Below are positions 1-64,000 of a stretch of DNA of 64,000 nucleotides, piece by piece; positions within the stretch are counted from its first letter, which is position 1; each line of letters starts with the position of its first letter. The stretch is from assembly GCA_040394885.1 (NCBI GenBank), contig JBEBRK010000011.1, forward strand, positions 9,549 to 73,548, read 5' to 3'. The stretch comes from Gemmatimonas phototrophica (GTDB lineage: Bacteria > Gemmatimonadota > Gemmatimonadetes > Gemmatimonadales > Gemmatimonadaceae). The position numbers and the translations under genes were made by a program. The notes beneath the pieces are model-generated. The model was not told the DNA's origin. It made no database searches and saw nothing but the letters and a program-made list of their open reading frames with translations.

Positions 1-908
1 CCAGGGTCAGTGCTCTTTCTTTGCAGGATAATGTTGTATGGATTGCAGTAACGCCAAACTCAAAAGGATCAGGAAATGCATCAGTTACACTTGAGCCTTC
101 GTCTTCTGCCGCGAGGCTTGTTGGCAGTGTAAGAACTGTAGCAGGGAGCTCCAACTCGGTTAATACCCGCAAGTACTCCGATGGAACGATAGAAGTGTCT
201 GGCAGCATAGGTAGCCGATTGGCAACACAACGTTACTCATATGTTGTGGATGATCCTGCAGTATTTACGACCGGCTCCTTTATAGCGTCGCTGAATGCAG
301 CTGGCATTAAAGTGAACGGCGGTAGTACGCTTGGGAAGACGCCTTCAGATGCAAAGGTAGTGGCACAGCTGCACTCTCCTGCACTCGGCAGACTCATTAA
401 TGCAATGAACAGGGAAAGTCTCAACCTCTATGCTGAACTTTTATTTCGAGATGCAGGCAGAGGCAAAGCTTACAATCAGGTTGGCTCAGTAGCAAACGGA
501 AACAAATATGTGGTTTCGCTATTCAACAGTATTAAAGTAGATACTACAGGCTTCTATATGGCTGACGGGAGCGGACTTTCCACCAACAATCGCGTGTCAG
601 CAAGAACCATGTTGCAGTTCCTCGTTGCTGCGCATAAACAGCCATGGAGCTCTGCATTCCATGCCTCATTTCCTGTAGCAGGAGAAAGCGAAACACTGCG
701 CAAACGCATGAAAGGACCGGCACAAAGCAACCTACATGCAAAAACAGGTACAACTGACGACGTTGTGAGTCTGGCGGGATATGTAATTGCGACCAACGGC
801 GAATTACTCGCATTTTCGTTCATCTACAATGGCGTAGATAGATGGATAGCCAGAGAATCTATTGATGCGATGGGAGAAACTCTGGCTAACTTTGCGCGGA
901 CCTACTGA
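1..908 (+). CDS. dacB: D-alanyl-D-alanine carboxypeptidase/endopeptidase, PBP4 (peptidase S13) family, C-terminal part; the frame is open to the window start, so the gene is 5'-truncated here
   Basis: The family motifs DGSGLSTNNRVSA (SxN region) and HAKTGTTDDVVSLAGY (KTG box) are present. No in-frame stop lies between nt 3 and the listed TTG at nt 21. Confidence 0.8.
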   Translation, partial: RVSALSLQDNVVWIAVTPNSKGSGNASVTLEPSSSAARLVGSVRTVAGSSNSVNTRKYSDGTIEVSGSIGSRLATQRYSYVVDDPAVFTTGSFIASLNAAGIKVNGGSTLGKTPSDAKVVAQLHSPALGRLINAMNRESLNLYAELLFRDAGRGKAYNQVGSVANGNKYVVSLFNSIKVDTTGFYMADGSGLSTNNRVSARTMLQFLVAAHKQPWSSAFHASFPVAGESETLRKRMKGPAQSNLHAKTGTTDDVVSLAGYVIATNGELLAFSFIYNGVDRWIARESIDAMGETLANFARTY

Positions 909-909
909 T

Positions 910-2058
910 TTAGTCCTCTGTTACTCTGATGTCGATACCGCGCTTTCGGAGCTCGTCCATATATATTCTGCCTGGCATACACTCATCGGGCGTGTGTACA
1001 CCGCTCTCGATAGCGCCAGTTGCCTGAAACTGACCGGTGATGCTCAATGAATACCCTGTCGCTCTCATCATTGCACTGATCCCGTTTTTGGAATCAGTAT
1101 AATCCAGCAGTTCATAAGTAACTGTTTTCTGATTCTTCCCGATAGTGCCGGAGACAACCACTCTAAGAGCTACAAGATCAGGAGAGTTTGGTTTTGTGAG
1201 CGCACGACCCATTACCGCCAACGAGACATCACGCGGAATAGCCGATCCACCACCTTTTACTTGAATCGGTGATGTATCCAACAACCCCAGATCACGTATT
1301 GCTTCCATTATCTTCGCGTGCCCAGGATAACGAAGAGTTTTGTATTCCATCCGGTCTATCTTGCCGTTATACCTGATAGCCATAGTTGATAATCCTCCCG
1401 CTGTATGAAACGCTTCCAGCGGGCCGATATCCCCAGAAAAACGAACCTCTTCTATCTCGCTTAAAGCCTTTACGTGGGTGGATTTCCCGCCCTTAAGTAT
1501 CCATGAATCGGTGGTATAATAATCGATTGCTCCTTCAAGAGAATATACGACCTGGTAGTTCAGCGGTGGCTCCGGATGCTGCGGAAGTCCTCCAACAAAC
1601 ATGCGCACACTGTCAACTTTTTCCAGCCTGTCGATACCATCCTGAGCCAGAATATTTACCATCCCCGGCGCTAAACCACAGTCAGGGATTATGGAAATAT
1701 TTTTCTTTCTTGCTGCCTCTTCCAGCTTTTTCTGCTCAAGGACTATCTCAGTGTTGCCGCCTAAATCGCAGAAATGCACCCCTATCTTCACCGCGATCCT
1801 AGCTACATCAAGATTAAAATAGTATGGGAGTGCGCTCATTACAGCATCGTAGCCAGAGAATACAGCTTCGACTGCTTCCGTTTCGCGTACATCCAGCGCA
1901 ATAGTTTGAAGCCTTTCACCCAGATACGGAGCTAAAAAAGGAGCAACAGAATCAACCCTTACATCGGCCAGGCCAACGACCTGGACTTCCGGGTTCTGAA
2001 GTAGATCATAGGCACAGGAAGAACCCTGTGCACCAGCTCCCAAAACCAACATTCTCAT
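910..2058 (-). CDS. Saccharopine dehydrogenase family NAD(P)-binding oxidoreductase
   Basis: N-terminal Rossmann motif MRMLVLGAGAQGSSCAYDL, with saccharopine dehydrogenase-like C-terminal region over the full length. The ATG at 2058 is preferred because GGAGGGAG lies about 7 nt upstream. The ORF track starts at a TTG at 2073. Confidence 0.8.
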   Translation of the reverse strand: MRMLVLGAGAQGSSCAYDLLQNPEVQVVGLADVRVDSVAPFLAPYLGERLQTIALDVRETEAVEAVFSGYDAVMSALPYYFNLDVARIAVKIGVHFCDLGGNTEIVLEQKKLEEAARKKNISIIPDCGLAPGMVNILAQDGIDRLEKVDSVRMFVGGLPQHPEPPLNYQVVYSLEGAIDYYTTDSWILKGGKSTHVKALSEIEEVRFSGDIGPLEAFHTAGGLSTMAIRYNGKIDRMEYKTLRYPGHAKIMEAIRDLGLLDTSPIQVKGGGSAIPRDVSLAVMGRALTKPNSPDLVALRVVVSGTIGKNQKTVTYELLDYTDSKNGISAMMRATGYSLSITGQFQATGAIESGVHTPDECMPGRIYMDELRKRGIDIRVTED

Positions 2059-2120
2059 AAACACTCCCTCCAATTCGGTCAGATTATCCAGCTATATCGG
2101 TACAAACAAAAAAGGTGTAA

Positions 2121-2153
2121 AAACAAAAAACCCTTCCACATTACGCGGAAGGG
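2121..2153 (-). terminator. Rho-independent terminator downstream of tRNA-Ala
   Basis: On the minus strand the sequence reads CCCTTCC-gcgtaatgt-GGAAGGG followed by TTTTTTGTTTTT. Confidence 0.6.
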
Positions 2154-2297
2154 TTGAGGGCAAAAAAACAGCCTGAATAGACGTTTCTAAAAATCCCCTA
2201 AACTCTGACATTCACGCGCAACTCTACACATCCGCACAAATCAGGCGCGGCGTATAAACTTGGACGCTGTGAAGCAGGTGTAAATATCATATTAAAA

Positions 2298-2370
<73 letters not shown>

Positions 2371-2615
2371 GGCACATCACGAATCATGTGCAGCCGCGAG
2401 CAGATAGCCCCCTGTCGCACACAGGTGATATTCTTCTAATATACGGAAATTGTGCTAAACTGTCAAACCAGCGATACGCAAATACACCCAATCAGGCTTA
2501 TTTCGACATACGATTGGACGCAGTGTAAAAAAATAGACCTAATTGCGCATCCGTGTTAACTTATTTGGGTATAGTACAGTCAAATAGTATGAACCTTTCA
2601 AACTTGGGTTAGCCA

Positions 2616-3302
2616 ATGATTGCTACATTTTTAGCTCCGCTCGCGTTAGCTACTCTGATTGTTTCAGATGTAGATAACATGCCTAGCGCACCTTCATTGT
2701 TAGTGAGCTCCGCTAACTTTGCTACAGATACAACAAAAAAGACTGAGAAAAAGGAAGAGTTTGAGATTCCTGAAGAGTTTCGCACGCCGATGCTCACAAT
2801 GGATATCTGCAAGCGCCTTGCGGCAGTCAAAAAAGATTTAGAAGTGGCTTCCAAGAAGCACCCGGAGCTAGGTGGCGGTTCGCTTGGGATTGCGATGCAA
2901 AGCAAAAACTACACTAAGTTTGAAAAGTCGCAGGCATTCCAGGACATCCTCAAGAAGAACAACTTCACATTTAAGGATTTCTTCCACTACTACAACGAAG
3001 TAGTAGGCGCTTTGTTCATATTAAACGTAGAAAAGCAGCTCGACCAGAAAAACCTGACCGAAGCGCAGGGCTTCAAGGCTACACAACAGAGCAAGAACTT
3101 CGTTTATGCAAATCAGAAGGTGATTGAAAAGGAGTTAAAGCTCGGCGATACCTATATCGGCGAGAAGCCACTTCCTCCCGGTCGTTTTGGAGGGAACAGC
3201 CAAAACCCTTTTGAGCCACGCGACCCGCGTGAACCAAACAGGGATCCTCGTGATGATCGCAGCGATCAGCCAATGGACCCTATGAATCCATTCGGCACCT
3301 GA
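2616..3302 (+). CDS. Hypothetical protein with hydrophobic N-terminus and Pro/Asp/Arg-rich C-terminal tail
   Basis: The 228-aa ORF is followed by a strong terminator. The N-terminus MIATFLAPLALATLIV looks like a signal or anchor, and the tail reads PRDPREPNRDPRDDRSDQPMDPMNPFGT. I recognised no family motif. Confidence 0.5.
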   Translation: MIATFLAPLALATLIVSDVDNMPSAPSLLVSSANFATDTTKKTEKKEEFEIPEEFRTPMLTMDICKRLAAVKKDLEVASKKHPELGGGSLGIAMQSKNYTKFEKSQAFQDILKKNNFTFKDFFHYYNEVVGALFILNVEKQLDQKNLTEAQGFKATQQSKNFVYANQKVIEKELKLGDTYIGEKPLPPGRFGGNSQNPFEPRDPREPNRDPRDDRSDQPMDPMNPFGT

Positions 3303-3357
3303 GTCAGGCAATAAGCGGCTCTGCAATAGCTGTTCACCAAATAAAATGGTATTAAAA

Positions 3358-3390
3358 AGGTCGCCTTAGTATAAGGCGACCTTTTCTTTT
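3358..3390 (+). terminator. Rho-independent terminator
   Basis: AGGTCGCCTTA-gta-TAAGGCGACCT stem followed by TTTTCTTTT, 55 nt after the stop at 3302. Confidence 0.8.
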
Positions 3391-3404
3391 GACTAGATTT
3401 CAGG

Positions 3405-4124
3405 ATGCGCCCACGTCACTATATTATCGCGTTATTCTCACTGATAGCTGTTGCAGTTTGCGTCAGGTTGGGGTTTTGGCAACTCGCTAGATTGGCCGAG
3501 AAACGGGCCGACAACAAAATAATTGAGTCACGACTTGGGTTTGAGCCTGTAGCAGCGATGGATCTAGACTCAGATACGGCACAGATCAGGTTTAGACGAG
3601 TTACCGTGAGCGGAAAGTACGATTATGACCACGAAGTTGTTCTGGTTAATCGTGTAAGATCCGGCTCGCCAGGCGTCCATATCGTTACACCTCTTAAGGT
3701 CGAAGGATCGGATACCGCTTTCCTGATAAACCGAGGGTGGGTTTATGCCCCCGACGGAATCACTGTAGACCTGACACCATGGCGTGAAGTGGATTCGCTT
3801 ACGAACGGGTACGGATTTGTCCTCCCAATGAGCGATACAGGAGTTGGAGTACCCACGACATCGAGTCGTAAAAACGGATATCGGTGGCTTACGCTGGATG
3901 CTATTGCAGGATCGGTCCCGTATCCTGTACACCCATACGTTATTGTATTGACTACACCGCCAGTTGGATCCGTTGATTCAGCTCCGCCCCGCATTCCAAT
4001 ACCTGAGCTGAGCGAAGGAGCACATAAAAGCTATGCGATGCAGTGGTTTTCCTTCGCAATTGTATTCCTGGTTGGGACCGTCTTATTCTTTATGAAGGAG
4101 CTGGGGAAGAAAAACAACGACTAG
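3405..4124 (+). CDS. SURF1 family protein (cytochrome oxidase assembly)
   Basis: N-terminal TM helix followed by the GFWQLARLAEKRA motif, and a C-terminal TM helix after HKSYAMQWFSFA. This is the typical SURF1 architecture. Confidence 0.75.
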   Translation: MRPRHYIIALFSLIAVAVCVRLGFWQLARLAEKRADNKIIESRLGFEPVAAMDLDSDTAQIRFRRVTVSGKYDYDHEVVLVNRVRSGSPGVHIVTPLKVEGSDTAFLINRGWVYAPDGITVDLTPWREVDSLTNGYGFVLPMSDTGVGVPTTSSRKNGYRWLTLDAIAGSVPYPVHPYVIVLTTPPVGSVDSAPPRIPIPELSEGAHKSYAMQWFSFAIVFLVGTVLFFMKELGKKNND

Positions 4125-4146
4125 GTGCAGACGTCTGCACCGCTGT

Positions 4147-5559
4147 TTACATCAGGTTACCACGCAGAATTACAGAAGCAACATAGAAATAGATACTTAA
4201 TCCGGTTACGTCTACAAGCGTCGCAACGAATGGGGCGGATGCACTGGCAGGGTCAAATCCAAGCTTCTTGAGCAGAAATGGCAGCATAGACCCAACAATG
4301 GACCCAAAACCAACTATGGCGGTTAATGTTACGAATATTGTTACGGCAATCAATATGTAGTTGCTGCCGTAATCGTAGAATCCTGCTTGTTGCCATACGA
4401 CAATACGGATAAATCCTATAGTACCGAGAATCACCCCAAGAGTGAGCCCCGATGGCAGCTCTCTCAACGCCACGCGCCACCAGTCTCTGACTCTTATTTC
4501 ACCCAGAGCCAATGCACGGATGATCAGAGATGTTGCCTGTGAACCAGAGTTACCGCCGGAGCTCATTATTAATGGAATGAACAACGCCAGTACAATCATT
4601 TTATGCAATTGAGCTTCAAAGTGCTGCATCGCAGAAGCTGTAAGCATCTCACCCAGGAAGAGAGCGCTTAACCATCCAGCTCTCTTTTTGATCATCTGTC
4701 CAAATCCGATCTGCATATATGGCTCATCAAGAGCCTCCATACCACCGAACTTCTGAACGTCTTCAGTGTGTTCTTCCTGCAAGGCGTCGATAACGTCGTC
4801 GACTGTAACCACACCGATAATTTTGTTGTTCCTATCAACTACTGGAATTGCCACGAGATCGTAGTTGGATGTCAGACGCGCTACTTCTTCACGATCTGCA
4901 TCTACAGAAACACTTACAACTTCAGACCAGGCTACATCGCTTATAGATGCTCCTTCTGGCGCAGCCAGAAGCTCCCGCAACGATAAAACACCCTTCAGCC
5001 TGTTTGCTGAATCGGTAGCATAAATAGCATGCATTGCTTCTTTTTTATTGCTGCGCGCCAGGCGACGGATCGCAATAAGCACATCTTCTACAAGAGTATG
5101 TTCTGGAACAGATACATACTCTGTTGTCATCAGACCACCGGCAGTATCTGAATCGTATGCGATTAACTGCTCTGTCTCCCTACGAGCTTCGACCGAGATA
5201 GCCGAAAGAATCTCTTCATACGTATCATCTTCGAGCTCTTCCAGAGCGTCAGCTCTATCGTCAGGGGTCATCTCCGTAAGGAGAGTTGCTGCCTGACGAA
5301 CCGTCATCTTCTCTAATGATTCAGTACGTATATCTTCGTCAAGATATTCTAAAACGTCAGCGGCACGTTCCGATGGTATAGCTATAAGAAATTCGACCAG
5401 ACGCTCACGCGGGAGAGCTTCGGCAACATCAGCCAAGTCCGCCGGGTGCATTTCATCTGTTTCAGCGGCAATCTGTTCAGGGCGTGTGTCAAGAAGCTCC
5501 AGAACATCTGGAGCTATTAGCGCAGCCACATTGTATCGATCGTCTTGGTCTTTAGCCAT
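4147..5559 (-). CDS. mgtE: Magnesium transporter MgtE
   Basis: The protein has the acidic MgtE N-domain, tandem CBS region and a C-terminal 5-TM domain. Family-typical stretches include PLIMSSGGNSGSQ and DPASASAPFVATLVDVTG. Confidence 0.9.
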   Translation of the reverse strand: MAKDQDDRYNVAALIAPDVLELLDTRPEQIAAETDEMHPADLADVAEALPRERLVEFLIAIPSERAADVLEYLDEDIRTESLEKMTVRQAATLLTEMTPDDRADALEELEDDTYEEILSAISVEARRETEQLIAYDSDTAGGLMTTEYVSVPEHTLVEDVLIAIRRLARSNKKEAMHAIYATDSANRLKGVLSLRELLAAPEGASISDVAWSEVVSVSVDADREEVARLTSNYDLVAIPVVDRNNKIIGVVTVDDVIDALQEEHTEDVQKFGGMEALDEPYMQIGFGQMIKKRAGWLSALFLGEMLTASAMQHFEAQLHKMIVLALFIPLIMSSGGNSGSQATSLIIRALALGEIRVRDWWRVALRELPSGLTLGVILGTIGFIRIVVWQQAGFYDYGSNYILIAVTIFVTLTAIVGFGSIVGSMLPFLLKKLGFDPASASAPFVATLVDVTGLSIYFYVASVILRGNLM

Positions 5560-5598
5560 AATTACATTTTAGAATTCAGTACAACAAACTTCGGTAAC

Positions 5599-5829
5599 CT
5601 ACACAATCGGCAGACGACGCCTGTCCTCAACTACATCTACAACTTCGTAACCGGTAACTGAGATGGCTTCCTTCAACGAGTCTGCGGTTACGCTCCCATC
5701 ATGCTCTATAACAGCCTTTCCCATAGTTACTTCCGCTGTAGAAATACCTGGTAGAGCCCCTAAGGAGGTATAGACAGCTCGCTTGCAGTGCTCCGAGACC
5801 ATCCCTGAGATCATGACCGTAGTTACCAT
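5599..5829 (-). CDS. Heavy-metal-associated (HMA) domain protein with degenerate metal site
   Basis: The length and pattern fit a ferredoxin-like HMA fold. The site reads GMVSEHC where GMTCxxC is expected, so the first Cys is replaced by Ser. Start is uncertain: ATG at 5829 or GTG at 5847. Confidence 0.6.
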   Translation of the reverse strand: MVTTVMISGMVSEHCKRAVYTSLGALPGISTAEVTMGKAVIEHDGSVTADSLKEAISVTGYEVVDVVEDRRRLPIV

Positions 5830-5940
5830 GAAAAACAAGCTAGCCACCTGGTAGATTAATGTGGTAGAGGGTGGGCTAAAGTTAGCATAATTAGCCTCTA
5901 ATCTACGCTCTTTTGTTCATCCCCTAGTATATTTGCCTTC

Positions 5941-6438
5941 ATGTCACCAAAACCTGTTCGCACAGTAAGAGATACATTTCATGAAACCTCACAAATCATG
6001 ATGCCTCAGCACGCTAACGCACTAGGGCACGTATTTGGAGGGGTCATCATGTCCATGATGGATACAACTGCGGCGGTCTCGGCCATGCGCCATTCTCGCA
6101 TGAACTGCGTAACCGCCTCCGTAGATAGAATAGATTTTCGAGAGCCAGTTCATGTTGGCGATCTGGTAATTATGAAGTCCAGCGTCAACTATGTCGGACG
6201 GACTTCAATGGAAGTTGGAGTACGGGTTGAAACTGAAAACCTCATAAACGGGGTCAGGCGCCACACCAACTCCTGTTATATGACCTTTGTAGCCATCGAT
6301 AGAAACGGCAGACCAGTGCCGATTCCCGAGATTGTTGTAGAATCAGAAGAGGAAATAAGGAGAAATAATGCTGCAAAGGAGCGCCGCAGGATTCGCCTTG
6401 AAGAACGCACGTTCGAGTCGAAAGGATCAAAGGTTTAG
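5941..6438 (+). CDS. Acyl-CoA thioesterase (hotdog fold, YciA/BFIT-like)
   Basis: Contains MMPQHANALGHVFGGVIMSMMDTTA and a single hotdog domain. Confidence 0.8.
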   Translation: MSPKPVRTVRDTFHETSQIMMPQHANALGHVFGGVIMSMMDTTAAVSAMRHSRMNCVTASVDRIDFREPVHVGDLVIMKSSVNYVGRTSMEVGVRVETENLINGVRRHTNSCYMTFVAIDRNGRPVPIPEIVVESEEEIRRNNAAKERRRIRLEERTFESKGSKV

Positions 6439-6466
6439 ATATCCTTAGCTTTAGTTAAATTCAAGG

Positions 6467-6748
6467 ATGGATTGGACATCAATCTTGGCGGCGGCTAGTC
6501 CGGAAAATCGCACAATGATCGCTCGGATAGCTGCCGAGCTGGAACGCGATCACGCTATATGGTGCGATAAGGTCAGAGCTTTCGAGCTCGCAGCGGCAAA
6601 TAGTAGTGCAGGAGTACCTTCCGAAGAAGCGGAAACGCTACAACGCGAAGTTCTGGCCCTTGCAGTAGATATCGAAAGCTATGTAGCTGAGATAAACTTC
6701 CTGGGCGCAAACATAGACGTTCGAGAATTATTTTCAGAAAACCGGTAA
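6467..6748 (+). CDS. Hypothetical protein (helical, 93 aa)
   Basis: ORF only. It is co-directional with the next small ORF and 8 nt from it. Confidence 0.4.
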   Translation: MDWTSILAAASPENRTMIARIAAELERDHAIWCDKVRAFELAAANSSAGVPSEEAETLQREVLALAVDIESYVAEINFLGANIDVRELFSENR

Positions 6749-6756
6749 TTGTTATT

Positions 6757-7047
6757 ATGAAATCAATGAAATCCTTTGTCTCGCCTGATGGAATCAACTG
6801 GGGAGTTGAAGCCAAAATACCTGGTGCGAGCAATGTCTTAATTGTCTTCCATCATCCGGATGGCAGCACTTCCCGCAAGGATAGATACGCCTGGCTGGAC
6901 TGGCATGGTGCGGAAGCCAGCGATGTTGTTGCAAATATCGAGATTGATAAGGTTCGCGCCGTTCTCGATCAGAAGACGATCGAAGATCTGTTCAAGCGCT
7001 CCATGATTATTGGAAGTGGCTACGGACCAGCGATCATAGCAGCGTAA
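6757..7047 (+). CDS. Hypothetical protein (96 aa)
   Basis: ORF only. I recognised no motif. Confidence 0.4.
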   Translation: MKSMKSFVSPDGINWGVEAKIPGASNVLIVFHHPDGSTSRKDRYAWLDWHGAEASDVVANIEIDKVRAVLDQKTIEDLFKRSMIIGSGYGPAIIAA

Positions 7048-7088
7048 CTGCAGCCAGTCAGACTATTCCGTTTTTATAGTACCGTTTG

Positions 7089-8009
7089 TTAATCAACAAA
7101 CGGTACTTCTATTTCCATACCGTCTTTCGCCACAATAGTGGACTTGAAGATAGTGCGAGCTTCACGGCTGAGTTCGTGCGCATCACGTGAATATCTGGAC
7201 GAAATGTGCGTGAGTGCGAGCTGTCGGACCCCTGCCTTCTTTGCCACCAGGGCCGCATCGCTGGCAGTGGAGTGGCCTGTCTCAATCGCACGATCTCCCT
7301 CTTCCTGCGTAAATGTAGCCTCGTGAATGAGCAGATCCGCCCCTTTGGAGATCTCGACAGTAGCAGGCGAAGGGCGGCAATCTCCTGTTAGCACCACCTT
7401 ACGGCCCGAACGCGTAGGTCCAACGAGCATATCCGGCGTTATAACCCGGCCATCCTCGAGTGTAATCGATTCACCTTTATGAATCTTTCCCCAGAGCGGC
7501 CCTTCCGGAATCCCAAACTCTTTTGCCAACTCAGGGTTGAATCGGCCAAGGCGCGGTGTTTCAATAAGCGCATACCCCAGAGCTGTAGCTCCAGCATGTT
7601 CTACCTTATAAGGGACTATCGAATATCCATCACGGACTAACGGCTCATCCGGCTTAAGCTCTGTATACGAAACAGGAAAGTGCTGCTTGTCGCTCCCTAT
7701 CATAATTGCCTGCATAATGAGCTTTTCCGAACGCAAGGGTCCATAAAGCCTGATAGGTTCGGTGCGGCCTTGCAGCGCCATGGTCCGCATCAACCCGATC
7801 ACTCCTAGAAAGTGATCAGCATGCACGTGCGTAAAGAAAATCTCCTCCAGAGCAAATGAAATTCCATACTTCATCATTTGCCGCTGCGTACCTTCCCCGC
7901 AGTCGAATAACATGGTTTCGCCTCCGCGCTGTATAGCCAGAGCTGAGACGTTTCTTTCGATTGTTGGGCGTGACGCCGAAGTTCCTAGAAATTTGACGCT
8001 AAGGAGCAT
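7089..8009 (-). CDS. rnz: Ribonuclease Z (tRNA 3' endonuclease, metallo-beta-lactamase fold)
   Basis: Contains the FTHVHADHFLG (HxHxDH) motif. The N-terminus KFLGTSASRPT and the 306-aa length are typical of the short RNase Z form. Confidence 0.9.
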   Translation of the reverse strand: MLLSVKFLGTSASRPTIERNVSALAIQRGGETMLFDCGEGTQRQMMKYGISFALEEIFFTHVHADHFLGVIGLMRTMALQGRTEPIRLYGPLRSEKLIMQAIMIGSDKQHFPVSYTELKPDEPLVRDGYSIVPYKVEHAGATALGYALIETPRLGRFNPELAKEFGIPEGPLWGKIHKGESITLEDGRVITPDMLVGPTRSGRKVVLTGDCRPSPATVEISKGADLLIHEATFTQEEGDRAIETGHSTASDAALVAKKAGVRQLALTHISSRYSRDAHELSREARTIFKSTIVAKDGMEIEVPFVD

Positions 8010-8079
8010 GGCGCAATATAAAACGGAGCCGGACTATTTCAGACTGGAAATGCGAATTATGATCTCTGACTCTCGGTGG

Positions 8080-8547
8080 CTAGCTACACTCTTCTCGAGT
8101 TGGAATCGGTGCTCCGTGCGGATCTTTATCTGGGTTACCCATAGCTGCAGCCATTCGATCAACAAGCTCATCCGAAGCTGCATGCTCAAGACGCTCCGCT
8201 TCCTCATGCACTTCATCCCAGCCATAACCGAGAGAATGAACAAGATACGCCTCAATTACGCGGTGACGCCTGACTGTTCTGAGTGCAGCTCTACGCCCTT
8301 TGTCTGTGAGACGAACACCCTTATATCGCTCGTATTCCAGCCAGCCCTGAGTGGCTAGGCGCTGCACCATTCCGCTCACAGAAGCAGGAGCAATCGCCAA
8401 CCTAACAGCTATATCGTTTGTTGGGGCTGTCCCATATATCAGCTCCAGGTCGTAGATCGCCTTGAGGTAATCCTCGACCGACCCTGTCAGAACGATGGCT
8501 TCCTGAGAGGCAACCTTTCCTGGAGTCTTGCTTTTAGACCGACTCAT
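8080..8547 (-). CDS. mntR: DtxR/MntR family metal-dependent transcriptional repressor (short form, no SH3-like domain)
   Basis: SVEDYLKAIYDLE precedes a winged helix. The dimerisation and metal-binding region ends in HGAPIP. Confidence 0.85.
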   Translation of the reverse strand: MSRSKSKTPGKVASQEAIVLTGSVEDYLKAIYDLELIYGTAPTNDIAVRLAIAPASVSGMVQRLATQGWLEYERYKGVRLTDKGRRAALRTVRRHRVIEAYLVHSLGYGWDEVHEEAERLEHAASDELVDRMAAAMGNPDKDPHGAPIPTREECS

Positions 8548-8594
8548 CTAGTTAGGAGTGCGTACATAATTTGAAAGGTAGCACCCCCGGCCGC

Positions 8595-8688
8595 CTAGCT
8601 CCACCTTCTGACCGCGCAACTCTACTTCCCACTCACCTAACCCCACGTCACGACCGCCGAAGTCTGCGTATATCTAGCTCCACCTTCT
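8595..8688. repeat. Two identical 15-nt direct repeats CTAGCTCCACCTTCT (8595-8609 and 8674-8688)
   Basis: The match is exact by eye. On the minus strand it reads AGAAGGTGGAGCTAG. The distal copy overlaps the addA stop codon. Confidence 0.7.
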
Positions 8689-11600
8689 AAAGGCGAGTCA
8701 GCTTAAACGAAGCCTCCTTACCTGTGAGCTGTTTCAGCATATCGGCGTACACAGAAACCTGGTTCAGATATTTCCCTTCCCGCTGAGTCCAGACTTCTTT
8801 GGATACGGAATCAGTCTTCCAGTCTATCACTTTCCAACTCTCGCCATCAAGATACGCGACATCGAGAACGCCTTCCAGAAGCTCGCCGATCTGATCATCT
8901 GAATTGTAAGAAGATACCTTCAGCTCGAACCGCCGCTCAGGCGCAGTGGAGATCGCCCGCCACTCTTTCGTCTTCTGAAGCTGTTCTAAAATTTCCAGAA
9001 TCTCTGTGGCTTCAACTATACTGAGCCCTTCGTCTGCACACACCGCCCGTACAAACCGCTCAAGATTCAACCCCGATCTTCCCCGCCCCATTCCTTCAAT
9101 ACTGCGATGCACTGCGCTTCCCCATCGAGCACCACGTGCTGCGACCGCAGAACTATCATTTTCAATATCACGCGGAAGTGCAGAGGCTAAAGTATAAAGC
9201 GCATGTTCAACATCTCTGCGTTCGCGGGCAGACTGTGTTACAGTTCCAGTTACATATGATTTCTGTCCGGCAGCTTCAACTCTTTTCTTTGCAACGCTCA
9301 CCTGTTGTTGAATATCATATAAAGTTGAACTGGGTTTAATACGTCCAACTTCAGTAACAGGAGAATGGACCAGGCGTTCGCAATTATCTTCCAGCAATGG
9401 GTGCAGATGCGACCACAGACTGCGGATTAATGTCTTTTCACCCTTTGAACTCACCTTAGTGCCAACTGTTATTATCAGCTCTTCTTCGGCGCGTGTAACC
9501 GCAACATATAGAAGACGTTGGGCTTCAGCAGCAGAAAATAACGATTCTGCACGAACCACATCACTCCACAAATCAGAATGAGCTACTCCGTGACCGCTAT
9601 TATCTGACACGCTCAGGTAGCCAATCGCTTCCCCATTTTCATCGCGCGCTACAACGATTTTCGGTTCATAATTTTTTCTTTCGCCGGATCCAGCAAGAAA
9701 AACTATCTTGGCTTCCAAACCCTTTGATTTATGAAGGTTCATAATACGAACCACGTCTCCGTGTCCTGCACGCAGTGGAGTGTCGTCAGCTTCGTCCTGC
9801 TCGATCATCATGTTGATTCTTTCGACAGCTTCGCTGATGCTGCATGCATTTGGCATTGCCCGCAACGAATCTACTATATGCATCAGGACACCAGCTCGCC
9901 CATCACCCAACTCCTGAGTAGCTGCATAGTAGAGTACGCCTGTATCGACATAAATAAGCTCTAACAGTTCATCGCCAGACATACGCTGACCGCTCTGCCA
10001 CCATGAGTTAAGCAGTTCAAGACCCTGCCCAACTGCACAATCGGTGGATTTAGGTGGACGTATAGCTGTGAAACTATGTCCCGATTTCTTTGCATAAAAG
10101 AGATCTTCCGGCGTACAACCGATGAATGTCCCTTCCAGTGCAGCGGCAATAGCAATAGGATTCTCGGGATCGGCCAGTGCCCGTAAAACCACACAAAGCT
10201 CGACCAGCTCCGACTCCTGGAGCAATGGTGCGCCGGTTGTAGCAACCGGAACATTTCTGAGCGCCAATTCGCGGGCAAACTCTGCTATCTCTTTGCGTTT
10301 TTCGGTTAGAATCAGAAAGTCGCCAGGCTTATTTTGTCCCGATACCACCCTTGAATAGATGTACGATGCAATAAGCGTTGCCTCTGAAGGCGGACTATTA
10401 CCATTAGGCGAATTATTACCAGTCCGGGCAGTTGAATATTCAAATGCATTGAGAGAGATACAACTATTTGAACTCTCTTTAACTGTATCCATTTTAGAGA
10501 AGGGGGCCTGATGCGCAGTTGCAGACTCAGGAAACACCTTTTCGAAATACTTGTTAACCAGCCCACCTATAACAGCTGTAGATCTGAAATTCTGCGTGAG
10601 AGCAACAACTAATCCCAACTCAGATATACGTTTCTTTGCAAAGTCGTATATCTGAATATCAGCACGCCTGAATCTGTAAATGCTCTGCTTGGGATCACCA
10701 ACAAAAAACAGAGAGCCATCCCGAGGGGTGACCTTTTGCCAGACATTCCCTTCTGTGGACGGAGATGCAAGCAAAAAGCATATCTCGGCCTGCATAGGAT
10801 CGGTGTCCTGAAATTCATCTACCAGTAAAAAGCGGAACTTAATTCCAAGACTATCACGGACTTTGTAATTATCCCGAAGCAAGGTTCCAGTATACCGAAG
10901 CAGATCATTGAAACTCAATTTCCCTGTTGCACGCCTTAGCTCTTCAAACTGTTTCGCAGCCTGCTCCAGGAATTTCATTGCAAACTGATAACGATACGAA
11001 CGCCAGTCGTATAAAAGTTTACCGGCTGCGTTAGCAATAAAATCGTTAAAGTCCTCACTGGCTGCCTTTGCCAGGAGTTTTACTTCCTTACTATCTCCCC
11101 ATCGCTTCTGAACAACTGATGCTTCTGTCTTACATGCATTATCCAGATAGTTACAGAAGCTAACCGCATCGTTCCATTCAGGGCGTTTCCTTTTATTAAG
11201 GAGCCCTCTGACTTTGACCATAAGGTTATCCCAGCCGTCGTCTGGAATAACCCTGGGAACGAGTGGCTCGATGTCGCTCAACAAACTATTTAAATCTGTT
11301 CTAACCTTGGACACATCCGGCATATCCAGGGCTTTATAGACAAACGAAACATCGCTGTTGTTTACAAAGCTTTTGAAAGTTTCTAAAAGACCCCGAGGAG
11401 ATATTCCGACCTCAAGCATGGCTTCGTAATCAGGGTCGCTGTTACGAAGTGATCGTTCCAGATGATTATTCCAAAAGTCAGCGCACAGATCATCCCAATC
11501 TTCATCTGTAACTTCACTGAAGTTCGGGTCGAGGCCGACTTCAAGTGGATACTCCCGAAGTAGCCGACCACAAAATGAATGGATTGTGCCAATAAATATC

Positions 11601-11905
11601 TTATTGATGTCATCCAGTGCTTTATTGATGCAAGCTGCCTCTTCGTCAGAAAGATCGCCCTGGTGAAGCGCGGCTTCGAGTGCGACCTGAAAACGCTCCC
11701 GAAGCTCATTTGCGGCCTTACGCGTAAAAGTAACCGCGGCGATGCTTTCTACGCGCGTTCCGGTCTTTATATGCTTCAACATCCTCTTTATGAGAGATGT
11801 GGTCTTTCCAGAGCCAGCTCCAGCCTCGACCAGCATACAGACTCCGAGATTGTTCTCTATCTCCGACCTGGCATTGGAGTCAGTTAACTGTGTTGAAGAT
11901 TGCAT
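8687..11905 (-). CDS. addA: AddA/RecB-like UvrD-family helicase with C-terminal PD-(D/E)xK nuclease
   Basis: Helicase motifs: Walker A AGAGSGKTTSL, DEFQDTDP, and GDPKQSIYRFRRAD. C-terminal nuclease motif: GVLDVAY...KVIDWKTD. The ATG at 11905 is preferred because it lies 1 nt after the addB stop and follows AAGGTGGAGAAGGAG. Confidence 0.8.
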   Translation of the reverse strand: MQSSTQLTDSNARSEIENNLGVCMLVEAGAGSGKTTSLIKRMLKHIKTGTRVESIAAVTFTRKAANELRERFQVALEAALHQGDLSDEEAACINKALDDINKIFIGTIHSFCGRLLREYPLEVGLDPNFSEVTDEDWDDLCADFWNNHLERSLRNSDPDYEAMLEVGISPRGLLETFKSFVNNSDVSFVYKALDMPDVSKVRTDLNSLLSDIEPLVPRVIPDDGWDNLMVKVRGLLNKRKRPEWNDAVSFCNYLDNACKTEASVVQKRWGDSKEVKLLAKAASEDFNDFIANAAGKLLYDWRSYRYQFAMKFLEQAAKQFEELRRATGKLSFNDLLRYTGTLLRDNYKVRDSLGIKFRFLLVDEFQDTDPMQAEICFLLASPSTEGNVWQKVTPRDGSLFFVGDPKQSIYRFRRADIQIYDFAKKRISELGLVVALTQNFRSTAVIGGLVNKYFEKVFPESATAHQAPFSKMDTVKESSNSCISLNAFEYSTARTGNNSPNGNSPPSEATLIASYIYSRVVSGQNKPGDFLILTEKRKEIAEFARELALRNVPVATTGAPLLQESELVELCVVLRALADPENPIAIAAALEGTFIGCTPEDLFYAKKSGHSFTAIRPPKSTDCAVGQGLELLNSWWQSGQRMSGDELLELIYVDTGVLYYAATQELGDGRAGVLMHIVDSLRAMPNACSISEAVERINMMIEQDEADDTPLRAGHGDVVRIMNLHKSKGLEAKIVFLAGSGERKNYEPKIVVARDENGEAIGYLSVSDNSGHGVAHSDLWSDVVRAESLFSAAEAQRLLYVAVTRAEEELIITVGTKVSSKGEKTLIRSLWSHLHPLLEDNCERLVHSPVTEVGRIKPSSTLYDIQQQVSVAKKRVEAAGQKSYVTGTVTQSARERRDVEHALYTLASALPRDIENDSSAVAARGARWGSAVHRSIEGMGRGRSGLNLERFVRAVCADEGLSIVEATEILEILEQLQKTKEWRAISTAPERRFELKVSSYNSDDQIGELLEGVLDVAYLDGESWKVIDWKTDSVSKEVWTQREGKYLNQVSVYADMLKQLTGKEASFKLTRL

Positions 11906-11906
11906 A

Positions 11907-14900
11907 TTACTTCTCCTTCTCCACCTTTTGTTTTGCGCGCCGCTGAATAAGTCCAACATATTCTTCCAGCTGTGCACCGCTTTTCCTGGCCCACTCTACA
12001 CGCGGAGTTTTAGCACTGCCAAACCCATCTATCTTTGAACGACAAATGCTCTGATAATCACAGAACCTACAATCAGAGCTGTCATTGGTAGGGATGAAAC
12101 AGCCGGAATCGACGTGACCTATAATCTGTTCAATAACATGTGCCGACTCCTGAAGCTCTTCACGAGAATAGGAAACACGACTTTGCTGACCTTTCTGGGT
12201 TGGGAAGTGATATTCAAATCCAGCGCTTTGCTCCCCCAAAAGATCTTCAAGTGCGGCAGAATACAAAGCCGGTTGCAGGTTTCTCCATCCGTTAAACCGA
12301 ATTCCAGATGCCTTTGCAAATTTGGAAAGCGATCCAGTCTTGTAATCAACTGCACGGAATCTTCCATTGGGAAGGCGATCAATTCTATCAACACGACCAC
12401 TTATCCCGATACTGGATCCATCCGGCATAATAAACGCGCCAGATAGACCCTCGTATCCAAACTTGTATTCCAGATACTCCCAACGCGATCCATCCCCAGA
12501 TTCTATACGTGAGCGCTCCATCTCTAAAAACATGGTGGCGGACTCACGTATTTCTCTAGCCTCATGTTCGTAGACATTCTGGCTTGGCGGAGGAACGTCT
12601 CTTTTCCACTGTTCCAAAACCTGATCCACTACAGCAGAAAGATCGTCTGCCGCGTGAGGAAGCAGAATCTCATCCTGACGCGACATATAAAGCGCCGCAA
12701 ACTTTTCATAAATCAGATGCAAAACGGATCCGCGCTCTGCGCTGTCTAACCAGCAGTCCGCATCGAACTCAACATCGGGCGGAGCAGACAATCCGATCCC
12801 GTGCCTATACAACCAGGACAACGGACACGTTGACAGCTTTTCCATAGCCGACGGAGACAATGTAGAAATAGATCCGTCTCTCAATGAAATAGGCGGATTC
12901 TGCCGATCCCAACGCTGGAATCGACCCAGGTGCGGCGGAATTGGCCCTGCCTCGTGAGTGAACGTAAATGAGAGTCCTTTGTTCAGTTTAACAAAAGCCT
13001 CCCGCACCAGCTCTTCACCAGCCAACAAAAGTGGCCCTTCCAGGAGATTGGAAATCCAGATATCCCGAGCATCCAAAACGTTCTCCCTATTTACAGCCGG
13101 TGAAACTATCGGGCTCAGATAAGCTCTTAAATCTGAAAATGAGGCCGTTGGCTGATTAAAAAATTTCCTGTAAAGATTGAGTATAACCGGTGAGGGACCG
13201 AGTTCAGCCCCACCCATCTGCCCGGCCACAGAGTAAGAAAATGTTACCTTACCTTTTAATCCTGATAGCGCTGAAAGTACTGCATGAGTTAAAGAATCCC
13301 GTTTCTCTGCAAGAGACTGTAGTGCGCTCTCTGGGAGCTTAGCGCGAATACTATCATTTAACAGCGGATCTGAATAAGGGCGCCCCAAACCCTTTTCGGA
13401 ATCCATACCGACAACGAAGGTTCTAGTACGGCCCGTTAAGCCAGACTGAGAGATATCGGATAGATGGATGGCGCCACCACTCGCAGCCCATGGCATATTC
13501 GCACCTGTAATAACAGGCCATGCTTTAACATCCGCAATTGCGCCTCGCACAATTGCAACAGCAGAACTAAACGAAACCTTTTTATTATCGTGAGCAACCA
13601 GCTCGTGAAGACGCTCCTCGATATCTCCAACAAGTTTCTTCTCGGCTGCTGTATATGTCGGAATATGGTCTATCCATACAAGTGTGGCAGCAGCAATACT
13701 TGAAGGTGCAACATAAACTGCATCTTCAACACCAAGCTGTGGTGCCACCGGAATCGCATTCGTAATAGTAATTAAAAAATCATACAGCGCTGAAACAGTC
13801 GATATTCTACGTTCCTTCCTATCTTCAAATTCGTGGTCATCTTCACCATCATACCGGGACAGTGATCCAGGATATTCACCGGAATCAACTCTACTGATAA
13901 AGTCGAGATACCGTTGACGCCCCCAACCTATACCTGTTTTTCTTAGTTCACGAGCTACAGCGCTTGCAGATACATAACGCCCCGAGGGCTTGGCGTCGAC
14001 GTACGCCTCCTGCACGCCGGCTTTGGCATCAAAGTGTACCTCTCCAGCCTCAAGAGCCTGCATAAGAGCTTTGACGTGCAGCCCACCCGATATCCACTGA
14101 AACCAACTTTCCAAAGATCGCCCAACACGAGTGCGGGAAGGTGAAATACCGCTGGAAATAGTTATCGGAATATTCAACTGCCGCGACAAAGTATCGAGTA
14201 TAACTCCGTATCGCTCAACATCGCTCGCTACAATCGCCACCTCATCCCAGCGCAAGTCTTCTGCTAACACTCTACGCAAAACTTCACGCATTTCATCGGT
14301 AGGTGTAGAAGCCGCAAAAAGCTCAACATCACATGGAATATCCTCAAGCTGACCGATCTGATCCGAGACAACCTGTGCACCTATCCCAATCAATTTGGCA
14401 ACCAGCTCACCTCGCAACCCTTTCAAATGCGGAGAGTTACAGATGTAAAGCTCTGCATCCAGAACAAAGGGCTGCTCGATGTCAAACTGTTCCAGCGCAA
14501 TTGCAAAAACATCGGCGGTATCTACCAGTTCACGCGCATTCAACTCTTCTTCGTACAGAGCTTTAACGTGTTTAAGCTCGGTTAAGACAGCTGCAGAAGT
14601 AATATCAGAATCGATCTGTCGTAGCTGCGCGGCAAGCAACTCCAGGAAACTGTTTTTGATTCCACCCATTCGCAGCTCTAAAACAGAGTTAAGCAAACTC
14701 TGTCTAAACCCCAGACTACCTTCAAGTTCAGCGAACCTTCTGGCAAGCCCTGTACGACAGGCTGTGTCGAAAGAGCGGTTTGCCAGGACTCGTCGTTCTA
14801 TATCTCCAACGACACGCTTACCGATGCTATGAATCTCAGAGAACGATAACTCTTCTGCGATTCTATATATAGTAGTGGCTTCCCAACCTATCCAACCACC

Positions 14901-15047
14901 CGTCTGTTTTGCCAACGCTGCAAGAGCTTCACGTCCAACTTTAATAGAGTCGTGAATCAACAGCTTTCGTGTATGCTCCTTATTTCCACCATGGAGATCA
15001 GCGAGTTTATCGATAAGATTCATCACATCATATCCATGTAACAGCAC
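11907..15047 (-). CDS. addB: AddB-like PD-(D/E)xK nuclease subunit with Fe-S cluster cysteines
   Basis: Nuclease motif GRVDRIDRL...AVDYKTG. Cys pattern STCPLSW ... CRFCDYQSIC (C...CxxCxxxxxC). No Walker A in the N-terminal region. Start is either GTG at 15047 or ATG at 15023. Confidence 0.75.
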   Translation of the reverse strand: MLLHGYDVMNLIDKLADLHGGNKEHTRKLLIHDSIKVGREALAALAKQTGGWIGWEATTIYRIAEELSFSEIHSIGKRVVGDIERRVLANRSFDTACRTGLARRFAELEGSLGFRQSLLNSVLELRMGGIKNSFLELLAAQLRQIDSDITSAAVLTELKHVKALYEEELNARELVDTADVFAIALEQFDIEQPFVLDAELYICNSPHLKGLRGELVAKLIGIGAQVVSDQIGQLEDIPCDVELFAASTPTDEMREVLRRVLAEDLRWDEVAIVASDVERYGVILDTLSRQLNIPITISSGISPSRTRVGRSLESWFQWISGGLHVKALMQALEAGEVHFDAKAGVQEAYVDAKPSGRYVSASAVARELRKTGIGWGRQRYLDFISRVDSGEYPGSLSRYDGEDDHEFEDRKERRISTVSALYDFLITITNAIPVAPQLGVEDAVYVAPSSIAAATLVWIDHIPTYTAAEKKLVGDIEERLHELVAHDNKKVSFSSAVAIVRGAIADVKAWPVITGANMPWAASGGAIHLSDISQSGLTGRTRTFVVGMDSEKGLGRPYSDPLLNDSIRAKLPESALQSLAEKRDSLTHAVLSALSGLKGKVTFSYSVAGQMGGAELGPSPVILNLYRKFFNQPTASFSDLRAYLSPIVSPAVNRENVLDARDIWISNLLEGPLLLAGEELVREAFVKLNKGLSFTFTHEAGPIPPHLGRFQRWDRQNPPISLRDGSISTLSPSAMEKLSTCPLSWLYRHGIGLSAPPDVEFDADCWLDSAERGSVLHLIYEKFAALYMSRQDEILLPHAADDLSAVVDQVLEQWKRDVPPPSQNVYEHEAREIRESATMFLEMERSRIESGDGSRWEYLEYKFGYEGLSGAFIMPDGSSIGISGRVDRIDRLPNGRFRAVDYKTGSLSKFAKASGIRFNGWRNLQPALYSAALEDLLGEQSAGFEYHFPTQKGQQSRVSYSREELQESAHVIEQIIGHVDSGCFIPTNDSSDCRFCDYQSICRSKIDGFGSAKTPRVEWARKSGAQLEEYVGLIQRRAKQKVEKEK

Positions 15048-15279
15048 GCCGTGAACCCAGGAGTGCCATCATTATATCGATCCATTTATAAGTCTTTGAA
15101 ACAACCTGAGCGAGTTGATTAATCGGTACCTTACTCTTTGATTTTCGCTTTTCCATAGAGTTCTTTAACAGTTTATTTCTCTATATTTCCGACAATATAG
15201 ATAAGTTCAACCTAAAAGCCCCCTCTGACAAGAGGAAAAGCGTATTCATATTGATAAAGAGCAAAAAAAAGGCCCCCAA

Positions 15280-15333
15280 TGAAGTGACCCCCAAAAGTAT
15301 GGACATTGCGTCCAACTTTTGGGGGTCACTTCA
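15280..15333. repeat. Conserved extragenic hairpin element, copy 1
   Basis: An 18-bp perfect stem GAAGTGACCCCCAAAAGT / ACTTTTGGGGGTCACTTC encloses an inner TGGAC-ATTGC-GTCCA hairpin. It lies 40 nt downstream of the prolyl oligopeptidase stop. Confidence 0.85.
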
Positions 15334-15372
15334 CAATTCAATTGAACTGGAGCTTTTTTCTATTTTCCTTAG

Positions 15373-17571
15373 TTAAAAAGATGCTGGCAACTTCATGTTA
15401 AGGATTTTGAATAAAAATCCAAAACGATCCGCAGCTTCATCAATAACCTTGCTGGTCGGCTTACCAGCACCATGACCGGCCTTTGTTTCAATTCTGATAA
15501 GAATTGGGGCATCACCACCCTGCGCGGCTTGCAGAGCTGCTGCATATTTAAACGAGTGCCCAGGAACAACTCTATCGTCATGATCTGCTGTCATAACCAT
15601 AGTCGCTGGATATTTGGCACCGACAGCAATATTGTGAACCGGCGAGATCTTCAACAGTGACTTAAACTGTTCCGCATCGTCAGATGAACCGTAGTCAGAT
15701 GTCCATGCCCATCCAATTGTGAACTTCTGGAAACGCAGCATATCCATAACACCAACTTCTGGAATACCGGCAGCAAACAGATCAGGACGCTGATTTAGAA
15801 CTGCACCAACCAACAATCCGCCATTTGAACCACCATTAATCGCAAGCTTTGAAGTAGATGTGTATTTGTTTTTGACTAAATATTCTGCAGCTCCGATAAA
15901 ATCATCGAAGACATTTTGCTTCTGCAGTTTAGTACCAGCGCGATGCCAGTCCGAACCAAACTCTCCGCCTCCACGCAGGTTAGCAACCACATAAATACCA
16001 CCCATCTCCAGCCATACGAGATTGCGTGGGCTGAATGATGGTGTCAATGAGATGTTAAATCCGCCGTAACCATACAACAGAGTTGGATTGTTACCATCCA
16101 GAACAGTCCCCTTCTTCATAGTGATAAACATTGGGACCTTTGTACCATCCTTGCTTGTGTAAAACACCTGCTTTGTTTCAAACTGAGATGGATCAAACTT
16201 CAACTTGGGAGAACGGAACACCTTGCTCTCGCCGGTATTTGGATCATACCTGTAAACCGACACAGGAGACAGATACGACATGAACCCATAAAACACTTCA
16301 TTGTCGTTTGGACGGCCACTGAGCCCGGCCAAAGAACCAAGCCCTGGAAGATTCAAAGACTTCTTTTCTCCCAATGCCGGATTTGTAGCAGCAACAGACT
16401 CTTCTGGCAACGCATAAGATGCTACCGCACTATGAGCATTGTACAACGAAACCGTAAACAGCCTGCGAGCAAATATGGAAGCGCCACGAAGAGCCTCATC
16501 TGACTGAGGAACTACAGTAGTCCAATTCGCTATATCCGGCTTTGCGAGATTAAGTGCAACTACACGCCCCCTTGGTGCATCAAGATTGGTTCGTACATAA
16601 AATACACTTCCCACATTACCGATAAATTCATATTCGGCTTCCTTTGCTCCAATCAGCTCTACAACCTTTCCGTCAAAGCTGGGAGCATCTGCATTCTGAA
16701 GATCCTTATAGAAGATAAGGTTGTTTGGGTCGCTACCCTTGTAAGCAGACAGAACCAGATAACGAGCGTCTGTCGAAAGAGAAAGCGACCAGATCCAATC
16801 TGGACGATCTGCTCTTTCATGAATCAGAATATCTTCGGACTGACTTGTTCCAATGCGGTGGTAGTAGATCCGTTGATTTCTAACTACCTGTTGCAGCGCA
16901 GTCTGTGCATCCGGTTCATCGTAACGCGCATAGAAGAATCCCTTCTCGTCTTTAGTCCAGGTTGGCCCTGAGAATTTGATCCATCTGATTGTATCAGCCA
17001 GATCTTTTCCACTAGCTACATCACGAACACGAACTTCAGTCCAGTCGGAGCCTGAAACAGCAACGCTGTAGGCCAACAGATTTCCCTTGGGAGATGCAAC
17101 ACTACCGCTGACAGCTACAGTTCCATCGGACGCAAGCGTGTTCGGATCCAACAGCACTCGAGCTGTACCGTCGAGACCATCCTGAACGTAAAGAACGGAT
17201 TGGTTTAACAGCCCTGAGTTATAACTATAGAAGTATCTATTCTCGCGCTTAACCGGCACATCATAACGCTCAAAATTCCAGAGACTATCGAGGCGCGTAC
17301 GAATTTTGGCGCGCTCCGGAATACCTGAGAAAAATGATTCGGAAATTTTGTTCTGTTCAGCGATCCACTTACGTGTCTCTTCCGAATCGGGATCTTCCAA
17401 CCAGCGATATGGATCGGAGACTTTAGTTCCGTGATAATCATCTACCTGATCGCTTTTACGTGCATCCGGATACTTGTAAGCTCCTTTGTTTTGAGCTTCT
17501 AAATCCTGTGATGCAGCATTGAAAATTATTCCAGTCACTGAGGCAGCTAATAAAATTTTTGAACGCAACAT
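15373..17571 (-). CDS. Prolyl oligopeptidase (S9A), secreted
   Basis: Signal-like N-terminus and beta-propeller region. Catalytic motifs present: GGSNGGLL (Ser), ADHDDRV (Asp) and KAGHGAGK (His). Confidence 0.9.
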   Translation of the reverse strand: MLRSKILLAASVTGIIFNAASQDLEAQNKGAYKYPDARKSDQVDDYHGTKVSDPYRWLEDPDSEETRKWIAEQNKISESFFSGIPERAKIRTRLDSLWNFERYDVPVKRENRYFYSYNSGLLNQSVLYVQDGLDGTARVLLDPNTLASDGTVAVSGSVASPKGNLLAYSVAVSGSDWTEVRVRDVASGKDLADTIRWIKFSGPTWTKDEKGFFYARYDEPDAQTALQQVVRNQRIYYHRIGTSQSEDILIHERADRPDWIWSLSLSTDARYLVLSAYKGSDPNNLIFYKDLQNADAPSFDGKVVELIGAKEAEYEFIGNVGSVFYVRTNLDAPRGRVVALNLAKPDIANWTTVVPQSDEALRGASIFARRLFTVSLYNAHSAVASYALPEESVAATNPALGEKKSLNLPGLGSLAGLSGRPNDNEVFYGFMSYLSPVSVYRYDPNTGESKVFRSPKLKFDPSQFETKQVFYTSKDGTKVPMFITMKKGTVLDGNNPTLLYGYGGFNISLTPSFSPRNLVWLEMGGIYVVANLRGGGEFGSDWHRAGTKLQKQNVFDDFIGAAEYLVKNKYTSTSKLAINGGSNGGLLVGAVLNQRPDLFAAGIPEVGVMDMLRFQKFTIGWAWTSDYGSSDDAEQFKSLLKISPVHNIAVGAKYPATMVMTADHDDRVVPGHSFKYAAALQAAQGGDAPILIRIETKAGHGAGKPTSKVIDEAADRFGFLFKILNMKLPASF

Positions 17572-17577
17572 TTTTTG

Positions 17578-17937
17578 TTAATCCTCTATCTCACCGACAG
17601 ATGTGGCCCAGCCATTAAAACCCTGGCTCATGGATGAAACATTTGAATAACCCATCTGTTGCATCGTATCGGCTGCCAGCGCCGAACGGTTCCCACTTGC
17701 GCAGTAGATAACAACTTTCTTATCACGATCTACCAGCGCTTCGACTTTACCTTCAAGCTGCCCGCGTGGGATATGAATAGCGCCTGGTATATGCCCAAGA
17801 TTCCATTCATTTGGTTCACGCACATCAAGAAATATTGTGCTATCATCTCTTTCGGCCTTGGCAGCCTGCGGGGTTACCTCAACTATACGAGCCTTGGCTT
17901 CGTTGATGAGATCAGCCCCTGTTTTATACGTACTCAT
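17578..17937 (-). CDS. Rhodanese-like sulfurtransferase domain protein
   Basis: Contains the active-site loop YCASGNRS and the EWNLGHIPGAIHIP motif. Confidence 0.85.
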   Translation of the reverse strand: MSTYKTGADLINEAKARIVEVTPQAAKAERDDSTIFLDVREPNEWNLGHIPGAIHIPRGQLEGKVEALVDRDKKVVIYCASGNRSALAADTMQQMGYSNVSSMSQGFNGWATSVGEIED

Positions 17938-17944
17938 CTATTAA

Positions 17945-18946
17945 TCAATCTCCTGAATGAACGGTAAGACTTGGATTTATTGCATCTAATGTACACAATC
18001 CGCCTAGCGGAAGTGTCCACTGGTCGGTGACATGCCCAAATGGCAATCCAATTACACATGGAACCCCCAAAGTGTCTGCCACCTCCTTTAATACGTCGCA
18101 GAGGGTGATTTCGCTTGAATCAGCAGCGCAGTCGCCCTGCTCCATACCATCCTTGGTAAACCTGCCAGCGGCGATCCCGACAATATCGGAGATAGAGTCA
18201 GATTGCAGCAGTTGACGTAACATTCGATCAATCCTGTAGACGTCTTCATTAATATCTTCCAGAATCAGAATTCCGCCGCGGGTATCAGGGAAATATTCAG
18301 TGCCTACAAGGGAAGTGAAGACAGCAAGGTTCCCCCCGACAAGACGCCCAGTAGCGAGCCCCGATCTCAAAGCAGACACGCCAGATATCTGGTCAGCAGA
18401 TCCCACCTCTGCATTAACTGCATCCGTGTCCGCCGATCCCGCCTCTTCACAAACAACATCCTTGTCATTTTTTTTCATCACATTCATAAATGAATTGCGT
18501 GAAAAATCAGTTATCGTCTCTCGTGCAGTTGGAGCATGAAAAGAAACAGCACCACATTTTTTATTGAGAGCAGCATGCAACGCCGTTATATCAGAATAGC
18601 CAATCAGTGGTTTGGGATTTGATCTGATCAGATCAAAATCCAGAAGATCTAAAATACGCGCCGCCCCATATCCACCGCGAATGCACCAAATAGCATCCAC
18701 GCTTGAATCCGCAAAGGCAGCATTCAGGTCTTCAGCTCTTTCGGCATCTGTGCCAGCTAAATAACCATGTTTTTTGCCTACAGATTTACCAACGAGAGGC
18801 TCCCATCCAAAGGAACGTACGTTCTCAATTGCAACGTCTATCTGTTTTAAATCAGATAAAGGGCCCGAAGGCGCAACAATCGCAATCTTTCCATTTACTG
18901 GAATAGATGGCGGAAACTTTAACGAGTGTATGCTCATTGATATCAC
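17945..18946 (-). CDS. ldcA: LD-carboxypeptidase (S66, LdcA-like)
   Basis: Contains the GYSDITALH nucleophile motif and a C-terminal GLPFGH. It also carries an acidic insert, EEAGSADTDAVNAEVGSADQ. Confidence 0.85.
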   Translation of the reverse strand: MISMSIHSLKFPPSIPVNGKIAIVAPSGPLSDLKQIDVAIENVRSFGWEPLVGKSVGKKHGYLAGTDAERAEDLNAAFADSSVDAIWCIRGGYGAARILDLLDFDLIRSNPKPLIGYSDITALHAALNKKCGAVSFHAPTARETITDFSRNSFMNVMKKNDKDVVCEEAGSADTDAVNAEVGSADQISGVSALRSGLATGRLVGGNLAVFTSLVGTEYFPDTRGGILILEDINEDVYRIDRMLRQLLQSDSISDIVGIAAGRFTKDGMEQGDCAADSSEITLCDVLKEVADTLGVPCVIGLPFGHVTDQWTLPLGGLCTLDAINPSLTVHSGD

Positions 18947-19076
18947 ACTTCAACAGTTCAATCGTTTAACCGGCGAACAATATAATTCGAACACACAACA
19001 TCCCCGAAAATGGCACATGCGTTGCCCCTCCGTACCTGACGTAGAGTGTTCTCAAATTTAGCTGAGGTTTTTAAAA

Positions 19077-19298
19077 ATGGACGACAAGAAAAACAAAATG
19101 GGAGACAACATGAATTCTGACAAAGACAGAAATCGTGATAAATCTCACCATCAGTCAGGGAATCAGGGTAAGGGTGTACCCGGAACCGATAAGATGAAAG
19201 GTTCCCAACCAGACCATGCTAGAGGATCCACCAACACAGGGCGAACGGAAACACCACAGCGGTCGGACAATTCAAGTCGCCGCGGCCAGGACAGATAA
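19077..19298 (+). CDS. Small highly hydrophilic, probably disordered protein
   Basis: GAGGT lies about 10 nt upstream of the ATG, and the ORF has its own terminator downstream. The 73-aa product is rich in D, K, N, R, G and S. Confidence 0.45.
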   Translation: MDDKKNKMGDNMNSDKDRNRDKSHHQSGNQGKGVPGTDKMKGSQPDHARGSTNTGRTETPQRSDNSSRRGQDR

Positions 19299-19355
19299 AT
19301 CTTCGGAGTTTTTTCTAGTCTAGGCTTTGATTTCGCCTCTCTAGACTAGGCAGTT

Positions 19356-19398
19356 GGGGTTTAAGCACCTTTGTGTGCTTGAACCCCTTCTGCTTTTC
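19356..19398 (+). terminator. Rho-independent terminator
   Basis: GGGGTTTAAGCAC-ctttgt-GTGCTTGAACCCC stem (12 of 13 positions paired) followed by TTCTGCTTTTC. Confidence 0.6.
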
Positions 19399-19423
19399 GG
19401 GATGCGTTTAGGTACATTTCAGT

Positions 19424-20113
19424 ATGCTAGAAAGTCCAATTCATACACAAGACAGGCCAATCGCGGTCTTATTCGACCTCGACGGCACTTTAATAGACTC
19501 CATCGGCTTGTTGTTAGGCAGCCTTCATTATGCTTTTGAAGGTTTTGACGGCACTATACCTACCGATGAGGAATGGGTAGCCGGAATTGGAACTCCCCTT
19601 GGAACACAGCTAGCGCCCTTTGCCAGATCTCCGGAAGAACTGGATCATCTCATGTCCCGTTATCGTAGATTCCAACGCGCGAATCACGATTCTTTAACGA
19701 CCCTCTATCCTGGTGCACTGGATACTATAAAGGCGCTGCATGACGCCGGTCACCCGATGGCGATAGTGACGAGCAAAGGCAATGTAATGATGGATATTAC
19801 ACTGGCGTTTACAGGGTTAGCTCCATATATGCAGTCTACAATTGGATGTGACTCATGCGATCTGCATAAGCCCGATCCATTCCCAGTCAACATGGCTCTT
19901 TCAGAGCTCGGTTATTCCGCTTCTGAAGCAATTTTTGTTGGTGATTCTCCACACGATATCAAAGCCGGAAATGGAGCTGGAGTAACAACTGTCGCAGCAC
20001 TCTGGGGACCATTTACTAAACTGTCATTAGCTCCAACTCATCCAACTCATTATCTGGAAGATATAAGCGAGCTAATACCGCTCGTTGAAGCTATCAGCAC
20101 TACAAAAAGATAG
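19424..20113 (+). CDS. HAD-superfamily hydrolase (phosphoglycolate phosphatase/PpaX-like)
   Basis: Contains motif I, AVLFDLDGTLIDS. The later motifs VTSK and VGDSPHDIKAG are also present. Confidence 0.85.
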   Translation: MLESPIHTQDRPIAVLFDLDGTLIDSIGLLLGSLHYAFEGFDGTIPTDEEWVAGIGTPLGTQLAPFARSPEELDHLMSRYRRFQRANHDSLTTLYPGALDTIKALHDAGHPMAIVTSKGNVMMDITLAFTGLAPYMQSTIGCDSCDLHKPDPFPVNMALSELGYSASEAIFVGDSPHDIKAGNGAGVTTVAALWGPFTKLSLAPTHPTHYLEDISELIPLVEAISTTKR

Positions 20114-20121
20114 TACTGTCG

Positions 20122-20175
20122 GGCGTATGCTAAACGCTAGCAGCAAACACTAGCAGCTGAATTTCAGCATACGCC
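20122..20175. terminator. Inverted repeat between convergent genes (possible bidirectional terminator)
   Basis: GGCGTATGCT ... AGCATACGCC arms of 10 bp with a 34-nt loop. No clear U-tract is present. Confidence 0.4.
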
Positions 20176-20202
20176 TAACACTGATTCCAGGCTGTTCTGA
20201 GC

Positions 20203-20505
20203 CTATCTTTCAGCTGCAAAGTCAATCTCATTAGCCATATCGAGATCCTTTTGTGTAATACCACCTGCATCATGCGTGGTTAATGCGCAGGTGATCTTTG
20301 TGTACCGAATATCGATATCGGGGTGATGTGCTGCATTTTCAGCCGCGTGGCTAATACGCACTACAAAGTTGATACCAGCTGGAAATGTCGGGAATTCATA
20401 TGTCTTTATTAACATATCTCCCTTTCGGTGCCATCCAGGCTGGAGCTGACCTAGCCCACGCTGGATAGCGATATCAGATAGAACTTCGCTTTTAGATGCG
20501 CTCAT
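20203..20505 (-). CDS. phhB: 4a-hydroxytetrahydrobiopterin (pterin-4-alpha-carbinolamine) dehydratase
   Basis: Contains HHPDIDIRYTKITCALTTHDAGGIT and is 100 aa long. Confidence 0.85.
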   Translation of the reverse strand: MSASKSEVLSDIAIQRGLGQLQPGWHRKGDMLIKTYEFPTFPAGINFVVRISHAAENAAHHPDIDIRYTKITCALTTHDAGGITQKDLDMANEIDFAAER

Positions 20506-20555
20506 CTAACAAAATTACCAAAATTGTTGTGGTAGATGTGGAATGTTGAAATTAT

Positions 20556-20801
20556 TTACAGGAGTTTGCCGATTGCTATACCTGCAGCCAGGCTTAGTAT
20601 AACTACCACAACCCCTACAACAACTCCAACATTCATACGTTTGGTGTACCATGGCTCCCGCTTTGAATAGAGATCGTCCGGAATCGAGTCCATAATACGT
20701 TTGTGTACATATAGCGGAGTACGCCGCGTCCTCAACTCCTCGGCCTCTGCGTCTATCCGAGCCCACATCTCCTTGGAGTCTTTTGGTTCATCATAATGCA
20801 T
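20556..20801 (-). CDS. Putative anti-sigma factor (single-pass membrane protein)
   Basis: It overlaps the 3' end of the ECF sigma gene by 11 nt. It has one C-terminal TM helix, VGVVVGVVVVILSLAAGIAIG. Confidence 0.5.
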   Translation of the reverse strand: MHYDEPKDSKEMWARIDAEAEELRTRRTPLYVHKRIMDSIPDDLYSKREPWYTKRMNVGVVVGVVVVILSLAAGIAIGKLL

Positions 20802-21351
20802 ATTTGCCCTCTAACAGTTCCTGCAACGCCTCTCTGGCTCGGTGTACTCTCATTTTCAGAGCACCTATACTGGTCCCCAGAAGCTCTGACATCTCTTCGT
20901 AGGAACAACCTTCAACATGCTTAAGAATAAAAGATTCTCGCAGCCCTACTGGCAACGCATACAGAGCGCGTTCTAAATCTCCACGTAATTCATCTCTATC
21001 CAGATCTTCATCCGGGCCAGAGTAGTTCGAGGGCTGATCATCCTCTTCGTAACTAACGTGGCTACGTCTGATATTTTTTAGCCAGTCTTTGCACTTATTG
21101 GAGACGATACGGAACATCCAGGCATCAAACCTTCCGCGAACTTCCGAGAGGTGATGATAGGCCTTTATGAATGACGATTGGAGAATATCATCCGCAACAT
21201 CCGGGCTACCAGTCATCGCCAGAGCATGGCGATACAATGGATCACTGTACTTCAAAACCAGAGACTCAAAGGCCTCCCGAGAACCACCCAGCACCTGCTT
21301 TATGAGAGCCTGGTCGTCCTCGATGCGATCTTGGGGATCAATCGCTTTCAA
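20791..21351 (-). CDS. RNA polymerase ECF-type sigma-70 factor
   Basis: Region 2 reads PLYRHALAMTGSPDVADDILQSSFIKAY. Region 4 HTH reads GCSYEEMSELLGTSIGALKMRVHRA. Confidence 0.85.
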   Translation of the reverse strand: MKAIDPQDRIEDDQALIKQVLGGSREAFESLVLKYSDPLYRHALAMTGSPDVADDILQSSFIKAYHHLSEVRGRFDAWMFRIVSNKCKDWLKNIRRSHVSYEEDDQPSNYSGPDEDLDRDELRGDLERALYALPVGLRESFILKHVEGCSYEEMSELLGTSIGALKMRVHRAREALQELLEGKYAL

Positions 21352-21670
21352 AATATCCTAAGCTTTTAGAGTAACATCCATTCAACTCTGAAAATTACCA
21401 ATCAGAGGAACCTTGCAGTTGGGTCAAATATCTGGCAAGACCGGCTCAAGCGCTACCCTTTTTCATCTAAATTGAATACAGAATAAACACGCGACAATAT
21501 TTGGATGGTTTGACTAATACAAGAGCGAACACTCAGTTTAACTCAAACTTTATCACATTTACACTATCAACACGATACATTTAGTACATATTACGCTCTA
21601 TACCTTGCTAAAGTGTAGAAATACCATATACTTAGCCGCGATTTCAACACTCTTTTTTTAGTGCATTTCC

Positions 21671-22348
21671 ATGGCCGATAAGACCGATACTCCCGACTCG
21701 CAGTCAGATACTTCTGCGGCCCCTATTAATCCACCCCCTGCAAAACGCGGTGCGGGCCATAGAGGGGCAGAGGTAAAAGACACAGTTGCCGAGATGGCTG
21801 CTAAAGCTCACGAAATAAGCCTTGAAGCTGGAAGCAGAATGGCGGCAGCTATGAAAGATGTAATCAACGCCGCAGCTGGAATTACCGGCTTTGTAGTTGA
21901 AAGTGCAAGAGACCTCACGCAGTACATGGTACGCCGCGGCCAGATGACGCAGGAAGAGGCCGACAAGCTCATACAACAGGCTGAAGAGGCGCAGGTAGGC
22001 CGTCCAGCTCCAAAGGCTGCAGAAGCGGCATCTAAACCAAAAGCAGCTGAGCCAAAACCTTCCGCTGCAGCAAAAGAACCGGAAGCCGCCACAGTAGTCA
22101 AAGAGGTAAAACCCGCTCCTGAAGCCGAAGATTCTGAAGAAGTTGAAGAGCAGGAAGCTGAAGAAGCGGAATCAGTAGCCAAGCCGGCTGCAAAAACAGC
22201 AGCAAAATCTGCTTCAAAAACTACCGCTAAAGCAGCAAAGCCAGCTTCGGACAGCAAACCAGCAGCAAAAAAGACAACCGCGGCAAAAAAAGCTCCTGCA
22301 AGCGAAAAGAAAGTAGCAACAAAAAAGACAGCAGCAAAAAAGAAGTAG
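21671..22348 (+). CDS. Phasin-like N-terminal domain protein with histone-H1/AlgP-like Lys-Ala-Pro tail
   Basis: YMVRRGQMTQEEADKLIQQAEE resembles the phasin-regulator (COG3937-like) motif. The C-terminal 120 aa consist of AAK/KPA/KKT repeats. Confidence 0.55.
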   Translation: MADKTDTPDSQSDTSAAPINPPPAKRGAGHRGAEVKDTVAEMAAKAHEISLEAGSRMAAAMKDVINAAAGITGFVVESARDLTQYMVRRGQMTQEEADKLIQQAEEAQVGRPAPKAAEAASKPKAAEPKPSAAAKEPEAATVVKEVKPAPEAEDSEEVEEQEAEEAESVAKPAAKTAAKSASKTTAKAAKPASDSKPAAKKTTAAKKAPASEKKVATKKTAAKKK

Positions 22349-22360
22349 CTCGTCGGAACA

Positions 22361-22972
22361 TTGACTTATCCACTTCTCGCGATCTACGCTGACGAGTCGT
22401 GCCTTGGCAATGGTAAGTCTGGAGACAATCCAGGTGGTGCCGCCGGGGTAATCGAATGGAAACACCCCAAAACCGAAGTTATTAAACGCTGGGATTACTG
22501 GACTAGTGAGCCATCAACGACTAACAATCGCATGGCTCTCCGGTCTGTTATCGAAGCATTTAACGGAATATCTAAAAAGAACACGCCCTTTCATGTCGTG
22601 TTTATTTCCGATTCAAAGTATATAGTTGATGGAATGACGGCCTGGGTCCATGGATGGGCTGCGAGAGGCTGGACACGTAAAGGCGGCGCTATCGAAAACC
22701 TGGAGCTCTGGAAAGATGCTCTAAGATCACTTCGTCACCATGTAGTGGAATGGAAGTGGGTTAAAGGACACGCAGGACATCCACAAAATGAATACGCAAA
22801 CCACTTGGCCATCTCTGCAGCAACCAACCTGTCCAGCTCTGGCGGGTTGATTGATTCTAAGTTTGAAGAGTGGTGCGAATCACAGAAGAATCGTGCTGTG
22901 CTGGCACAGACATTAGCATCATTCCCAACAGCAGAAGAGTTTAAGGGCAAGCATCGAAACTGGAAACTGTAA
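22361..22972 (+). CDS. rnhA: Ribonuclease HI homolog with substituted active-site residues and C-terminal extension
   Basis: IYADESCLGN, TTNNRMALRSV, ISDSKYIVDG and WKWVKGHAGHPQNEYANHLA align motif-for-motif with E. coli RNase HI. It starts at a TTG and has about 50 extra C-terminal residues. Confidence 0.8.
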   Translation: MTYPLLAIYADESCLGNGKSGDNPGGAAGVIEWKHPKTEVIKRWDYWTSEPSTTNNRMALRSVIEAFNGISKKNTPFHVVFISDSKYIVDGMTAWVHGWAARGWTRKGGAIENLELWKDALRSLRHHVVEWKWVKGHAGHPQNEYANHLAISAATNLSSSGGLIDSKFEEWCESQKNRAVLAQTLASFPTAEEFKGKHRNWKL

Positions 22973-22997
22973 CTCGTAAACTGGAGACAACAACAAC

Positions 22998-23246
22998 GTG
23001 TCAGATTCAGTCGATAATCAGTCAGGCCTTGCCGGGGCCCGAGCAACCCGCTGTAAATTCTGCAGCCAGAAACTTCCTACCGACAGAGATTCCAACTACT
23101 GTCCGCACTGCGGCGACAATCTCAAAATTTCACGATGCGCTGCATGCGGAGTTGAGATGGATACCAGCTGGAATTTCTGTATTATCTGCGGTCGTCGCGC
23201 ATCGAAATCACCTCCCGCCCCTCTAAAGTTCGGGCCAGGAGAGTAA
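22998..23246 (+). CDS. Double zinc-ribbon domain protein
   Basis: Four CxxC pairs: CKFC, CPHC, CAAC and CIIC. It starts at a GTG, and its 3' tail overlaps the convergent permease gene. Confidence 0.55.
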   Translation: MSDSVDNQSGLAGARATRCKFCSQKLPTDRDSNYCPHCGDNLKISRCAACGVEMDTSWNFCIICGRRASKSPPAPLKFGPGE

Positions 23247-24834
23247 AGCCTAAAACTACAACTATAAGCAACGCACTATACGCTGCTGCGGTTCCAAAGG
23301 CATAAGCTCGAAGCTGTGCCAGTATTTCTATAGATATTGGCCTGTTTCCATGAGTGTACAGTACGATGCTCGCGACAAATTCTCCAACGGCAGTTACAGC
23401 TGCTAATAAAGCACCTGCTATAATTCCAGGTTTGGCGGCAGGGATCAAAACACGTCGCATAGTGAGCCACCAGCTTGCACCAAGACCACGTGCAGCATCT
23501 TCTATAGTCGGGTCCATCTGACGCAACGAACTTTCGATAGAGCTCGATACGACCGGAACGTTACGGATAAAGTATGCTAGAGGTAACATCCAGAATGATC
23601 CTATCAGCAATACTTTGCCTGCCAGAAGGTTGTTCTCGTTAAATGTTGCCAGAAGGCCCAGAGCGATTGCAGTAGCAGGTATAGCCCACGGAAGTGCAGT
23701 CAGTATCTGCAACAGCCCACGCCCGACAAAACGCTTTGTAACAATCAGATAAGCTGTCATGGCGCAAAACAGAACGTTTGCAAATGTCGCAATTAGCGCC
23801 ATGGAGATACTATTGAAGATAGGAGTCCACAGCTTATTCTCAGTGAACAGACCAACGTAGTTTTGCAGAGTGTATTCGGGGGGAAGTATTTGCGTGGTCC
23901 ATACACCGTCCTTTGCAAACGACATAAGAAGAACCATCAGATGCGGAAGAATCAGAACCAATACACAGATCATTGCTACGATTCCCAGCATAACTCTAGT
24001 CCCCTTCGACTGAATCGATTGGACGGTAGAGCTACCTTTTCCGGATATAACGTAGTCTTTGCGTCTTTCTATCCATCTGAACAGAAGCAGCCCTGCAACA
24101 GCACTAAGAGCTAGTACTGTAGTTTCAACGTAAGCCACACCCATGGCTTCGTTCAACTTGGAGTTCAGAATCTGAGTAGTTAATACTCTTGCGCCTCCAC
24201 CGAAGATGTATGGGGCAGAAAATGAACCCAGCGCGTTCATAAATACGAGTAGGGCGGCGCCAGTAATTGCGGGAGTCAATAATGGTAGCGTTACGCGCGT
24301 GAACCGTTTGAATGGGCCCATCCCCAATCCAACCGCCGCCTCATCCAGCGTTGTGTCATAGCGCTGTAGTCCAGAAGAAACGAACAGATACACGTACACA
24401 TACATCGTATAGGCGTGAACGAATATTATCGCAGGGATACCAGCCAGCTTCCAGGGTGCCTTTTCAAGCGCGAATATCGACTGCACTATTCGAGTAACTA
24501 CACCGCTTTCCCCATAGAGAAATAGGAAGGAAATAACACCAACCAAAGGTGGCAACGCAGCTGGAAGTACAGCAACAGCCCTTAATATTGAGCGCCCTGG
24601 AAATTCATATCGCGTTAACAGAAACGCGAGCGGCACACCAATCAGAAGCGCCGCAACAACCGAACCTACTGAAACGATGATACTGTTCCTTAACGCTTCA
24701 ACATCGGATGGCGATTGCCAGAACTCTCCCCATGCGCCGAAACTCCCCTGTATAAGAGTGATGTTCGGATAGACAACAACCCACAACAAAACCAGGATGA
24801 ATGGAATCGCATATAACTCTACGCGTTTACGCAT
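23182..24834 (-). CDS. ABC transporter permease, duplicated domain (FbpB/Fe3+-type)
   Basis: A 550-aa protein with two BPD-type transmembrane halves. It shares 1 nt with the stop codon of the upstream ATPase gene. Confidence 0.85.
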   Translation of the reverse strand: MRKRVELYAIPFILVLLWVVVYPNITLIQGSFGAWGEFWQSPSDVEALRNSIIVSVGSVVAALLIGVPLAFLLTRYEFPGRSILRAVAVLPAALPPLVGVISFLFLYGESGVVTRIVQSIFALEKAPWKLAGIPAIIFVHAYTMYVYVYLFVSSGLQRYDTTLDEAAVGLGMGPFKRFTRVTLPLLTPAITGAALLVFMNALGSFSAPYIFGGGARVLTTQILNSKLNEAMGVAYVETTVLALSAVAGLLLFRWIERRKDYVISGKGSSTVQSIQSKGTRVMLGIVAMICVLVLILPHLMVLLMSFAKDGVWTTQILPPEYTLQNYVGLFTENKLWTPIFNSISMALIATFANVLFCAMTAYLIVTKRFVGRGLLQILTALPWAIPATAIALGLLATFNENNLLAGKVLLIGSFWMLPLAYFIRNVPVVSSSIESSLRQMDPTIEDAARGLGASWWLTMRRVLIPAAKPGIIAGALLAAVTAVGEFVASIVLYTHGNRPISIEILAQLRAYAFGTAAAYSALLIVVVLGFTLLARTLEGREVISMRDDRR

Positions 24835-25916
24835 TACTTACTGACAATCGTTGGAGTATCTGAAACCGTCTTAAGAACAACCGCCTGCCCAACTTCGTAT
24901 CGAACGGGGGAGTTTACTTCCAGTAAAACCCTGGAACCATCCCCAGGTACGCCAGCCTCCTTACAAAGAGCTTCTACTATATATACATAGTTTCCGGATG
25001 CAAAACGCCGACTAAGAACTTCACCCTGCCATGCTCTGGTACCGCCAATCTCTGTTTGCTCCAGCGTTGCAGTTGCCAACGCAGCTGATTCAGACACAAA
25101 CTGGTTAGATACATGTAACAGATCGCCGCTATCCAGAGCGGATATGGAAAGATCTTCCGGACGTAAAACAAGCATCCTGCCACCAGCTATTGGGACAAGC
25201 GAAGCTTTACCAATAAACTTTGCAACTTCAGCAGATTGAGGATTTTTATAAAGCTGTTCGGGAGTGTCAATCTGAAGAACAGATCCTTTTCCTATCAGAA
25301 CAACTTTATCAGCAATAGCAAAAGCATCCTCCTGATCATGGGTCACGAAGAGTGCTGGAGCCCCAACCCGATGAATAATGTTCTTTAATTCTTCCCTGGT
25401 GCTTTCGCGAAGCGTTGGATCCAGATTCGAAAGCGGTTCATCTAAGAGCAAAACCTTTGGTTCAAAAACAACCGCACGCGCTAAGGCCACGCGCTGCTGT
25501 TCACCTCCAGACAGCTGCTGCACACGCCGGTCGGACTTTGCCTGCAGGCCAACTATTTCGAGTGCATTCATCGCCCTGGCATAACGCTCCTTCTTAGCGA
25601 CACCTCGCGCTTCCAGTCCAAATGCAACATTGTCCAGCACAGTCATATGCGGGAATAACGCATAGTGCTGAAACACCATTCCGAACCCACGTTTTTCGGG
25701 CGGCAATTGAGTTATGTCCTTGCCATCAAGCAGGATTCTGCCTTCGTCTGGAATTTCGTAGCCTGCCACCATTCGCAACGTTGTCGTCTTTCCCGAGCCA
25801 GACGCACCGACCAGTGCAACAATCTCCTTTGGAAGGACATCGAATGAGACGTCGCGTACCGCAACCTGCGTAGCAAATCTCCTCGTTATTCCACGAACCT
25901 GCAAACCCTTACTCAT
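24834..25916 (-). CDS. ABC transporter ATP-binding protein (FbpC/PotA-like)
   Basis: Walker A GASGSGKTT, signature LSGGEQQRVALA and Walker B LLLDEPLS. The ATG at 25916 forms an ATGA overlap with the stop of the binding-protein gene. Confidence 0.88.
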   Translation of the reverse strand: MSKGLQVRGITRRFATQVAVRDVSFDVLPKEIVALVGASGSGKTTTLRMVAGYEIPDEGRILLDGKDITQLPPEKRGFGMVFQHYALFPHMTVLDNVAFGLEARGVAKKERYARAMNALEIVGLQAKSDRRVQQLSGGEQQRVALARAVVFEPKVLLLDEPLSNLDPTLRESTREELKNIIHRVGAPALFVTHDQEDAFAIADKVVLIGKGSVLQIDTPEQLYKNPQSAEVAKFIGKASLVPIAGGRMLVLRPEDLSISALDSGDLLHVSNQFVSESAALATATLEQTEIGGTRAWQGEVLSRRFASGNYVYIVEALCKEAGVPGDGSRVLLEVNSPVRYEVGQAVVLKTVSDTPTIVSK

Positions 25917-26956
25917 TGCGCTGCCTCCAGTCGACCACGGTTCCTGATATGAGAATCCCAATAACGCATCCATCTATTGAGATTGGCGGCCATTACTTCT
26001 CTATCTACTTCCATTGGTTTGATCTGATCCTTTGCGACCTTAATCCAGGCAGGAAGCGAATCTTCTGATATGTCAGATCGGGCTGGTATGCGGCGAAAAC
26101 GTTCTGCACAGTATATAGCGGCTTCAATACTGGTTACAAACTCATAGTACAGCTTAGCTTCTTCGAGTCGTTTAGTACCGGCAACAATCGCAATTGCATC
26201 TACAAGCAAAGGCGTTCCGCTGCGGGGAATTATATAATCGATAGGAAGCCCAACCCTGTCACGCATTGTGGCAACATCGGGCATATCCCAGAGTGTAACT
26301 ATCCCTTCGCGCCGCCCCAGCTTCTGATATAATATCGTGGGATTCAGCGCGTATTCACGCGTGTTTGCATCGAGCTTCTTGAGCCAGGCAAAACCAGCAC
26401 TTTCAGATCCGGTTTCAGAAATACTTTTAGCTATGATGGATCCAAAAATTGCTCTCATTGTTCCGGAGGCTATGGGATCACGGATGATTATCTTGCCGCG
26501 CCACTTTGGATCGAGTACGTCATCCCAATCCTGTGGAGCGCTGTCGCGGGATAACACCTCAGTGTTATATGCTATTACTTCAGGAGTCAGGAATGTACCA
26601 TACCAGAGATCGTCAACGTCATGAGCTTCCTCCGGAACAGCAGACGACCACGTTGGACGATACGGATACAGTAAACTGTCACGGGCCGCTCTGGCGAAAG
26701 ACTCTGCCGGAGCTCCAAACCAGACATCTGCCTGAGGATTCACCCCTTCACCCCTGATTCGATCCAGCACTTCCTGTGAGCCCATATCGACCCACTGAAC
26801 ATCTATATGCGGGTACTTTTTTTCAAATTCCTGCTCGAAATACGAAAGGAGATCGGTTCCATGCGGCGAATAGACAGTTAGCACAACCCGATTATCGCTA
26901 ACGCACGAGGTGAGCAGCAGTATTATAAAAAAGTTCAGATACGTACGATAATTCAC
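25913..26956 (-). CDS. ABC transporter periplasmic substrate-binding protein (Fe3+/AfuA-like family 1)
   Basis: Lipoprotein-like N-terminus LLLTSC. Its length and position as the first gene of a binding protein-ATPase-permease operon fit the call. Confidence 0.8.
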   Translation of the reverse strand: MNYRTYLNFFIILLLTSCVSDNRVVLTVYSPHGTDLLSYFEQEFEKKYPHIDVQWVDMGSQEVLDRIRGEGVNPQADVWFGAPAESFARAARDSLLYPYRPTWSSAVPEEAHDVDDLWYGTFLTPEVIAYNTEVLSRDSAPQDWDDVLDPKWRGKIIIRDPIASGTMRAIFGSIIAKSISETGSESAGFAWLKKLDANTREYALNPTILYQKLGRREGIVTLWDMPDVATMRDRVGLPIDYIIPRSGTPLLVDAIAIVAGTKRLEEAKLYYEFVTSIEAAIYCAERFRRIPARSDISEDSLPAWIKVAKDQIKPMEVDREVMAANLNRWMRYWDSHIRNRGRLEAAQ

Positions 26957-26960
26957 AGAT

Positions 26961-29567
26961 TTATCGTTTATAAGACAACAAGTTCACAAACAGACGTACC
27001 GCACCAGGCACACCAGCGGGGATCTGTCTGAAGAAGGCAATCGTTGTATATGTATATCTACCAGAGCCAAGTTTAGTGGTAATAATGCTGTTGGCATTCA
27101 ACCGTTCTCCTGAATCGTTCATACCAAGCACAACACTATAACGTTTATCAATAGTAGTAGGCATATACAGGGAACGCTCCTGAACCCAGCCGTCAAAATC
27201 GGTGATAGAGATTTTATTTGGTATAGCCAGCAGTGAAGCTGACGCACTATCGACATGAACAGCGGAATTCACACCTGGCCCAGAATCTCTCTGAGAATCT
27301 GACCCATCTGCCGACCTTGTTTCCACGCCGTTCAATCCAAACATTACTACAGGAGATACCTCTTCAGTCACTCGATCAGCAGGACGTGTAAGTGTAATCG
27401 GGTACGGCATCAAACCTCCCGATGCCATCTCATACTGACCATACTGAACAACGAGATTACCACCGGATTGAGCATACTGGAGTAGCTTTTTATTGTATGT
27501 CACAAGCTCGGGGTGTATCTGGTATGCTCTCGGCCCGATAACTATTGTGGAGAATCCGGAAAGATCAGCCGAATGCAAAGATGCGGGCGATATCTGCTCG
27601 ACATTTAGACCAAGCTGAGCAAGCGACGAAAATACATTATCTCCAACTCCCTGAACGTATCCTATTTTCAACCCCTCTGGAACCGAAACAGAAACACTAG
27701 AGATATTCACTACAGCATCCGAATAGACTCGTTGAGTTGGGATATGATCATATACTATCTCGGTAAATCCCTGCGTGTAGTCACGAACCCCGTCATTTAC
27801 AACAACACCAACCGTAAAACTGCCTTCGGGGAGTACTCCGGATATCTGAAACGCCACCCTTATAGTGCGTCCGTCGATAAATGTTATCGATTTACTAATA
27901 GAATCGCTCTTTATACCAGGTGGCAATACGAGACTCACCTTAGCCCTGGTCCGTGTCTGCGATGCACGTGAATCTTTACCGCCAGTAGCATCACCGTTGT
28001 CCGAACCTTCACCATCCTTACCGCGGAGAAGAGCATCGATCGAGTTGACGGAATTAACAGAACCAGCAGGGTCTACACCATCCACAAAGCTGCGGACACT
28101 AACTTCTATCACTCTCGTAAACTCGGCTCCAGCTCTGACTAATTCGGCAGGAGTTGCAACATTAACGGATATCGGCGGGACAACTGCAACCGTTTTACGC
28201 ACATCTCCAGCTACTGGATCGATAACCCGGTACTGAACCGGCGCACGGAGTACTATCTCCTGACTGACACCATCGAGCTTAACAGGGAGATAAAACCAGC
28301 TCTTCTTTTCGCGCTCATCATCACTTACACCCCAGGAAGCAAGCTGGAATCTTGATCCTGTTCTTGGTTGAGATAGCCAGTACGGCTGCGTAAGAGCTTC
28401 ACCTTTGTAATACGCAGTTCCACTGGCCGAAACATCAAGAACGCCGCGCCTATAAAGATTATAACGAACCTTTATACTGTCCCCGAGCGCGACAAATTCT
28501 TTATCTGCAAAAACTTCGAGAGCGAGATTTGCGTCTGCTACTTTTATTGCGATTGAAGAAGAGTCGTTTGTGATTGGAGGAGAGTTGCTTGCAGAAGAGT
28601 CGTTTACGACCGCAACAGAATCGTTTACGGATTTTGCCAGTCCATCGAAAATACTAGTTTCGCTCTTTGGATCCATTTCGCCATTTACCAGCGAAATTTC
28701 ACGCTTAACGTAATCGAGAATTTCTCCCTTATCCTGCGCTGCACCGAACCCCTGGGATTTGTGCTGACTACGGCTTATTGCTGCAATCTCAGCATATGAT
28801 CGCCCATAGATCTCGCTGTACTCACCAACGTTCATGGAGAGAGTTGCAGTCTCCCTGCGAAACCAGGCAGCACGGTAGAACTTCTGAGTCTGCCACGGCT
28901 GTCCAAACTTTTCAACTGGAAACAACCGGGTGTCAGCAGCGGCATCAAATGCTTCACGGCTTAAAATTCCTGCCGCCTGATGATGTCCATGTCCGTCGCG
29001 ATCGGTACCAGAGAAGATAGAAACTATAATATCCGGTTTGAATGCGCGTATTACCTGAACGACGTCTCCAAGAATAGAATCCTTCGACCACTGACGAAAT
29101 GTTTCTTCGGATGTTTTTGAGAAACCAAAGTCGAAAGCTCTACTAAAATACTGATGCGCACCATCTATTCTCCGGGCAGCAAGCAACTCCTGCGAGCGCA
29201 CCACACCTAACTTTTCGCCCAGCTCATTACCTATAAGATTCTGACCACCATCTCCACGTGTCAGAGACAGATACGCAACGTTGGCTTTGTGCCCACGGGC
29301 AAGCCATGATATAAGACGAGTATCTTCATCATCGGGGTGCGCCGCTATAACCAGAACCCGTGCGCTTACGCCGGCTGAAGCTTTTGCAGATGCAACACCA
29401 ACGATTCCAAGAATACCAGATATGTTAGGCGCATCAAATACTGGTGCAGACTGACTGTTTGCACTTTTACCAGTCGTTTTTTTCGTTTCAGCAGCCCTGC
29501 CGCTCTTCTGTGCTCCTGCTGATGAAAAAACTAATGCGAGCGACATTAGTGATAATGCCGCTCGCAT
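26961..29567 (-). CDS. Large secreted PIG-L/LmbE-family deacetylase domain protein
   Basis: Contains VLVIAAHPDDEDTRLISWL and HGHHQA motifs, followed by long beta-rich and ThuA/GATase1-like C-terminal regions. The ATG at 29567 yields a signal peptide, MRAALSLMSLALVFSSAGAQ, and removes the overlap with sucA. Confidence 0.75.
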   Translation of the reverse strand: MRAALSLMSLALVFSSAGAQKSGRAAETKKTTGKSANSQSAPVFDAPNISGILGIVGVASAKASAGVSARVLVIAAHPDDEDTRLISWLARGHKANVAYLSLTRGDGGQNLIGNELGEKLGVVRSQELLAARRIDGAHQYFSRAFDFGFSKTSEETFRQWSKDSILGDVVQVIRAFKPDIIVSIFSGTDRDGHGHHQAAGILSREAFDAAADTRLFPVEKFGQPWQTQKFYRAAWFRRETATLSMNVGEYSEIYGRSYAEIAAISRSQHKSQGFGAAQDKGEILDYVKREISLVNGEMDPKSETSIFDGLAKSVNDSVAVVNDSSASNSPPITNDSSSIAIKVADANLALEVFADKEFVALGDSIKVRYNLYRRGVLDVSASGTAYYKGEALTQPYWLSQPRTGSRFQLASWGVSDDEREKKSWFYLPVKLDGVSQEIVLRAPVQYRVIDPVAGDVRKTVAVVPPISVNVATPAELVRAGAEFTRVIEVSVRSFVDGVDPAGSVNSVNSIDALLRGKDGEGSDNGDATGGKDSRASQTRTRAKVSLVLPPGIKSDSISKSITFIDGRTIRVAFQISGVLPEGSFTVGVVVNDGVRDYTQGFTEIVYDHIPTQRVYSDAVVNISSVSVSVPEGLKIGYVQGVGDNVFSSLAQLGLNVEQISPASLHSADLSGFSTIVIGPRAYQIHPELVTYNKKLLQYAQSGGNLVVQYGQYEMASGGLMPYPITLTRPADRVTEEVSPVVMFGLNGVETRSADGSDSQRDSGPGVNSAVHVDSASASLLAIPNKISITDFDGWVQERSLYMPTTIDKRYSVVLGMNDSGERLNANSIITTKLGSGRYTYTTIAFFRQIPAGVPGAVRLFVNLLSYKR

Positions 29568-29577
29568 CTTTATACTA

Positions 29578-32355
29578 CTACTTAACACCAGTCTTTGTGC
29601 GCTTTGCAGCCGAACCAGTACCGGCAGCAGTCCCACTAAGCGTAAAAACCTCGGAGATAATCCTGGACTGTTCTCTGTTGTGGTCAGCAACATACCCCTC
29701 TGAAGGACTCGCCCGATTTGGACGGCCTATGTAGTTGAGAGTTGCATCCTTTCCAACAAGCTCAGCAAGGAGGTGGCTCACGTAGAACCAGGAACCCATA
29801 TTCTTAGGCTCTTCCTGCGCCCATACATATTCTTCAACTGCAGAATATGCAGCAACAACCTTTTCGAGTTCCTTCTTTGGCCATGGATATAGCTCTTCAA
29901 CTCTGATCAGAGCAACATCTTCAGTGCGCTGTGCAAGCAGATCGTAGTAGATCTTACCAGTACAGAACACCAATCTCCGAACTTTAGCCTTTGACTTCGC
30001 ATTCATGGTTGGATCGTCCAGCACAGGTTGGAACTTGCTGTCTGTCAGATCTCCCAACCTGGAAGCAGCTTCAGGAAGACGGAGCATACTCTTTGGCTGC
30101 ATGAGGACCAATGGCCTGCGAGGATCAACCGCTGCCTGTCTCCTCAGTATATGAAAGTACTGTGCAGGTGTAGTTGGATATGCAACACGCATATTGTTCT
30201 CTGCGCAAAGCTGCAGATATCTCTCCAGGCGAGCGCTTGAATGCTCTGGTCCGCCACCTTCATAGCCGTGCGGTAGAAGCATGACAACGCCTGAATCCTG
30301 CGACCACTTAGCACGGTCAGAAGAGATAAACTGATCGACAATTGGTTGCGCTACGTTAGCAAAGTCACCGTACTGAGCTTCCCACAGCACCAAAGTATCA
30401 CGAGCCTCAACGCTGTAACCGTACTCATAGGCCAATACAGCCATCTCCGACAACGGAGAGTTGTATACATCGAATCTGGCCTTTAGAGGGTTACCGTTCA
30501 CAACAAGTTGCTTGTGTGGTATGTAGACCTCGCCACTCTGCGAGTTGTGCAACACGGCCTGACGATGCGAGAATGTTCCACGCTCCACGTCCTGTCCAGT
30601 CAAACGGATAGATACACCGTCTGCAAGCATAGAAGCAAAAGCAAGCGACTCTGCATGTCCCCAATCAATTCCACCGGCATCACCCATTGCGTCTTTACGA
30701 CGCGCGAGTGTACGGGCCAGTCTTGAGTTTACATTCAACCCTTCAGGCCACTTAAGAAGCTGATCGTTATAATCGATCAGTTTTTCTGCCGCGACTGCAG
30801 TGTTATGAGCTGCACTATCGGACTGCGGAGAAGGAGCTGGCAAGCCATTAGCCTTACCTTTTTTCTTCCCTTCGCTACCATCGCGCGGACCTGCGAGATC
30901 CACTTCGAGAAGTGCAACAAAATCAGTCACAAGCTTTTCTGCTTCGGATGATGACAGCACACCTTCAGAAGCCAGCTTACCTGCCCAGACTTCACGCGGA
31001 GTCTTGTGTGACTTGATCTTTGTGTAAAGCTCTGGCTGTGTAAACATAGGCTCATCAGTCTCGTTGTGCCCATGCCTGCGATAACTCACCAGGTCTATAA
31101 GAATGTCTTTCTTGAACTTGAAGCGATACGCAACTGCGAGCCTGATAGCCTGAATGCAAGCCTCTGGATTATCTCCATTCACACGCAATACAGGGATATC
31201 GAAACCCTTTGCAAGGTCACTCGAATAACGAGTTGAACGGCTATCACTTGGATCTGTTGTGAAGCCGATCTGATTGTTTACAATGATGTGAATTGTACCA
31301 CCATTCCTGAATCCTTTGAGCAATGAAAGATTCAAAGTTTCAGGAACTATGCCTTCACCAGAGAATGCTGCGTCACCATGTATACAGACTGGGACAACTG
31401 CAGTCTCAGACATTCCACCATCTTCTGTGCGCTGCTTGGCACGTACAACCCCACCCAACACAGGGTTAACGAACTCAAGGTGACTTGGGTTTGGAACAAG
31501 TGTAAGACTGATAGTATTGCCATCAATCTCGCGATGGTTCACATATCCAAGGTGATACTTAACGTCACCGGTCGAATCAACATCCGGTTCTGCTGGCTGC
31601 TTACCTTCAAACTCATTGAAGATGGAAGCATATGGCTGGCCCATAGTATGAGTCAGAACGTTAATTCTGCCACGGTGTGCCATAGCTATCCCGAGATCAC
31701 GTGCACCAGCACGTGATGACTCTGCAATACATTCATCCAGCATAGGGATTAATGCGTCACTTCCTTCTATGGAGAAACGCTTATATCCCTGATACACACG
31801 CCCCAGGAAACGCTCAAAGGTATCAACCTGAGTGAGGCGCTTTAATATCTCAATACGTTCTTCATTCGATAGTGGCTTATGATATTTACCACTATCGATA
31901 GACTCTCTGAACCACTCGCGTTCCGCACCTGTACCAATGTGCTCAAACTCAAAGCCAATGGTGGAGCAGTAGAGCCCGCGCAGGCGGGTAACCGCTTCCA
32001 AAACAGTGTTATCGGCGGTACCAAGAGCGGAACCTGGCAGCGACCGGAGATCGTCCTCGGTCAGGCCATGGTACTCAAGGGTTAGCTCTGGAGCACCAGG
32101 TGGTACGGTTCCCAGAGGATCTACTGCTACGCTACTATGTCCATATGCCCTGATAGAATTGAGCAACGAAGCTGCGTGAGCAACAATTTGTAGTTTGTCG
32201 GCATCGATGCCGGAGGAGCCGCCACCAAGGCGCTCAGCGAACTGGAAGAACTGGCGCCAGGATTCATCAACCGACGCTGGGTCCTTTCGGAAAGCGTCAT
32301 ACACTTCGGCTATATAGCCGTCGTTAAAAACGCTCGTAATCGTGTGGGTTTTCAT
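29578..32355 (-). CDS. sucA: 2-oxoglutarate dehydrogenase E1 component
   Basis: The 925-aa product is E1o-like over its full length. Typical stretches include RFSIEGSDALIP, GDVKYHLG, HGDAAFSGEG and LLPHGYEGGGPEHSSARLERYLQL. Confidence 0.92.
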   Translation of the reverse strand: MKTHTITSVFNDGYIAEVYDAFRKDPASVDESWRQFFQFAERLGGGSSGIDADKLQIVAHAASLLNSIRAYGHSSVAVDPLGTVPPGAPELTLEYHGLTEDDLRSLPGSALGTADNTVLEAVTRLRGLYCSTIGFEFEHIGTGAEREWFRESIDSGKYHKPLSNEERIEILKRLTQVDTFERFLGRVYQGYKRFSIEGSDALIPMLDECIAESSRAGARDLGIAMAHRGRINVLTHTMGQPYASIFNEFEGKQPAEPDVDSTGDVKYHLGYVNHREIDGNTISLTLVPNPSHLEFVNPVLGGVVRAKQRTEDGGMSETAVVPVCIHGDAAFSGEGIVPETLNLSLLKGFRNGGTIHIIVNNQIGFTTDPSDSRSTRYSSDLAKGFDIPVLRVNGDNPEACIQAIRLAVAYRFKFKKDILIDLVSYRRHGHNETDEPMFTQPELYTKIKSHKTPREVWAGKLASEGVLSSSEAEKLVTDFVALLEVDLAGPRDGSEGKKKGKANGLPAPSPQSDSAAHNTAVAAEKLIDYNDQLLKWPEGLNVNSRLARTLARRKDAMGDAGGIDWGHAESLAFASMLADGVSIRLTGQDVERGTFSHRQAVLHNSQSGEVYIPHKQLVVNGNPLKARFDVYNSPLSEMAVLAYEYGYSVEARDTLVLWEAQYGDFANVAQPIVDQFISSDRAKWSQDSGVVMLLPHGYEGGGPEHSSARLERYLQLCAENNMRVAYPTTPAQYFHILRRQAAVDPRRPLVLMQPKSMLRLPEAASRLGDLTDSKFQPVLDDPTMNAKSKAKVRRLVFCTGKIYYDLLAQRTEDVALIRVEELYPWPKKELEKVVAAYSAVEEYVWAQEEPKNMGSWFYVSHLLAELVGKDATLNYIGRPNRASPSEGYVADHNREQSRIISEVFTLSGTAAGTGSAAKRTKTGVK

Positions 32356-32378
32356 TGCCCATGGAATTTAACATCTTA

Positions 32379-33155
32379 CTATGAAAGTAGGGGAGAAAAA
32401 GCGGCCGGAACGGTGAATGTGAATTTGCTTCCAAAACCCGGTTCAGACTCTACAGAAATATTGCCGTCTACCAGCAGTGCCAGCTGTTTAGCCAGGTACA
32501 GTCCCAATCCAATTCCCCCATGCTGACGCGTCAGACCAGTATCCAATTGGACAAAGGCTTCAAAGATCTTCCCGTGATTTTCCGAAGGGATTCCAATTCC
32601 ATTATCCACTATTGTAAACACGACATATTCACCGTCTTTGTGGGCCCGCAAAACCGTCTCTTTCGAGTGTATTTCGTTCGCCGAAAACTTAATTGCATTT
32701 TCCAGGAGATAGACCAAAATCTGACGTACTTTATCACGATCAATCGACATCACCGTCATCGGATCTTCAATCTGGCCTTCCAGACTCACACCCGCCTTCC
32801 TTGCATTCGGCTCCACCACCAGAAGCGCATCGGAGACAACCTCTGAAACCAGGTACTCCGGCCCAATCCGAACCCGCTCCTTTTCAGCCTGAAGATTCGC
32901 ATATGTAAGCAGGGATTCTATCAGGTTGCTCATTTTCTGAGCTACAACCCGCATCCTTTCTACTGTTTCCGACTGACCCGAATTCAGCTCACCGTACACC
33001 CCATCCAACAAAAGCTCCCCATAACCAGTAAGAGTGGTTAGCGGAGTTCGCAGCTCATGGGAGACGTTTGAAAGGAAGTCGTGATCGCAGCCATCACACT
33101 CTTTCCCTATCCTAACGCAGCTGCATCCAGTTTTTTGGGGGGATGAATTAAACAA
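32379..33155 (-). CDS. Soluble sensor histidine kinase core (HisKA + HATPase) with short Cys-rich N-terminus
   Basis: H-box SHELRTPL, N-box LLENAIKF, G1 DNGIGI and G2 GGIGLGL. It has no TM segment. The TTG start is uncertain. Confidence 0.75.
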   Translation of the reverse strand: MFNSSPQKTGCSCVRIGKECDGCDHDFLSNVSHELRTPLTTLTGYGELLLDGVYGELNSGQSETVERMRVVAQKMSNLIESLLTYANLQAEKERVRIGPEYLVSEVVSDALLVVEPNARKAGVSLEGQIEDPMTVMSIDRDKVRQILVYLLENAIKFSANEIHSKETVLRAHKDGEYVVFTIVDNGIGIPSENHGKIFEAFVQLDTGLTRQHGGIGLGLYLAKQLALLVDGNISVESEPGFGSKFTFTVPAAFSPLLS

Positions 33156-33165
33156 ACAATTTTCC

Positions 33166-33185
33166 TTAGGTGGTTAGCTACCTAA
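33166..33185. promoter_or_regulatory. 20-bp near-perfect palindrome resembling a DtxR/IdeR-type operator
   Basis: The sequence is TTAGGTGGTTAGCTACCTAA, with 8 of 10 positions self-complementary. It lies 10 nt upstream of the kinase ORF. Confidence 0.3.
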
Positions 33186-33258
33186 CCGTAAAATCTAGCA
33201 CCTTCAGTCCCAAAATGGCTGAACAAGTCGCAAGAAATGTCTATTTCTTCCCAAAAAC

Positions 33259-34401
33259 CTAACTGCTTTGTACAAACTGAACCGGAATACCACCGTTACT
33301 GAGCGTCAGTCGAGTTTTGAACTTAAGCCCCAACTGACGATCCAGCCCGCGATCTGGACTCAATAACCCGACTGTTGCAGCCGGATAACACTCACGGACA
33401 ACCTTGCCCATCTGAGCATACAGATTACGTACAGTAGAATCCCCAATACGGGCACCATAAGGAGGATTACTGACTATCCAGCAACGTTCCGAGATCGGCT
33501 CAACATTGGAAATTGCACCAATCGCAAAATCGACATCCCCTTCAATACCAGCCCGTTTTGCATTTGACACAGCAGCCTCAATAGCGCCAGCATCACGATC
33601 CGAACCTCTCACTATAACGCCACTTAGAGGTACTTCGCCTGATAAGGCATCATCAAGACACCTTTTCCACAAGCCAGAATCAAACCCAGGCCAGCTTTGA
33701 AAACCAAATGCTCGACTTCTTCCCGGAGCCATTTTGCGGGCGATCATTACCGCTTCTATAGGAATGGTACCAGAACCACACATTGGGTCTATAAATGGGC
33801 CCCGCATGTCCCAGCCGCTGGCCAGGACCATTGCTGCAGCTATAGTCTCGCGCAACGGCGCCTTGGCAATCTCCTTTCTGTATCCGCGACGATGAAGCAA
33901 CTCTCCGGAGCTATCCAGACTTATGACCACCTGATCTCTCTCGATTCTCACCAGAACTATCTGCGCATCGCTCGGGGCCGTTTCGTCGTCTATATCCTTT
34001 ATCACACTCGAAGTACCAGGACCCGCTATGCCATGAATCACCCTGGCAAACCTCTCTGCCACAGCATCACTGTGATAAAGACGGGATTTTTTACAGGTGA
34101 CCTTAAAACGCAGCTCTCGGCCCCTACCTATATAATGAGCCCAATCCACCTTCTTCGCCTTGCGTTCGAGTTCCGCAAAGTTACTCGCGTAAAACTGACC
34201 GATTCTGATTACAACGCGGCTGGCCGTCCTGGACCAGAGATTGGCCATGTAAACACTTCGCAGCGTTCCTTCCCACTCCACCCCGCCACGAACTAGCTTT
34301 ACATCTCCTACCTCCAGCCTCTCCAGCTCTTTTAAAGTGAGCTGTTCAAGGCCGGGAGCAGAAATTGCAAAGCATGATAACTTTTCGGTGGGCAGGTTCA
34401 T
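33259..34401 (-). CDS. THUMP domain-containing class I SAM-dependent RNA methyltransferase (COG0116, RlmL/YpsC-like)
   Basis: THUMP-like N-terminal half, SAM motif DPMCGSGTIPIEA and catalytic NPPYG. Confidence 0.85.
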   Translation of the reverse strand: MNLPTEKLSCFAISAPGLEQLTLKELERLEVGDVKLVRGGVEWEGTLRSVYMANLWSRTASRVVIRIGQFYASNFAELERKAKKVDWAHYIGRGRELRFKVTCKKSRLYHSDAVAERFARVIHGIAGPGTSSVIKDIDDETAPSDAQIVLVRIERDQVVISLDSSGELLHRRGYRKEIAKAPLRETIAAAMVLASGWDMRGPFIDPMCGSGTIPIEAVMIARKMAPGRSRAFGFQSWPGFDSGLWKRCLDDALSGEVPLSGVIVRGSDRDAGAIEAAVSNAKRAGIEGDVDFAIGAISNVEPISERCWIVSNPPYGARIGDSTVRNLYAQMGKVVRECYPAATVGLLSPDRGLDRQLGLKFKTRLTLSNGGIPVQFVQSS

Positions 34402-34557
34402 TTATATGATCTTAACAAGAGGTGGTTCTTGGACAAATATACACGACCGTACCATGGGCATCCCGATCCCTAGTATTAGCCCCACACGAACGTTAGAATT
34501 CGACAGCGATTACCACCTCTTACTACCGTCCGTGCAAGACATAAGGGCGCGGAATTA

Positions 34558-36303
34558 ATGAAAGCAAATTCTTTTAAAGTTTACGGACAGTTATTAAAAA
34601 ACGCTCGAGGCACTGTCATTTTTATGACTGTGTCAGGCGTCATAGCGGGGCTTTGCAGTGCCGGTATTCTGGCACTTGTAAACCAGGCTTTAAATAAAGA
34701 CCATCACATAACCACACTGCTAATCAGCGGGTTCATTGCGTTGGCAGTAGCTAAAATCGTTTCAAACGCTGCGTCCCAGCTGTTGCTGGTAAAATTCTCG
34801 CAGACTACGATTCTCAACCTTTCGATCAGCCTTTGTGGTCGCGTACTCAATGCACCACTACGTGTAATTGAAAGGCATGGTGGCGCCAACATCATGACCA
34901 CCCTTACAGACGACGTCGGAGCAGTGACATGGGCTGTACAGGTCATGCCGCAGCTGGCGATGAACGCTTCTATAGTAATAGGTTGCAGCCTTTACATAGC
35001 CTGGCTGTCAAAGACCATGTTCCTCGGCGCTATGATCGTCGGCTTGCTGGGCGTTGGAGTCTACAAGCTCCTGCATACGAGAGCGGTAGCGCGTATTCAG
35101 GCAGCACGTGATGCAAGAGAGCGCCTGTTCGAGCACTTCAGAACACTGACCGGCGGCATCAAGGAGTTGATGCTCCACAAGGATCGCAGAGATTCGTTCC
35201 TCAATCAGGAGATCAACCGCGCAGCTCAGGAATACCGCTCCAACAATATTGTAGCTACAAAAAACTACGCAATTGCCGAGGGATGGGTACAAACGCTTTA
35301 TCATGCCCTTATGGCATTAGTGCTCTTCGTATCTCCCATATTATTAGAGGCGAGCCCGGAAGCATTAACAGGTTATATGTTTGCGATGTTGTACATGATG
35401 ACTCCGCTCTGGAACATCATAGGGTCCTTACCGCCGATTGCACAGGGAAAGGTCGCGCTCGAGAGGATTGACAAGCTAAACAAATCCATCGAACAGCACT
35501 CAGTAGCTCACTATAACGAGCTCACCGATGGAAAGTCCTCTTCCACAGAAGTCTCCGAAAGACAACTACCAAAGGCCTCCCACATTGAGATGAAAGACAT
35601 TGCGTTTACGTACGCATCTAAATCTCAGATAAAAGATGGTGATCATCCATTTGCACTTGGCCCTCTTGATTTCAGCCTGGCTCCTGGCGAGCTGGTGTTC
35701 GTTATCGGCGGAAATGGAAGTGGAAAGAGTACCTTCGTTAAAGTTTTAACCGGCCTGTACGCACCATCGAGCGGAAGTCTCAAGATCGACGGCAAAGAAG
35801 TCACAGAGTTTTCACGGGAATTGTACAGAGAGAACTTTTCGGTTGTTTTCGCTGAAGTATTTGTATTCGACAAGCTCCTCGGATTGAATTCACCCGACCT
35901 TGAAACGAACGCATTAAAGTATCTGAAGCTGCTTCAGATCGATCACAAGGTATCGATCAGATCAGGCGCGCACGGTCTTGAGTTTACAACAACTCAGCTT
36001 TCAACAGGACAGCGTAAAAGATTGGCACTGGTTACAGCGTATTTAGAAGACAGGCCAATTTATGTTTTCGATGAATGGGCAGCGGATCAGGATCCAGAGT
36101 ACAAGAAGATATTTTATTCGAAGCTCCTTCCGGACCTTCGTAACAGAGGAAAGGCGGTTGTAGTTATAACTCACGACGATCGCTACTTCTCAATGGGTGA
36201 TAGGGTCGTGAAATTGGATGATGGTAAAGTTGTAGATTGGGTTCCAACACCTGACTCTGAATTAGAAGTCCCTATCAAGCTTCCCAATCCACATCACGTC
36301 TAA
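34558..36303 (+). CDS. Cyclic-peptide-type export ABC transporter (SyrD/PvdE/YojI family, fused TMD-NBD)
   Basis: Six predicted TM helices are followed by Walker A GGNGSGKST, signature LSTGQRKRLAL and the family-typical Walker B region YVFDEWAADQDP. Confidence 0.85.
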   Translation: MKANSFKVYGQLLKNARGTVIFMTVSGVIAGLCSAGILALVNQALNKDHHITTLLISGFIALAVAKIVSNAASQLLLVKFSQTTILNLSISLCGRVLNAPLRVIERHGGANIMTTLTDDVGAVTWAVQVMPQLAMNASIVIGCSLYIAWLSKTMFLGAMIVGLLGVGVYKLLHTRAVARIQAARDARERLFEHFRTLTGGIKELMLHKDRRDSFLNQEINRAAQEYRSNNIVATKNYAIAEGWVQTLYHALMALVLFVSPILLEASPEALTGYMFAMLYMMTPLWNIIGSLPPIAQGKVALERIDKLNKSIEQHSVAHYNELTDGKSSSTEVSERQLPKASHIEMKDIAFTYASKSQIKDGDHPFALGPLDFSLAPGELVFVIGGNGSGKSTFVKVLTGLYAPSSGSLKIDGKEVTEFSRELYRENFSVVFAEVFVFDKLLGLNSPDLETNALKYLKLLQIDHKVSIRSGAHGLEFTTTQLSTGQRKRLALVTAYLEDRPIYVFDEWAADQDPEYKKIFYSKLLPDLRNRGKAVVVITHDDRYFSMGDRVVKLDDGKVVDWVPTPDSELEVPIKLPNPHHV

Positions 36304-36321
36304 GCTACGGGGTAGAACTCC

Positions 36322-39180
36322 ATGCCAAATTCGATAGCTGAATTATTGGCGAAGCTCAGAAGTCTAGAGATTGAAATTAAGCTAGACGGAGAAAAGTTCA
36401 GTGTGAGTGCACCAAAAGGAGCACTCACACCAGATATTCAGAATGAGATTCGTGTCAATAAAAGCGACATAATCGCCGCCCTTGGCTCGCCAAAGCCTGG
36501 GACGACCGCAGGAGATTTATCGTTTTGGCAAAAGCTGCTAGCTAACTCTGCTGCTGAAATTGAAATAGCATTCGATAAGCCAAGGGGACTCACTACACCA
36601 CAATTCGATAAAGTTGTTGACGGATTATCAGCACAGGAACACGAAGCGCTAAAAGCAGCAGAACAGAAATTATCGCTCAAGGCAGATGTGATTTTGTTCG
36701 CTGCGTTTCAGATAACTGTAGCCCGACTCGCGTCCCACTACGATGTTATCAGTGCATTTTCTTCGGATGCGGAAGCCGCTGACAGTATCCCTCTACCTGT
36801 AAGAACGGATATATCCGAAAATCCGCACCTGCGTTCGGCGCTCAAAATAATAGCAGAAGCTGTTTCGACATCTCTTTCGCACACAACACCTGAACTATTG
36901 CAGTTTCTGGAAGCAGTACAGGCGTCGAGAGAGGTTTCGAACCTGCCGGCATTTCAAACTGCCTTTAGGTATGCCAAAGACGCCAAAGCTGCGGCACAAC
37001 AATCTGAGGGAAAACAGGAAAACGGGTTAACCGCAGATACAGCAACGGTTACCCAAAACCCTGATATCCGAAAGAACAGATTAACTGCAGATGCAGATCT
37101 TTCACTTTCAGTGTTGGATTGCGACGGAAAAGTTGAACTCTCCCTGACCTACAATTCAGCGATTCAGGAAGCTGCGACAGCCAGGCTTTTCCTGACGCGA
37201 TTCAAGATCGTCTTAAACGCAATCATGGAAAACAAGGATATTGGAATCCTGAACTTTCCGATTGTTACAGATGAAGAACGTGCACGAATTTTAGGAGATT
37301 GGAATCCATCTGATTCTGGGAATTGGGATTTCAACAGATGCGTTGGAGATCTGATATCTGAACAGGCACAAAAAACACCGAACAAGATTGCTATCACTGA
37401 TGGCGTCCGTTTGCTTACTTACAGCGAACTGGAAGCTGAAGCGAATCGCCTCGCAAACTACCTTATTGAAGTTGGAGTCCACCCAAAGAGCAAGGTTGGA
37501 ATCTGCGTCGAACGGTCACCAAACATCGTCATCTCTGCCCTCGCAATCTGGAAGGCGGGAGCTGCATATGTACCACTCGATTCAACCTATCCTAAAGATC
37601 GCCTGGCATACATGGCGGACGATTCCGCCATTGAAGCTCTCATAACAGAAGAGAGCCTGGCTTCACTAGTGGAAGTTGATGCGTCTAAAGCTACGATTGT
37701 ATATCTGGATAAAGATTCCAACAAGATTGCTTCGCAGCCCAGTACAGTACCTGATATCCAGCGTTCGCCAGACGATCTTGCTTATATCATCTACACATCC
37801 GGATCGACCGGACGCCCTAAAGGAGTGATGATACGGCATCTGGGAGTCGCCAACTTCATATTAGCTCTACGCGACAGGACCAACTTTAAAGAGGCTGATA
37901 ACTTCTTTTCGGTCAGTGCAGTATCGTTCGACGTATCCATCGCCGAATATTATATGCCGCTTATTACCGGAGGAACGGTTACGGTCGCTCCCTTCTCTCT
38001 TGCGGCTGACGGAACCAGGCTTAAGGGATTAATGTCCGAATCCAAACCGACCTTTATGCAGGCAACCCCTGCACTTTGGCGGTTGATACTGGACGCTGGC
38101 TGGAAGGATGGTAGAGGAATGACCATCTATTCCGGTGGCGAGGCACTCACAAAGGAGCTGGCGTACTCTCTCTTAAGCACCGGCGCATCCCTCTGGAACC
38201 TCTATGGTCCGACCGAAGTTTCTATTTATTCTCATTTCTATAATGTCCCTGAGAACGCTGAAAGAATATACGTCGGGCGACCGTTTCCCAATTATTGCGT
38301 TTATGTCCTAAACGAGGCCGGTGAACTTGCCCCTCCTAATGTATTAGGGGAGATTTTCTTAGGCGGTGTAGGTGTTGCGGTTGGATATTTAAACAGAGAT
38401 GATCTGACGAAAGAACGTTTTGTTAGAGATCCATTCTCGAAAGCCCCGAATGCCAGAATGTACCAGACTGGGGATCAGGGGCGGTTTAGCAGCAGCGGCG
38501 AACTTGAATGTACCGGCCGGTTGGATAATCAGGTGAAAGTCAGAGGTTTCCGTATTGAACTAGGCGAAATCGAGTCACAGCTTGCCACAGACCCGTCTAT
38601 TAAGAAAGCTGTTGTCGTGGTTAGAGAAGATTCCCCTGGTGACAAACGTATAGTTGCATATGTGCAGCCGACGACCGGTCGCTCAGTTGACCCGGAATCG
38701 CTTAAGCTGATGCTCGGCCAACAGCTCCCGCCTTATATGGTTCCAGCGTTATTCATGACTATGGACTCCTTTCCGCTGACACCAAGCGGGAAGGTAGACA
38801 GTCGGAATCTTCCGGTACCAAAGCTTCAGCGAAGCGCTGCTGCTCAGTTTATAGCCCCGACTTTAGGGTTGGAGTCAGAGGTCGCATCAATCTGGAAAGA
38901 GGTTTTAAAGTTAGAAAAGGTTGGTTCCAACGAAAATTTCTTCGATCTTGGGGGAGACTCACTGCTAGCGGCTCGTTTACAGAATGAGCTGCAGCAGAAG
39001 TATACAATTAACTTCCCACTGGTCGAACTTTTTCGAAGCCCAACGATTTCTGCCATAACCAAGTTTATAGATAGTACAATTGGTGGAAGCATGAATACAT
39101 CCGAGAGTAATAAACGCTCATTCACATCACAGGCCCGTGAACGTGCAATGTTGCAAAATCGTACGAGACCAAAGCATTAG
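36322..39180 (+). CDS. NRPS loading module: TubC_N-type docking domain, relic C-terminal half of a condensation domain, A domain and PCP
   Basis: Docking domain: LLAKLRSLEIEIKLDGEKFSVSAPKGALTPDIQNEI. A-domain cores: LTYSELEAEANRLANYL, YIIYTSGSTGRPKGV, YGPTE, YQTGDQGRF, GRLDNQVKVRGFRIELGEIE and PSGKVD. PCP: FFDLGGDSLLAARL. No HHxxxDG motif is present. Confidence 0.9.
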   Translation: MPNSIAELLAKLRSLEIEIKLDGEKFSVSAPKGALTPDIQNEIRVNKSDIIAALGSPKPGTTAGDLSFWQKLLANSAAEIEIAFDKPRGLTTPQFDKVVDGLSAQEHEALKAAEQKLSLKADVILFAAFQITVARLASHYDVISAFSSDAEAADSIPLPVRTDISENPHLRSALKIIAEAVSTSLSHTTPELLQFLEAVQASREVSNLPAFQTAFRYAKDAKAAAQQSEGKQENGLTADTATVTQNPDIRKNRLTADADLSLSVLDCDGKVELSLTYNSAIQEAATARLFLTRFKIVLNAIMENKDIGILNFPIVTDEERARILGDWNPSDSGNWDFNRCVGDLISEQAQKTPNKIAITDGVRLLTYSELEAEANRLANYLIEVGVHPKSKVGICVERSPNIVISALAIWKAGAAYVPLDSTYPKDRLAYMADDSAIEALITEESLASLVEVDASKATIVYLDKDSNKIASQPSTVPDIQRSPDDLAYIIYTSGSTGRPKGVMIRHLGVANFILALRDRTNFKEADNFFSVSAVSFDVSIAEYYMPLITGGTVTVAPFSLAADGTRLKGLMSESKPTFMQATPALWRLILDAGWKDGRGMTIYSGGEALTKELAYSLLSTGASLWNLYGPTEVSIYSHFYNVPENAERIYVGRPFPNYCVYVLNEAGELAPPNVLGEIFLGGVGVAVGYLNRDDLTKERFVRDPFSKAPNARMYQTGDQGRFSSSGELECTGRLDNQVKVRGFRIELGEIESQLATDPSIKKAVVVVREDSPGDKRIVAYVQPTTGRSVDPESLKLMLGQQLPPYMVPALFMTMDSFPLTPSGKVDSRNLPVPKLQRSAAAQFIAPTLGLESEVASIWKEVLKLEKVGSNENFFDLGGDSLLAARLQNELQQKYTINFPLVELFRSPTISAITKFIDSTIGGSMNTSESNKRSFTSQARERAMLQNRTRPKH

Positions 39181-39190
39181 CCATCTGACC

Positions 39191-42100
39191 ATGAACGCAT
39201 CCGAAAGTTCTTATCCTAATTCAGCTGTTGCAGTAGTTGGCATGTCTGGGCGCTTCCCAGATGCCAATAGTGTATCGCAGTTCTGGCAAAATCTTCTGGA
39301 TGGCGCGGAAGCACTGACAGACCTGTCGGATGATGAGCTTCTAAGTGCAGGTGCCGACGCTGAAAAGATCAAGGATCCGAACTACGTAAGAAAAGCATCT
39401 CTATTGAAAGGTTCGGAGATGTTTGATGCGAACTTCTTCGGAATTAATGCGCGTGAAGCGGAGCTAATAGATCCGCAACAAAGAGTTTTTCTGGAATGCT
39501 GCTGGGAAGCGATAGAAGATGCTGGTTATATCTGCGATAAATACCCTGGAAGCATCTCCGTTTATGCGGGAGCTGGCTACAATACCTACCTCCTTAGACA
39601 TATAGCGGGCAGCTCCGTTTTAAACGATCCCATAACAGCTTATTCAGCTCAGCTTGGGAACGACAAAGATTATCTGGCCACCCGCGTTTCATATAAACTC
39701 GATCTAAAGGGAGCAGCTGCCACAGTTCAGACCGCCTGCTCTACCTCTCTGGTTGCTGTGCAAAGAGCATGGCAGAGCCTGGTAGATTATGAATGCGACA
39801 TGGCTTTAGCCGGCGGCGTCTCGATAGCTCATCCGCAGACAGCCGGGTATCTGTTTATGGATGGAATGATCCTCTCGCCAGACGGACATTGCCGTCCATT
39901 TGACTCCAATGCGCGTGGCACCAGGTTTAGTCCAGGTGCTGGAGTAGTTGTTTTGAAACGCCTATCAGATGCTATTCGCGACAGAGATCAGATCCGTGCA
40001 GTAATTCTATCAGCATCAATCAACAACGATGGAGCGGGCAAGGTTGGCTTCTCTGCACCAAGCGTTGATGGACAGGCTGAATGTATTGCACTTGCTCAGG
40101 CAACGGCGGGAATCGACTCCAGCAATATCGAAAGTATCGGCTTTGTAGAGGCTCACGGAACCGGAACACAGTTAGGCGATCCTATCGAAGTTACAGCGCT
40201 TACGCAGGTTTTCGCTGAGTCCACCGACCGGAAACAGTTCTGCGCATTAGGATCTGGAAAGAGCAACATAGGTCATTTGGATGTGGCAGCCGGCGTTGCT
40301 GGATTTATTAAAACCGTGCTCTGTCTGGAAAACAGAAAGATTCCAGCAACTATCAACTTCGAAACACCGAATCCTCAGATCGACTTCGAGAATAGTCCGT
40401 TTTTCGTAAACACAAAGACTATAGACTGGAAGAGCAATTCACACCCCAGACGTGCTGCCGTCAGCTCATTTGGAATTGGTGGAACCAACGCCCATGCGAT
40501 TCTGGAAGAAGCGCCTGCACGTGAGTATTCGTTTCAGTTCGATGATGATGATAGCAACGCTGTCACACACACACTTGTTCTGTCCGCACGCTCTAAAGCC
40601 GCTCTTTCACAGACGGCTTCCAATCTGGCAGATCATCTGGACAGAGAGAGTCATCTTTCGCTGTCAGATGTAGCATATACACTACAGACTGGCCGCAAAC
40701 GATTCGAACATAGACAGACAATAACGGCCAACTCAATAGGTGACGCCATTTCAGCCTTGCGAGGCGAACGGAAGACCGGTGTTACCTATCTGGATGCTGG
40801 CAACCTCAACGACAACCCTCCTGTAACATTTCTGTTTAGCGGACAGGGGAGTCAGTACGTTGGGATGTGCCGAGATCTGTATAATGAAAATGCAACTTTC
40901 AGACGGTATTTCGATGAGTGCATCGCTGCGCTTCCGGCTTCATTTGGTCAGGATCTAAAAAGCACCATCCTTGGTTTTGAAAGCGGCTCCAAAGTATCGA
41001 CTGACGATAGCAGTGGCGGCAACAGTAGCGGCGGCAGCAGTGGCAACAGCAATGGCAGCAGTAGTAGCGGCAACAATCCAGATACAGCAGCAGCCAATAC
41101 GAGCAACAAACTCACTCAGACCAGCTACACACAGCCAGCACTATTTGCAATTGAATACGCCCTGGCTCGTACACTCATACATGCAGGTATCAGCCCAACT
41201 GCAATGATGGGCCACAGCATCGGTGAATATGTTGCTGCATGCTTGGCTGGAGTTATGTCTGTATCTGATGGCATGAAGCTCGTAAGTGAACGCGGCCGGC
41301 TGATGCAATCGATGGAGCCGGGCAAGATGGTGGCAGTACCGCTATCGGAAGCTGAACTGGCGCCGCTTGTGAACGAACCACTTACAATCGCCGCTATAAA
41401 TACTCCTGAGCTGTGTGTTGTTGCAGGTCCAGGCAACGCCATCGACTCATTTATCGAAAGCTTAGCAAAAAGAGAGATAGAAGTCCGGCCGCTGCACACA
41501 TCTCATGCCTTCCACTCCAGCATGATGGATGCAGCGATCGCTCCATTTATTGAAGCTTTTAAATCGGTTAATCTGAATACCCCCACAATCCCGTACATCT
41601 CAAACCGTACGGGCACATGGATAACTGCGGAACAGGCAACATCTCCCGAGTATTGGGCAGACCATCTGAGACATACAGTTCGTTTCTCGGAAGGTGTTAC
41701 CGAATTATCCAGGATTGACGGGATGGTTTTTGTTGAAGTTGGCCCTGGAAAAACTCTGGCAACTTTAACCCGTCAGTCGCTACAAGGGGCAAAGAACCAG
41801 ACAATCAACACAACTCCGCACGCCATGGATGACACTTCATCTTCGGCTGTGTTTGCAGAAAGCATCGGAAGGCTTTGGGCTGCTGGCCTGGAGATTAACT
41901 GGGATGCCTTTTATTCCGATGATCTGCCATATAAAACATCGTTACCAACTTATCCATTTGAGCGTAAGAAGTTCCTGCTGCCTCTCCGGTCACTTGGTGG
42001 TGCAGGAGTAGATTCTCTACAGAATACTGATTCCACCCAGTCTGCGGAGAATCATCAGAATTCATATGAACGCCCTGACATCAATCAGGAATTCATAGCC

Positions 42101-42364
42101 CCATCTTCTGAAACTGAGAAGTTCCTGGCAGAGACCTGGGAATCTCTTCTGGGGCTGGCATCAATTGGATCGGAAGACAACTTCTTTGAACTTGGCGGCC
42201 ACTCACTTCTGGCAACAAGTCTCATGACTCGCATACATCAGCGTTTTGATATGAGGCTTCCACTCAGAACTATTTTTGACGCTCCAACAATCAAGGAGCT
42301 AAGCCTCGTTATAGACAAACAATCTGCCCCACCAGATGAAGGCAGAGAGGAGATAGAGTTTTGA
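39191..42364 (+). CDS. Type I PKS module KS-AT-carrier protein with no reductive domains
   Basis: KS motifs: DPQQRVFLE, TACSTSLVA, EAHGTGTQLGDP and KSNIGHLDVAAG. AT motifs: GHSIGEYVAA and HAFHS (malonyl-type). Carrier: FFELGGHSLLATS. The ATG at 39191 is preferred because it lies 11 nt after the NRPS-1 stop. Confidence 0.9.
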   Translation: MNASESSYPNSAVAVVGMSGRFPDANSVSQFWQNLLDGAEALTDLSDDELLSAGADAEKIKDPNYVRKASLLKGSEMFDANFFGINAREAELIDPQQRVFLECCWEAIEDAGYICDKYPGSISVYAGAGYNTYLLRHIAGSSVLNDPITAYSAQLGNDKDYLATRVSYKLDLKGAAATVQTACSTSLVAVQRAWQSLVDYECDMALAGGVSIAHPQTAGYLFMDGMILSPDGHCRPFDSNARGTRFSPGAGVVVLKRLSDAIRDRDQIRAVILSASINNDGAGKVGFSAPSVDGQAECIALAQATAGIDSSNIESIGFVEAHGTGTQLGDPIEVTALTQVFAESTDRKQFCALGSGKSNIGHLDVAAGVAGFIKTVLCLENRKIPATINFETPNPQIDFENSPFFVNTKTIDWKSNSHPRRAAVSSFGIGGTNAHAILEEAPAREYSFQFDDDDSNAVTHTLVLSARSKAALSQTASNLADHLDRESHLSLSDVAYTLQTGRKRFEHRQTITANSIGDAISALRGERKTGVTYLDAGNLNDNPPVTFLFSGQGSQYVGMCRDLYNENATFRRYFDECIAALPASFGQDLKSTILGFESGSKVSTDDSSGGNSSGGSSGNSNGSSSSGNNPDTAAANTSNKLTQTSYTQPALFAIEYALARTLIHAGISPTAMMGHSIGEYVAACLAGVMSVSDGMKLVSERGRLMQSMEPGKMVAVPLSEAELAPLVNEPLTIAAINTPELCVVAGPGNAIDSFIESLAKREIEVRPLHTSHAFHSSMMDAAIAPFIEAFKSVNLNTPTIPYISNRTGTWITAEQATSPEYWADHLRHTVRFSEGVTELSRIDGMVFVEVGPGKTLATLTRQSLQGAKNQTINTTPHAMDDTSSSAVFAESIGRLWAAGLEINWDAFYSDDLPYKTSLPTYPFERKKFLLPLRSLGGAGVDSLQNTDSTQSAENHQNSYERPDINQEFIAPSSETEKFLAETWESLLGLASIGSEDNFFELGGHSLLATSLMTRIHQRFDMRLPLRTIFDAPTIKELSLVIDKQSAPPDEGREEIEF
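41008..41077 (+). repeat. Low-complexity Ser/Gly/Asn-coding tract in the KS-AT linker
   Basis: It encodes SSGGNSSGGSSGNSNGSSSSGNN from reiterated AGC/GGC/AAC codons. Confidence 0.6.
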
Positions 42365-45300
42365 CCACTGCTCAATTTATCGCCAGACTTAATGGGTTAG
42401 ACATTCGTCTTACCCGTAAGGGCGACAAATTAAGCGTGAATGCACCAGATGGTGCAATGACGCCTGAACTTCGTGCTGAAATAGCAGACCGCCGAGATCA
42501 ACTCCTCGCCTATCTGGGCACCGGGACAGATTTTGTACTCACTCAATCGCCTGATCCTACCGAAGGTCCACTGTCTTTTGCTCAGCAGCGGCTCTGGTTT
42601 TTATACAGATTAAATCCGCGGGATGTATCGTATAATCTCGCTGTAAGTGCTGTAGTGCCAGAAAGCCTCTCTAATGAAGAGCTTGAATCCCGTATCTCTG
42701 CACTGGTTCGTGACAACCACTCACTACGTACGATATTTCCCGAACGCGATGGTATTCCATTTCAGCGTGTTATAGAAGCTGAACCACATCTTTATATACG
42801 GGATGTGGATGTAGCCAGTGACGATATAGCCCGTCAGCGTGAAATTCAGTACGAGATTATGCGTCAGCCGTTCAAACTTGAGGCAGAAGTTTCAGTACGG
42901 TTCGAGCTCTTAAGACTGCGCGACGGCACCAGAATACTGCTCATTCCGATACATCATATAATATCGGATGCATGGTCGCTTGGAATTCTGATAGACCGGC
43001 TTATAGACGGGAGTTCGTCATCATCATCGTCGAAGTTTCAGTATCTTGACTTTGCAAACTCCGAACAGGCCTGGTTCGCATCACACGATCAGCAGGATCA
43101 CGCCAATTACTGGAATGAGATAATCAAGGGTCCAATACCGGCTCTTGAGCTCCCAACCAAGCCAGTATCATCTTCATTAACAGATGTAGTTGGCGATTCA
43201 TACCAATTCAAATTATCAGCAGAAGTCTCTGACAGGCTGAGGTCTTTGGCTCGCCAGAACGGCGTTACGCTATACAGCGTACTGCTCGGCATATTCAAGG
43301 TTGTCCTGCACAGATATTCAGGCCAACAGGACATACTGGTAGGTTCACCAGTTACGAATCGCTATAGTGTTGAGCTAGAGGATATGATCGGTATCTTCAT
43401 CAACACTATAATTGTGCGTACAAAGTTTGACGGGGAAACACCGTTCGCAAGTGTAGCAAAACAGATTCACAACTCGATGCTGGAATCTTTTGAACATAAA
43501 GATTATCCATTCGAAAAAGTTGTGGAACTTGCCAGACACAACAAATTCCCCTCCAATGCCTCGTTGTTCAGAACCGGCTTTATTCTAAACAACACACCCA
43601 GCGGTGGAAAACATCAGGATTTTACAGGCGGCTCTATCTTCGACCTTAGCCTGTACATGGAAGATGCCAAGGATGGGCTACTTGGAACATTAGAGTATAA
43701 TGTGAATCTGTTTGAGCTGGGTACGATAGAAAGATTTGCTGGCCACTACTCCACGCTGGCACGCGCTATCGCCAACCAGTTTGACGCGAAGATTAATTCT
43801 CTTGAGATTCTTTCTGATGCAGAGAGCGCTCAACTCGACAGCTGGAACGAGACAGCTAGAGAATATCCGAAAGATGTTACAACAGCACAGCTGATTGAAC
43901 GTCAGGCCATAGAACGCGCAAACAGCACAGCTGTTGTATCGAAATCGAAGCAGCTAACATATAACGAGCTGAACAGACGAGCCAATCAACTTGCCAGGCA
44001 TCTTCTGGAAAATGGTGTCTCAAGAGGCTCACTGGTCGGTGTGTGTCTCGACAGAGATGCAGCTATGCTCGTCTCAGTGCTGGCAGTATGGAAAGCTGGC
44101 GCAGCGTATGTTCCGTTAGATCCAACTTATCCTCAGGACAGGTTGGTTTATATGGCAGAAGACGCAAGGCTCGCAGCCATTATTTCCGAATCTAAGTTTG
44201 AATCTCTATCCAATACGATCGCTAGCGCTCCACAGGCTACAGTTGTTCTTGTAGATAAAGAATCAGAAGTAATAAAATCACGCAGCGACGAAAACCAGTC
44301 GCTCGAGCTATCTGCAACAGATGTGGCTTACGTCATCTACACATCTGGTTCTACAGGAAAGCCAAAGGGTGTTCTTATTGAGCACCGTTCTCTGGTAAAC
44401 CTGCTGTATTCCATAAAAGAGCAGCCAGGATTTGTTGAGTCGGATATTATCTTCTCAGTTACTACACTTTCCTTTGATATTGCCGGCCTGGAGCTGTACC
44501 TGCCGCTTATCTCGGGCGCGAAGGTGGTTATCTCCTCAAGACAGACACTTGCAGATCCGAGGGCACTCGCCCGAGAGATAAAGGCCTCCGGTACTACATT
44601 TATACAGGCGACCCCAGCGATGTGGCGCTTCCTCCTGGACTCGGGATGGAAGGATGGTGAAGGCTTAAGAATTCTTTGTGGAGGAGAAGCCCTGCCAAGA
44701 TCTTTGGCAAACGCAATTCTCGCTACAGGAGCTGAGCTGTGGAACGTATACGGGCCAACTGAAACTACAATATGGTCGACCTCTGTACTTGTAGAGAAAT
44801 CTGATTCACCTGTTTCGATAGGTCGGCCGCTTGCAAACACCCAGGTATATGTCCTGGATGAAAACAGCAACCGTTTACCAATCGGCATACCTGGTGAACT
44901 GTATATCGCTGGCGATGGCGTAAGCCGTGGATATTTAAACCGTCCGGACCTGACGTCAGAGCGATTTGTTGAAGATGTTTTTGGGTCAAAGAAAGCATCT
45001 ACTATAGACGAGGGTACTGCTATAGACGATGGTGCTGCGCAAACCAGAAAGATGTACAGAACTGGCGATCAGGTAAGGATGAATCCTGACGGGCAACTGG
45101 AATACATCGGCCGTCTCGATAATCAGGTTAAAGTTCGTGGTTATAGAATCGAGTTAGGTGAAATTGAAGCTGTTCTAGTTAAACACCCCGAGATTCAACA
45201 GGCCGTTGTGGTTGCACGTGAGGACACGCCTGGCGACCAGAGATTGGTGGCATATATCATCGGCAGCAATCGTGAGTTACAGAATACTGCGGACCCCGGC

Positions 45301-46548
45301 GAGTTTTCCCATCTCAGGGAAGAGCTTCGCGAATTCCTCAGCAAGTCGCTACCATCATTTATGGTTCCGGCGACATTTGTACCTCTTGGCAGCTTTCCAT
45401 TAACACCAAATGGAAAGGTTGATCGTAAGGCGCTTCCAGCTCCAGCATCCGATAATAAGGTTCATGGCGGCGATGAAGATCAGGCCCCGCAGTCTGAGTT
45501 AGAACGCAAATTGATTCAGATCTGGGAAAAGGTACTTGGAGTCAAGAACATTGGTCGTAACGACAACTTTTTCGATCTTGGAGGCAATTCGCTGCTGGGG
45601 ATACGCTTACTCTCTGGGATAGAGCGGGCATTAAATATCCGCGTGCCGGTAGCAGTGATATTCCAAGGCCAGACAGTTGCTGCCATGGCCATAACATTAG
45701 CAGATAACAACGAGATCGATCTCCATCTCCGTGCTGTTGCAGTTCAACCTCATGGAGATCTTCCGCCTCTCTTCTTTATTCCAGGAGTAAACGGAAATGT
45801 TATCGGCTACGAAGAGTTCGCAACTGGACTTGGACAGGATCGTCCTCTGTATGGCCTCCGGTCTGTCGGACTTGAAGGAGAGAGCGATCCATTAAATGAT
45901 CTTCCATCTATTGCCAGACACTTTGTAGCAGACGTTAAAAAGGTACAGCCACAAGGGCCTTACAACTTTGTTGGATTCTGTATCGGCGGGATAGTTGCTT
46001 TTGAAATGGCCCAGCAATTAAAAGCCGAGGGCGAAGAGGTGGAATTTCTGGGACTGATCGACACCTGGCCGCAGGACATGGTGCCTGTCCCAAAAGCCGC
46101 TTCGGAAACCGGGCAGCAGTTTTTATATCTGGCCGATGCTTTGAAGCGCAACATCAAAGAATTTTCTGCTATACCCAAAGGAAAAAGACTCAACTATATC
46201 AGACAAAAGCTTGGAGCAGCCACCGACATGGCTACAAAGCTTGATGTTTATAGAGGCGATGATGGTGAACGTCTGCAGGATCTTATAATTGCATCCAACC
46301 AGATCGCAGCCTCAACCTATATTGCATCCAAATACGATGGTCCGCTCAGTTTATTTATTACCCTTGGTGATTTAGAGGGACCTGACTCGAGTGACCCGCG
46401 TCTGTACTGGAAAGCCTTCGGAAACGAGGCAATATCATCTGTAATGTGGATCCCAGGCATAGACTCCGGTTCACTACTAAAGAATCCATACTTACCTGGA
46501 TTGTTGAAAGCACTAAAAACCACCCTAGAAGAAAGGAACAGAATTTGA
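42361..46548 (+). CDS. NRPS termination module: TubC_N-type docking domain, C, A, PCP and TE-like domain
   Basis: Docking: FIARLNGLDIRLTRKGDKLSVNAPDGAMTPELRAEI. C-domain motifs: SFAQQRLWF, HHIISDAWS, YLDFA and IGIFINTIIVR. A-domain cores: YVIYTSGSTGKPKGV, YGPTE, YRTGDQ, GRLDNQVKVRGYRIELGEIE and PNGKVD. PCP: FFDLGGNSLLGIRL. The TE region contains GFCIGG. The TTG start overlaps the PKS stop as TTGA. Confidence 0.9.
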   Translation: MTTAQFIARLNGLDIRLTRKGDKLSVNAPDGAMTPELRAEIADRRDQLLAYLGTGTDFVLTQSPDPTEGPLSFAQQRLWFLYRLNPRDVSYNLAVSAVVPESLSNEELESRISALVRDNHSLRTIFPERDGIPFQRVIEAEPHLYIRDVDVASDDIARQREIQYEIMRQPFKLEAEVSVRFELLRLRDGTRILLIPIHHIISDAWSLGILIDRLIDGSSSSSSSKFQYLDFANSEQAWFASHDQQDHANYWNEIIKGPIPALELPTKPVSSSLTDVVGDSYQFKLSAEVSDRLRSLARQNGVTLYSVLLGIFKVVLHRYSGQQDILVGSPVTNRYSVELEDMIGIFINTIIVRTKFDGETPFASVAKQIHNSMLESFEHKDYPFEKVVELARHNKFPSNASLFRTGFILNNTPSGGKHQDFTGGSIFDLSLYMEDAKDGLLGTLEYNVNLFELGTIERFAGHYSTLARAIANQFDAKINSLEILSDAESAQLDSWNETAREYPKDVTTAQLIERQAIERANSTAVVSKSKQLTYNELNRRANQLARHLLENGVSRGSLVGVCLDRDAAMLVSVLAVWKAGAAYVPLDPTYPQDRLVYMAEDARLAAIISESKFESLSNTIASAPQATVVLVDKESEVIKSRSDENQSLELSATDVAYVIYTSGSTGKPKGVLIEHRSLVNLLYSIKEQPGFVESDIIFSVTTLSFDIAGLELYLPLISGAKVVISSRQTLADPRALAREIKASGTTFIQATPAMWRFLLDSGWKDGEGLRILCGGEALPRSLANAILATGAELWNVYGPTETTIWSTSVLVEKSDSPVSIGRPLANTQVYVLDENSNRLPIGIPGELYIAGDGVSRGYLNRPDLTSERFVEDVFGSKKASTIDEGTAIDDGAAQTRKMYRTGDQVRMNPDGQLEYIGRLDNQVKVRGYRIELGEIEAVLVKHPEIQQAVVVAREDTPGDQRLVAYIIGSNRELQNTADPGEFSHLREELREFLSKSLPSFMVPATFVPLGSFPLTPNGKVDRKALPAPASDNKVHGGDEDQAPQSELERKLIQIWEKVLGVKNIGRNDNFFDLGGNSLLGIRLLSGIERALNIRVPVAVIFQGQTVAAMAITLADNNEIDLHLRAVAVQPHGDLPPLFFIPGVNGNVIGYEEFATGLGQDRPLYGLRSVGLEGESDPLNDLPSIARHFVADVKKVQPQGPYNFVGFCIGGIVAFEMAQQLKAEGEEVEFLGLIDTWPQDMVPVPKAASETGQQFLYLADALKRNIKEFSAIPKGKRLNYIRQKLGAATDMATKLDVYRGDDGERLQDLIIASNQIAASTYIASKYDGPLSLFITLGDLEGPDSSDPRLYWKAFGNEAISSVMWIPGIDSGSLLKNPYLPGLLKALKTTLEERNRI

Positions 46549-48668
46549 AAAGGTTATTTCTTTGCACCCTTGCAACATCTATAATTGCCTGCGATTCGGG
46601 GAATAATGATTTGAAATCAAATCCATTGATGGCAGACTGGACCGGCCCTTACGGCGGAGTTCCAGCATTTGACAAGATCGAAGTAAAGCATTTTGAGCCA
46701 GCCATCGAAGCTGCTATGGCAAACCAGTTAGCAGAAGTAGACTCTATTGCGAATCAGACCGAGCCAGCAACGTTCGAAAACACAATTGCTGCAATGGAAC
46801 GCTCTGGTCAGCTATTGGACAGAGTCATGTCTGCATACGGATTATGGTCTGGCAACTTTGCCACCCCTGAATTCCAGGAGGTGCAGACAAGAGTCAGTCC
46901 ACAGCTGGCAGCACATAGCGACAAAATAGTTCAAAATGCCCCTCTTTATGCACGCATAAAGTCGGTATATGAAAACAGGGACTCATTAACACCTGAACAA
47001 CAGCGCCTCACATGGGTCTACTGGAATATGTTCCGTAGAGCCGGGGCGGAATTGGATTCAGCCCAGAAATCGCGTGTGGCCGAAATCAATGGTGAGCTCG
47101 CAAAGTTATTCACAAAGTTCAATCAGAATCTGCTGGCCGATGAAGACACATACATTGTTCTGAACAGCTCCGAGCTGGAAGGTCTTCCAGAATCATTTCT
47201 CTCAGGAGCAGCCAGTTCAGCAAAAGAGCGCAAGGTTGAAGGTCATATCGTTGTAAACACTCGTTCCAGCGTAGATCCCTTCCTTACATACGCTACAAAT
47301 CGTACTGCAAGAGAAAAGGTCTGGAAAGCATTTGTTAACCGTGGGGACAACAACAACGAAACCGATAACAAAGCTATCATAACACAGATTCTGTCACTCA
47401 GAGCAGAGCGCGCTCAGCTTCTTGGCTACCCAACTCATGCACACTGGCGAGTTGAAGATGCGGTTGCGAAGACCCCTGAAAACGCGATGAATCTCATGGA
47501 ACAGGTCTGGCCAGCAGCAGTTGCTCGCGTAAATGAAGAAGTCGCAGAACAGCAGGCAATCGCAGACTCCGAAGGTGCAAATATTACCATCGAGCCATGG
47601 GATTACCGCTTCTACATGGAAAAGGTTCGCAAAGCCAAGTTCGATCTGGATCAGAATGAAATCAAGCCTTATCTGCAGCTCGATAAGTTACGCGATGGAA
47701 TGTTCTGGGTTGCAGGTCAACTGTTCGGTTTCCAGTTCTCACAGGTTAGTGACGTTCCAGTCCCACACCCTGACTTCCAGGTCTGGGAGGTCAAAGGTGA
47801 GGATGGCAAGCATGTAGGGCTCTTCTATTTTGATCCATATGCCCGCCAGGGCAAGCGTTCAGGCGCATGGATGACCGCCTACCGTACGCAGCAGAAGATG
47901 GACAAGGATGTTACAACTATAGTTTCGAACAACTCTAACTTCGTTAAAGCCGAAGCTGGAAAGCCAATCCTGATTTCCTGGGATGATGCCACAACACTAT
48001 TCCATGAATTCGGCCATGCATTACATGGACTTAACTCAAACGTTGTTTATCCATCACTATCCGGAACATCGGTAGCGCGCGATTATGTAGAGTTTCCAAG
48101 CCAGCTGTTAGAGCGCTGGTTAGCAACACCGGAAGTTCTTAATAAGTTTGCAGTCAACGAAGCAGGCGAGCCAATCCCTGCAGAGTTAGTTGAAAAGATC
48201 AAAAAGGCAGCAACCTTCAATCAGGGTTTCTCCACTGTTGAATATCTCTCAAGTGCACTTATCGATATGAAGCTGCACCTTGCCGGCGCAGCAAAAATTT
48301 CTCCAGACACATTTGAGAAGAACACGCTGGATGCTCTTGGAATGCCATCGCAGCTGGTTATGCGCCATCGCACACCACAGTTTGCACATATCTTCTCAAG
48401 CGACAGCTACTCTGCGGGTTACTATAGCTACCTGTGGGCCGATGCAATTACAGCCGATGCAGCTGAAGCGTTTACAACTTCACCTGGGGGATATTACGAC
48501 AGCACCGTTGCCAGAAAGTTGAAGGAGAATATTCTTTCAGTTGGAAACACTGTGGATCCAGCAACAGCGTATCGCAACTTCCGTCAGCGTGATCCTGATA
48601 TTGGCGCACTGATGAGAGCAAGAGGCTTCCCTGCATCAAAAACATATAAGCCTTTGAAAGCCAACTAA
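46545..48668 (+). CDS. dcp: Peptidyl-dipeptidase Dcp (M3 family), predicted lipoprotein
   Basis: HEFGHALHG zinc motif, with EFPSQLLE downstream. The in-frame TTG at 46545 overlaps the NRPS stop as TTGA and gives MKRLFLCTLATSIIAC, a lipobox-like signal. Confidence 0.85.
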   Translation: MKRLFLCTLATSIIACDSGNNDLKSNPLMADWTGPYGGVPAFDKIEVKHFEPAIEAAMANQLAEVDSIANQTEPATFENTIAAMERSGQLLDRVMSAYGLWSGNFATPEFQEVQTRVSPQLAAHSDKIVQNAPLYARIKSVYENRDSLTPEQQRLTWVYWNMFRRAGAELDSAQKSRVAEINGELAKLFTKFNQNLLADEDTYIVLNSSELEGLPESFLSGAASSAKERKVEGHIVVNTRSSVDPFLTYATNRTAREKVWKAFVNRGDNNNETDNKAIITQILSLRAERAQLLGYPTHAHWRVEDAVAKTPENAMNLMEQVWPAAVARVNEEVAEQQAIADSEGANITIEPWDYRFYMEKVRKAKFDLDQNEIKPYLQLDKLRDGMFWVAGQLFGFQFSQVSDVPVPHPDFQVWEVKGEDGKHVGLFYFDPYARQGKRSGAWMTAYRTQQKMDKDVTTIVSNNSNFVKAEAGKPILISWDDATTLFHEFGHALHGLNSNVVYPSLSGTSVARDYVEFPSQLLERWLATPEVLNKFAVNEAGEPIPAELVEKIKKAATFNQGFSTVEYLSSALIDMKLHLAGAAKISPDTFEKNTLDALGMPSQLVMRHRTPQFAHIFSSDSYSAGYYSYLWADAITADAAEAFTTSPGGYYDSTVARKLKENILSVGNTVDPATAYRNFRQRDPDIGALMRARGFPASKTYKPLKAN

Positions 48669-48709
48669 GCTGGCAAAATAGTCTTATAGCAGTAGACGTT
48701 TTATACAGT

Positions 48710-48741
48710 TGCTGGCTCTAAGAAATATTTTGGAGCCAGCA
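48710..48741 (+). terminator. Hairpin downstream of dcp (possible terminator)
   Basis: TGCTGGCTC ... GAGCCAGCA stem. No clean U-tract follows it. Confidence 0.35.
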
Positions 48742-48768
48742 TATCTATTAAGAAGAAGAAGAAAGTTT

Positions 48769-48820
48769 AAAGTGACCTCCAAAAGCCGGACATTGCGTCC
48801 ATACTTTTGGAGGTCACTTT
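48769..48820. repeat. Conserved extragenic hairpin element, copy 2
   Basis: AAAGTGACCTCCAAAAG / CTTTTGGAGGTCACTTT stem with the same GGACATTGCGTCC core as copy 1. It ends 3 nt from the sufE-like stop. Confidence 0.85.
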
Positions 48821-48823
48821 GTA

Positions 48824-49282
48824 TTATGCCATTGCCTCTTTTGCATATCGCTTGAGACGCGTCAACATTGCATTCAATCCCGTTTCACGGGTGTGCAAAC
48901 CAATACCGTCCATTAAAACTCTGACAAAGTCTTGTGGAATTGCTAATGTTACTTCGGGTGGTTGATCGTTAACAGCTGAAAAGATAATCGCCAGTAATGC
49001 AGCAATAGTTGGAGACTGTCTGACATTCACATCTGCATAGAAGTGCACCTTCCCATCCATGTATTGTGGGAATATGTCCACTCTGGTCTGGCACTCAGGG
49101 ATCGTGTAATTCGTGCGATCAATCGCCACAAACTTCTCTGGCAACGGCTCCAGCTTCTTGGAATATGACACCAGAGCCTGCATCTTCTCATCGCGCCCCA
49201 TAGCCTGAAATCTGCGCAGAACCTTGGATATAGACTCCGGAATTCCAGCCATCTCATCTGCTGAGTTTGAAATTTCGCTCAT
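48824..49282 (-). CDS. sufE: SufE-like cysteine desulfuration / Fe-S assembly accessory protein
   Basis: The 152-aa length and the Cys motif IPECQTRVDIF fit the SufE family, as does the ending GLNAMLTRLKRYA. Confidence 0.75.
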   Translation of the reverse strand: MSEISNSADEMAGIPESISKVLRRFQAMGRDEKMQALVSYSKKLEPLPEKFVAIDRTNYTIPECQTRVDIFPQYMDGKVHFYADVNVRQSPTIAALLAIIFSAVNDQPPEVTLAIPQDFVRVLMDGIGLHTRETGLNAMLTRLKRYAKEAMA

Positions 49283-49372
49283 ATTGAAAGATCGCCTCTA
49301 TGACATGACTATGTCAAACTATACCAAACTATGCCCCTTGCGAAGCTTGAGGCCACCGCATAGCTTAATCTT

Positions 49373-49456
49373 ATGATCGCACACGCCACAACATTCAGCT
49401 TTTATTTTAGCAGCTTTTGGGGAAGCCCCGGAGGCTGGTGTTTTGCGTGTGCTTAA
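49373..49456 (+). CDS. Aromatic-amino-acid-rich leader peptide (27 aa), MIAHATTFSFYFSSFWGSPGGWCFACA
   Basis: Hand translation from the ATG at 49373 to the TAA at 49454-49456. The peptide contains 5 Phe, 1 Tyr and 2 Trp codons. It overlaps the 5' arm of an antiterminator helix upstream of a DAHP synthase gene. Confidence 0.6.
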   Translation: MIAHATTFSFYFSSFWGSPGGWCFACA

Positions 49457-49503
49457 GAATCAAAGTTAGTAAATAAGCCAAACCGACACCCTACAGCCTC
49501 CGG
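49428..49503 (+). promoter_or_regulatory. Putative antiterminator helix of the aro leader
   Basis: CCGGAGGCTG (49428-49437) is the exact reverse complement of CAGCCTCCGG (49494-49503). The latter contains the 5' arm of the terminator. Confidence 0.55.
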
Positions 49504-49529
49504 AATTCAACCGGGGGCTTTTTTGTTTT
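49496..49529 (+). terminator. Rho-independent terminator (attenuator) upstream of the DAHP synthase gene
   Basis: GCCTCCGG-aattcaa-CCGGGGGC forms 8 bp with one G:U pair. It is followed by TTTTTTGTTTT. Confidence 0.7.
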
Positions 49530-49549
49530 CCATATCATCCACACCCCAA

Positions 49550-50452
49550 ATGCTCACATTACCACAATCATCACCTAACGCTATAGAGGGCCTTCTAGAT
49601 CGAAGGCCGATAAGCACGGCCTACCCGTTAGCATCTCACATCCATTCTGGCTCCAGAAAAACTACTCCAGTCCAGATTACACCAACCCTGTCTATCGGCG
49701 GCGATAAGGTTGTCATGATCGCGGGCCCATGCTCAATAGAATCTGAGGCTATGGCACAGGAGTGTGCATCAACACTCGCGAAGATGGGCATCGATATGTT
49801 ACGTGGTGGCGCATATAAACCGCGAACATCTCCATACGATTTCCAAGGGCTGGGACGCAATGGAATCGAGATACTTGAATCGGTGCGCAGCTCTACAAAT
49901 ATCCCGGTTGTGACAGAAGTGATGGACGTCAGACTAGTTAATGACGTAGCTCAAAAAGTAGATATGATTCAGGTTGGAGCCCGCAATATGCAAAACTATC
50001 CATTGCTTATGGAGCTGGGCTTATGTGGTAAGCCAGTATTACTCAAACGTGGACATTCAGCTCGCATTCAGGAACTTATACTTGCAGCTGAATACATCAT
50101 GAAGCATGGTAATAACTCTGTTGTCCTATGCGAACGTGGCATTCGTACCTTTGAAAATGCAACGAGAAACACATTGGATGTATCTGCAATACCAGTATTA
50201 AAGGCTGAAACCCACCTCCCTGTCATTGTTGATCCAAGCCACGCAGCAGGAAATAACTCATACGTCACACCTCTGGCAAATGCCGCTATCGCTGCTGGCG
50301 CAGACGGACTGATTGTAGAAGTGCACCCGGATCCAGCATCAGCACTTTCGGATGCCGATCAACAGTTAAACTACAACGAATTCTCAGTATTGATGCGCCG
50401 GATTGCCATGATAGCAGTTGCATGCGGAAGAACAGTCAACTGGCAACTATAA
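49550..50452 (+). CDS. aroF: 3-deoxy-7-phosphoheptulonate (DAHP) synthase, type I-beta, without a recognisable regulatory domain
   Basis: Contains MIAGPCSIES, LRGGAYKPRTSPYDFQG, KRG and VDPSH motifs. The ATG at 49550 is preferred because the listed TTG at 49523 sits inside the terminator U-tract. Confidence 0.85.
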   Translation: MLTLPQSSPNAIEGLLDRRPISTAYPLASHIHSGSRKTTPVQITPTLSIGGDKVVMIAGPCSIESEAMAQECASTLAKMGIDMLRGGAYKPRTSPYDFQGLGRNGIEILESVRSSTNIPVVTEVMDVRLVNDVAQKVDMIQVGARNMQNYPLLMELGLCGKPVLLKRGHSARIQELILAAEYIMKHGNNSVVLCERGIRTFENATRNTLDVSAIPVLKAETHLPVIVDPSHAAGNNSYVTPLANAAIAAGADGLIVEVHPDPASALSDADQQLNYNEFSVLMRRIAMIAVACGRTVNWQL

Positions 50453-50453
50453 C

Positions 50454-51497
50454 ATGACCATACTTGTCGGATACCAGGGAGAGATCGGTTGCTACAGTGA
50501 AGAAGCCGCCATTCAGTATTGGGGCGGCAATATAAAACTGACACCACACAAAACGTTTGAAGATGTGCTGTCTTCGCTGGTACATGGTGATATAAGCCAT
50601 GCAATTCTCCCAATTTACAATTCCATAATCGGACCAATTGCGGCTTGCCATCAAGCCATGGAAAATTATTTGGGCAGCTCTGAAAGAATTGACAGCCTGC
50701 CCAAAATATCTATCCCTGTAAAACATGCTCTACTCTGTCACAAAGACTCACCTTTACAGGAAGACGACCTTTCCCTGATTTCCAGAATAATCTCACACCC
50801 AGCAGCTCTGTTGCAGTGCAGCGACTTTATCACTTCCCTTCAGAAAAAATACACTTCCAAAGATAAGTCTCCCACTGTTATAGAATTCTATGATACGGCT
50901 GGTGCAGCGCGCTTTATTCAGGATAAAGTGTGGGATGTTGCCATCGCCAGCGAAAGGTGCGCGGAAGTATATGGCCTTAGAATTATAAGAAGATGCATAC
51001 AGGACAGAACAGACAACTTCACCAAGTTCGCCATACTTGAGCGATCAGATATTGCAGATATCTCTGAGATTACCGACCATACTCTTATAGGAATCCGTGG
51101 CGCTATAACAATCGACGAAGATACGGATCAGGCAATATCCACAGCTACTACAGAGCTTCTTAGCTCGATACTGGAGTCAAACAATCTATCCAAGTCGGAC
51201 ATTATAAGTGCAGTGTTCACCGCAACCTCTGATATTCGTGCTGCATTTCCAGCTAAACATGCCAGAGAAATTGGATGGAACACAGTTCCTATGTTATGTG
51301 CAACCGAAATGGAGGTTAATGGAGCGCTCCCAATGTGCATTCGAGTATTGCTCCATGTAAGAAAACCCTCACACCACGAGACAGTTCATCATATCTATCT
51401 TCGCGGTGCAAGGGTCTTACGTCCTGATATTTCCTACAGTGCAGACAACTATATACTCCCTAAAGCAGACTTAAGATCTTCTATAATATCGCTATAG
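50454..51497 (+). CDS. pheA: Prephenate dehydratase fused to a C-terminal AroH-class chorismate mutase
   Basis: PDT region: VGYQGEIGCYSEEAA ... DNFTKFAIL. C-terminal region: IRGAITIDEDTDQAI ... FPAKHAREIGW ... CIRVLLHV ... HIYLRGARVLRPDIS, which closely parallels B. subtilis AroH. The ATG lies 1 nt after the aroF stop. Confidence 0.8.
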   Translation: MTILVGYQGEIGCYSEEAAIQYWGGNIKLTPHKTFEDVLSSLVHGDISHAILPIYNSIIGPIAACHQAMENYLGSSERIDSLPKISIPVKHALLCHKDSPLQEDDLSLISRIISHPAALLQCSDFITSLQKKYTSKDKSPTVIEFYDTAGAARFIQDKVWDVAIASERCAEVYGLRIIRRCIQDRTDNFTKFAILERSDIADISEITDHTLIGIRGAITIDEDTDQAISTATTELLSSILESNNLSKSDIISAVFTATSDIRAAFPAKHAREIGWNTVPMLCATEMEVNGALPMCIRVLLHVRKPSHHETVHHIYLRGARVLRPDISYSADNYILPKADLRSSIISL

Positions 51498-52795
51498 TGT
51501 TCAACTCCAACAGAAAGACGAACTAACCCCGGCGTAACTCCAATCCGGCTCTTTAACTCAAGCGGCACATCAGCATGAGTCATTGTAGCGGGATGTTCTG
51601 CAAGAGATTCTGTTCCACCTAAACTCACAGCAAGCTTAATCATCTTCAGGCTGTTAAGAACTTTGAACGCTTCGGCTTCACCACCGGCTACTTCGAACGA
51701 TATCATAGCTCCCTGAGCCAGACACTGCCGTGCATACACTTCCATATCGCGCGCAGTTGCCTTTGACTTTGGCGATTCATAACCTGGATAGCAGATCGAA
51801 ATTACTGCAGGATGGGATTCAAGGAACTCAACGACTTTCTTTGTATTAAGCAGCTGCTGTTCCATTCTAAGCTTGAGAGTTTCGAGCGATCTTAACAGCA
51901 GCCACGAGGTCCATGGCCCTGCCATAGTACCAAGAAATGTCCGCATTGTCTTAACACGAGTGATCAGCTCGTTGGAGCCTAAACACGCACCCGCGATAAG
52001 ATCGCTGTGGCCGCCAAGATACTTGGTAGCAGAATACAAAACTAAATCTGCACCCAACTTCAGCGGGTGCTGCCAGATTGGACCAAGGAAGGTATTATCT
52101 ACAGCAACGATCGGCCGTTCCTTGTTGTTGCCACCCAGCTTCTTGGCGACAGATACACACATCTCAATATCGACAAGTGTATTGGTCGGATTCGCGGGAG
52201 TTTCGACGTAGATCATCTTTACGGGGCTGCGGGAGGTCCGAGCACCGCCATGAGCAGCCGCGCCTTCCGCCCCGAAGCCCTCTTCCGCTCCATCCACATA
52301 AGCAAGACCAGCCCCCTCCCGCTCGACAATAGCCATTAACTCTTCTTCAGTTGCCGACGCGGGGAACGGGATCGCCTTTATGTTAAAGGTCGGTAAAACA
52401 TGTCTTATAAAGTGATCGGTCCCACCATAAAGCTGCTCGCTGTGCAATAAAACATCACCTGGTCTCAGGAACTCCAGAAATGTTGTTGTTATAGCCGCCA
52501 TCCCACTTTCAAAAACAGCTGCCGATTCGGCTGCATCCCACAGAGTCAGACGATCCTGAAGAATTTCGAGGCCAGGATGGTTAATTCGGCTATAAATCAG
52601 CCCCATCTCCTCATCAGCGCCTTTTTCCCTTAGTCCGTACGCCACTTCAAAGAAAGCCTTTCCTTCTTCGGCAGTTCTAAAAACGTATGTGGAAGTCTGG
52701 AATACCGGGCACTTGATAGCGCCCTCGGAGAGCTCGGGACGGTACCCATAGCTCATCATGAGACTTTCCGGGTGCATATTTGGCCGGTCTGACAT
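51449..52795 (-). CDS. Cys/Met-metabolism PLP-dependent enzyme (methionine gamma-lyase / O-acylhomoserine sulfhydrylase family)
   Basis: PLP-lysine motif SATKYLGGHSDLIAG and C-terminal RLSVGVEH. It carries a Gly/Ala-rich insert, GAEEGFGAEGAAAHGGARTSRSP. Confidence 0.85.
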   Translation of the reverse strand: MSDRPNMHPESLMMSYGYRPELSEGAIKCPVFQTSTYVFRTAEEGKAFFEVAYGLREKGADEEMGLIYSRINHPGLEILQDRLTLWDAAESAAVFESGMAAITTTFLEFLRPGDVLLHSEQLYGGTDHFIRHVLPTFNIKAIPFPASATEEELMAIVEREGAGLAYVDGAEEGFGAEGAAAHGGARTSRSPVKMIYVETPANPTNTLVDIEMCVSVAKKLGGNNKERPIVAVDNTFLGPIWQHPLKLGADLVLYSATKYLGGHSDLIAGACLGSNELITRVKTMRTFLGTMAGPWTSWLLLRSLETLKLRMEQQLLNTKKVVEFLESHPAVISICYPGYESPKSKATARDMEVYARQCLAQGAMISFEVAGGEAEAFKVLNSLKMIKLAVSLGGTESLAEHPATMTHADVPLELKSRIGVTPGLVRLSVGVEHYSDIIEDLKSALGSI

Positions 52796-52901
52796 ATCTA
52801 CTGCTCTCCTGGAAATTTTCTATTGATAAAAATGCGGCTTAACCACAGAAAAATAGAAGCATATACATGCACTATGATAAAAACCGGATATAATTCGATA
52901 T

Positions 52902-53381
52902 ATGACCGAACTATATAGCCTTGATCGAATAGACTCCGCTCTAGTCGCGCTACTGCGGAATAATGCCCGGCTCTCCAATAAAGAGCTGGCCGCCCATCTC
53001 AGCATAGCGCCCTCGACCTGCTGGGAGAGAGTTAAGCGGCTTATAGACAGCGGCGTCATAAAAGGATTTCACGCAGAGGTCGAGCCAAAGGCAAAGGGGA
53101 TCCATCTACAGGCAATGATTGCGGTAAGACTGCGCCAGCACTCGAAAACAATGGTTGAATCCTTTCGCAATCACGCCATTTCCATCCCGGAGGTGATCGC
53201 CTGCTATCATGTTGCCGGATCGGAGGACTTCCTGGTTCATGTCGGAGTCCGTGATGCAGACCATCTACGCGACCTGACCATGACGAGCTTTACCACCAGA
53301 AGTGAAGTAGATCATATCCAAACGTCGTTAGTTTTTGAGTACATAAAACCCGAAAACACTAAAATCAGCAAACATTCGTAA
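52902..53381 (+). CDS. Lrp/AsnC family transcriptional regulator
   Basis: LDRIDSALVALLRNNARLSNKELAAHLSIAPSTCWERVKRL HTH followed by a RAM domain. It is divergent from the PLP enzyme gene. Confidence 0.85.
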   Translation: MTELYSLDRIDSALVALLRNNARLSNKELAAHLSIAPSTCWERVKRLIDSGVIKGFHAEVEPKAKGIHLQAMIAVRLRQHSKTMVESFRNHAISIPEVIACYHVAGSEDFLVHVGVRDADHLRDLTMTSFTTRSEVDHIQTSLVFEYIKPENTKISKHS

Positions 53382-53725
53382 TGTCGATAATTCTTCGGAC
53401 GACCCTGCTATTAATGTGCTCCAATGTTTTCATGACATTTGCCTGGTATGCACATTTAAAAGATCTTTCACACCGCCCCTGGTATATTGCAGCGTTTCTA
53501 AGCTGGGGACTGGCACTATTCGAATACCTTCTTCAGGTACCGGCAAACAGAATTGGATTTACAGTTCTATCTCTTGGACAGCTAAAAATATTACAGGAAG
53601 TAATAACACTTGCTGTATTTGTTCCATTTGCGGTTATTTACATGAAACAACCGCTTAAGCTGGACTATCTCTGGGCTGGATTGTGTATTCTTGGAGCGGT
53701 CTATTTCGTATTTAGAGGACAATAA
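53381..53725 (+). CDS. DMT-superfamily small membrane protein (DUF486-like)
   Basis: Contains the FAWYAHLK motif and four TM helices. A TAATG overlap couples it to the Lrp gene. Confidence 0.7.
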   Translation: MSIILRTTLLLMCSNVFMTFAWYAHLKDLSHRPWYIAAFLSWGLALFEYLLQVPANRIGFTVLSLGQLKILQEVITLAVFVPFAVIYMKQPLKLDYLWAGLCILGAVYFVFRGQ

Positions 53726-53819
53726 GCGGGGGGTACTTTCTTCAGTAGCGAAGAGCACCTCATTATATGAAGAACACCCCATCATACTTCTGTATTCAGG
53801 TTTTGTATTTGGAACAATG

Positions 53820-55283
53820 CTACTTTAATCCGCTATCAACACCAAGCAATACAATCAACCCATCCGACAAGGTACCACGCCAGCTAAAGAAATCATGCCC
53901 TCCAATAAACTCTTTATGAGTTACCTTGTACCCCTTTGCCTGCAGCACATCTCTCATGTGCCTGTTGGTATCGAGAATACCGCCACCATCATTGGTAAGT
54001 GATATCTCAAAAATTCCCGCATCAAGATAAAACTCGATGGGCTTTTTAGGAGATTTTACATATTCCTTTATAAGCCATTCAGATTCGGAAAACTCATTGT
54101 AGAGTTCTGGAGTGTGGATGTTTCGAGTTGGCGACCACCAAAATGAACCCGACTGACTCAAAACTTTACCAAACACGGCGGGATATTTTAATGCCGCGTA
54201 CGCCCCTGCCAATCCTCCATAACTTGCTCCACCGATCAATGTTTTGTCAGGGTCATCTGTAATTGGATAATTGTCGCGTACCCAGGGCATAAACTCTTTT
54301 GCCAGCCCTTCTGTAAAATCAGGATTACAGGTAAGCTCAGCAGCCCGCGATGCAGCAGAAGGATTTGCGATCAGAACAACTATCATGGGTGGAATGACAC
54401 GCGCTGCAATCATATTATCCATAATTGTTTTAATGCCTGCTCGATATATATAAAAGTCTTCATCAAATAAAACCAACACTGGATATTTTTTAACGTCTAC
54501 AGAATCATCACGATTCATCCTGCTATCCGATTTGGCAGACTCATACCCATGAGGCGCATAAACTGTTATACGTCTAGTGTTCTTCCAGGCTTTGCTCTTA
54601 TAATTATGAGTTGTAAGCTGCCCAACAAAAACCGAGGAATCCGTTCTTACATATGGCTGAGGCGTCGCCCCTGGAAGCTCGACTGTTGAATAGTAACTGC
54701 CTTCTTTTATCCTCGAAGAATCCATCCATCTATTTTTATTGAGAGGATCTCCTTTCGCATCAGTCAGCATCTTACGCCTAACCGCTTTTCCATCAACTAC
54801 TAAAGTATTTGGAACTATCTGATATGAAATTCGAGCGCCAGCTGGAAGTGTGACAGTTTTATACCAGATATCTGTATCTGGAACATGAACAAACTCTGTA
54901 TCCTTGGGCCCTTCATCACGAATTGGCCACCACATATGGGGATTATAGGTAGAATCACCACGCCAGACAAAAGTAACGTTGTAGAACTTCGTTGAATTGT
55001 CACTATCTATCCGTTCAACGATCGGAGAACCATCAGTCTCTAATTCCTTCCAGAAGGATGCAATAATACTATCCCTGCTTGAATAGCTTTTCTCGCTGGA
55101 AATAGATTCTATAACGTGCCTCATCTTCTCGCTCTTTATCTCAGCAAAAGATGATGAAGATGAGGATGATGATAGCGACGACCTGCTCGCCATCTGAGCA
55201 CCAGTCACGGACGGCATAATACCTACAAACAAGACTACGACACCAAGGATTACCTGGTGTCGTATTTTACATACAATTATCAT
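53820..55283 (-). CDS. Esterase family protein (enterochelin esterase / IroE-like), secreted
   Basis: GGASYGG nucleophile elbow and C-terminal GGHDF. A beta-rich N-terminal domain contains VTFVWRGD. The ATG at 55283 gives a signal-like N-terminus. Confidence 0.65.
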   Translation of the reverse strand: MIIVCKIRHQVILGVVVLFVGIMPSVTGAQMASRSSLSSSSSSSSFAEIKSEKMRHVIESISSEKSYSSRDSIIASFWKELETDGSPIVERIDSDNSTKFYNVTFVWRGDSTYNPHMWWPIRDEGPKDTEFVHVPDTDIWYKTVTLPAGARISYQIVPNTLVVDGKAVRRKMLTDAKGDPLNKNRWMDSSRIKEGSYYSTVELPGATPQPYVRTDSSVFVGQLTTHNYKSKAWKNTRRITVYAPHGYESAKSDSRMNRDDSVDVKKYPVLVLFDEDFYIYRAGIKTIMDNMIAARVIPPMIVVLIANPSAASRAAELTCNPDFTEGLAKEFMPWVRDNYPITDDPDKTLIGGASYGGLAGAYAALKYPAVFGKVLSQSGSFWWSPTRNIHTPELYNEFSESEWLIKEYVKSPKKPIEFYLDAGIFEISLTNDGGGILDTNRHMRDVLQAKGYKVTHKEFIGGHDFFSWRGTLSDGLIVLLGVDSGLK

Positions 55284-55331
55284 TATAAAAATGCCTAAAA
55301 ATCTTATGGAAGGCTGAAGATATCCAAACAA

Positions 55332-57584
55332 TTAAAATCTTGTAGTCAATGCGAAGAACACTCTGGAACCTTCTTCATTAAAACCACTGGCAACTTCGCG
55401 CTCAACTTTCTTATTAAGGATATTCAGCATCCCGGCCCGAATATTAATCATGCGATTAACACTGTAGCCCGCCGAAAGATCAAAAGTATTATAGCCGCCC
55501 TGATGAAGAACATTCTGTCCATTTGCCGGAACAGATATATACTGCTTGCCGGTAAATATGGAAGCCAGAGTAAGATTTAACGCTTCCAGTGCCTGCCAGT
55601 CTACCGACACATTTGCATTATGACGGGGACGGTATGTCAGCTGTAATGGTGTTGGCCCACTCAGATTCTTTGCATCCAGATTGGTATAATTTGCAGTAAT
55701 CTGTACATTTTCATGGGCCTCCAATCTTGCAGTAGCCTCAACTCCCTGAGTTCTAGCCTTCGCAACATTTTCATATCTAAAAATCGGACGCCCGTCTGGA
55801 AGCATCCCAACATAATTAGGATATGTTTTGGCAACTACAGTATCTCTGGTTCTGTTATTTATTTCGATCATATCTTTAAGATCATTTCTGAACCAGGTCA
55901 ATCCTACACTCCAGCGTTCCGAATCTATCCGAGCACCAAACTCCTTACTATTTCCAGTTTCCGGCTTAAGGAGCGTACTACCAACTATATAACACCCTGT
56001 CGTGGCACTTCCGCACGACACAGATCCCCAGCTTGGACTGTTTTGAAGTAGGCCAGGCGCCTTAAAGGCCCTCGCTATCCCGCCTTTAACAGTTAACATC
56101 TTAAGAGGATGATACACTACATATGCACGAGGACTATGATTTCCACCGAAGTTTTCGTGCCTATCATAACGATCCCCAATGGTGATCAAAAGATTCTCAA
56201 AAACACGAATTTCGTTTTCAACAAATAATGCATGCTGAGTTACAGAAGTAACCGGATCTGTGGTACCAGTGCTACCAGGCAGGCCCACCAGGTTTGAAGG
56301 ATCTCTGAGTCGATCCATCCTGGTTTCACCACCAACGCTGATTGTTTGTCGTGCAGAGAGCCAGGGAAGTACATATTTCCCGCCAAAATTAGTGTTCACA
56401 GCTTTATTGGGATTTTTCTGGCCGCTAACGTTTCCAACCAGATTTCTGATTCTGTCATATGAGCCTCTAACTTCTGATGTCCCATAGCTCCACGACCCTT
56501 TATGAACTAGCGATACAGCTTCACGCTTCATGGTGAAACCAGCATGATTCCTGTCACTATAATCCAGATCAAGAAGCGCATCGTTTTTTACGTTTGGTGT
56601 CCAGTTGAATGAGGCTGTTACAAATCCATTCTTCTGACCTTCATAACCTGTGAACGTTGATACTTTGTTTACAGCTCCATCACCCATACGACGATTATAG
56701 CTACCTGCAAACTTTGCATTCAGAACATTGTCAATCAATGGTCCACCGACAGCAAAATTTGTATTGTATGAATCACCAGCGTCGCGATTCGACTGCCTCA
56801 TTGTTTCGCCGGTAAAAAAGCCAGACCAGTTATGACGTGGCTTACGCGTGATAATGTTGATTACACCACCAACCGCATCCGAACCATACAACGATGACAT
56901 AGGTCCTCTAACAACTTCAATACGCTCTATATCATCAGTTGGAATCCATCCACTGTCAAAATCATTACCGCGAAACATCGCAGCCTGCGAATTTACACGC
57001 TTTCCGTCGACTAAAATCATAGTGTATCCACTTCCCAAGCCGCGAATCTGGATCTGTCTCTGATTGCTGCTTTTACTAATAGCAACACCTTCAACACTCC
57101 CGATTATGTCGACAATGTCTCGCACAGGCTTCTTTTCCAGATCCTCACGACTTACGACACTAACACTCGCGGGAGCATCACGAAGAGAAGAAATGCTACC
57201 CGAAGCTGTAACTACCTGCTGCTGAAGGGTAATGGCATTGTTGTTCATTAAAATGTCCAGCCTGTTCTGGCCACCATCTACAACATCTATAGTATCTGTG
57301 CCTGGCTTGTATCCCATACGCTGAGCAACTATTACATAACGGCCAGTGCCTAAAGTAAATGAATACTGACCATGCGTATTTGAAAGTGTGGATAGTTCTT
57401 TAAGAGGCCCACGAGCAGTGATTTTAACGCTGGCTAATACGGCGCCATCCTTGTCTCTAACGGTGCCACTCAGTATACAACAGGCCGATTGTGTTTGATT
57501 CTGCCCAGTAGCAGCAGAAGGGGCGAGTAAAAGTGTGCAAAGACCAACCATCAATCCCTTTGTGCACTGTCTTAGGATTTTCAT
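55332..57584 (-). CDS. TonB-dependent outer-membrane receptor with CarboxypepD_reg-like N-terminal domain
   Basis: Signal peptide, CarbopepD_reg-like region SGTVRDKDGAVLASVKI and plug motifs. The beta-barrel ends in a terminal Phe (TTRF). Confidence 0.9.
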   Translation of the reverse strand: MKILRQCTKGLMVGLCTLLLAPSAATGQNQTQSACCILSGTVRDKDGAVLASVKITARGPLKELSTLSNTHGQYSFTLGTGRYVIVAQRMGYKPGTDTIDVVDGGQNRLDILMNNNAITLQQQVVTASGSISSLRDAPASVSVVSREDLEKKPVRDIVDIIGSVEGVAISKSSNQRQIQIRGLGSGYTMILVDGKRVNSQAAMFRGNDFDSGWIPTDDIERIEVVRGPMSSLYGSDAVGGVINIITRKPRHNWSGFFTGETMRQSNRDAGDSYNTNFAVGGPLIDNVLNAKFAGSYNRRMGDGAVNKVSTFTGYEGQKNGFVTASFNWTPNVKNDALLDLDYSDRNHAGFTMKREAVSLVHKGSWSYGTSEVRGSYDRIRNLVGNVSGQKNPNKAVNTNFGGKYVLPWLSARQTISVGGETRMDRLRDPSNLVGLPGSTGTTDPVTSVTQHALFVENEIRVFENLLITIGDRYDRHENFGGNHSPRAYVVYHPLKMLTVKGGIARAFKAPGLLQNSPSWGSVSCGSATTGCYIVGSTLLKPETGNSKEFGARIDSERWSVGLTWFRNDLKDMIEINNRTRDTVVAKTYPNYVGMLPDGRPIFRYENVAKARTQGVEATARLEAHENVQITANYTNLDAKNLSGPTPLQLTYRPRHNANVSVDWQALEALNLTLASIFTGKQYISVPANGQNVLHQGGYNTFDLSAGYSVNRMINIRAGMLNILNKKVEREVASGFNEEGSRVFFALTTRF

Positions 57585-57684
57585 TTATAGGGTAGTTATG
57601 CCTCCCGTAACCGGCCGAATGCTTTAAAAACTCAAAGCAACCATCCCAAGCCGCCAAGCATCCAACCTATTACGGGAGGGCGAT

Positions 57685-57702
57685 TCACTAATTAATCAGT
57701 GA
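57685..57702. promoter_or_regulatory. 18-bp near-perfect palindrome in a divergent promoter region
   Basis: TCACTAATT|AATCAGTGA, with 8 of 9 positions symmetric. It lies between the TonB receptor gene and the X-Pro dipeptidyl-peptidase gene. Confidence 0.3.
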
Positions 57703-57843
57703 AAAGTCTACGCATTATATCCGAACGATTATATCGGGATTTATACTGAGAACCCCCTTTCACAGGGCATACATCCGTGTAAGTACTGATAAAGATCAAC
57801 AACCCATAGCACCGTTAAGGCGCATATCGTAACTTCCAGACAT

Positions 57844-59706
57844 ATGAATAAGAACCTTTCGTTAGCCTTCGCACTAGCTGCGGCGGCATTGCAATCGGGT
57901 GGCATGGTTTCGGCTTTATCAGCTCAGGCCAAGGCCACCCCACAGGTGGATTCAAGTGCCAGTGCTGCCAAAGCCAAGCCAGTATTTGAGAACGGCCAGG
58001 CGCAGATTGTTCCTGAATTCGCGGATCCAACACAGTGGATCCAGGAAGTTCTATGGGTTGAATCCGAATTCGACTCAGATGGAGATGGAAAAAAAGATAG
58101 AATCTTTGTGTCCGTCACCAGGCAAAAACAGACGGCTACCGAAGGTCTTAAGGTTCCTGTAATCTATGAATCCAGCCCTTATTACAGCGGTATAGCACCA
58201 AGCAAGTCCTATTTCTGGAATGTGAAGCATCCGATCGGAGCGGAACCGGCGAGTCGTTCAGCTGCCCCATCTATTTCATATACACCAGCCAAGAATTCTC
58301 TCCCAAGCGAACATGCCCGTACCTGGGTTCCCCGTGGATTCGCGGTAGTTCATTCGGAGGCGCCTGGTACTGGGCTTTCGCAGGGTTGCTCTCCTATGGG
58401 GGCACCTCATGAAGCTCTCGCTCCAAAGGCCGTAATCAACTGGCTGAACGGCAAGGCAACCGGCTACAAGACAGCCGATGGCTTTGATACTGTAACAGCA
58501 GATTGGACCACCGGTAATGTTGGCATGACCGGAACCTCCTATAACGGAACATTGGCACTTGCTGCCGCAACAACAGGCGTTGAAGGGCTTAAAGCAATTA
58601 TCCCTGTCGCACCATTAACATCATATTATCACTATTACAGGTCTTTCGGCCTCGTCCGCAGCCCTGGCGGCTATCTGGGCGAAGACATCGATGTGCTTTA
58701 TGATGCGGTTAACAGCGGAGATCCAGCCAAACGCGATCTCTGCAACAGCATAATCCGTGATGGACAGATCAAAGCCGGTATCGATCGTGTAAAGGGCGAT
58801 TACAATGACTTCTGGCAGGGCCGTGACTACCTTAATGGTGTAAAGAATATCAAGGCTGCCGTTTTAATGGCACATGCCTTTAACGACTGGAACGTGATGC
58901 CTGAACACAGCGTTCGCATCTATGATGCACTCAAGGAAACCAACGTCCCAAGACGCATCTATTTCCATCAGGGCGGACATGGTGGCCCACCACCACTCGA
59001 GCATATGAACCGCTGGTTCACACGCTATCTCTACGACGTTGAAAACTCAGTAGAAAAAGATCCAAAGTCGTGGGTTATTCGCGAAAATGTTCGCGCCAAC
59101 ACGCCAACACCGTATGCAGAATATCCAAATCCGGACGCACAGGATGTGGAATTCTTCATTGCAAAGGGTGGTAATAAAAACGGCGAACTGTCTTTAACCA
59201 AGCAAAAAGCACAGGGAACTGAAAAGTTTACGGACGATGTTTCCATCTCGGCAACGATGTTGGCACAGGCCGATTCAAGCGAAAATCGCTTAATGTACGT
59301 ATCACCTGTCCTAAAGAATGACCTCCATCTCTCGGGATGGTCAAATATCAAGTTGAGTATCGCTTCAAATGCACCGACCGCAAATCTCTCTGTGTACCTG
59401 GTAATAGTAGGAAGAGGTAGCGTCATTACCCGCGGTTGGGCGGATCCACAGAATTATAAATCACTCAGAGAAAGTGAGCCGCTAAAAAGTGGGAAGTTCT
59501 ATGATATGTCGTTCTATCTCCAGCCAGATGATCAGATCATTCCAGCTGGATCAAGAATAGCACTAATGGTTTTCTCAAGCGACAAAGACTTTACTCTGTG
59601 GCCACCAGCAGGTACGGAGCTTACACTCGACCTTGATAAGGTCTCGTTAAAGCTTCCAGTCGTTGGCGGCAAAAAAGCTGTTGAAGCTGCTTTTAAGGCA
59701 GAGTAA
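57844..59706 (+). CDS. pepX: Xaa-Pro dipeptidyl-peptidase (S15, PepX/CocE-NonD family), secreted
   Basis: Signal peptide and GTSYNG nucleophile motif. The 620-aa product has a C-terminal beta-sandwich region. Confidence 0.85.
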   Translation: MNKNLSLAFALAAAALQSGGMVSALSAQAKATPQVDSSASAAKAKPVFENGQAQIVPEFADPTQWIQEVLWVESEFDSDGDGKKDRIFVSVTRQKQTATEGLKVPVIYESSPYYSGIAPSKSYFWNVKHPIGAEPASRSAAPSISYTPAKNSLPSEHARTWVPRGFAVVHSEAPGTGLSQGCSPMGAPHEALAPKAVINWLNGKATGYKTADGFDTVTADWTTGNVGMTGTSYNGTLALAAATTGVEGLKAIIPVAPLTSYYHYYRSFGLVRSPGGYLGEDIDVLYDAVNSGDPAKRDLCNSIIRDGQIKAGIDRVKGDYNDFWQGRDYLNGVKNIKAAVLMAHAFNDWNVMPEHSVRIYDALKETNVPRRIYFHQGGHGGPPPLEHMNRWFTRYLYDVENSVEKDPKSWVIRENVRANTPTPYAEYPNPDAQDVEFFIAKGGNKNGELSLTKQKAQGTEKFTDDVSISATMLAQADSSENRLMYVSPVLKNDLHLSGWSNIKLSIASNAPTANLSVYLVIVGRGSVITRGWADPQNYKSLRESEPLKSGKFYDMSFYLQPDDQIIPAGSRIALMVFSSDKDFTLWPPAGTELTLDLDKVSLKLPVVGGKKAVEAAFKAE

Positions 59707-59734
59707 TAATCTTAATACAAGATATAAGTCTTAA

Positions 59735-61042
59735 TTAGTTCATCAAAAGGCTAGGGGTAAGAATCTCGGAAGCGATTCTCTCTCCTAGCTCTTTTGTTTT
59801 CTGAAGCTTTTCCGGCAATAGATCACGAGTACCAAAACCTTGAGATAAGACTCGCTCCACTGCACCTTCCAGCATAGCAGCCTCCTCTTCCCAGCCAAGC
59901 GAATATCTCATTAAAAGAGCGCCGCTAAGAATTGCTCCAACTGGATTTGCGAGCCCTTCCCCTGCGATATCCGGAGCGCTGCCATGAATCGGCTCATATA
60001 CACCAAAGCAATTCTGGAGCTTTATACTTCCAGGCGATCGATCATGATTAGGCACATCCGGCCATCCTGGGAATCCTGTGGAATCAGCAAAGCTAGCTGA
60101 TTTAAGATCAAAACCATCGTCGCTGGACAGGTTCGATGAATCCTGACCAGATATAGATGTAAGATCCGGTCCAATCGAAGCAGATGGTATCAGGCCTATG
60201 GATCCTGCAATAGCCGAAGCCTGATCTGTAAGAATATCTCCAAACATATTCTCCGTCACTATTACATCAAACCGTTTTGGGTCGAGCATCAAAAGCATAG
60301 CACACGAATCCACAAGCTGATGTGTTATTACAGCAGAAGGGAAATTACGTTTGATGCATTCAGTTGCCACCTCTCTCCAAAGCCGTGATGTCTCCAGTAC
60401 GTTTGCTTTATCTACAGATGTAATCTTTCCGGATCTGGACATTGCCAGACATCCTGCCAAGGTTATTACACGCCTGACCTCACTTTCAGAATATTTACAG
60501 ACATCAGTTGCTTCCATTTCAGAGTTACCTGGCGCATTATCGTCTACATAGCCACCCATCTGGCCGATGCCATTATTCTGTTTATCAGTTAAGACACGCT
60601 CTCTATACTTTTCCCCAAAGTAAATTCCTCCGGTCAACTCACGAACAAAAAGCATGTCGACCGACTCGCACAGTTCGGGACGTAACGGAGACATTTTAGA
60701 GGAGATAGGCATGCAGCGGATCGGCCGGAGGTTTGCATATAATCCAAACTCCCGACGTAACTTCAGCAGCCCTGCTTCCGGGCGGAGAGATCGGTCCACA
60801 CCATCCCATTTTGGTCCACCTACAGCCCCAAGAAGAATAGCTTCACTATCTCTGGCAGTATTTATCGTTATCTGCGGAAGAGGATCACCAAATCTATCAT
60901 AAGCATCTCCACCAATTGATGCATATTCAAACTTTAATTCACGACCAAACAATTCCGCTACTGCTGCGATACAGCGAACCGCCTCCCCAGTAACTTCTGG
61001 TCCAATTCCATCACCTTGAAGAACACAGATATTCGACGCCAT
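59735..61042 (-). CDS. leuB: 3-isopropylmalate dehydrogenase with low-complexity insertions
   Basis: Contains ICVLQGDGIGPEV, NLRP, ENMFGDILTD and YEPIHGSAPDIAG. At 435 aa it is longer than the roughly 360 aa typical of the family. Confidence 0.9.
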   Translation of the reverse strand: MASNICVLQGDGIGPEVTGEAVRCIAAVAELFGRELKFEYASIGGDAYDRFGDPLPQITINTARDSEAILLGAVGGPKWDGVDRSLRPEAGLLKLRREFGLYANLRPIRCMPISSKMSPLRPELCESVDMLFVRELTGGIYFGEKYRERVLTDKQNNGIGQMGGYVDDNAPGNSEMEATDVCKYSESEVRRVITLAGCLAMSRSGKITSVDKANVLETSRLWREVATECIKRNFPSAVITHQLVDSCAMLLMLDPKRFDVIVTENMFGDILTDQASAIAGSIGLIPSASIGPDLTSISGQDSSNLSSDDGFDLKSASFADSTGFPGWPDVPNHDRSPGSIKLQNCFGVYEPIHGSAPDIAGEGLANPVGAILSGALLMRYSLGWEEEAAMLEGAVERVLSQGFGTRDLLPEKLQKTKELGERIASEILTPSLLMN

Positions 61043-61782
61043 TATATATTATCTCTATCGATTGTTTTTTTATTTTCGTAATCACTAATTTCACTGCGGC
61101 ATTCGAGCAGGTAATCCAGCTCGTCAACGCCGTTCAATATTTTATAGTGATCAAACTCATCCATAACGAAGTTTCTTACAAACCCTTCGCCACACTGCAC
61201 CGTCATGGATTCGACATTTATCTGAATCGGTAATCCAAGTGACGAAAGCACATTGATATCTTCGGGTGAGAGCTCCACCAATACCAGTCCATTCTTCTGT
61301 GCGTTTGAACGAAAGATATCTGCAAAGCGCGAACTGATAACCGCACGAATACCAAAATCGAGCAGAGCCCAGGACGCATGTTCTCTGGATGAGCCACAAC
61401 CGAAGTTATCACCTGTAATAAGGATGGATTTCTGCGGGGCTTTACTATTCCCAGCAGAAGCGCCAACGGGTGACGTTTTATCGCTAGCAATGCTATTAAA
61501 TGGAGAGTTAGGATTTAGTTCGCCATTCTCTTCATATCGCCAATCATAGAAGAGCGCCTTGCCCAATCCGTCCCTGCTCACGGTAGTTAAAAAGCGTGCC
61601 GGTATGATCTGGTCTGTATCAACATTATCCAAAGGCAGGACAATTCCTTCCGAAACAATTGAGCGGACCCCACGCCCTTCCGAGCGAACCTCACTTCCTT
61701 CCGAAGTAATTGAACGAACCTCGCGTCCTTCTGAAGCTATGGACCTAGCCTCGCTCTTCTGTTCATTTTTTAATGTAGTCAT
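61042..61782 (-). CDS. leuD: 3-isopropylmalate dehydratase small subunit with repeat-containing N-terminal extension
   Basis: Contains LPLDNVDTDQIIPARFL and GDNFGCGSSREHA. A TAATG overlap joins it to the leuC stop, and it shares 1 nt with the leuB start. Confidence 0.9.
   Translation of the reverse strand: MTTLKNEQKSEARSIASEGREVRSITSEGSEVRSEGRGVRSIVSEGIVLPLDNVDTDQIIPARFLTTVSRDGLGKALFYDWRYEENGELNPNSPFNSIASDKTSPVGASAGNSKAPQKSILITGDNFGCGSSREHASWALLDFGIRAVISSRFADIFRSNAQKNGLVLVELSPEDINVLSSLGLPIQINVESMTVQCGEGFVRNFVMDEFDHYKILNGVDELDYLLECRSEISDYENKKTIDRDNI
61645..61755 (-). repeat. In-frame tandem repeat of about 30 nt (3.5 units) in the leuD 5' region
   Basis: It encodes ARSIASEGRE / VRSITSEGSE / VRSEGRG / VRSIVSEG. 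Nucleotide units of the form TCCTTCCGAAGTAATTGAACGAACCTCGCG recur. Confidence 0.8.
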
Positions 61783-63353
61783 TATCTTGATGCCCCCATC
61801 AGTTCAGGGATATATCTGGCATCTGCAATACTCCCTGCAATAGCGCTAGCAGCTACTGTTATAGGACTTGCCAGTACAGTTCGACTCCCCGCTCCTTGAC
61901 GCCCTTCAAAGTTGCGATTGCTTGTTGATATCACTAGCTGCCCTCTATTTGCAGTATCGCCATTCATAGCTAAACACATTGAACACCCAGGCTCTCTCCA
62001 TTCGGCGCCCGCCTCGATGAATATCTTATCCAGCCCTAACGCTTCAGCTTCAGACTTAACTCTCTTAGAACCTGGAACCACTATAAACTTCACACCAGCA
62101 GCAACTTTCTGTCCTTGAATAACTTCTGCAGCTGCCTGGAGATCAGACAGTCGGGAGTTAGTGCAACTACCTAAAAATGCAATATCTATCTTGGCTCCAA
62201 GAATCTTATCACCGGATTGAAACTTCATATACTCCAGTGCCTGTGAGATCCCAGCATCATATGGAATTGCCTCTTCTATCTGCATTCCCATCCCAGGGTT
62301 GGTACCATATGTAACCATAGGAGTGAGATTGGATACATCAACATCTATCTCGATATCGAACACTGCATCGCTATCGCTTACAAGCCTTCTCCAGATCTCA
62401 ACACTTCTGTCGAACTCTTGCCCAGTTGGTGCAAACTCCCGGCCAGCTATATACTGAAAAGTTGTATCATCCGGAGCGATAATACCGGCACGTGCTCCTG
62501 CTTCAATTGACATATTGCAAAGAGTCATACGTTCATCCATTGACATAGCTCTTACCGTTGAACCAGCATATTCAATAACGTGACCCGTTGCTCCACCTAC
62601 ACCCAGCTTTGATATTACATATAAAATCACATCCTTGGCAGAAACAAATTTAGGAATTATCCCATCAATGTTAATGCGCATCGACTTCGATTTTTTCTGT
62701 AACAGACATTGGGTTGCAAGGACATGGGCAACCTCGGAAGTTCCTATTCCAAAGGCTAATGAACCGAAAGCACCATGAGTGCTGGAATGGCTGTCCCCAC
62801 ATACAATGGTCATTCCTGGCTGAGTCAACCCAAGCTCCGGACCAATAACGTGTACAATACCCTGCTTCGTTGACGTAATATCGAACAGTTGAATACCGTT
62901 TTCCTTGCAATTACGTGCCAACTGATCCAACTGCATAGCAGCAGAACTATCGATAACCGGTAGAGTTCCGTCTGCTAACCGACCAGTTGTTGGTATCGAA
63001 TGATCCATTGTAGCAAAGGTTCTGTCAGGGCGCGCAACCTTTAGCCCACGCCCCTTTATCTGAGCGAATGCCTGAGGGGAAGTTACCTCATGAATCAGGT
63101 GCAAGTCTATGTATAGCACCGACGGCATCATACCGGATCCAAGACGAACCAGATGCGACTGCCAGAGTTTGTCGTATAGAGTTAAAGGGCTATGATCTCC
63201 AGGCTTTTCAGTTGATTCTGCTGAATCTTTATTAGAGCTGGACACCACATTATTTGAGTTAGATATCATGTTACTTGAGCTTGATATCATATCGTTTGAG
63301 CCAGTAGTCATATTAGTTGAGCTCGATATCATATTCCTTGAGTCAGATATCAT
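61782..63353 (-). CDS. leuC: 3-isopropylmalate dehydratase large subunit with repeat-containing N-terminal extension
   Basis: Contains LTLYDKLWQSHLV, GDSHSSTHGAFG, GSCTNSRLSDL and CSMCLAMN (Fe-S ligands). An ATGA overlap joins it to the leuA stop. Confidence 0.9.
   Translation of the reverse strand: MISDSRNMISSSTNMTTGSNDMISSSSNMISNSNNVVSSSNKDSAESTEKPGDHSPLTLYDKLWQSHLVRLGSGMMPSVLYIDLHLIHEVTSPQAFAQIKGRGLKVARPDRTFATMDHSIPTTGRLADGTLPVIDSSAAMQLDQLARNCKENGIQLFDITSTKQGIVHVIGPELGLTQPGMTIVCGDSHSSTHGAFGSLAFGIGTSEVAHVLATQCLLQKKSKSMRINIDGIIPKFVSAKDVILYVISKLGVGGATGHVIEYAGSTVRAMSMDERMTLCNMSIEAGARAGIIAPDDTTFQYIAGREFAPTGQEFDRSVEIWRRLVSDSDAVFDIEIDVDVSNLTPMVTYGTNPGMGMQIEEAIPYDAGISQALEYMKFQSGDKILGAKIDIAFLGSCTNSRLSDLQAAAEVIQGQKVAAGVKFIVVPGSKRVKSEAEALGLDKIFIEAGAEWREPGCSMCLAMNGDTANRGQLVISTSNRNFEGRQGAGSRTVLASPITVAASAIAGSIADARYIPELMGASR
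63228..63353 (-). repeat. In-frame 21-nt tandem repeat, 6 units, at the leuC 5' end
   Basis: Plus-strand units follow the pattern ATTnnTTGAGnTnGATATCAT. They encode MISDSRN MISSSTN MTTGSND MISSSSN MISNSNN VVSSSNK. Confidence 0.85.
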
Positions 63354-64000
63354 ATTGTTGTTACCGCCTGTGTCATAATCAGCTGTTCGAGATCAGCATC
63401 ATTTATGATTCGTTGATTATCTGCCAGTAATTTGAATTGCTTGAACAACTGTTCCAATTCCTCTCCACCCAGGTTTCTACCGCTAATGCGCTTTATCCGC
63501 TCGGCAAGTGCATGTTTCCCGGAATGCTTGCCTAATACAAGCTCAGTTGTTGCTCCCACTAGATGAGGTTGCATAATCTCGTACGTTTCTCTGTTCTTTA
63601 GCATACCGTCCTGGTGAATACCAGCTTCATGAGCAAATGCATTTGCTCCTACAATGGCTTTGTTACAGGGAACTTCAACACCAGTTGCACGGGACACCGC
63701 TTGGGAGGCTCCAACAAGGTGCTGTGTTTTAATACGAGTAGAATATCCGAAATACTGTTTACGTGTCTCAAGCGCCATAACAACTTCTTCAAGAGAGGCA
63801 TTACCAGCACGTTCACCTAATCCATTGATTGTACACTCTACCTGCCTTGCTCCAGCCTTTACTGCTGCTAAGGTGTTTGCAACAGCCATCCCAAGATCAT
63901 CATGACAGTGTGCTGAAATTATAATTCCTTTCTGACCGAATTCAGCAGTTACTCTGGCAATAAGAGCAGCATATTCGGATGGAGTAACATAGCCCACAGT
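63350..64000 (-). CDS. leuA: 2-isopropylmalate synthase family (LeuA/CimA/homocitrate synthase), 3' part; continues beyond the window end
   Basis: Contains SAHCHDDLGMAVANTLAAVKAGA, ECTINGLGERAGNASLEEV and HEAGIHQDG. The protein ends about 187 aa after the HxH motif. Confidence 0.85.
   Translation of the reverse strand, partial: TVGYVTPSEYAALIARVTAEFGQKGIIISAHCHDDLGMAVANTLAAVKAGARQVECTINGLGERAGNASLEEVVMALETRKQYFGYSTRIKTQHLVGASQAVSRATGVEVPCNKAIVGANAFAHEAGIHQDGMLKNRETYEIMQPHLVGATTELVLGKHSGKHALAERIKRISGRNLGGEELEQLFKQFKLLADNQRIINDADLEQLIMTQAVTTI

Follow-up and report, generated by a model that had tools for sequence, protein, structure and literature searches.

An intact five-gene NRPS–PKS–NRPS operon with its own exporter, a histidine-less release domain and a linked M3 peptidase gene

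Positions 34558–48668 of the window (the whole 64-kb stretch of DNA analyzed) hold a genuine, intact and uncharacterized operon of five co-directional genes on the forward strand: a SyrD/PvdE-type ABC exporter, NRPS-1, a PKS, NRPS-2 and a Dcp-type M3 zinc peptidyl-dipeptidase, separated in that order by 18, 10, −4, and −4 nt. The first-pass annotation, made from the letters and open reading frames, had counted four genes in the line and overlooked the conserved peptidase gene that is translationally coupled to NRPS-2. It had also placed the line between housekeeping genes, but SufE does not adjoin the synthetase directly, as the M3 gene (46545–48668) intervenes. M3 and SufE converge, and the perfect hairpin between them (14-bp stem, 48710–48741) is likely the end of the operon, and no comparable hairpin was found between any two of its five genes. 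The reading frames run for ∼14 kb without interruption, and every catalytic motif of the assembly line is intact. Pfam bore out every domain call (E-values of 1e-12 to 1e-112 across the operon, including three PP-binding domains), and the codon positions given earlier proved exact and in frame throughout. As had also been reported for the adjoining genes, no PPTase, MbtH protein, or tailoring enzyme was found among the open reading frames scanned across most of the window. A histidine-kinase core gene, absent from the earlier annotation, lies two genes upstream (32379–33155).

The first gene (34558–36303, forward strand) encodes an exporter that joins permease and ATPase in one chain and belongs to the SyrD/PvdE/YojI “cyclic peptide export” family. 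The assignment of a dedicated cyclic-peptide-type exporter stands: the protein scores 468 bits against TIGR01194 (cut-off 286), contains Pfam ABC_membrane (PF00664) and ABC_tran (PF00005) domains, and carries the Walker A motif GGNGSGKST and DEWAADQDP. It is 75–82% identical to its orthologues in the related loci L003 and L002.

NRPS-1 (36322–39180, forward strand, 952 aa) is a loading module composed of a TubC_N-type docking domain (aa 5–54), a partial C domain (aa 65–323), an A domain (aa 346–824), and a PCP (Ser codon 38959–38961, motif GGDSL), and ends in a basic tail (...ARERAMLQNR). TubC_N was matched twice in the line, in NRPS-1 and NRPS-2, at 49 and 52 bits, and the two A domains matched AMP-binding at 1.8e-85 and 1.6e-92. 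The “half C domain” noted earlier is borne out, since it aligns only with positions 194–455 of the Pfam Condensation model; it comprises the C-terminal lobe and has no HHxxxDG, and the L001 orthologue has a full C domain with HHISTDG. The domain is a relic from which the N-lobe and HHxxxDG have been deleted. A-domain codes were extracted with GrsA as anchor, which gave the textbook DAWTIAAICK. The NRPS-1 code, DVAQYGLIYK, points to a diverged glycine-type pocket; the corresponding codes are DIMQFGVVYK in L002 and DILQLGMIWK in L001, and we know of no code that matches those of the window and L002.

The PKS (39191–42364, forward strand, 1057 aa) consists of a KS, a malonyl-type AT, and an ACP, and most likely starts at ATG 39191 rather than at the GTG of the longest open reading frame, judging by the gene call in L085. 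The KS (ketoacyl-synt, 3.7e-70) has its Cys codon at 39737–39739 (TACSTS) along with HGTGT and KSNIGH, the AT (Acyl_transf_1, 9.6e-51) its Ser codon at 41216–41218 (GHSIGE) along with HAFH, and the ACP its Ser codon at 42203–42205 (GGHSL). No KR, DH, or ER was found in this protein with Pfam. Its C-terminus is an acidic tail, GREEIEF. Orthologues that contain a KR are ∼500 aa longer; this domain, with GGLGGIG and YSAAN motifs, occurs in the sister clusters (L001, L086, and the second copy in L003), and looks active from these motifs.

NRPS-2 (42361–46548, forward strand, 1395 aa), whose TTG start lies in a 4-nt overlap with the PKS stop codon, is the terminal module and comprises a TubC_N dock (aa 5–52), a C domain (HH codons 42952–42957, HHIISDAWS), an A domain, a PCP (Ser codon 45589–45591), and a TE-like domain (aa ∼1136–1395). 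Its A code, DILQLGVIWK, did not vary among the six NRPS-2 orthologues examined and agrees with canonical glycine (DILQLGLIWK) at nine of ten positions, so that the module carries a glycine specificity code. At ≥ 50% identity, this architecture occurs in only seven 90%-identity protein clusters among 5.8 billion.

Two features of the operon are odd: its release domain has lost the histidine normally used in catalysis, and a zinc dipeptidase gene accompanies the cluster throughout. The release domain (45766–46545, forward strand; Pfam Thioesterase, 3.2e-21) does have the thioesterase fold ascribed to it earlier, with a model (pLDDT 83.9) that reaches TM 0.62–0.68 against type I thioesterase structures, but that description had missed both the replacement of Ser by Cys and the absence of the catalytic His. 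Its nucleophile is Cys1207 (codon 45979–45981, GFCIGG), Asp1234 is retained (LIDTW), and both residues are invariant among the compared sequences; PGIDSGSLL (DSG at 46462–46470) stands in place of the canonical “G-x-H”, and no conserved His was found anywhere in the domain. The release domains of the sister clusters are orthologous (47–52% identical) and share its GxCxGG, DTW, and DSG motifs. More broadly, among the 150 representative clusters nearest to it, 59 have this Cys/DSG domain on terminal modules whose A codes vary widely. One of these His-less domains, in L090, ends a line in which the gene before it encodes a bimodule of NRPS type only, which argues for a general release catalyst.

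The fifth gene (46545–48668, forward strand; PF01432, 1.6e-112) encodes a 707-aa M3 peptidase, identical to a product already on record (P0121). It starts at a TTG that overlaps the stop codon of NRPS-2 in the sequence TTGA, and an AGGA lies 8 nt upstream. From its lipoprotein signal (MKRLFLCTLATSIIAC|D) the protein is predicted to be an exported lipoprotein, and from its zinc site (HEFGH, 48003–48017, with Glu516 as third zinc ligand) it is predicted to be catalytically intact.

The description of the cluster as a minimal island is not supported: the cluster and its flanks have the same GC content (0.47–0.49), and diverged relatives have it in the corresponding place. In L002 and L003, it lies between an RlmL-like gene and SufE, and the flanking housekeeping proteins there are only 39–78% identical, which indicates that it is old and vertically inherited. 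The NRPS and PKS identities to relatives (43–58%) fall within the flank range, so these genes are under purifying selection. We found no characterized cluster with the same architecture, in line with the first reading, which had recognized none.

Taken as a whole, the explanation that we consider probable is that this vertically inherited operon encodes a functional, minimal hybrid assembly line together with an exporter, and that the line makes an aminoacyl-(β-keto C2)-glycine, exported to the periplasm, the compartment of the Dcp. The collinear NRPS–PKS–NRPS logic proposed earlier stands; the catalytic inventory comes from sequence, and the pathway follows from standard collinearity rules. 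PCP1 would be loaded with glycine or a closely similar small amino acid, and the KS would add one malonyl unit to give 4-amino-3-oxoacyl-S-ACP, with nothing in the PKS to reduce the β-keto group. The TubC-type domain of NRPS-2 would receive the acidic PKS tail, its C domain would couple the chain to Gly-S-PCP, and the H2N-CHR-CO-CH2-CO-NH-CH2-CO- chain would pass to Cys1207. Because the release domain has no water-activating histidine, release may require an intramolecular or other good nucleophile, or proceed by slow hydrolysis; candidate products are a linear acid, a tetramate, or a pyrazine self-condensed from the α-aminoketone. The SyrD-type pump would then send this product, which should be very small and built from an amino acid, acetate, and glycine, to the periplasm. 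Several points count against this explanation: turnover by the release domain without a catalytic His is putative; while still on the ACP, the γ-amino-β-keto thioester with its free amine could self-cyclize to a simple tetramic acid before reaching NRPS-2; the NRPS-1 codes of the window and L002 match none that we know; and the scanned frames include no PPTase gene.

The earlier annotation had put forward a tetramate, with hydrolysis or lactamization as alternatives, and a KR-less PKS followed by a Gly module does give exactly the required substrate class; such release may occur in the KR-less version of the window. A Cys thioester without a water-activating His would likewise favor an intramolecular carbon nucleophile over hydrolysis. 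Yet the KR-containing sisters keep the orthologous domain although their KR, with its S/Y/N residues intact, would leave no active methylene, and the wide occurrence of the Cys/DSG domain, including after the NRPS bimodule of L090, weakens an obligatory Dieckmann step further; Dieckmann cyclization of the β-ketoacyl-glycyl thioester by the TE-like domain to a 3-(aminoacyl)tetramic acid is thus not favored and seems unlikely. Less likely again is an iterative line in which the release Cys holds one amino acid–C2–Gly unit until the free amine of the next attacks, or in which, in KR-type sisters, the intact NRPS-1 C domain may re-accept the PKS-bound chain, either giving a cyclic oligomer. Such a product would suit a “cyclic peptide” exporter, the structure matches include the oligomerizing EntF and Vlm2 thioesterase domains, and for SolG a stand-alone C-A-T module that works iteratively has been proposed (PMC10204066). 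The PKS tail is conserved as GREE(I/F)E(F/L), NRPS-1 keeps a dock of the NRPS-2 kind despite being the first module, and in L001, where the HHxxxDG of NRPS-1 is intact, NRPS-1 and NRPS-2 are paralogues that share 46% identity as well as the Gly code. However, the NRPS-1 C domain of the window is catalytically dead, a release domain that lacks a general base is ill suited to activating nucleophiles repeatedly, and the dock may be left over from module duplication. That the cluster is a decaying remnant making nothing is very improbable: relative to the L001-type cluster it shows three reductive changes (truncated C domain, lost KR, and His-less thioesterase), but its frames and motifs are intact, the reduced architecture is kept in at least three lineages (NRPS-2 identities of 100, 73, and 58%), and the His-less domain also occurs in unreduced sisters and dozens of other assembly lines.

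The boundary of the biosynthetic unit is more evenly balanced, with a chance somewhat short of even that the M3 gene is a housekeeping neighbor kept adjacent by descent and that the unit is the four genes first described. The peptidase has normal catalytic motifs and is 64–68% identical to ordinary Dcps of many phyla, those of Caulobacter, Acidobacteriota, and Bacteroidota included, and may thus be only a conserved neighbor; at 80% identity it is as conserved as housekeeping genes (39–78% for the flanks), the 4-nt overlap gives way to gaps of 62–98 nt in L001, L002, L003, and L086, and the 64-kb window is rich in peptidase genes generally. Against this, each of the five related loci (L001, L002, L003, L085, and L086) has the gene after NRPS-2, in the same position and on the same strand, across two downstream contexts (MscL and flagellar genes in L001 and L086 instead of SufE and DAHP synthase), and it persists in L003 despite loss of NRPS-1 and the PKS between exporter and NRPS-2; in the window, its start overlaps the NRPS-2 stop with no terminator between. 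Cluster-linked Dcps also differ from 115 others at sites that are 96–100% conserved there (D335E, M336Q, V164R/K, N305D, and H538N), which may be a lineage effect. A functional link to the cluster, whether in processing, immunity, or as target, is about as likely as simple ancestral neighborhood.

Amino acids are also extended with malonate in the statine/GABOB-type NRPS–PKS units of didemnin, hapalosin, and microsclerodermin, which share the A-PCP, KS-AT-(KR)-ACP, C-A-PCP logic and yield a peptide-embedded γ-amino-β-keto or β-hydroxy acid. Those units are single steps in large lines, with the amine acylated, whereas here the unit would be the whole product, with the amine expected to be free. 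Tetramate lines (bacterial polycyclic tetramate macrolactam PKS–NRPSs, fungal PKS–NRPSs with R*, and those with TrdC/SlgL-type Dieckmann cyclases) share with the KR-less version a β-ketoacyl-aminoacyl thioester as last intermediate, the Dieckmann substrate class. Unlike them, the operon has neither an R* domain nor a TrdC/SlgL-type protein, its release domain is common to KR-containing and pure NRPS lines, and its acyl part would be a single amino-acid-derived C4 unit rather than a polyketide.

Among the best PDB matches of NRPS-2, both by sequence (596 bits) and by fold, is AB3403 of Acinetobacter baumannii (ABBFA_003403; 4ZXH/4ZXI), a stand-alone C-A-PCP-TE protein with the same four-domain order, whose 2016 structure paper reportedly found a preference for glycine. 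Its thioesterase also has a Cys nucleophile (GWCFGG versus GFCIGG here) and an Asp after β6, but the two thioesterase domains are only 22% identical, and AB3403 has no TubC-type dock, is not fed by a cis-AT PKS, and is described with a catalytic triad (PMC11298585). Cys nucleophiles in a type I thioesterase fold are likewise found in the β-lactone- and β-lactam-forming ObiF1 (6N8E) and SulM, which release very small products through intramolecular attack (PMC11298585, PMC6668435). These keep the catalytic His and have Asp moved to “position II”, whereas here Asp is at position I and Asp-Ser-Gly replaces the His; the SulM motif is Gln-Cys-Asn rather than Phe-Cys-Ile.

The best structural relatives of the M3 protein by sequence are K-26-DCP of Astrosporangium hypotensionis, which produces K-26 (5L43, E 2.8e-156), and E. 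coli Dcp (1Y79, E 2.6e-146); both share the HEXXH...E zinc site. K-26-DCP offers a precedent as the poorly inhibited Dcp of the producer of a small ACE/Dcp-directed peptide, although it is not presented there as part of a biosynthetic gene cluster, unlike the cluster-linked gene here (PMC5157764). E. coli Dcp is described as mostly cytoplasmic (PMC5157764), in contrast to the predicted lipoprotein of the operon.

The region 34558–48668 (+ strand) holds a genuine, intact and rare assembly line that is, mechanistically, an ordinary NRPS-PKS-NRPS hybrid with two unusual appendages: a release domain with a Cys nucleophile and no His, and a conserved exported peptidyl-dipeptidase (Dcp). Five genes lie in the order ABC exporter (34558–36303, 581-aa ORF), NRPS-1 (36322–39180, 952-aa ORF), PKS (39137 or 39191, alternative starts, to 42364), NRPS-2 (42361–46548, 1395-aa ORF) and an M3-family Dcp-type zinc peptidase (46446 or 46545, alternative starts, to 48668), with intergenic gaps of 18, 10, −4 and −4 nt. 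The first-pass annotation counted four genes and ran NRPS-2 to 48668, but NRPS-2 stops at 46548 and the M3 gene fills the remainder. Its quoted active-site codons were all exact and in frame when translated, and its KS, AT, C, A and T assignments were borne out by Pfam and NCBIfam scans. For the PKS, the gene call in the identical public contig (L085) supports the ATG at 39191. The M3 gene starts at a TTG (46545) within ATTTGA, overlapping the NRPS-2 stop codon with AGGA 8 nt upstream, and the resulting 707-aa product matches a recorded sequence (P0121) exactly. A perfect hairpin with a 14-bp stem (48710–48741), the sole strong one, lies between M3 and the convergent SufE gene. The first-pass annotation had stated that no MbtH, PPTase, tailoring enzyme or regulator lies next to the line; the search likewise turned up no gene for a PPTase, an MbtH protein, a tailoring enzyme or a transcription factor, either beside the operon or among the ORFs scanned over most of the 64-kb window. 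Priming of the carrier proteins must depend on an enzyme from another part of the genome. With three synthetase genes in ∼10 kb, the line is among the smallest conceivable complete NRPS-PKS-NRPS systems and should express easily.

The exporter matched the cyclic peptide export family TIGR01194 (SyrD, PvdE, YojI) at 468 bits against a cut-off of 286.2, with fused membrane and nucleotide-binding domains (PF00664 and PF00005 both matched). NRPS-1 is ordered TubC_N, partial Condensation, AMP-binding, AMP-binding_C and PP-binding, and NRPS-2 is ordered TubC_N, full Condensation, AMP-binding, PP-binding and partial Thioesterase (profile positions 2–118 of 226). Both A domains are well supported (PF00501 at 1.8e-85 and 1.6e-92; TIGR01733 at 420 and 446 bits, cut-off 317), and the two modules carry the carrier motifs GGDSL and GGNSL together with Lys517. 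The C domain of NRPS-2 has the motif HHIISDAWS and a full-length PF00668 match (2.3e-86), whereas NRPS-1 lacks HHxxxD(G): its Condensation match covers profile positions 194–455 only and includes no HH motif. The PKS consists of KS, KS-AT linker, AT and PP-binding domains (PF00109 at 3.7e-70, PF00698 at 9.6e-51), and its motifs (TACSTS, HGTGT, KSNIGH, GHSIGE, HAFH and GGHSL) are intact, as in type I modular cis-AT enzymes; the Pfam and NCBIfam scan found no KR, DH or ER domain in it. A 42-aa Ser/Gly/Asn low-complexity insertion, beginning SKVSTDDSSGGNSSGGSSGNSNGSSSSGNN, sits in the AT upstream of GHSIGE (40988–41113) and is missing from the orthologues in two related loci, L001 and L002.

TubC-type (β-hairpin) docking domains (PF18563) stand at the N-termini of NRPS-1 and NRPS-2, with scores of 49.2 and 51.8 bits (cut-off 26). 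At the C-termini, NRPS-1 ends in a basic tail, S/D-x-ARERAxxQxR (39061–39177), and the PKS in an acidic one, REE(I/F)E(F/L), usually preceded by Gly (42341–42361). Both tails recur in the L001 and L002 equivalents and are thus conserved in three lineages; they probably serve the line as its docking code.

Substrate codes were extracted by alignment to GrsA, an anchor that returned the textbook DAWTIAAICK, with position 278 set by hand to the Q of ‘QATP’. Read in this way, NRPS-2 has the code DILQLGVIWK in all six orthologues examined, agreeing with the glycine code DILQLGLIWK at nine of ten positions. The NRPS-1 code is DILQLGMIWK in L001, DVAQYGLIYK in the window and DIMQFGVVYK in L002; the latter two are predicted to be glycine-like scaffolds with altered pocket residues. 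The PKS AT is of the malonyl type, as judged from GHSIGE and HAFH. Collinear operation would yield the skeleton aa1-CO-CH2-CO-Gly, and sister lines with a KR (type B) would yield Gly-CH(OH)-CH2-CO-Gly, that is, 4-amino-3-hydroxybutanoyl-glycine.

A query with NRPS-2 against 5.8 billion protein clusters recovered seven clusters of the same architecture at ≥50% identity, and all remaining matches were ≤42% identical. The contigs behind the seven (L001, L002, L003, L085 and L086) fall into two subtypes. Type A comprises the window, a 73% relative and L002 (58%), with an NRPS-1 C domain that has lost the N-lobe and HHxxxDG and a PKS without KR. L001 and L086 (50%), together with a second, convergent copy in L003, form type B, whose NRPS-1, readable in L001, has a complete C domain with HHISTDG and whose PKS is ∼500 aa longer and includes a KR with GGLGGIG and S…YSAAN. 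The sister lines differ in whether the PKS has a KR and in whether the first C domain works, and offer a ready-made natural comparison set. NRPS-1 and NRPS-2 of L001 are 46% identical over dock-C-A-PCP, which marks them as duplicated modules. In L003 (8146–24173), the exporter, NRPS-2 and M3 are kept, NRPS-1 and the PKS are missing, and the far side of SufE has a second PKS, which is convergent and contains a KR, and a paralogue of NRPS-2 (44% identical) whose A code differs (DALLLGGTFK, as aligned). By its gene content, this arrangement is a natural split or duplicated form of the system. Scanning GTDB genomes with the NRPS-2 alignment added no cluster members: the patterns were degenerate and caught generic NRPS motifs, and among the at least 80 loci listed all were ≤42% identical. 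A JGI metagenome scan with the family-specific PGVNGNVIGYE gave one match, which belongs to another cluster, of high GC and lacking M3. The Escherichia coli genome yielded no match, and the source bacterium is not an enteric one.

The first-pass annotation described the locus as a minimal island, a description that the comparison does not sustain. L002 and L003 have the same flanks as the window: a histidine-kinase core and an RlmL-like gene on one side and, at the opposite end, SufE, behind which L002 has a DAHP synthase. NCBIfam assigned the flanking genes, and the flagellar genes of L001, to generic families only. GC content is 0.47–0.49 inside the cluster and 0.46–0.50 outside, no integrase or transposase was found among the adjacent genes examined, and the only tRNA is 32 kb distant. 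Flanking proteins are 39–78% identical in L002 and L003, a range within which the synthetases fall (43–58%), while the exporter (82%) and M3 (80%) stand at its top. A shared locus in diverged relatives and flank-like GC thus point to an old, vertically inherited cluster under purifying selection; on this comparative evidence it is neither a recent island nor a wreck. The histidine-kinase core (32379–33155, − strand, 258 aa), composed of HisKA and HATPase only and without a sensor domain, lies beside the gene for the RlmL-like methyltransferase, just ahead of the cluster, and this position is kept in L002 and L003.

The first unusual feature is the release domain that ends NRPS-2. Its AlphaFold model (pLDDT 83.9) has an α/β-hydrolase thioesterase fold with a lid (Foldseek probability 1.00), with TM scores of 0.62–0.68 to the Skyxy, GbnD6, AB3403, NocB and Vlm2 thioesterases. 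A nucleophile, Cys1207 (GFCIGG), and Asp1234 after β6 (LIDTW) are invariant in all seven orthologues, but the domain reads PG(I/L)DSG(S/A)LL where canonical relatives read PG-(N/D/T)H-x-x-M. The Ser/Cys-His-Asp triad is thus incomplete: Cys and Asp are kept and the His motif is replaced. No His is invariant anywhere in the domain across the seven orthologues. Among solved NRPS thioesterases, a Cys nucleophile is found only in SulM, ObiF1 and AB3403 (PMC11298585); the authors consider a catalytic His in the case of ObiF1 and a triad Asp in that of AB3403.

This type of domain is widespread. When 1.84 billion representative proteins were searched exhaustively with HMMER and the results aligned by us, 59 of the nearest 150 50%-identity clusters (P0361–P0509) fell into a Cys/DSG subfamily defined by GxCxGG, (D/E)TW and xDSGx(L/M)L. 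Cys1207, Tyr1320, Trp1350 and Ser1369 are invariant within it, and no alignment column exceeds 42% His among the 59 members. Its domains end terminal modules with many A codes, often in dock-C-A-PCP-TE proteins of ∼1390 aa, and one member (P0428, e.g. 10001–14131 of locus L090) follows a purely NRPS bimodule. Because the subfamily accompanies many A codes and also terminates a pure NRPS line, we infer that the domain is widespread, catalyses release in general and has a non-canonical active site. No characterised member was found, including in a literature search for His-less Cys thioesterases. Working out how this subfamily turns over would inform product prediction for many orphan clusters.

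These distributions bear on the fate of the chain. The first-pass annotation read the last intermediate as a β-ketoacyl-aminoacyl thioester, the substrate class for Dieckmann release to a tetramate, with hydrolysis or lactamisation as alternatives. For the window, whose PKS has no KR, the predicted intermediate is a β-ketoacyl-glycyl thioester, which would be the right substrate for that cyclisation, and a Cys enzyme without His might lean towards an intramolecular route. As the expected route, however, the tetramate does not hold, because the same release domain serves the orthologous KR-containing clusters, for which no β-keto last intermediate is predicted, and also pure peptide lines. Neither a reductase-like gene, as for an R* domain, nor a separate cyclase gene, as of the TrdC/SlgL type, was found in the operon or in the ORFs scanned over most of the window. 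Dieckmann cyclisation is therefore a possible but unlikely outcome and not the default. There are other conceivable fates: the chain could be hydrolysed to the linear acid, the free γ-amino-β-keto thioester could lactamise prematurely while still on the ACP, or the released α-aminoketone could condense with itself to a pyrazine. Iterative or oligomerising use of the line is highly improbable in our judgement; the first module does retain a docking domain, type B has an intact C domain, and an iterative C-A-T module has a proposed precedent in SolG (PMC10204066).

The second unusual feature is the M3 peptidase (PF01432 at 377.6 bits, 1.6e-112), which has a zinc site comprising HEFGH at aa 487 and Glu516 as third ligand, and a lipoprotein signal (MKRLFLCTLATSIIAC, then D). 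Peptidyl-dipeptidase Dcp is its best NCBIfam match. It scores below the NF007624 Dcp equivalog cut-off (581.6 against 944 bits), a model that appears tuned to enterobacterial Dcp, and oligopeptidase A scores far lower (353). Its best PDB relatives are K-26-DCP (5L43) and Escherichia coli Dcp; K-26-DCP comes from the producer of a natural ACE inhibitor and is weakly inhibited by that inhibitor (PMC5157764). In each of the five loci NRPS-2 is immediately followed by an M3 gene read in the same direction; these loci include L001 and L086, where the M3 gene is followed by MscL and flagellar genes rather than SufE, and L003, which retains it although NRPS-1 and the PKS are missing between exporter and NRPS-2. 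Type A M3 proteins are lipoproteins and type B ones have a plain signal peptide. Compared with 115 other Dcps, the five cluster-linked ones share V164R/K, N305D, D335E, M336Q, W427F, H524R and H538N, at positions 92–100% conserved in those others (96–100% at 164, 305, 335, 336 and 538). These substitutions may reflect either the lineage or an altered function.

Several observations argue against a special role for this Dcp: M3 is 64–68% identical to ordinary Dcps of several phyla, its overlap with NRPS-2 is not conserved in relatives, and peptidase genes abound in the window (an S13 D-Ala-D-Ala carboxypeptidase at 21–908, an S9 prolyl oligopeptidase at 15373–17571, an S66 LD-carboxypeptidase at 17945–18946 and an S15 X-Pro dipeptidyl peptidase at 57844–59706), which weakens the case that the adjacent one must be special. 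The nearest Dcps that are not cluster-linked have unrelated neighbourhoods, which are uninformative about the ancestral gene position. A more specific proposal, which we regard as quite improbable, is that the product would be a captopril-like, zinc-binding pseudopeptide ligand of Dcp/ACE-type peptidases, with the linked Dcp as an immunity or processing partner; the periplasmic enzyme, probably co-transcribed, would then be an immunity copy, a decoy or an activating enzyme. Relative to the amide of the C-terminal amino acid with its free carboxylate, the 3-oxo group of the predicted product (3-hydroxy in the KR sisters) would occupy the carbon that bears the thiol in captopril, and the product would also resemble a ketomethylene tripeptide analogue, one carbon shorter. 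Literature searches for biosynthetic clusters that include an M3 peptidase and for an NRPS-PKS-NRPS line with glycine returned nothing relevant. If the captopril-like reading is true, the locus would be the first biosynthetic cluster in which an M3 dipeptidase marks self-resistance or the target, and natural ACE/Dcp inhibitors could then be sought by target-directed mining. The conserved linkage of an exported Dcp is unusual and, if functional, would indicate that small metallopeptidase ligands of a new class are made; if no special reading holds, the locus is one more orphan hybrid cluster.

A siderophore product was also considered and rejected. A gene resembling enterochelin esterase (220 bits, cut-off 222) adjoins a gene for a CirA-like catecholate TonB-dependent receptor at 53820–57584 (− strand), but the syntenic L002 locus lacks this pair. 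The two genes therefore look like an insertion particular to this lineage, for the use of siderophores made by others and unrelated to the cluster. The receptor carries an N-terminal CarboxypepD_reg domain.

Follow-up and report, generated by a model that had tools for sequence, protein, structure and literature searches.

The NRPS that ends the assembly line in the analysed window (the whole stretch of 64,000 nucleotides from Gemmatimonas phototrophica) terminates in a thioesterase (TE) domain with Cys in the nucleophile elbow and no catalytic His. On balance, we favour the reading that this domain is a working chain-release thioesterase and that it represents a large clade of type I NRPS thioesterases, uncharacterised to date, which use a Cys nucleophile and lack His. 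To our knowledge, every characterised type I TE pairs its Ser or Cys nucleophile with a His-Asp relay. We found no description of a His-less TE clade in the openly accessible full-text literature; the Cys thioesterases described there keep their His.

The domain belongs to an intact assembly line (Table 1), in which the active-site motifs of the KS, AT and C domains and of all three carrier domains are preserved. The terminal NRPS, with residue 1 at the TTG codon at 42361 (Cys1207 is counted from there), carries the C-domain motif HHIISDA and the A-domain code DILQLGVIWK, which we take, from the Stachelhaus codes, to specify Gly. Its TE is placed C-terminally, directly past the last carrier domain (Pfam: PCP 1049-1110, TE from about residue 1136 to the C-terminus). 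The gene for an M3 peptidase begins with a TTG at 46545 that overlaps the stop codon of the NRPS and is preceded by AAGGA. The lipobox of the encoded protein (IIAC) suggests a lipoprotein, which would therefore act outside the cytoplasm.

Table 1. Features of the assembly line and candidate active-site residues of its terminal thioesterase (residues of the terminal NRPS, with TE numbering in brackets)
Feature	Position	Strand	Basis or remark
Cyclic-peptide-type ABC exporter (TIGR01194)	34558..36303	+	Bit score 468 (cutoff 286)
Loading NRPS: TubC_N dock, C-terminal half of C domain, A (code DVAQYGLIYK), PCP	36322..39180	+	Pfam, motifs
PKS module KS-AT(malonyl)-ACP, without KR	39137..42364	+	Pfam; TACS, HGTGT, NIGH motifs; GHSIG and HAFH
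Terminal NRPS, 1395 aa: TubC_N dock, C, A (predicted Gly), PCP, TE	42361..46548	+	ORF, Pfam
PCP presenting the substrate to the TE	45505..45690	+	Pfam PP-binding, residues 1049-1110; Ser in GGNS, motif at residue 1073
Thioesterase domain, residues 1114-1395 (TE 1-282)	45700..46545	+	PF00975, AF2, Foldseek
Pro1141-Gly1142 (P28-G29), after strand 24-27	45781..45786	+	Ser/His relatives mostly have His here
Cys1207 (C94), nucleophile elbow GFCIGG	45979..45981	+	TGT; context TTC TGT ATC GGC GGG = F C I G G
Asp1234 (D121, LIDTW), position-I acid after strand 114-120	46060..46062	+	Alignment
Asp1295-Val-Tyr-Arg1298 (D182, R185), between lid helices 2 and 3	46243..46254	+	Clade-enriched
Asn1313 (N200), lid helix 3	46297..46299	+	Clade-enriched
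Asp1345-Pro-Arg1347 (D232, R234), loop end after strand 217-221	46393..46401	+	Clade-specific conserved pair
Pro-Gly-Ile-Asp1368-Ser1369-Gly1370 loop, after strand 247-251	46453..46470	+	Replaces the PGxH catalytic-His loop
M3 (Dcp-like) peptidase, probably lipoprotein	46545..48668	+	Pfam and NCBIfam matches

Translation of 45700-46548 gave exactly the TE sequence reported in the first-pass annotation, which had placed a Cys in the nucleophile elbow and pointed to the lack of His behind it. Both observations hold. The three His residues of the 282-residue domain, H9 (DLHLR), H18 (QPHGD) and H74 (ARHF), are all found before the elbow, and the translation of the 188 residues C-terminal to it contains none. 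Taken alone this count is weak, as the chance of zero His in 188 residues is about 0.055 at the His frequency of this NRPS (1.5%); the significance of the observation comes from homology, namely from the aligned positions of the elbow, the acid and the His loop. A frameshift or sequencing artefact masking a His motif was rejected, since stop codons occur throughout the other two frames past the elbow and the homologues are collinear.

The fold is truly that of a type I TE. PF00975 matches it with 77 bits (gathering score 26.4), although only over profile positions 2-118 of 226. The AF2 model (pLDDT 93, pTM 0.90) displays an alpha/beta fold with a three-helix lid that sits between strands 6 and 7 (helices 136-157, 160-180 and 188-205), and its best 50 Foldseek matches are all TE domains or TE proteins. 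In this model the elbow GFCIGG directly follows strand 88-93, with Cys1207 at the N-terminus of helix 95-109; the acid loop and the loop that has lost the His directly follow strands 114-120 and 247-251, respectively. The Asp of LIDTW, suggested from the sequence as the catalytic acid, does align with the position-I Asp, the column being Asp in 97% of the Ser/His relatives and matching ‘MIDTRAP’ of the AB3403 thioesterase discussed below. The assignment of IPGIDSG to the position of the GxH motif was likewise borne out: the loop, which exceeds that of close His-containing relatives by one residue, aligns with their PGxH, and the catalytic His of that motif is absent from the TE. The relatives’ His falls on D255 (Asp1368), where the alignment of ‘PGDHSS’ with ‘pgedsg’ of the clade profile also places the His of AB3403.

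The tree was built from 267 full-length relatives, with homologues seeded by the clade’s own profile. The window TE falls in a clade whose 107 domains come from Gemmatimonadota, Acidobacteriota, Nitrospirota, Rokubacteria and others, at least five phyla altogether. The elbow Cys is kept in 107/107 clade members and aligns with the nucleophilic Ser or Cys of every relative. Across the 267 domains, 124 have Cys without His, 62 Cys with His, 73 Ser with His and none Ser without His, an association between Cys and His loss that is drawn from a biased sample because of the seeding. The tree further indicates that His loss arose independently in several small Cys lineages. Cys without His is common to all close homologues and occurs throughout the clade, so it is a family trait and not an accident; a one-off degenerate domain was accordingly dismissed. 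The first-pass annotation had called a Cys elbow without the canonical His unusual, which is right in comparison with characterised thioesterases (SulM, ObiF and AB3403 keep the His), but uncharacterised metagenomic NRPSs commonly show the combination. The relatives found all come from metagenomes and bear generic protein names only; one of them (P0005, locus L001) lies on a nanopore contig with fragmented genes and is to be read with care.

Besides the Cys, residues widely conserved within the clade (n=107) are P28 (104 members), R234 (99), N200 and D232 (96 each). The P28 column holds Pro in 83% of the His-less Cys domains versus His in 52-71% of canonical groups, and the share with R234 drops to 32% among Cys/His and 14% among Ser/His relatives. 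N200 compares with 44-49% in canonical groups, while D182 and R185, present in 85 of the 107 members each, compare with 27-31% and 21-31%, respectively. Position 121 is Glu or Asp in 98/107 members and varies (E, D, G, S). The Asp-Ser-Gly triplet occurs in just 66/107 members, with AASRAD, GGG or NAG elsewhere, which rules it out as a universal replacement base; Arg1347, Asp1345 and Asn1313 are all more conserved than this loop.

Both the best structural match of the domain (Foldseek E 3e-17) and its best profile match (E 5e-25, nearly the whole domain aligned) is the terminal TE of AB3403 (ABBFA_003403; PDB 4ZXH/4ZXI) from Acinetobacter baumannii, a Cys/Asp/His enzyme (PMC11298585) that is itself functionally uncharacterised. 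The two NRPSs have the same module architecture, C-A-PCP-TE, and the two domains, about 23% identical, share the elbow Cys (GWCFGG in AB3403) and the position-I Asp (MIDT), whereas AB3403 retains the catalytic His (PGDHSS) where the window has Asp-Ser-Gly. Like AB3403, the Cys-type thioesterases SulM and ObiF keep the His, and in these two the catalytic acid stands after strand 7, at ‘position II’ (PMC11298585). ObiF1 (obafluorin beta-lactone) and SulM (sulfazecin beta-lactam) are, as the window domain, type I NRPS thioesterases with a Cys nucleophile; neither was found among the best 50 Foldseek matches. They have no Asp at position I; the window domain has the conserved Asp1345 after strand 217-221 as well as a position-I Asp, and judged by topology the Asp1345 site would correspond to the position-II acid site of ObiF and SulM (PMC11298585). 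Differences are the His, present in both enzymes and missing in the window, and the elbow, which reads Gln-Cys-Asn in SulM (PMC11298585) and Phe-Cys-Ile in the window. The predicted last residue of the window substrate, Gly, would lack the beta-hydroxyl or beta-amino group that ring closure of the ObiF1/SulM type requires. Terminal A-domain codes across the clade are mostly those of Gly or Val, and a beta-lactone-like cyclisation through the side chain of the terminal residue was rejected on that account. With canonical Ser-Asp-His thioesterases (SrfA-C, EntF, Skyxy, NocB, Vlm2, FAS, Pks13) the domain shares fold and lid, its place behind a carrier domain, the site of the elbow and the Asp at position I. 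They differ from it by a Ser nucleophile, by the His, found in 73/73 Ser-type relatives sampled, and by an H-P/G motif after strand 3 that is P-G in the clade.

The intact assembly line and the nature of the recurrent neighbours of clade members suggest that the TE is probably an active release catalyst. Clustering of neighbouring ORFs over 28 loci returned only exporters and a PPTase as recurrent genes, and a hydrolase partner acting in trans was thus rejected; exporter homologues adjoin this type of TE in 19/28 loci. Release probably proceeds via an S-acyl-Cys intermediate and without His. Cys1207 would take the chain from the phosphopantetheine of the PCP by thiol-thioester exchange, a reaction that a thiolate should be able to perform without a His relay. 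The resulting S-acyl-enzyme, more reactive than an oxoester, would then be resolved with the aid of a remodelled polar site, for which Asp1234, Asp1345, Arg1347, Asn1313 and Asp1368/Ser1369 are candidate residues. The predicted substrate in the window is a 4-amino-3-oxoacyl-glycyl thioester, assembled from an amino acid, one unreduced malonate and Gly. It may be released by hydrolysis to a linear acid or by carboxylate-assisted Dieckmann closure to a 3-acyl-tetramic acid; the tetramate route is possible, yet not the outcome we would expect. For the clade as a whole we tentatively propose that the His-Asp relay became dispensable after the exchange of Ser for Cys, an Arg/carboxylate environment (Arg1347, Asp1345, Asp/Glu1234, Asn1313 and often Asp-Ser-Gly) tuning the thiolate and resolving the thioester. 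The same tentative proposal would make this the default means by which small NRPS and NRPS-PKS pathways release their products in Gemmatimonadota, Acidobacteriota, Nitrospirota and Rokubacteria. The clade’s thioesterases may favour non-hydrolytic release, by tetramate or lactam formation or by transfer to an external nucleophile.

An inactive domain, as entertained in the first-pass annotation, would be a dead pseudo-thioesterase kept for structure or docking, with the product leaving spontaneously, via an enzyme encoded elsewhere or by way of the adjacent M3 peptidase. We consider this unlikely, chiefly because of the invariant Cys and because conservation of the TE matches that of the C and A domains. 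A pseudoenzyme would usually have lost its nucleophile, whereas here it persists in every member of a similarity-defined clade spanning at least five phyla. When the window is compared with its syntenic orthologue, L002, identity is 51% for the TE, on par with C (42%) and A (58%), and thus the domain is not decaying; clade-specific polar residues have moreover been gained and are about 90% or more conserved (R234, N200, D232). The loss of the canonical His, the drift of its loop and the lax position-I acid do fit a dead domain, being also expected from relaxed selection on a dead site, and so does the confinement of the Pfam match to the N-terminal half of the domain. It also fits this reading that the M3 peptidase gene is translationally coupled to the NRPS and that a 72% identical one follows the orthologous NRPS in L002. 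Against it, the lipoprotein signal would place the peptidase outside the cytoplasm, and at most loci neither a peptidase nor a hydrolase adjoins the NRPS.

The stand-alone Dieckmann cyclases TrdC, SlgL and NcmC, which carry a Cys-Asp-His triad and act in tetramate and pyridone release, use Cys for non-hydrolytic release from a beta-ketoacyl-aminoacyl thioester. The analogy with them, drawn from the sequence at first reading, suits the window: the chain reaching the TE on a line of A-PCP / KS-AT-ACP (no KR) / C-A(Gly)-PCP-TE is predicted to be a beta-ketoacyl-Gly thioester, the classic substrate of a Dieckmann closure, and a carbon acid would need no His. It does not carry over to the family. 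The PKS module of the closest orthologue, L002 on contig CAYTFY010000001.1 at 740512-761336, contains a KR, and L004 and L028 have a similar stretch of about 640 unannotated residues between AT and ACP. Most clade members terminate pure NRPS lines without a beta-keto group, for example FAAL-ACP-C-A-PCP-C-A(Gly)-PCP-TE or C-A(beta-Ala-like code)-PCP-C-A(Gly)-PCP-TE, so the clade is not tied to beta-keto substrates. Besides, the three cyclases are separate proteins with His, whereas the window domain is a PF00975 thioesterase fused to an NRPS and devoid of it, and no chain named Dieckmann cyclase occurs among its 48 PDB sequence matches (E<=1) or the best 50 Foldseek matches. A family-wide Dieckmann role, contradicted by the KR-containing orthologue and the pure NRPS contexts, is unlikely, and we give little credence to the clade being dedicated cyclases that make tetramic acids in the manner of TrdC, SlgL and NcmC. 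Least probable by far is a triad completed by a His supplied from elsewhere, be it that of ARHF (H74) or QPHGD (H18), one from the lid, or one from another domain or protein. H74 is located in the helix that precedes the elbow strand, and its column is His in 46% of the His-less Cys domains, but the close homologues read IAAH, IASR, IAER or IAAS at this site. The alignment of the clade and other His-less domains revealed no conserved His column anywhere in the domain, the best columns reaching 23-46% and varying to R, A, Y or N; past the elbow the window has no His to offer, and nothing points to one from another domain.

The way in which nonribosomal peptides and polyketides come off their assembly lines is set by TE domains, which are prime targets for engineering. 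With more than 100 diverged relatives in several little-studied phyla, the clade looks, from its sequences, like a working version of a well-known enzyme type that has not been described before, rather than a broken copy. Annotation pipelines may mislabel such domains as ordinary ‘thioesterase’ or as inactive. If our reading is true, the relay would be dispensable once the nucleophile is a thiol, the clade would be a natural counterpart to engineered Ser-to-Cys thioesterases, and Arg1347 and Asp1345 would be notable candidate residues for new active-site design. It would also draw attention to a recurrent class of small gene clusters, linked to exporters, in phyla from which hardly any natural products have been characterised.

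Translation of 45700-46548 gives the TE sequence quoted in the first-pass annotation and bears out its reading of a cysteine in the nucleophile elbow (GFCIGG, codon TGT at 45979-45981) with no histidine downstream: the domain, 282 residues long, contains just three His (positions 9, 18 and 74), each preceding the elbow (TE residue 1 begins at nucleotide 45700, and full-protein number equals TE number + 1113). A frameshift concealing a His motif was excluded, as the other frames 3' of the elbow are packed with stops. From composition alone, the chance of zero His across 188 residues is ~0.055, so the raw count is weak evidence and the weight falls on the aligned catalytic position. The PF00975 match (77 bits; cutoff 26.4) spans residues 1136-1252, which correspond to profile positions 2-118 of 226 only.

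An AlphaFold2 model of the TE, computed from a 75-sequence alignment, was confident (mean pLDDT 93, pTM 0.90). It agrees with the proposal that the D of LIDTW is the catalytic acid and, together with the alignment to AB3403, with the placement of IPGIDSG where GxH is expected. Foldseek comparison with the PDB returned thioesterases only, headed by the AB3403 TE (4ZXH) and followed by the GbnD6, Skyxy, NocB, Vlm2, FAS and Pks13 TEs. The profile of close homologues aligns with the AB3403 TE across almost the entire domain, and the ‘PGDHSS’ of AB3403 falls on the clade ‘pgedsg’, so that its catalytic His corresponds to Asp255 in the window. AB3403 has a nucleophilic Cys and an Asp at position I, after strand 6, and SulM and ObiF are Cys/His/Asp enzymes (PMC11298585).

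Features of the gene cluster (window nucleotides) and of its terminal TE domain (TE residues)
Feature	Position	Strand	Remarks
Cyclic-peptide-type ABC exporter	34558-36303		TIGR01194
Loading NRPS	36322-39180	+	Dock, half C domain, A, PCP
PKS module	39137-42364		KS-AT-ACP, 1075 aa, no KR
Terminal NRPS	42361-46548	+	ORF, 1395 residues; Pfam: TubC_N docking, C 69-492, A 513-859 + C-terminal subdomain, PCP 1049-1110, Thioesterase PF00975
Dcp-like M3 peptidase	46545-48668	+	Probable start TTG 46545, overlapping NRPS stop codon, AAGGA before it
Enterochelin-esterase-like protein and TonB-dependent receptor	53820-57584	-	~7 kb downstream of cluster
TE strands	12-16, 24-27, 50-53, 88-93, 114-120, 217-221, 247-251		AlphaFold2
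TE three-helix lid	136-205		AlphaFold2
TE Cys94 (Cys1207)	94		AlphaFold2; immediately after strand 88-93, canonical nucleophile site
TE Asp121 (LIDTW)	121		AlphaFold2; immediately after strand 114-120, canonical position-I acid site
TE PGIDSG	252-257		AlphaFold2; immediately after strand 247-251, canonical His site

A first homologue search recovered six relatives (34-45% identity), all with GxCxGG and none with a loop His (PGMGSG, PGEDSG twice, TGKDSG, TASDRA and AASRAD); its more distant matches retain PGxH, with Cys or Ser in the elbow. Scanning one genome per species yielded 231 related stretches, the closest in Gemmatimonadaceae MAGs (L002, the syntenic orthologue, 51% identity) and the next in Bryobacteraceae, Nitrospirales, Rokubacteria, Terriglobia, Woeseiaceae and one deltaproteobacterium. 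Nearly all of these share GxC[IM]GG ... L[IV][DE]TW ... [PA][GA]xDSGxLL, the loop being longer by one residue than PGxHxxLL. Searched exhaustively with a profile, 1.84 billion representative proteins yielded 8401 matches below 1e-30. All domains gathered were aligned to the clade HMM and 267 full-length ones retained: 124 with Cys and no His, 62 with Cys and His, 73 with Ser and His, none with Ser and no His, and eight with other elbow residues, in a sample seeded with the clade's own profile, whose proportions do not describe TE domains generally.

In a neighbour-joining tree of these domains, the window's TE lies within a single clade of 107 leaves; ten members flagged as His-positive by a crude test have His at non-catalytic loop positions (PGHDSG, xxxDSGHLF). 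With Cys94 aligned at the elbow, the clade and the first six relatives establish the His-less Cys elbow as a family trait, and several small His-less Cys lineages outside the clade imply repeated His loss. Cys94 occurs in all 107 members, Pro28 in 104, Arg234 in 99, Glu or Asp at 121 in 98, Asn200 and Asp232 in 96 each, Asp182 and Arg185 in 85 each and the Asp-Ser-Gly triplet in 66; the His-containing groups have Arg234, Asn200, Trp123 and Pro28 far less often. The suggestion that a His is supplied from elsewhere in the domain, such as ARHF, found no support, the TE alignment having no conserved His column (46% at best, at the ARHF position).

Verrucomicrobiota MAGs (loci L047, L048, L050, L058, L069, L077 and L081, TE at ~10001-10700) contain a further, distinct set of TEs with a Cys elbow (G[TA]TCMGG) and Arg or another residue at the His site (PGxRxG-LF), which looks like an independent His-less solution. 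Among the representative proteins, P0055, P0061, P0072 and P0086 are tandem di-TE proteins in which one TE, lacking the loop His and carrying Asp in place of the nucleophile (GLD[IM]GG or GKDIGG), adjoins a Cys-elbow TE, also without loop His in P0072; many other matches carry two canonical TEs in tandem.

The window's assembly line is compact and intact, with housekeeping genes on its flanks. The loading NRPS has an N-terminal TubC_N dock and then only the C-terminal half of a C domain (profile positions 194-455), from which HHxxxDG is absent; there is no synthase upstream to act as its docking partner, and its A-domain code, DVAQYGLIYK, matches none known to us. The PKS module shows KS motifs TACS, HGTGT and NIGH and a malonyl-type AT (GHSIG, HAFH). 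The terminal C-A-PCP-TE carries HHIISDA, and its A-domain code DILQLGVIWK corresponds to that for glycine. Given this code and the KR-less PKS module, module order predicts that the TE substrate should be a 4-amino-3-oxoacyl-glycyl thioester. With an N-terminus that resembles a lipoprotein signal (LKRLFLCTLATSIIAC|DSG), the M3 peptidase could be part of the cluster and serve in self-protection or extracytoplasmic maturation. The enterochelin-esterase-like protein and TonB-dependent receptor could hint at siderophore use; housekeeping DAHP synthase and PheA genes stand between them and the NRPS genes. No entry for the window's own NRPS was found in a 5.8-billion-protein collection, where the best TE match is 45% identical. 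The G+C content is 47% in the window and 53% in its closest relative L002, both low beside the 65-70% of other recovered Gemmatimonadota loci.

L002 is organised as A(Gly)-PCP / KS-AT-KR-ACP / dock-C-A(Gly)-PCP-TE / M3 peptidase, the latter gene again 3' of the NRPS. Identities to the window are 42% for C, 58% for A, 77% for PCP, 51% for TE and 72% for M3, so the TE is as constrained as neighbouring domains. Its PKS module (1977-6638) comprises 1553 aa, and that of the window matches it on either flank of a ~500-residue gap, a pattern suggesting clean loss or gain of the KR region; two further loci (L004 and L028) have a similar additional stretch between AT and ACP. Elsewhere, the TE closes FAAL-ACP-C-A-PCP-C-A(Gly)-PCP-TE lines in Nitrospirales and C-A(beta-Ala-like code)-PCP-C-A(Gly)-PCP-TE lines in Bryobacteraceae, and other loci finish their chains with Val or a different amino acid. 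When the ORFs around 28 loci were clustered, the sole recurrent neighbours were exporters (ABC type at 19/28, and also an ABC-2 permease) and a PPTase; a separate hydrolase was not recurrent.

The Dieckmann-type cyclase considered in the first-pass annotation suits the beta-keto substrate predicted for the window's own line, and tetramate release in this pathway is possible but less likely than not; as a family-wide function it was rejected, because the same TE type serves the KR-containing orthologue and pure NRPS lines. Drift at both canonical relay positions would suit a dead domain, which is nevertheless improbable: every member of a clade delimited by overall similarity keeps the Cys, the clade has acquired and retained polar residues of its own, the TE is conserved to the same degree as the catalytic C and A domains, and no alternative release enzyme is present. 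Comparative evidence and structure prediction thus point to an active release domain, most likely acting through S-acyl-Cys1207 without a His.

In such an active domain, the chain would be carried as an S-acyl-Cys1207 intermediate and released without His. Thiol-thioester exchange requires a thiolate only, which the elbow helix dipole and a nearby cation can stabilise, and thioester acyl-enzymes are resolved more easily than oxoesters; loss of His solely from Cys lineages fits this rationale. Candidates for replacing the base are the His-loop residues Asp255 and Ser256, only ~62% conserved, and the better conserved Arg234 and Asp232, which follow strand 7 close to where ObiF and SulM have the ‘position II’ acid, and Asn200 in the lid. 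The relatives retrieved are all metagenomic, with generic names only, and a full-text search of the openly accessible literature found no description of such a family. Cys-elbow TEs are already known; the part that appears new is a conserved TE clade that lacks the His.

Follow-up and report, generated by a model that had tools for sequence, protein, structure and literature searches.

A probable phenylalanine- and tyrosine-responsive ribosome-mediated attenuator upstream of a type I-beta DAHP synthase operon

Introduction

The region immediately upstream of a type I-beta DAHP synthase gene, in a stretch of DNA of 64,000 nucleotides that was analysed as a whole and is referred to here as the window, probably contains a ribosome-mediated attenuator that responds to Phe and Tyr and controls the operon of DAHP synthase and a prephenate dehydratase/chorismate mutase fusion (PDT/CM). 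The architecture of ribosome-mediated attenuation had been proposed for this region in a sequence-only reading of the DNA, and our analysis supports it, since the aromatic ORF and the 1:2, 2:3 and 3:4 helices are all present and are conserved in orthologous leaders. The features on which the argument depends, with the basis for each, are as follows.

48824-49282, minus strand: upstream, divergent gene for a SufE/CsdE-like protein (profile matches)
49338..49343, plus strand: putative -35 element TTGCGA (TTGCGN at the same distance in 11 of 11 loci)
49361..49366, plus strand: putative -10 element TAGCTT, separated from the -35 element by a 17-nt spacer and lying 6 nt before the ATG
49373..49456, plus strand: leader ORF of 27 codons, MIAHATTFSFYFSSFWGSPGGWCFACA, from the ATG at 49373, the sole in-frame start, to the TAA at 49454-56 (translation)
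49379..49395, plus strand: 5' strand of helix P0, made up of P0a GCACACGC (49379-86) and P0b AACAUU (49390-95) (minimum free energy, MFE, fold; 8/8 inverted repeat)
49394..49420, plus strand: candidate regulatory aromatic codons F8 S9 F10 Y11 F12 S13 S14 F15 W16 (codon reading and footprint model)
49411..49422, plus strand: segment 1, CAGCUUUUGGGG, the 5' arm of helix P1 (12/12 pairs, including G-U, with 49426-37; invariant at 9 of 11 loci)
49426..49437, plus strand: segment 2, CCCCGGAGGCUG, the 3' arm of P1 and the 5' arm of the antiterminator (pairing search)
49437..49452, plus strand: 3' strand of P0, GGUGUU (49437-42) and GCGUGUGC (49445-52) (MFE fold; GGUGUU also lengthens the antiterminator)
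49485..49503, plus strand: segment 3, the 3' strand of the antiterminator, GACACC (49485-90) and CAGCCUCCGG (49494-503, also the 5' arm of the terminator) (pairing and energies)
49511..49529, plus strand: segment 4, CCGGGGGCU (49511-19), which with the U-tract to 49529 forms the intrinsic terminator (kept in all relatives)
49550..50452, plus strand: type I-beta DAHP synthase (TIGR01361) of 300 aa, without an N-terminal regulatory domain (profile matches)
50454..51497, plus strand: prephenate dehydratase fused to an AroH-type chorismate mutase, without an ACT domain (profile matches)

The leader ORF and the genes around it

The leader ORF was read earlier as 27 codons with eight aromatic residues (F at codons 8, 10, 12, 15 and 24, Y at 11 and W at 16 and 22), and all of its coordinates were confirmed. 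Six of these aromatics fall within nine codons. A density of at least 6 aromatics per 9 codons is reached by only three of the 1200 small ORFs in the window, the leader and two alternative frames within long genes. Short ORFs as such are frequent, with 132 of at least 20 aa in 8 kb. No Shine-Dalgarno sequence was found before the leader ORF, and such motifs are scarce in this organism, being present at 6 of 31 long ORFs against a background of 12%.

The PDT-CM gene starts one base past the DAHP synthase stop codon. The alignment of the DAHP synthase begins at position 58 of the 338-position model NF006421, which implies that it has no N-terminal regulatory domain, and the PDT part covers just ~190 of the 284 positions of PDT models, which implies that it has no ACT domain. 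Thus, profile comparisons agree with the earlier claim that the downstream enzymes, an I-beta core and a PDT without ACT, have no recognisable allosteric domain. That the terminator might belong to the upstream sufE-like gene was considered and rejected, since this gene is divergent and a terminator in a divergent intergenic region cannot serve it.

Alternative RNA structures in the window

The nascent leader can fold into a long hairpin at 49379-49452, in which P0 and P1 together have a free energy of -33.6 kcal/mol and P1 alone has -18.0 kcal/mol. This two-tier anti-antiterminator, whose 5' strand consists almost entirely of the leader ORF, was missed by the sequence-only reading. The F10-Y11-F12 codons lie in an unpaired internal loop of it, just 5' of segment 1. 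The perfect 10/10 complement that had been noted between CCGGAGGCTG (49428-49437) and CAGCCTCCGG (49494-49503) exists, but the antiterminator is longer than was given, with CCGGAGGCUGGUGUU pairing to GACACC...AGCCUCCGG (49485-503) to form 15 bp with a duplex energy of -26.8 kcal/mol. The terminator is strong, as had been stated, and comprises a 9-bp G+C-rich stem (49495-49519) that closes a loop of 7 nt, and then TTTTTTGTTTT to 49529, with a free energy of -16.6 kcal/mol; from its end to the DAHP synthase ATG at 49550 is exactly the 20 nt that had been reported. Comparison of the alternative structures, at -26.8 against -16.6 kcal/mol, therefore indicates that the antiterminator can compete with the terminator. 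The 176-nt region as a whole folds with a z-score of -3.45, and none of 200 shuffled sequences was as stable.

Conservation in related loci

No close relative of the window DAHP synthase was found: the best match in a scan of GTDB representative genomes was 65% identical, and the best homologues overall reach 66-67%. Of the named DAHP synthases, those of Gemmatimonadota are the nearest. LeuC, compared for taxonomic placement, is no more than 62-65% identical to proteins from a mixture of Acidobacteriota, Gemmatimonadota and Polyangia. Related loci were taken from the contigs of the nearest DAHP synthase homologues and from one metagenome pattern scan, and were recognised by a covariance model built here, R1. 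The leader ORF and helices do recur in other genomes, with 10 further loci upstream of DAHP synthase recognised by R1. L081/82, L083, L084, L086/87/93, L096, L102, L110, L115 and L119 score 97-168 bits. Of the truncated copies, the 5'-cut L085 scores 142 bits and L118, which is part of L096, 55 bits, and the divergent L116 matches weakly, at 24 bits. The 11 loci represent at least 8 distinct sequences. Only 4 of the 27 stretches returned by the metagenome pattern scan were true by the covariance model, and this sub-family is therefore rare in the collection scanned.

L083, L084 and L115 share their gene order with the window (M3 peptidase, sufE, DAHP synthase, PDT-CM, Cys/Met PLP enzyme and AsnC), the block of L084 additionally holding an NRPS, and L081, L086/L119 and L116 have other neighbourhoods, with separate PDT and CM genes. 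The element is found in at least four different genomic contexts, and all matches for which downstream DNA is available precede a DAHP synthase gene in the same orientation. Nucleotide identity to the window is 69-75% in the leader, as compared with 56-64% in the DAHP synthase coding sequence.

At 11 of 11 loci the aromatic codons lie in the frame of an ATG or GTG start (GTG at four of them, L086, L102, L110 and L119). The leaders share a peptide core, ATT(F/Y)..FSSFWG or in its fuller form ATT(F/Y)(F/S)..(F/Y)FSSFWG, after which the peptides diverge, and the C-terminus is not conserved among related loci. In L083, L084 and L115 the loss of 1 nt after GGGGAAGCCC puts the C-terminal part into another frame, L081 has a 3-nt insertion, and the stop codons vary in position, from 0 to 27 nt past P0. 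A codon-position test was uninformative over all 11 sequences because of codon indels, and was clean only for L081, L086, L096 and L102, which have the same core; in these four, the 12 residues ATTYFYFSSFWG are identical and the differences are confined to five synonymous third positions. Substitutions in the ATT and Tyr codons are likewise synonymous. Taken together, the alignment indicates that the N-terminal aromatic part is kept as peptide and the remainder as RNA. W22 and F24 lie within the non-conserved part of the peptide and their codons are therefore probably irrelevant to regulation.

At the nucleotide level, a 24-nt core, UUUUAYUUUAGCAGCUUUUGGGGA, is near-invariant across the loci. 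TTTAGCAGCTTTTGGGGA was unchanged in the first five loci aligned, and AGC AGC TTT TGG GGA is identical at 9 of 11, with the TTT there never replaced by TTC. Segment 1 is under a threefold constraint, from its coding, from its pairing with segment 2 and, indirectly, from segments 3 and 4; the invariance of the TTT and AGC codons exceeds what coding and P1 pairing would need.

All four pairing segments are common to the related loci, and a CCGAC motif upstream of the terminator is conserved in the alignment of related leaders. Covariation in orthologous leaders, which the sequence-only reading had pointed to as a check, was found in part. P0 is present in every sequence with different bases: GCACACGC/GCGUGUGC in the window, GCGCGACGAC/GUUGUCGCGC in L086, and ACCAG/UUGGU with AUGCA/UGCAU in L083. 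Column-wise covariation is unworkable for P0 because the register of the helix slips between clades, and duplexes of cognate and non-cognate arms were compared instead; cognate arms have a mean energy of -17.5 kcal/mol, against -11.7 kcal/mol across clades. RNAalifold reports compensatory changes at just 3 pairs, and two P0 pairs show 3-4 such changes. The divergent L116 carries matching changes in segments 2 and 3 (CCCCAGG/CCUGGGG). P1 and the terminator hardly vary, and consequently show conservation but little true covariation.

Folding with a masked leader

The unconstrained MFE structure is P0/P1 plus terminator in 11 of 11 leaders. When the 5' strand through segment 1 is masked, as a mimic of a stalled ribosome, all 11 leaders form the pairing of segment 2 with segment 3 before segment 4 exists; at full length with the same mask this pairing is retained in 9 of 11, and in the other two the terminator is still thermodynamically favoured. 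We also placed a crude 28-nt ribosome footprint on the window leader, in an equilibrium calculation that ignores kinetics. With the A site at Y11 or F12 the predicted MFE structure switches from terminator to antiterminator, and an A site at F10, F15, W16 or the stop codon yields the terminator. Since stalls at F15 or W16 give the terminator, just two or three codons look effective in this equilibrium model.

Start of transcription and translation

All 11 loci have a spacer of 17 nt between TTGCGN and a -10-like hexamer. These hexamers are TAGCTT, TACCAT, TACGAT, CATATT and TATACT, and the distance from the hexamer to the start codon is 6-7 nt at 10 of 11 loci and 9 nt in L116. From the spacing of the -35 and -10 elements, transcription would be expected to start at or beside the AUG or GUG, and we consider it somewhat more probable than the contrary that the leader ORF is leaderless. 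As there is no Shine-Dalgarno sequence, translation of the leader would depend upon such a leaderless start. The pattern TTGCG-N18-ANNNT occurs in the rest of the window no more often than expected (8 found against 9.5 expected) and so is not demonstrable as the usual promoter of the organism; it is thus conservation across loci that argues for a promoter here. Neither the 20 nt that follow the terminator nor a scan of 48700-50000 gave a promoter-like site of the DAHP synthase's own.

Proposed mechanism

We propose that the leader AUG at 49373, or a position no more than one or two bases from it, is probably where transcription begins, so that translation would be leaderless, and that the nascent RNA would then form the long P0/P1 hairpin. 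Where Phe and Tyr are ample, the ribosome would reach the stop codon at 49454 and segment 2 would be covered, or would re-pair with segment 1; segments 3 and 4 could then form the terminator and U-tract, and transcription would stop 20 nt short of the DAHP synthase gene. When charged tRNA-Phe or tRNA-Tyr is scarce, the ribosome would be expected to stall at the F-Y-F codons of the internal loop, keeping the 5' strands of P0 and P1 open, such that segment 2 and the adjacent GGUGUU would pair with segment 3, no terminator would form and the operon would be transcribed.

Aromatic leaders at other DAHP synthase genes

A wider scan covered 77 type I-beta DAHP synthase loci of GTDB species representatives and required at least 5 aromatics per 9 codons together with a downstream hairpin/T-run terminator. 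This strict combination of leader and terminator occurs at 11 of 77 loci on the coding strand, compared with 0 of 77 on the reverse complement, and more aromatic leaders are visible by eye than it gives. Unrelated aromatic leaders with terminators were seen before genes of this enzyme class in Gemmatimonadota, Acidobacteriota, one Myxococcota locus, Actinomycetota and Clostridia. Gemmatimonadales leaders read MHRAAFFAFAFYFGSS... and have the layout seen in the window, TTGCGC-17-GACATT-6-ATG; a Gemmatimonadaceae locus has a Tyr-rich leader, MSFTQSYYAYYYS...; Acidobacteriota leaders include YFWFWFGFYF, SFAYYWFW and IYWFRFW; and QFWFWFG and YSYLFFSWGYYY were seen at an Actinomycetota locus and in a Clostridia group, respectively. 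None of these leaders can be aligned with the family of the window.

Five Gemmatimonadales relatives with comparable leaders have DAHP synthases that start ~240 nt upstream of the match to the catalytic core (MLIVTRSGITDAEL...). Many DAHP synthase homologues of 340-360 aa carry an N-terminal PF18152 domain, and the extension in these five is probably this domain. That attenuation makes up for missing allosteric domains is a speculative idea; if the Gemmatimonadales enzymes carry PF18152, attenuation would not simply be a replacement for allostery.

Alternative explanations

We have weighed three other explanations for the element. A protein- or ligand-controlled attenuator, or a riboswitch, in which a factor binds the 24-nt core and stabilises P0/P1 and the ORF is incidental, would account for the near-invariance of that core even at synonymous positions and for the lack of a Shine-Dalgarno sequence at the leader ORF. 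However, the start codon is invariably in frame and keeps a constant spacing to the promoter-like element, changes in the ATT and Tyr codons are synonymous, and segment 1 is already under three constraints. Moreover, the unrelated leaders before the same gene in other phyla share aromatic richness alone and not RNA sequence. A T-box or known riboswitch was rejected, as no Rfam match to either was found, and we regard the wider explanation as unlikely. We judge it very unlikely that the ORF occurs by chance over a constitutive 5'-UTR hairpin with a leaky terminator and senses no amino acid, indeed this is the least credible of the explanations considered. Although the evidence is drawn from sequence and short ORFs are common, such an origin sits poorly with an aromatic density shared by so few small ORFs of the window, with an aromatic core that is kept across loci whose DAHP synthases are just ~65% identical, and with the difference between the two strands in the strict scan.

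A promoter-like element of its own and a strong terminator, which predict a transcript of ~155 nt, could also be those of an independent gene for an sRNA or small protein that acts in trans and is adjacent to the DAHP synthase by coincidence, and in other bacteria RNAs and peptides that derive from attenuators can act in trans, as reported for rnTrpL/peTrpL of S. meliloti. Against this, the element always directly precedes DAHP synthase, in the same orientation and in at least four neighbourhoods, the gene has no promoter-like site of its own in the intervals scanned, and the C-terminus of the peptide is not conserved. A stand-alone sRNA was rejected because the element always precedes DAHP synthase, and a trans role would supplement attenuation in cis and not replace it; an independent gene is thus improbable. 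Attenuation by a ribosome translating the leader remains our preferred explanation.

Comparison with known systems

Rfam 15 (4227 models) gave no gathering-level match in the window region or in 12 related loci, and nothing with E <1 in 49250-49600; the Phe_leader model RF01859 scored 16.8 bits against a gathering threshold of 55 (E = 2.7), with the terminator alone aligning. A literature search for leader-peptide attenuators in Gemmatimonadetes found no paper. The mechanism is nonetheless a textbook one with precedents at the same gene, and hence the kind of element is already known.

The classical leaders, E. coli pheL-pheA (RF01859) and those of trp, his, thr and leu, follow the same four-segment logic of 1:2, 2:3 and 3:4 pairing, with cognate codons in a row inside segment 1 or just before it, and pheL-pheA also controls an enzyme of the Phe branch (PDT/CM). 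The window element differs from pheL-pheA in that it has no Shine-Dalgarno sequence, has mixed Phe/Tyr codons and not a pure Phe run, precedes an operon that begins with an enzyme of the common pathway, and belongs to an SD-poor uncultured lineage. At the DAHP synthase gene itself, uORFC-13-1 is a predicted Phe-codon uORF upstream of aroF in Acholeplasma, with promoter elements and an adjacent terminator (Brewer et al. 2021, PMC8632094). Like the window element, it places a Phe-codon uORF and an intrinsic terminator immediately before the gene; however, it has an RBS and a U-run that codes for at least one Phe, and it is known from Acholeplasma and environmental sequences only (PMC8632094), whereas the window element lacks an RBS, is unlike it in sequence and has a mixed F/Y/W core.

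In Corynebacterium glutamicum, aroF is preceded by an aroR leader with Phe-Tyr-Phe that responds when Phe is limiting (Neshat et al. 2014, as cited in PMC11802643 and PMC4046766), and the ilvB leader ORF of this species is without a ribosome-binding site (reference 42 of PMC4046766, as cited there). The aroR-aroF system resembles the window in having a leader ORF before a DAHP synthase operon, an F-Y-F core and, as proposed for the window, attenuation that depends on stalling; the resemblance is functional only. C. glutamicum belongs to Actinomycetota, and the window leader is longer and has the two-tier P0/P1 anti-antiterminator. The AroF of C. glutamicum is also not known to be of type I-beta. 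The mycobacterial poly-Cys attenuators are leaderless regulatory short ORFs (bioRxiv 10.1101/834739). In them and in the C. glutamicum ilvB leader the 5'-AUG/GUG lies at the transcription start, a placement that promoter spacing suggests for the window leader; they differ from it in taxa and amino-acid specificity.

Discussion

The understanding of the attenuation mechanism itself is unchanged by these results. If our reading is right, leader-peptide attenuation would extend to a poorly known, SD-poor uncultured lineage, where it would act at the committed step of the shikimate pathway. The family is absent from Rfam 15, and a seed alignment and covariance model are now supplied. Beyond this family, we give an even chance to the idea that many aromatic attenuators of this sort, mostly leaderless or nearly so, precede type I-beta DAHP synthase genes in Gemmatimonadota, Acidobacteriota, Actinomycetota, Clostridia and the lineage of the window, as a large and undescribed set that is apparently polyphyletic. 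Leader codons (YYAYYY, FFAFAFYF, YFWFWFGFYF) would then tune the different isozymes to Phe, Tyr or Trp, and the unusually invariant 24-nt core of the window family may hint at a second role for the released leader RNA. The specificity of DAHP synthase isozymes could then be readable from leader codons in many phyla, which may aid the annotation of MAGs and metabolic modelling.

Genomic context of the leader

The features that surround the leader and the DAHP synthase gene (ATG at 49550), together with the one tRNA, are as follows.

Annotated features of the window
2298-2370, minus strand: tRNA (Rfam, 69.4 bits), the sole Rfam match in the window
34558-46548: multi-gene NRPS block, upstream of the M3 peptidase and the sufE/DAHP synthase locus
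48710-48741: 14-bp hairpin TGCTGGCTCTAAGAAATATTTTGGAGCCAGCA, in the interval where the M3 peptidase gene (end at 48668) and the sufE gene (end at 48824) converge
49301-49335: palindrome GACATGACTATGTC and direct repeat CAAACTAT, present twice, in the stretch that separates the start of sufE from the putative leader promoter
50454-51497: prephenate dehydratase (PDT) without an ACT domain, whose C-terminus carries a fused AroH-type (CM_1) chorismate mutase

The last NRPS protein has the domains TubC_N docking, C, A, PCP and TE, and L084 (L084:1), a locus of the window-type leader family, shares the final NRPS gene in a syntenic position. The hairpin at 48710-48741 is probably a bidirectional terminator. 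The palindrome and direct repeats at 49301-49335, for which the equivalent site in relatives is TGTCAAACGATTGACA (L083:2739-2756), could represent either the promoter of sufE or an operator.

The PDT-CM_1 fusion is likewise found in the syntenic relatives L083 and L115, and in L081, L086, L116 and L119 the two are separate, overlapping genes. The order of the fusion (PDT, then AroH-type chorismate mutase, without ACT) differs from that of the E. coli P-protein, which is AroQ chorismate mutase-PDT-ACT.

Across the window, an SD-like 4-mer at -20 to -4 is present in just 6/31 long ORFs, versus a background of 12%, and the genome appears to be Shine-Dalgarno-poor. LeuC has at most 65% identity to named taxa and 97% to one Logan contig. 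The anticodon loop of the tRNA at 2298-2370, read by eye as AUCGCAC, suggests a tRNA-Ala(CGC).

Aromatic-rich leaders at other DAHP synthase genes

Type I-beta DAHP synthase genes of several phyla (L001-L080) are preceded by unrelated leader ORFs that are rich in aromatic residues and have terminators downstream; these occur in Gemmatimonadota, Acidobacteriota, Actinomycetota, Clostridia and, at one locus (L011), Myxococcota.

Example leader regions
L001:2570-2720
L002:2680-2830
L007:2607-2770
L012:2640-2790
L033:2534-2720
L048:333-470
L079:2642-2790

Their Phe/Tyr/Trp make-up varies (FFAFAFYF, YYAYYY, YFWFWFGFYF, QFWFWFG, YSYLFFSWGYYY), and Rfam gave no match for any of these unrelated leaders. 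A strict scan for leader plus terminator, with at least five aromatics in nine codons, was positive at 11/77 loci on the forward strand versus 0/77 in the reverse-complement control.

Within the window-type family, the most divergent member (L116:1063-1243) has a Tyr-skewed leader peptide (MRRLSSATRFTSDYYRSYWG...), and its segments 2 and 3, which pair as the antiterminator, have co-varied (CCCCAGG/CCTGGGG). Taken together, the skewed peptide and the co-varied segments of this member suggest that specificity drifts inside the leader family.
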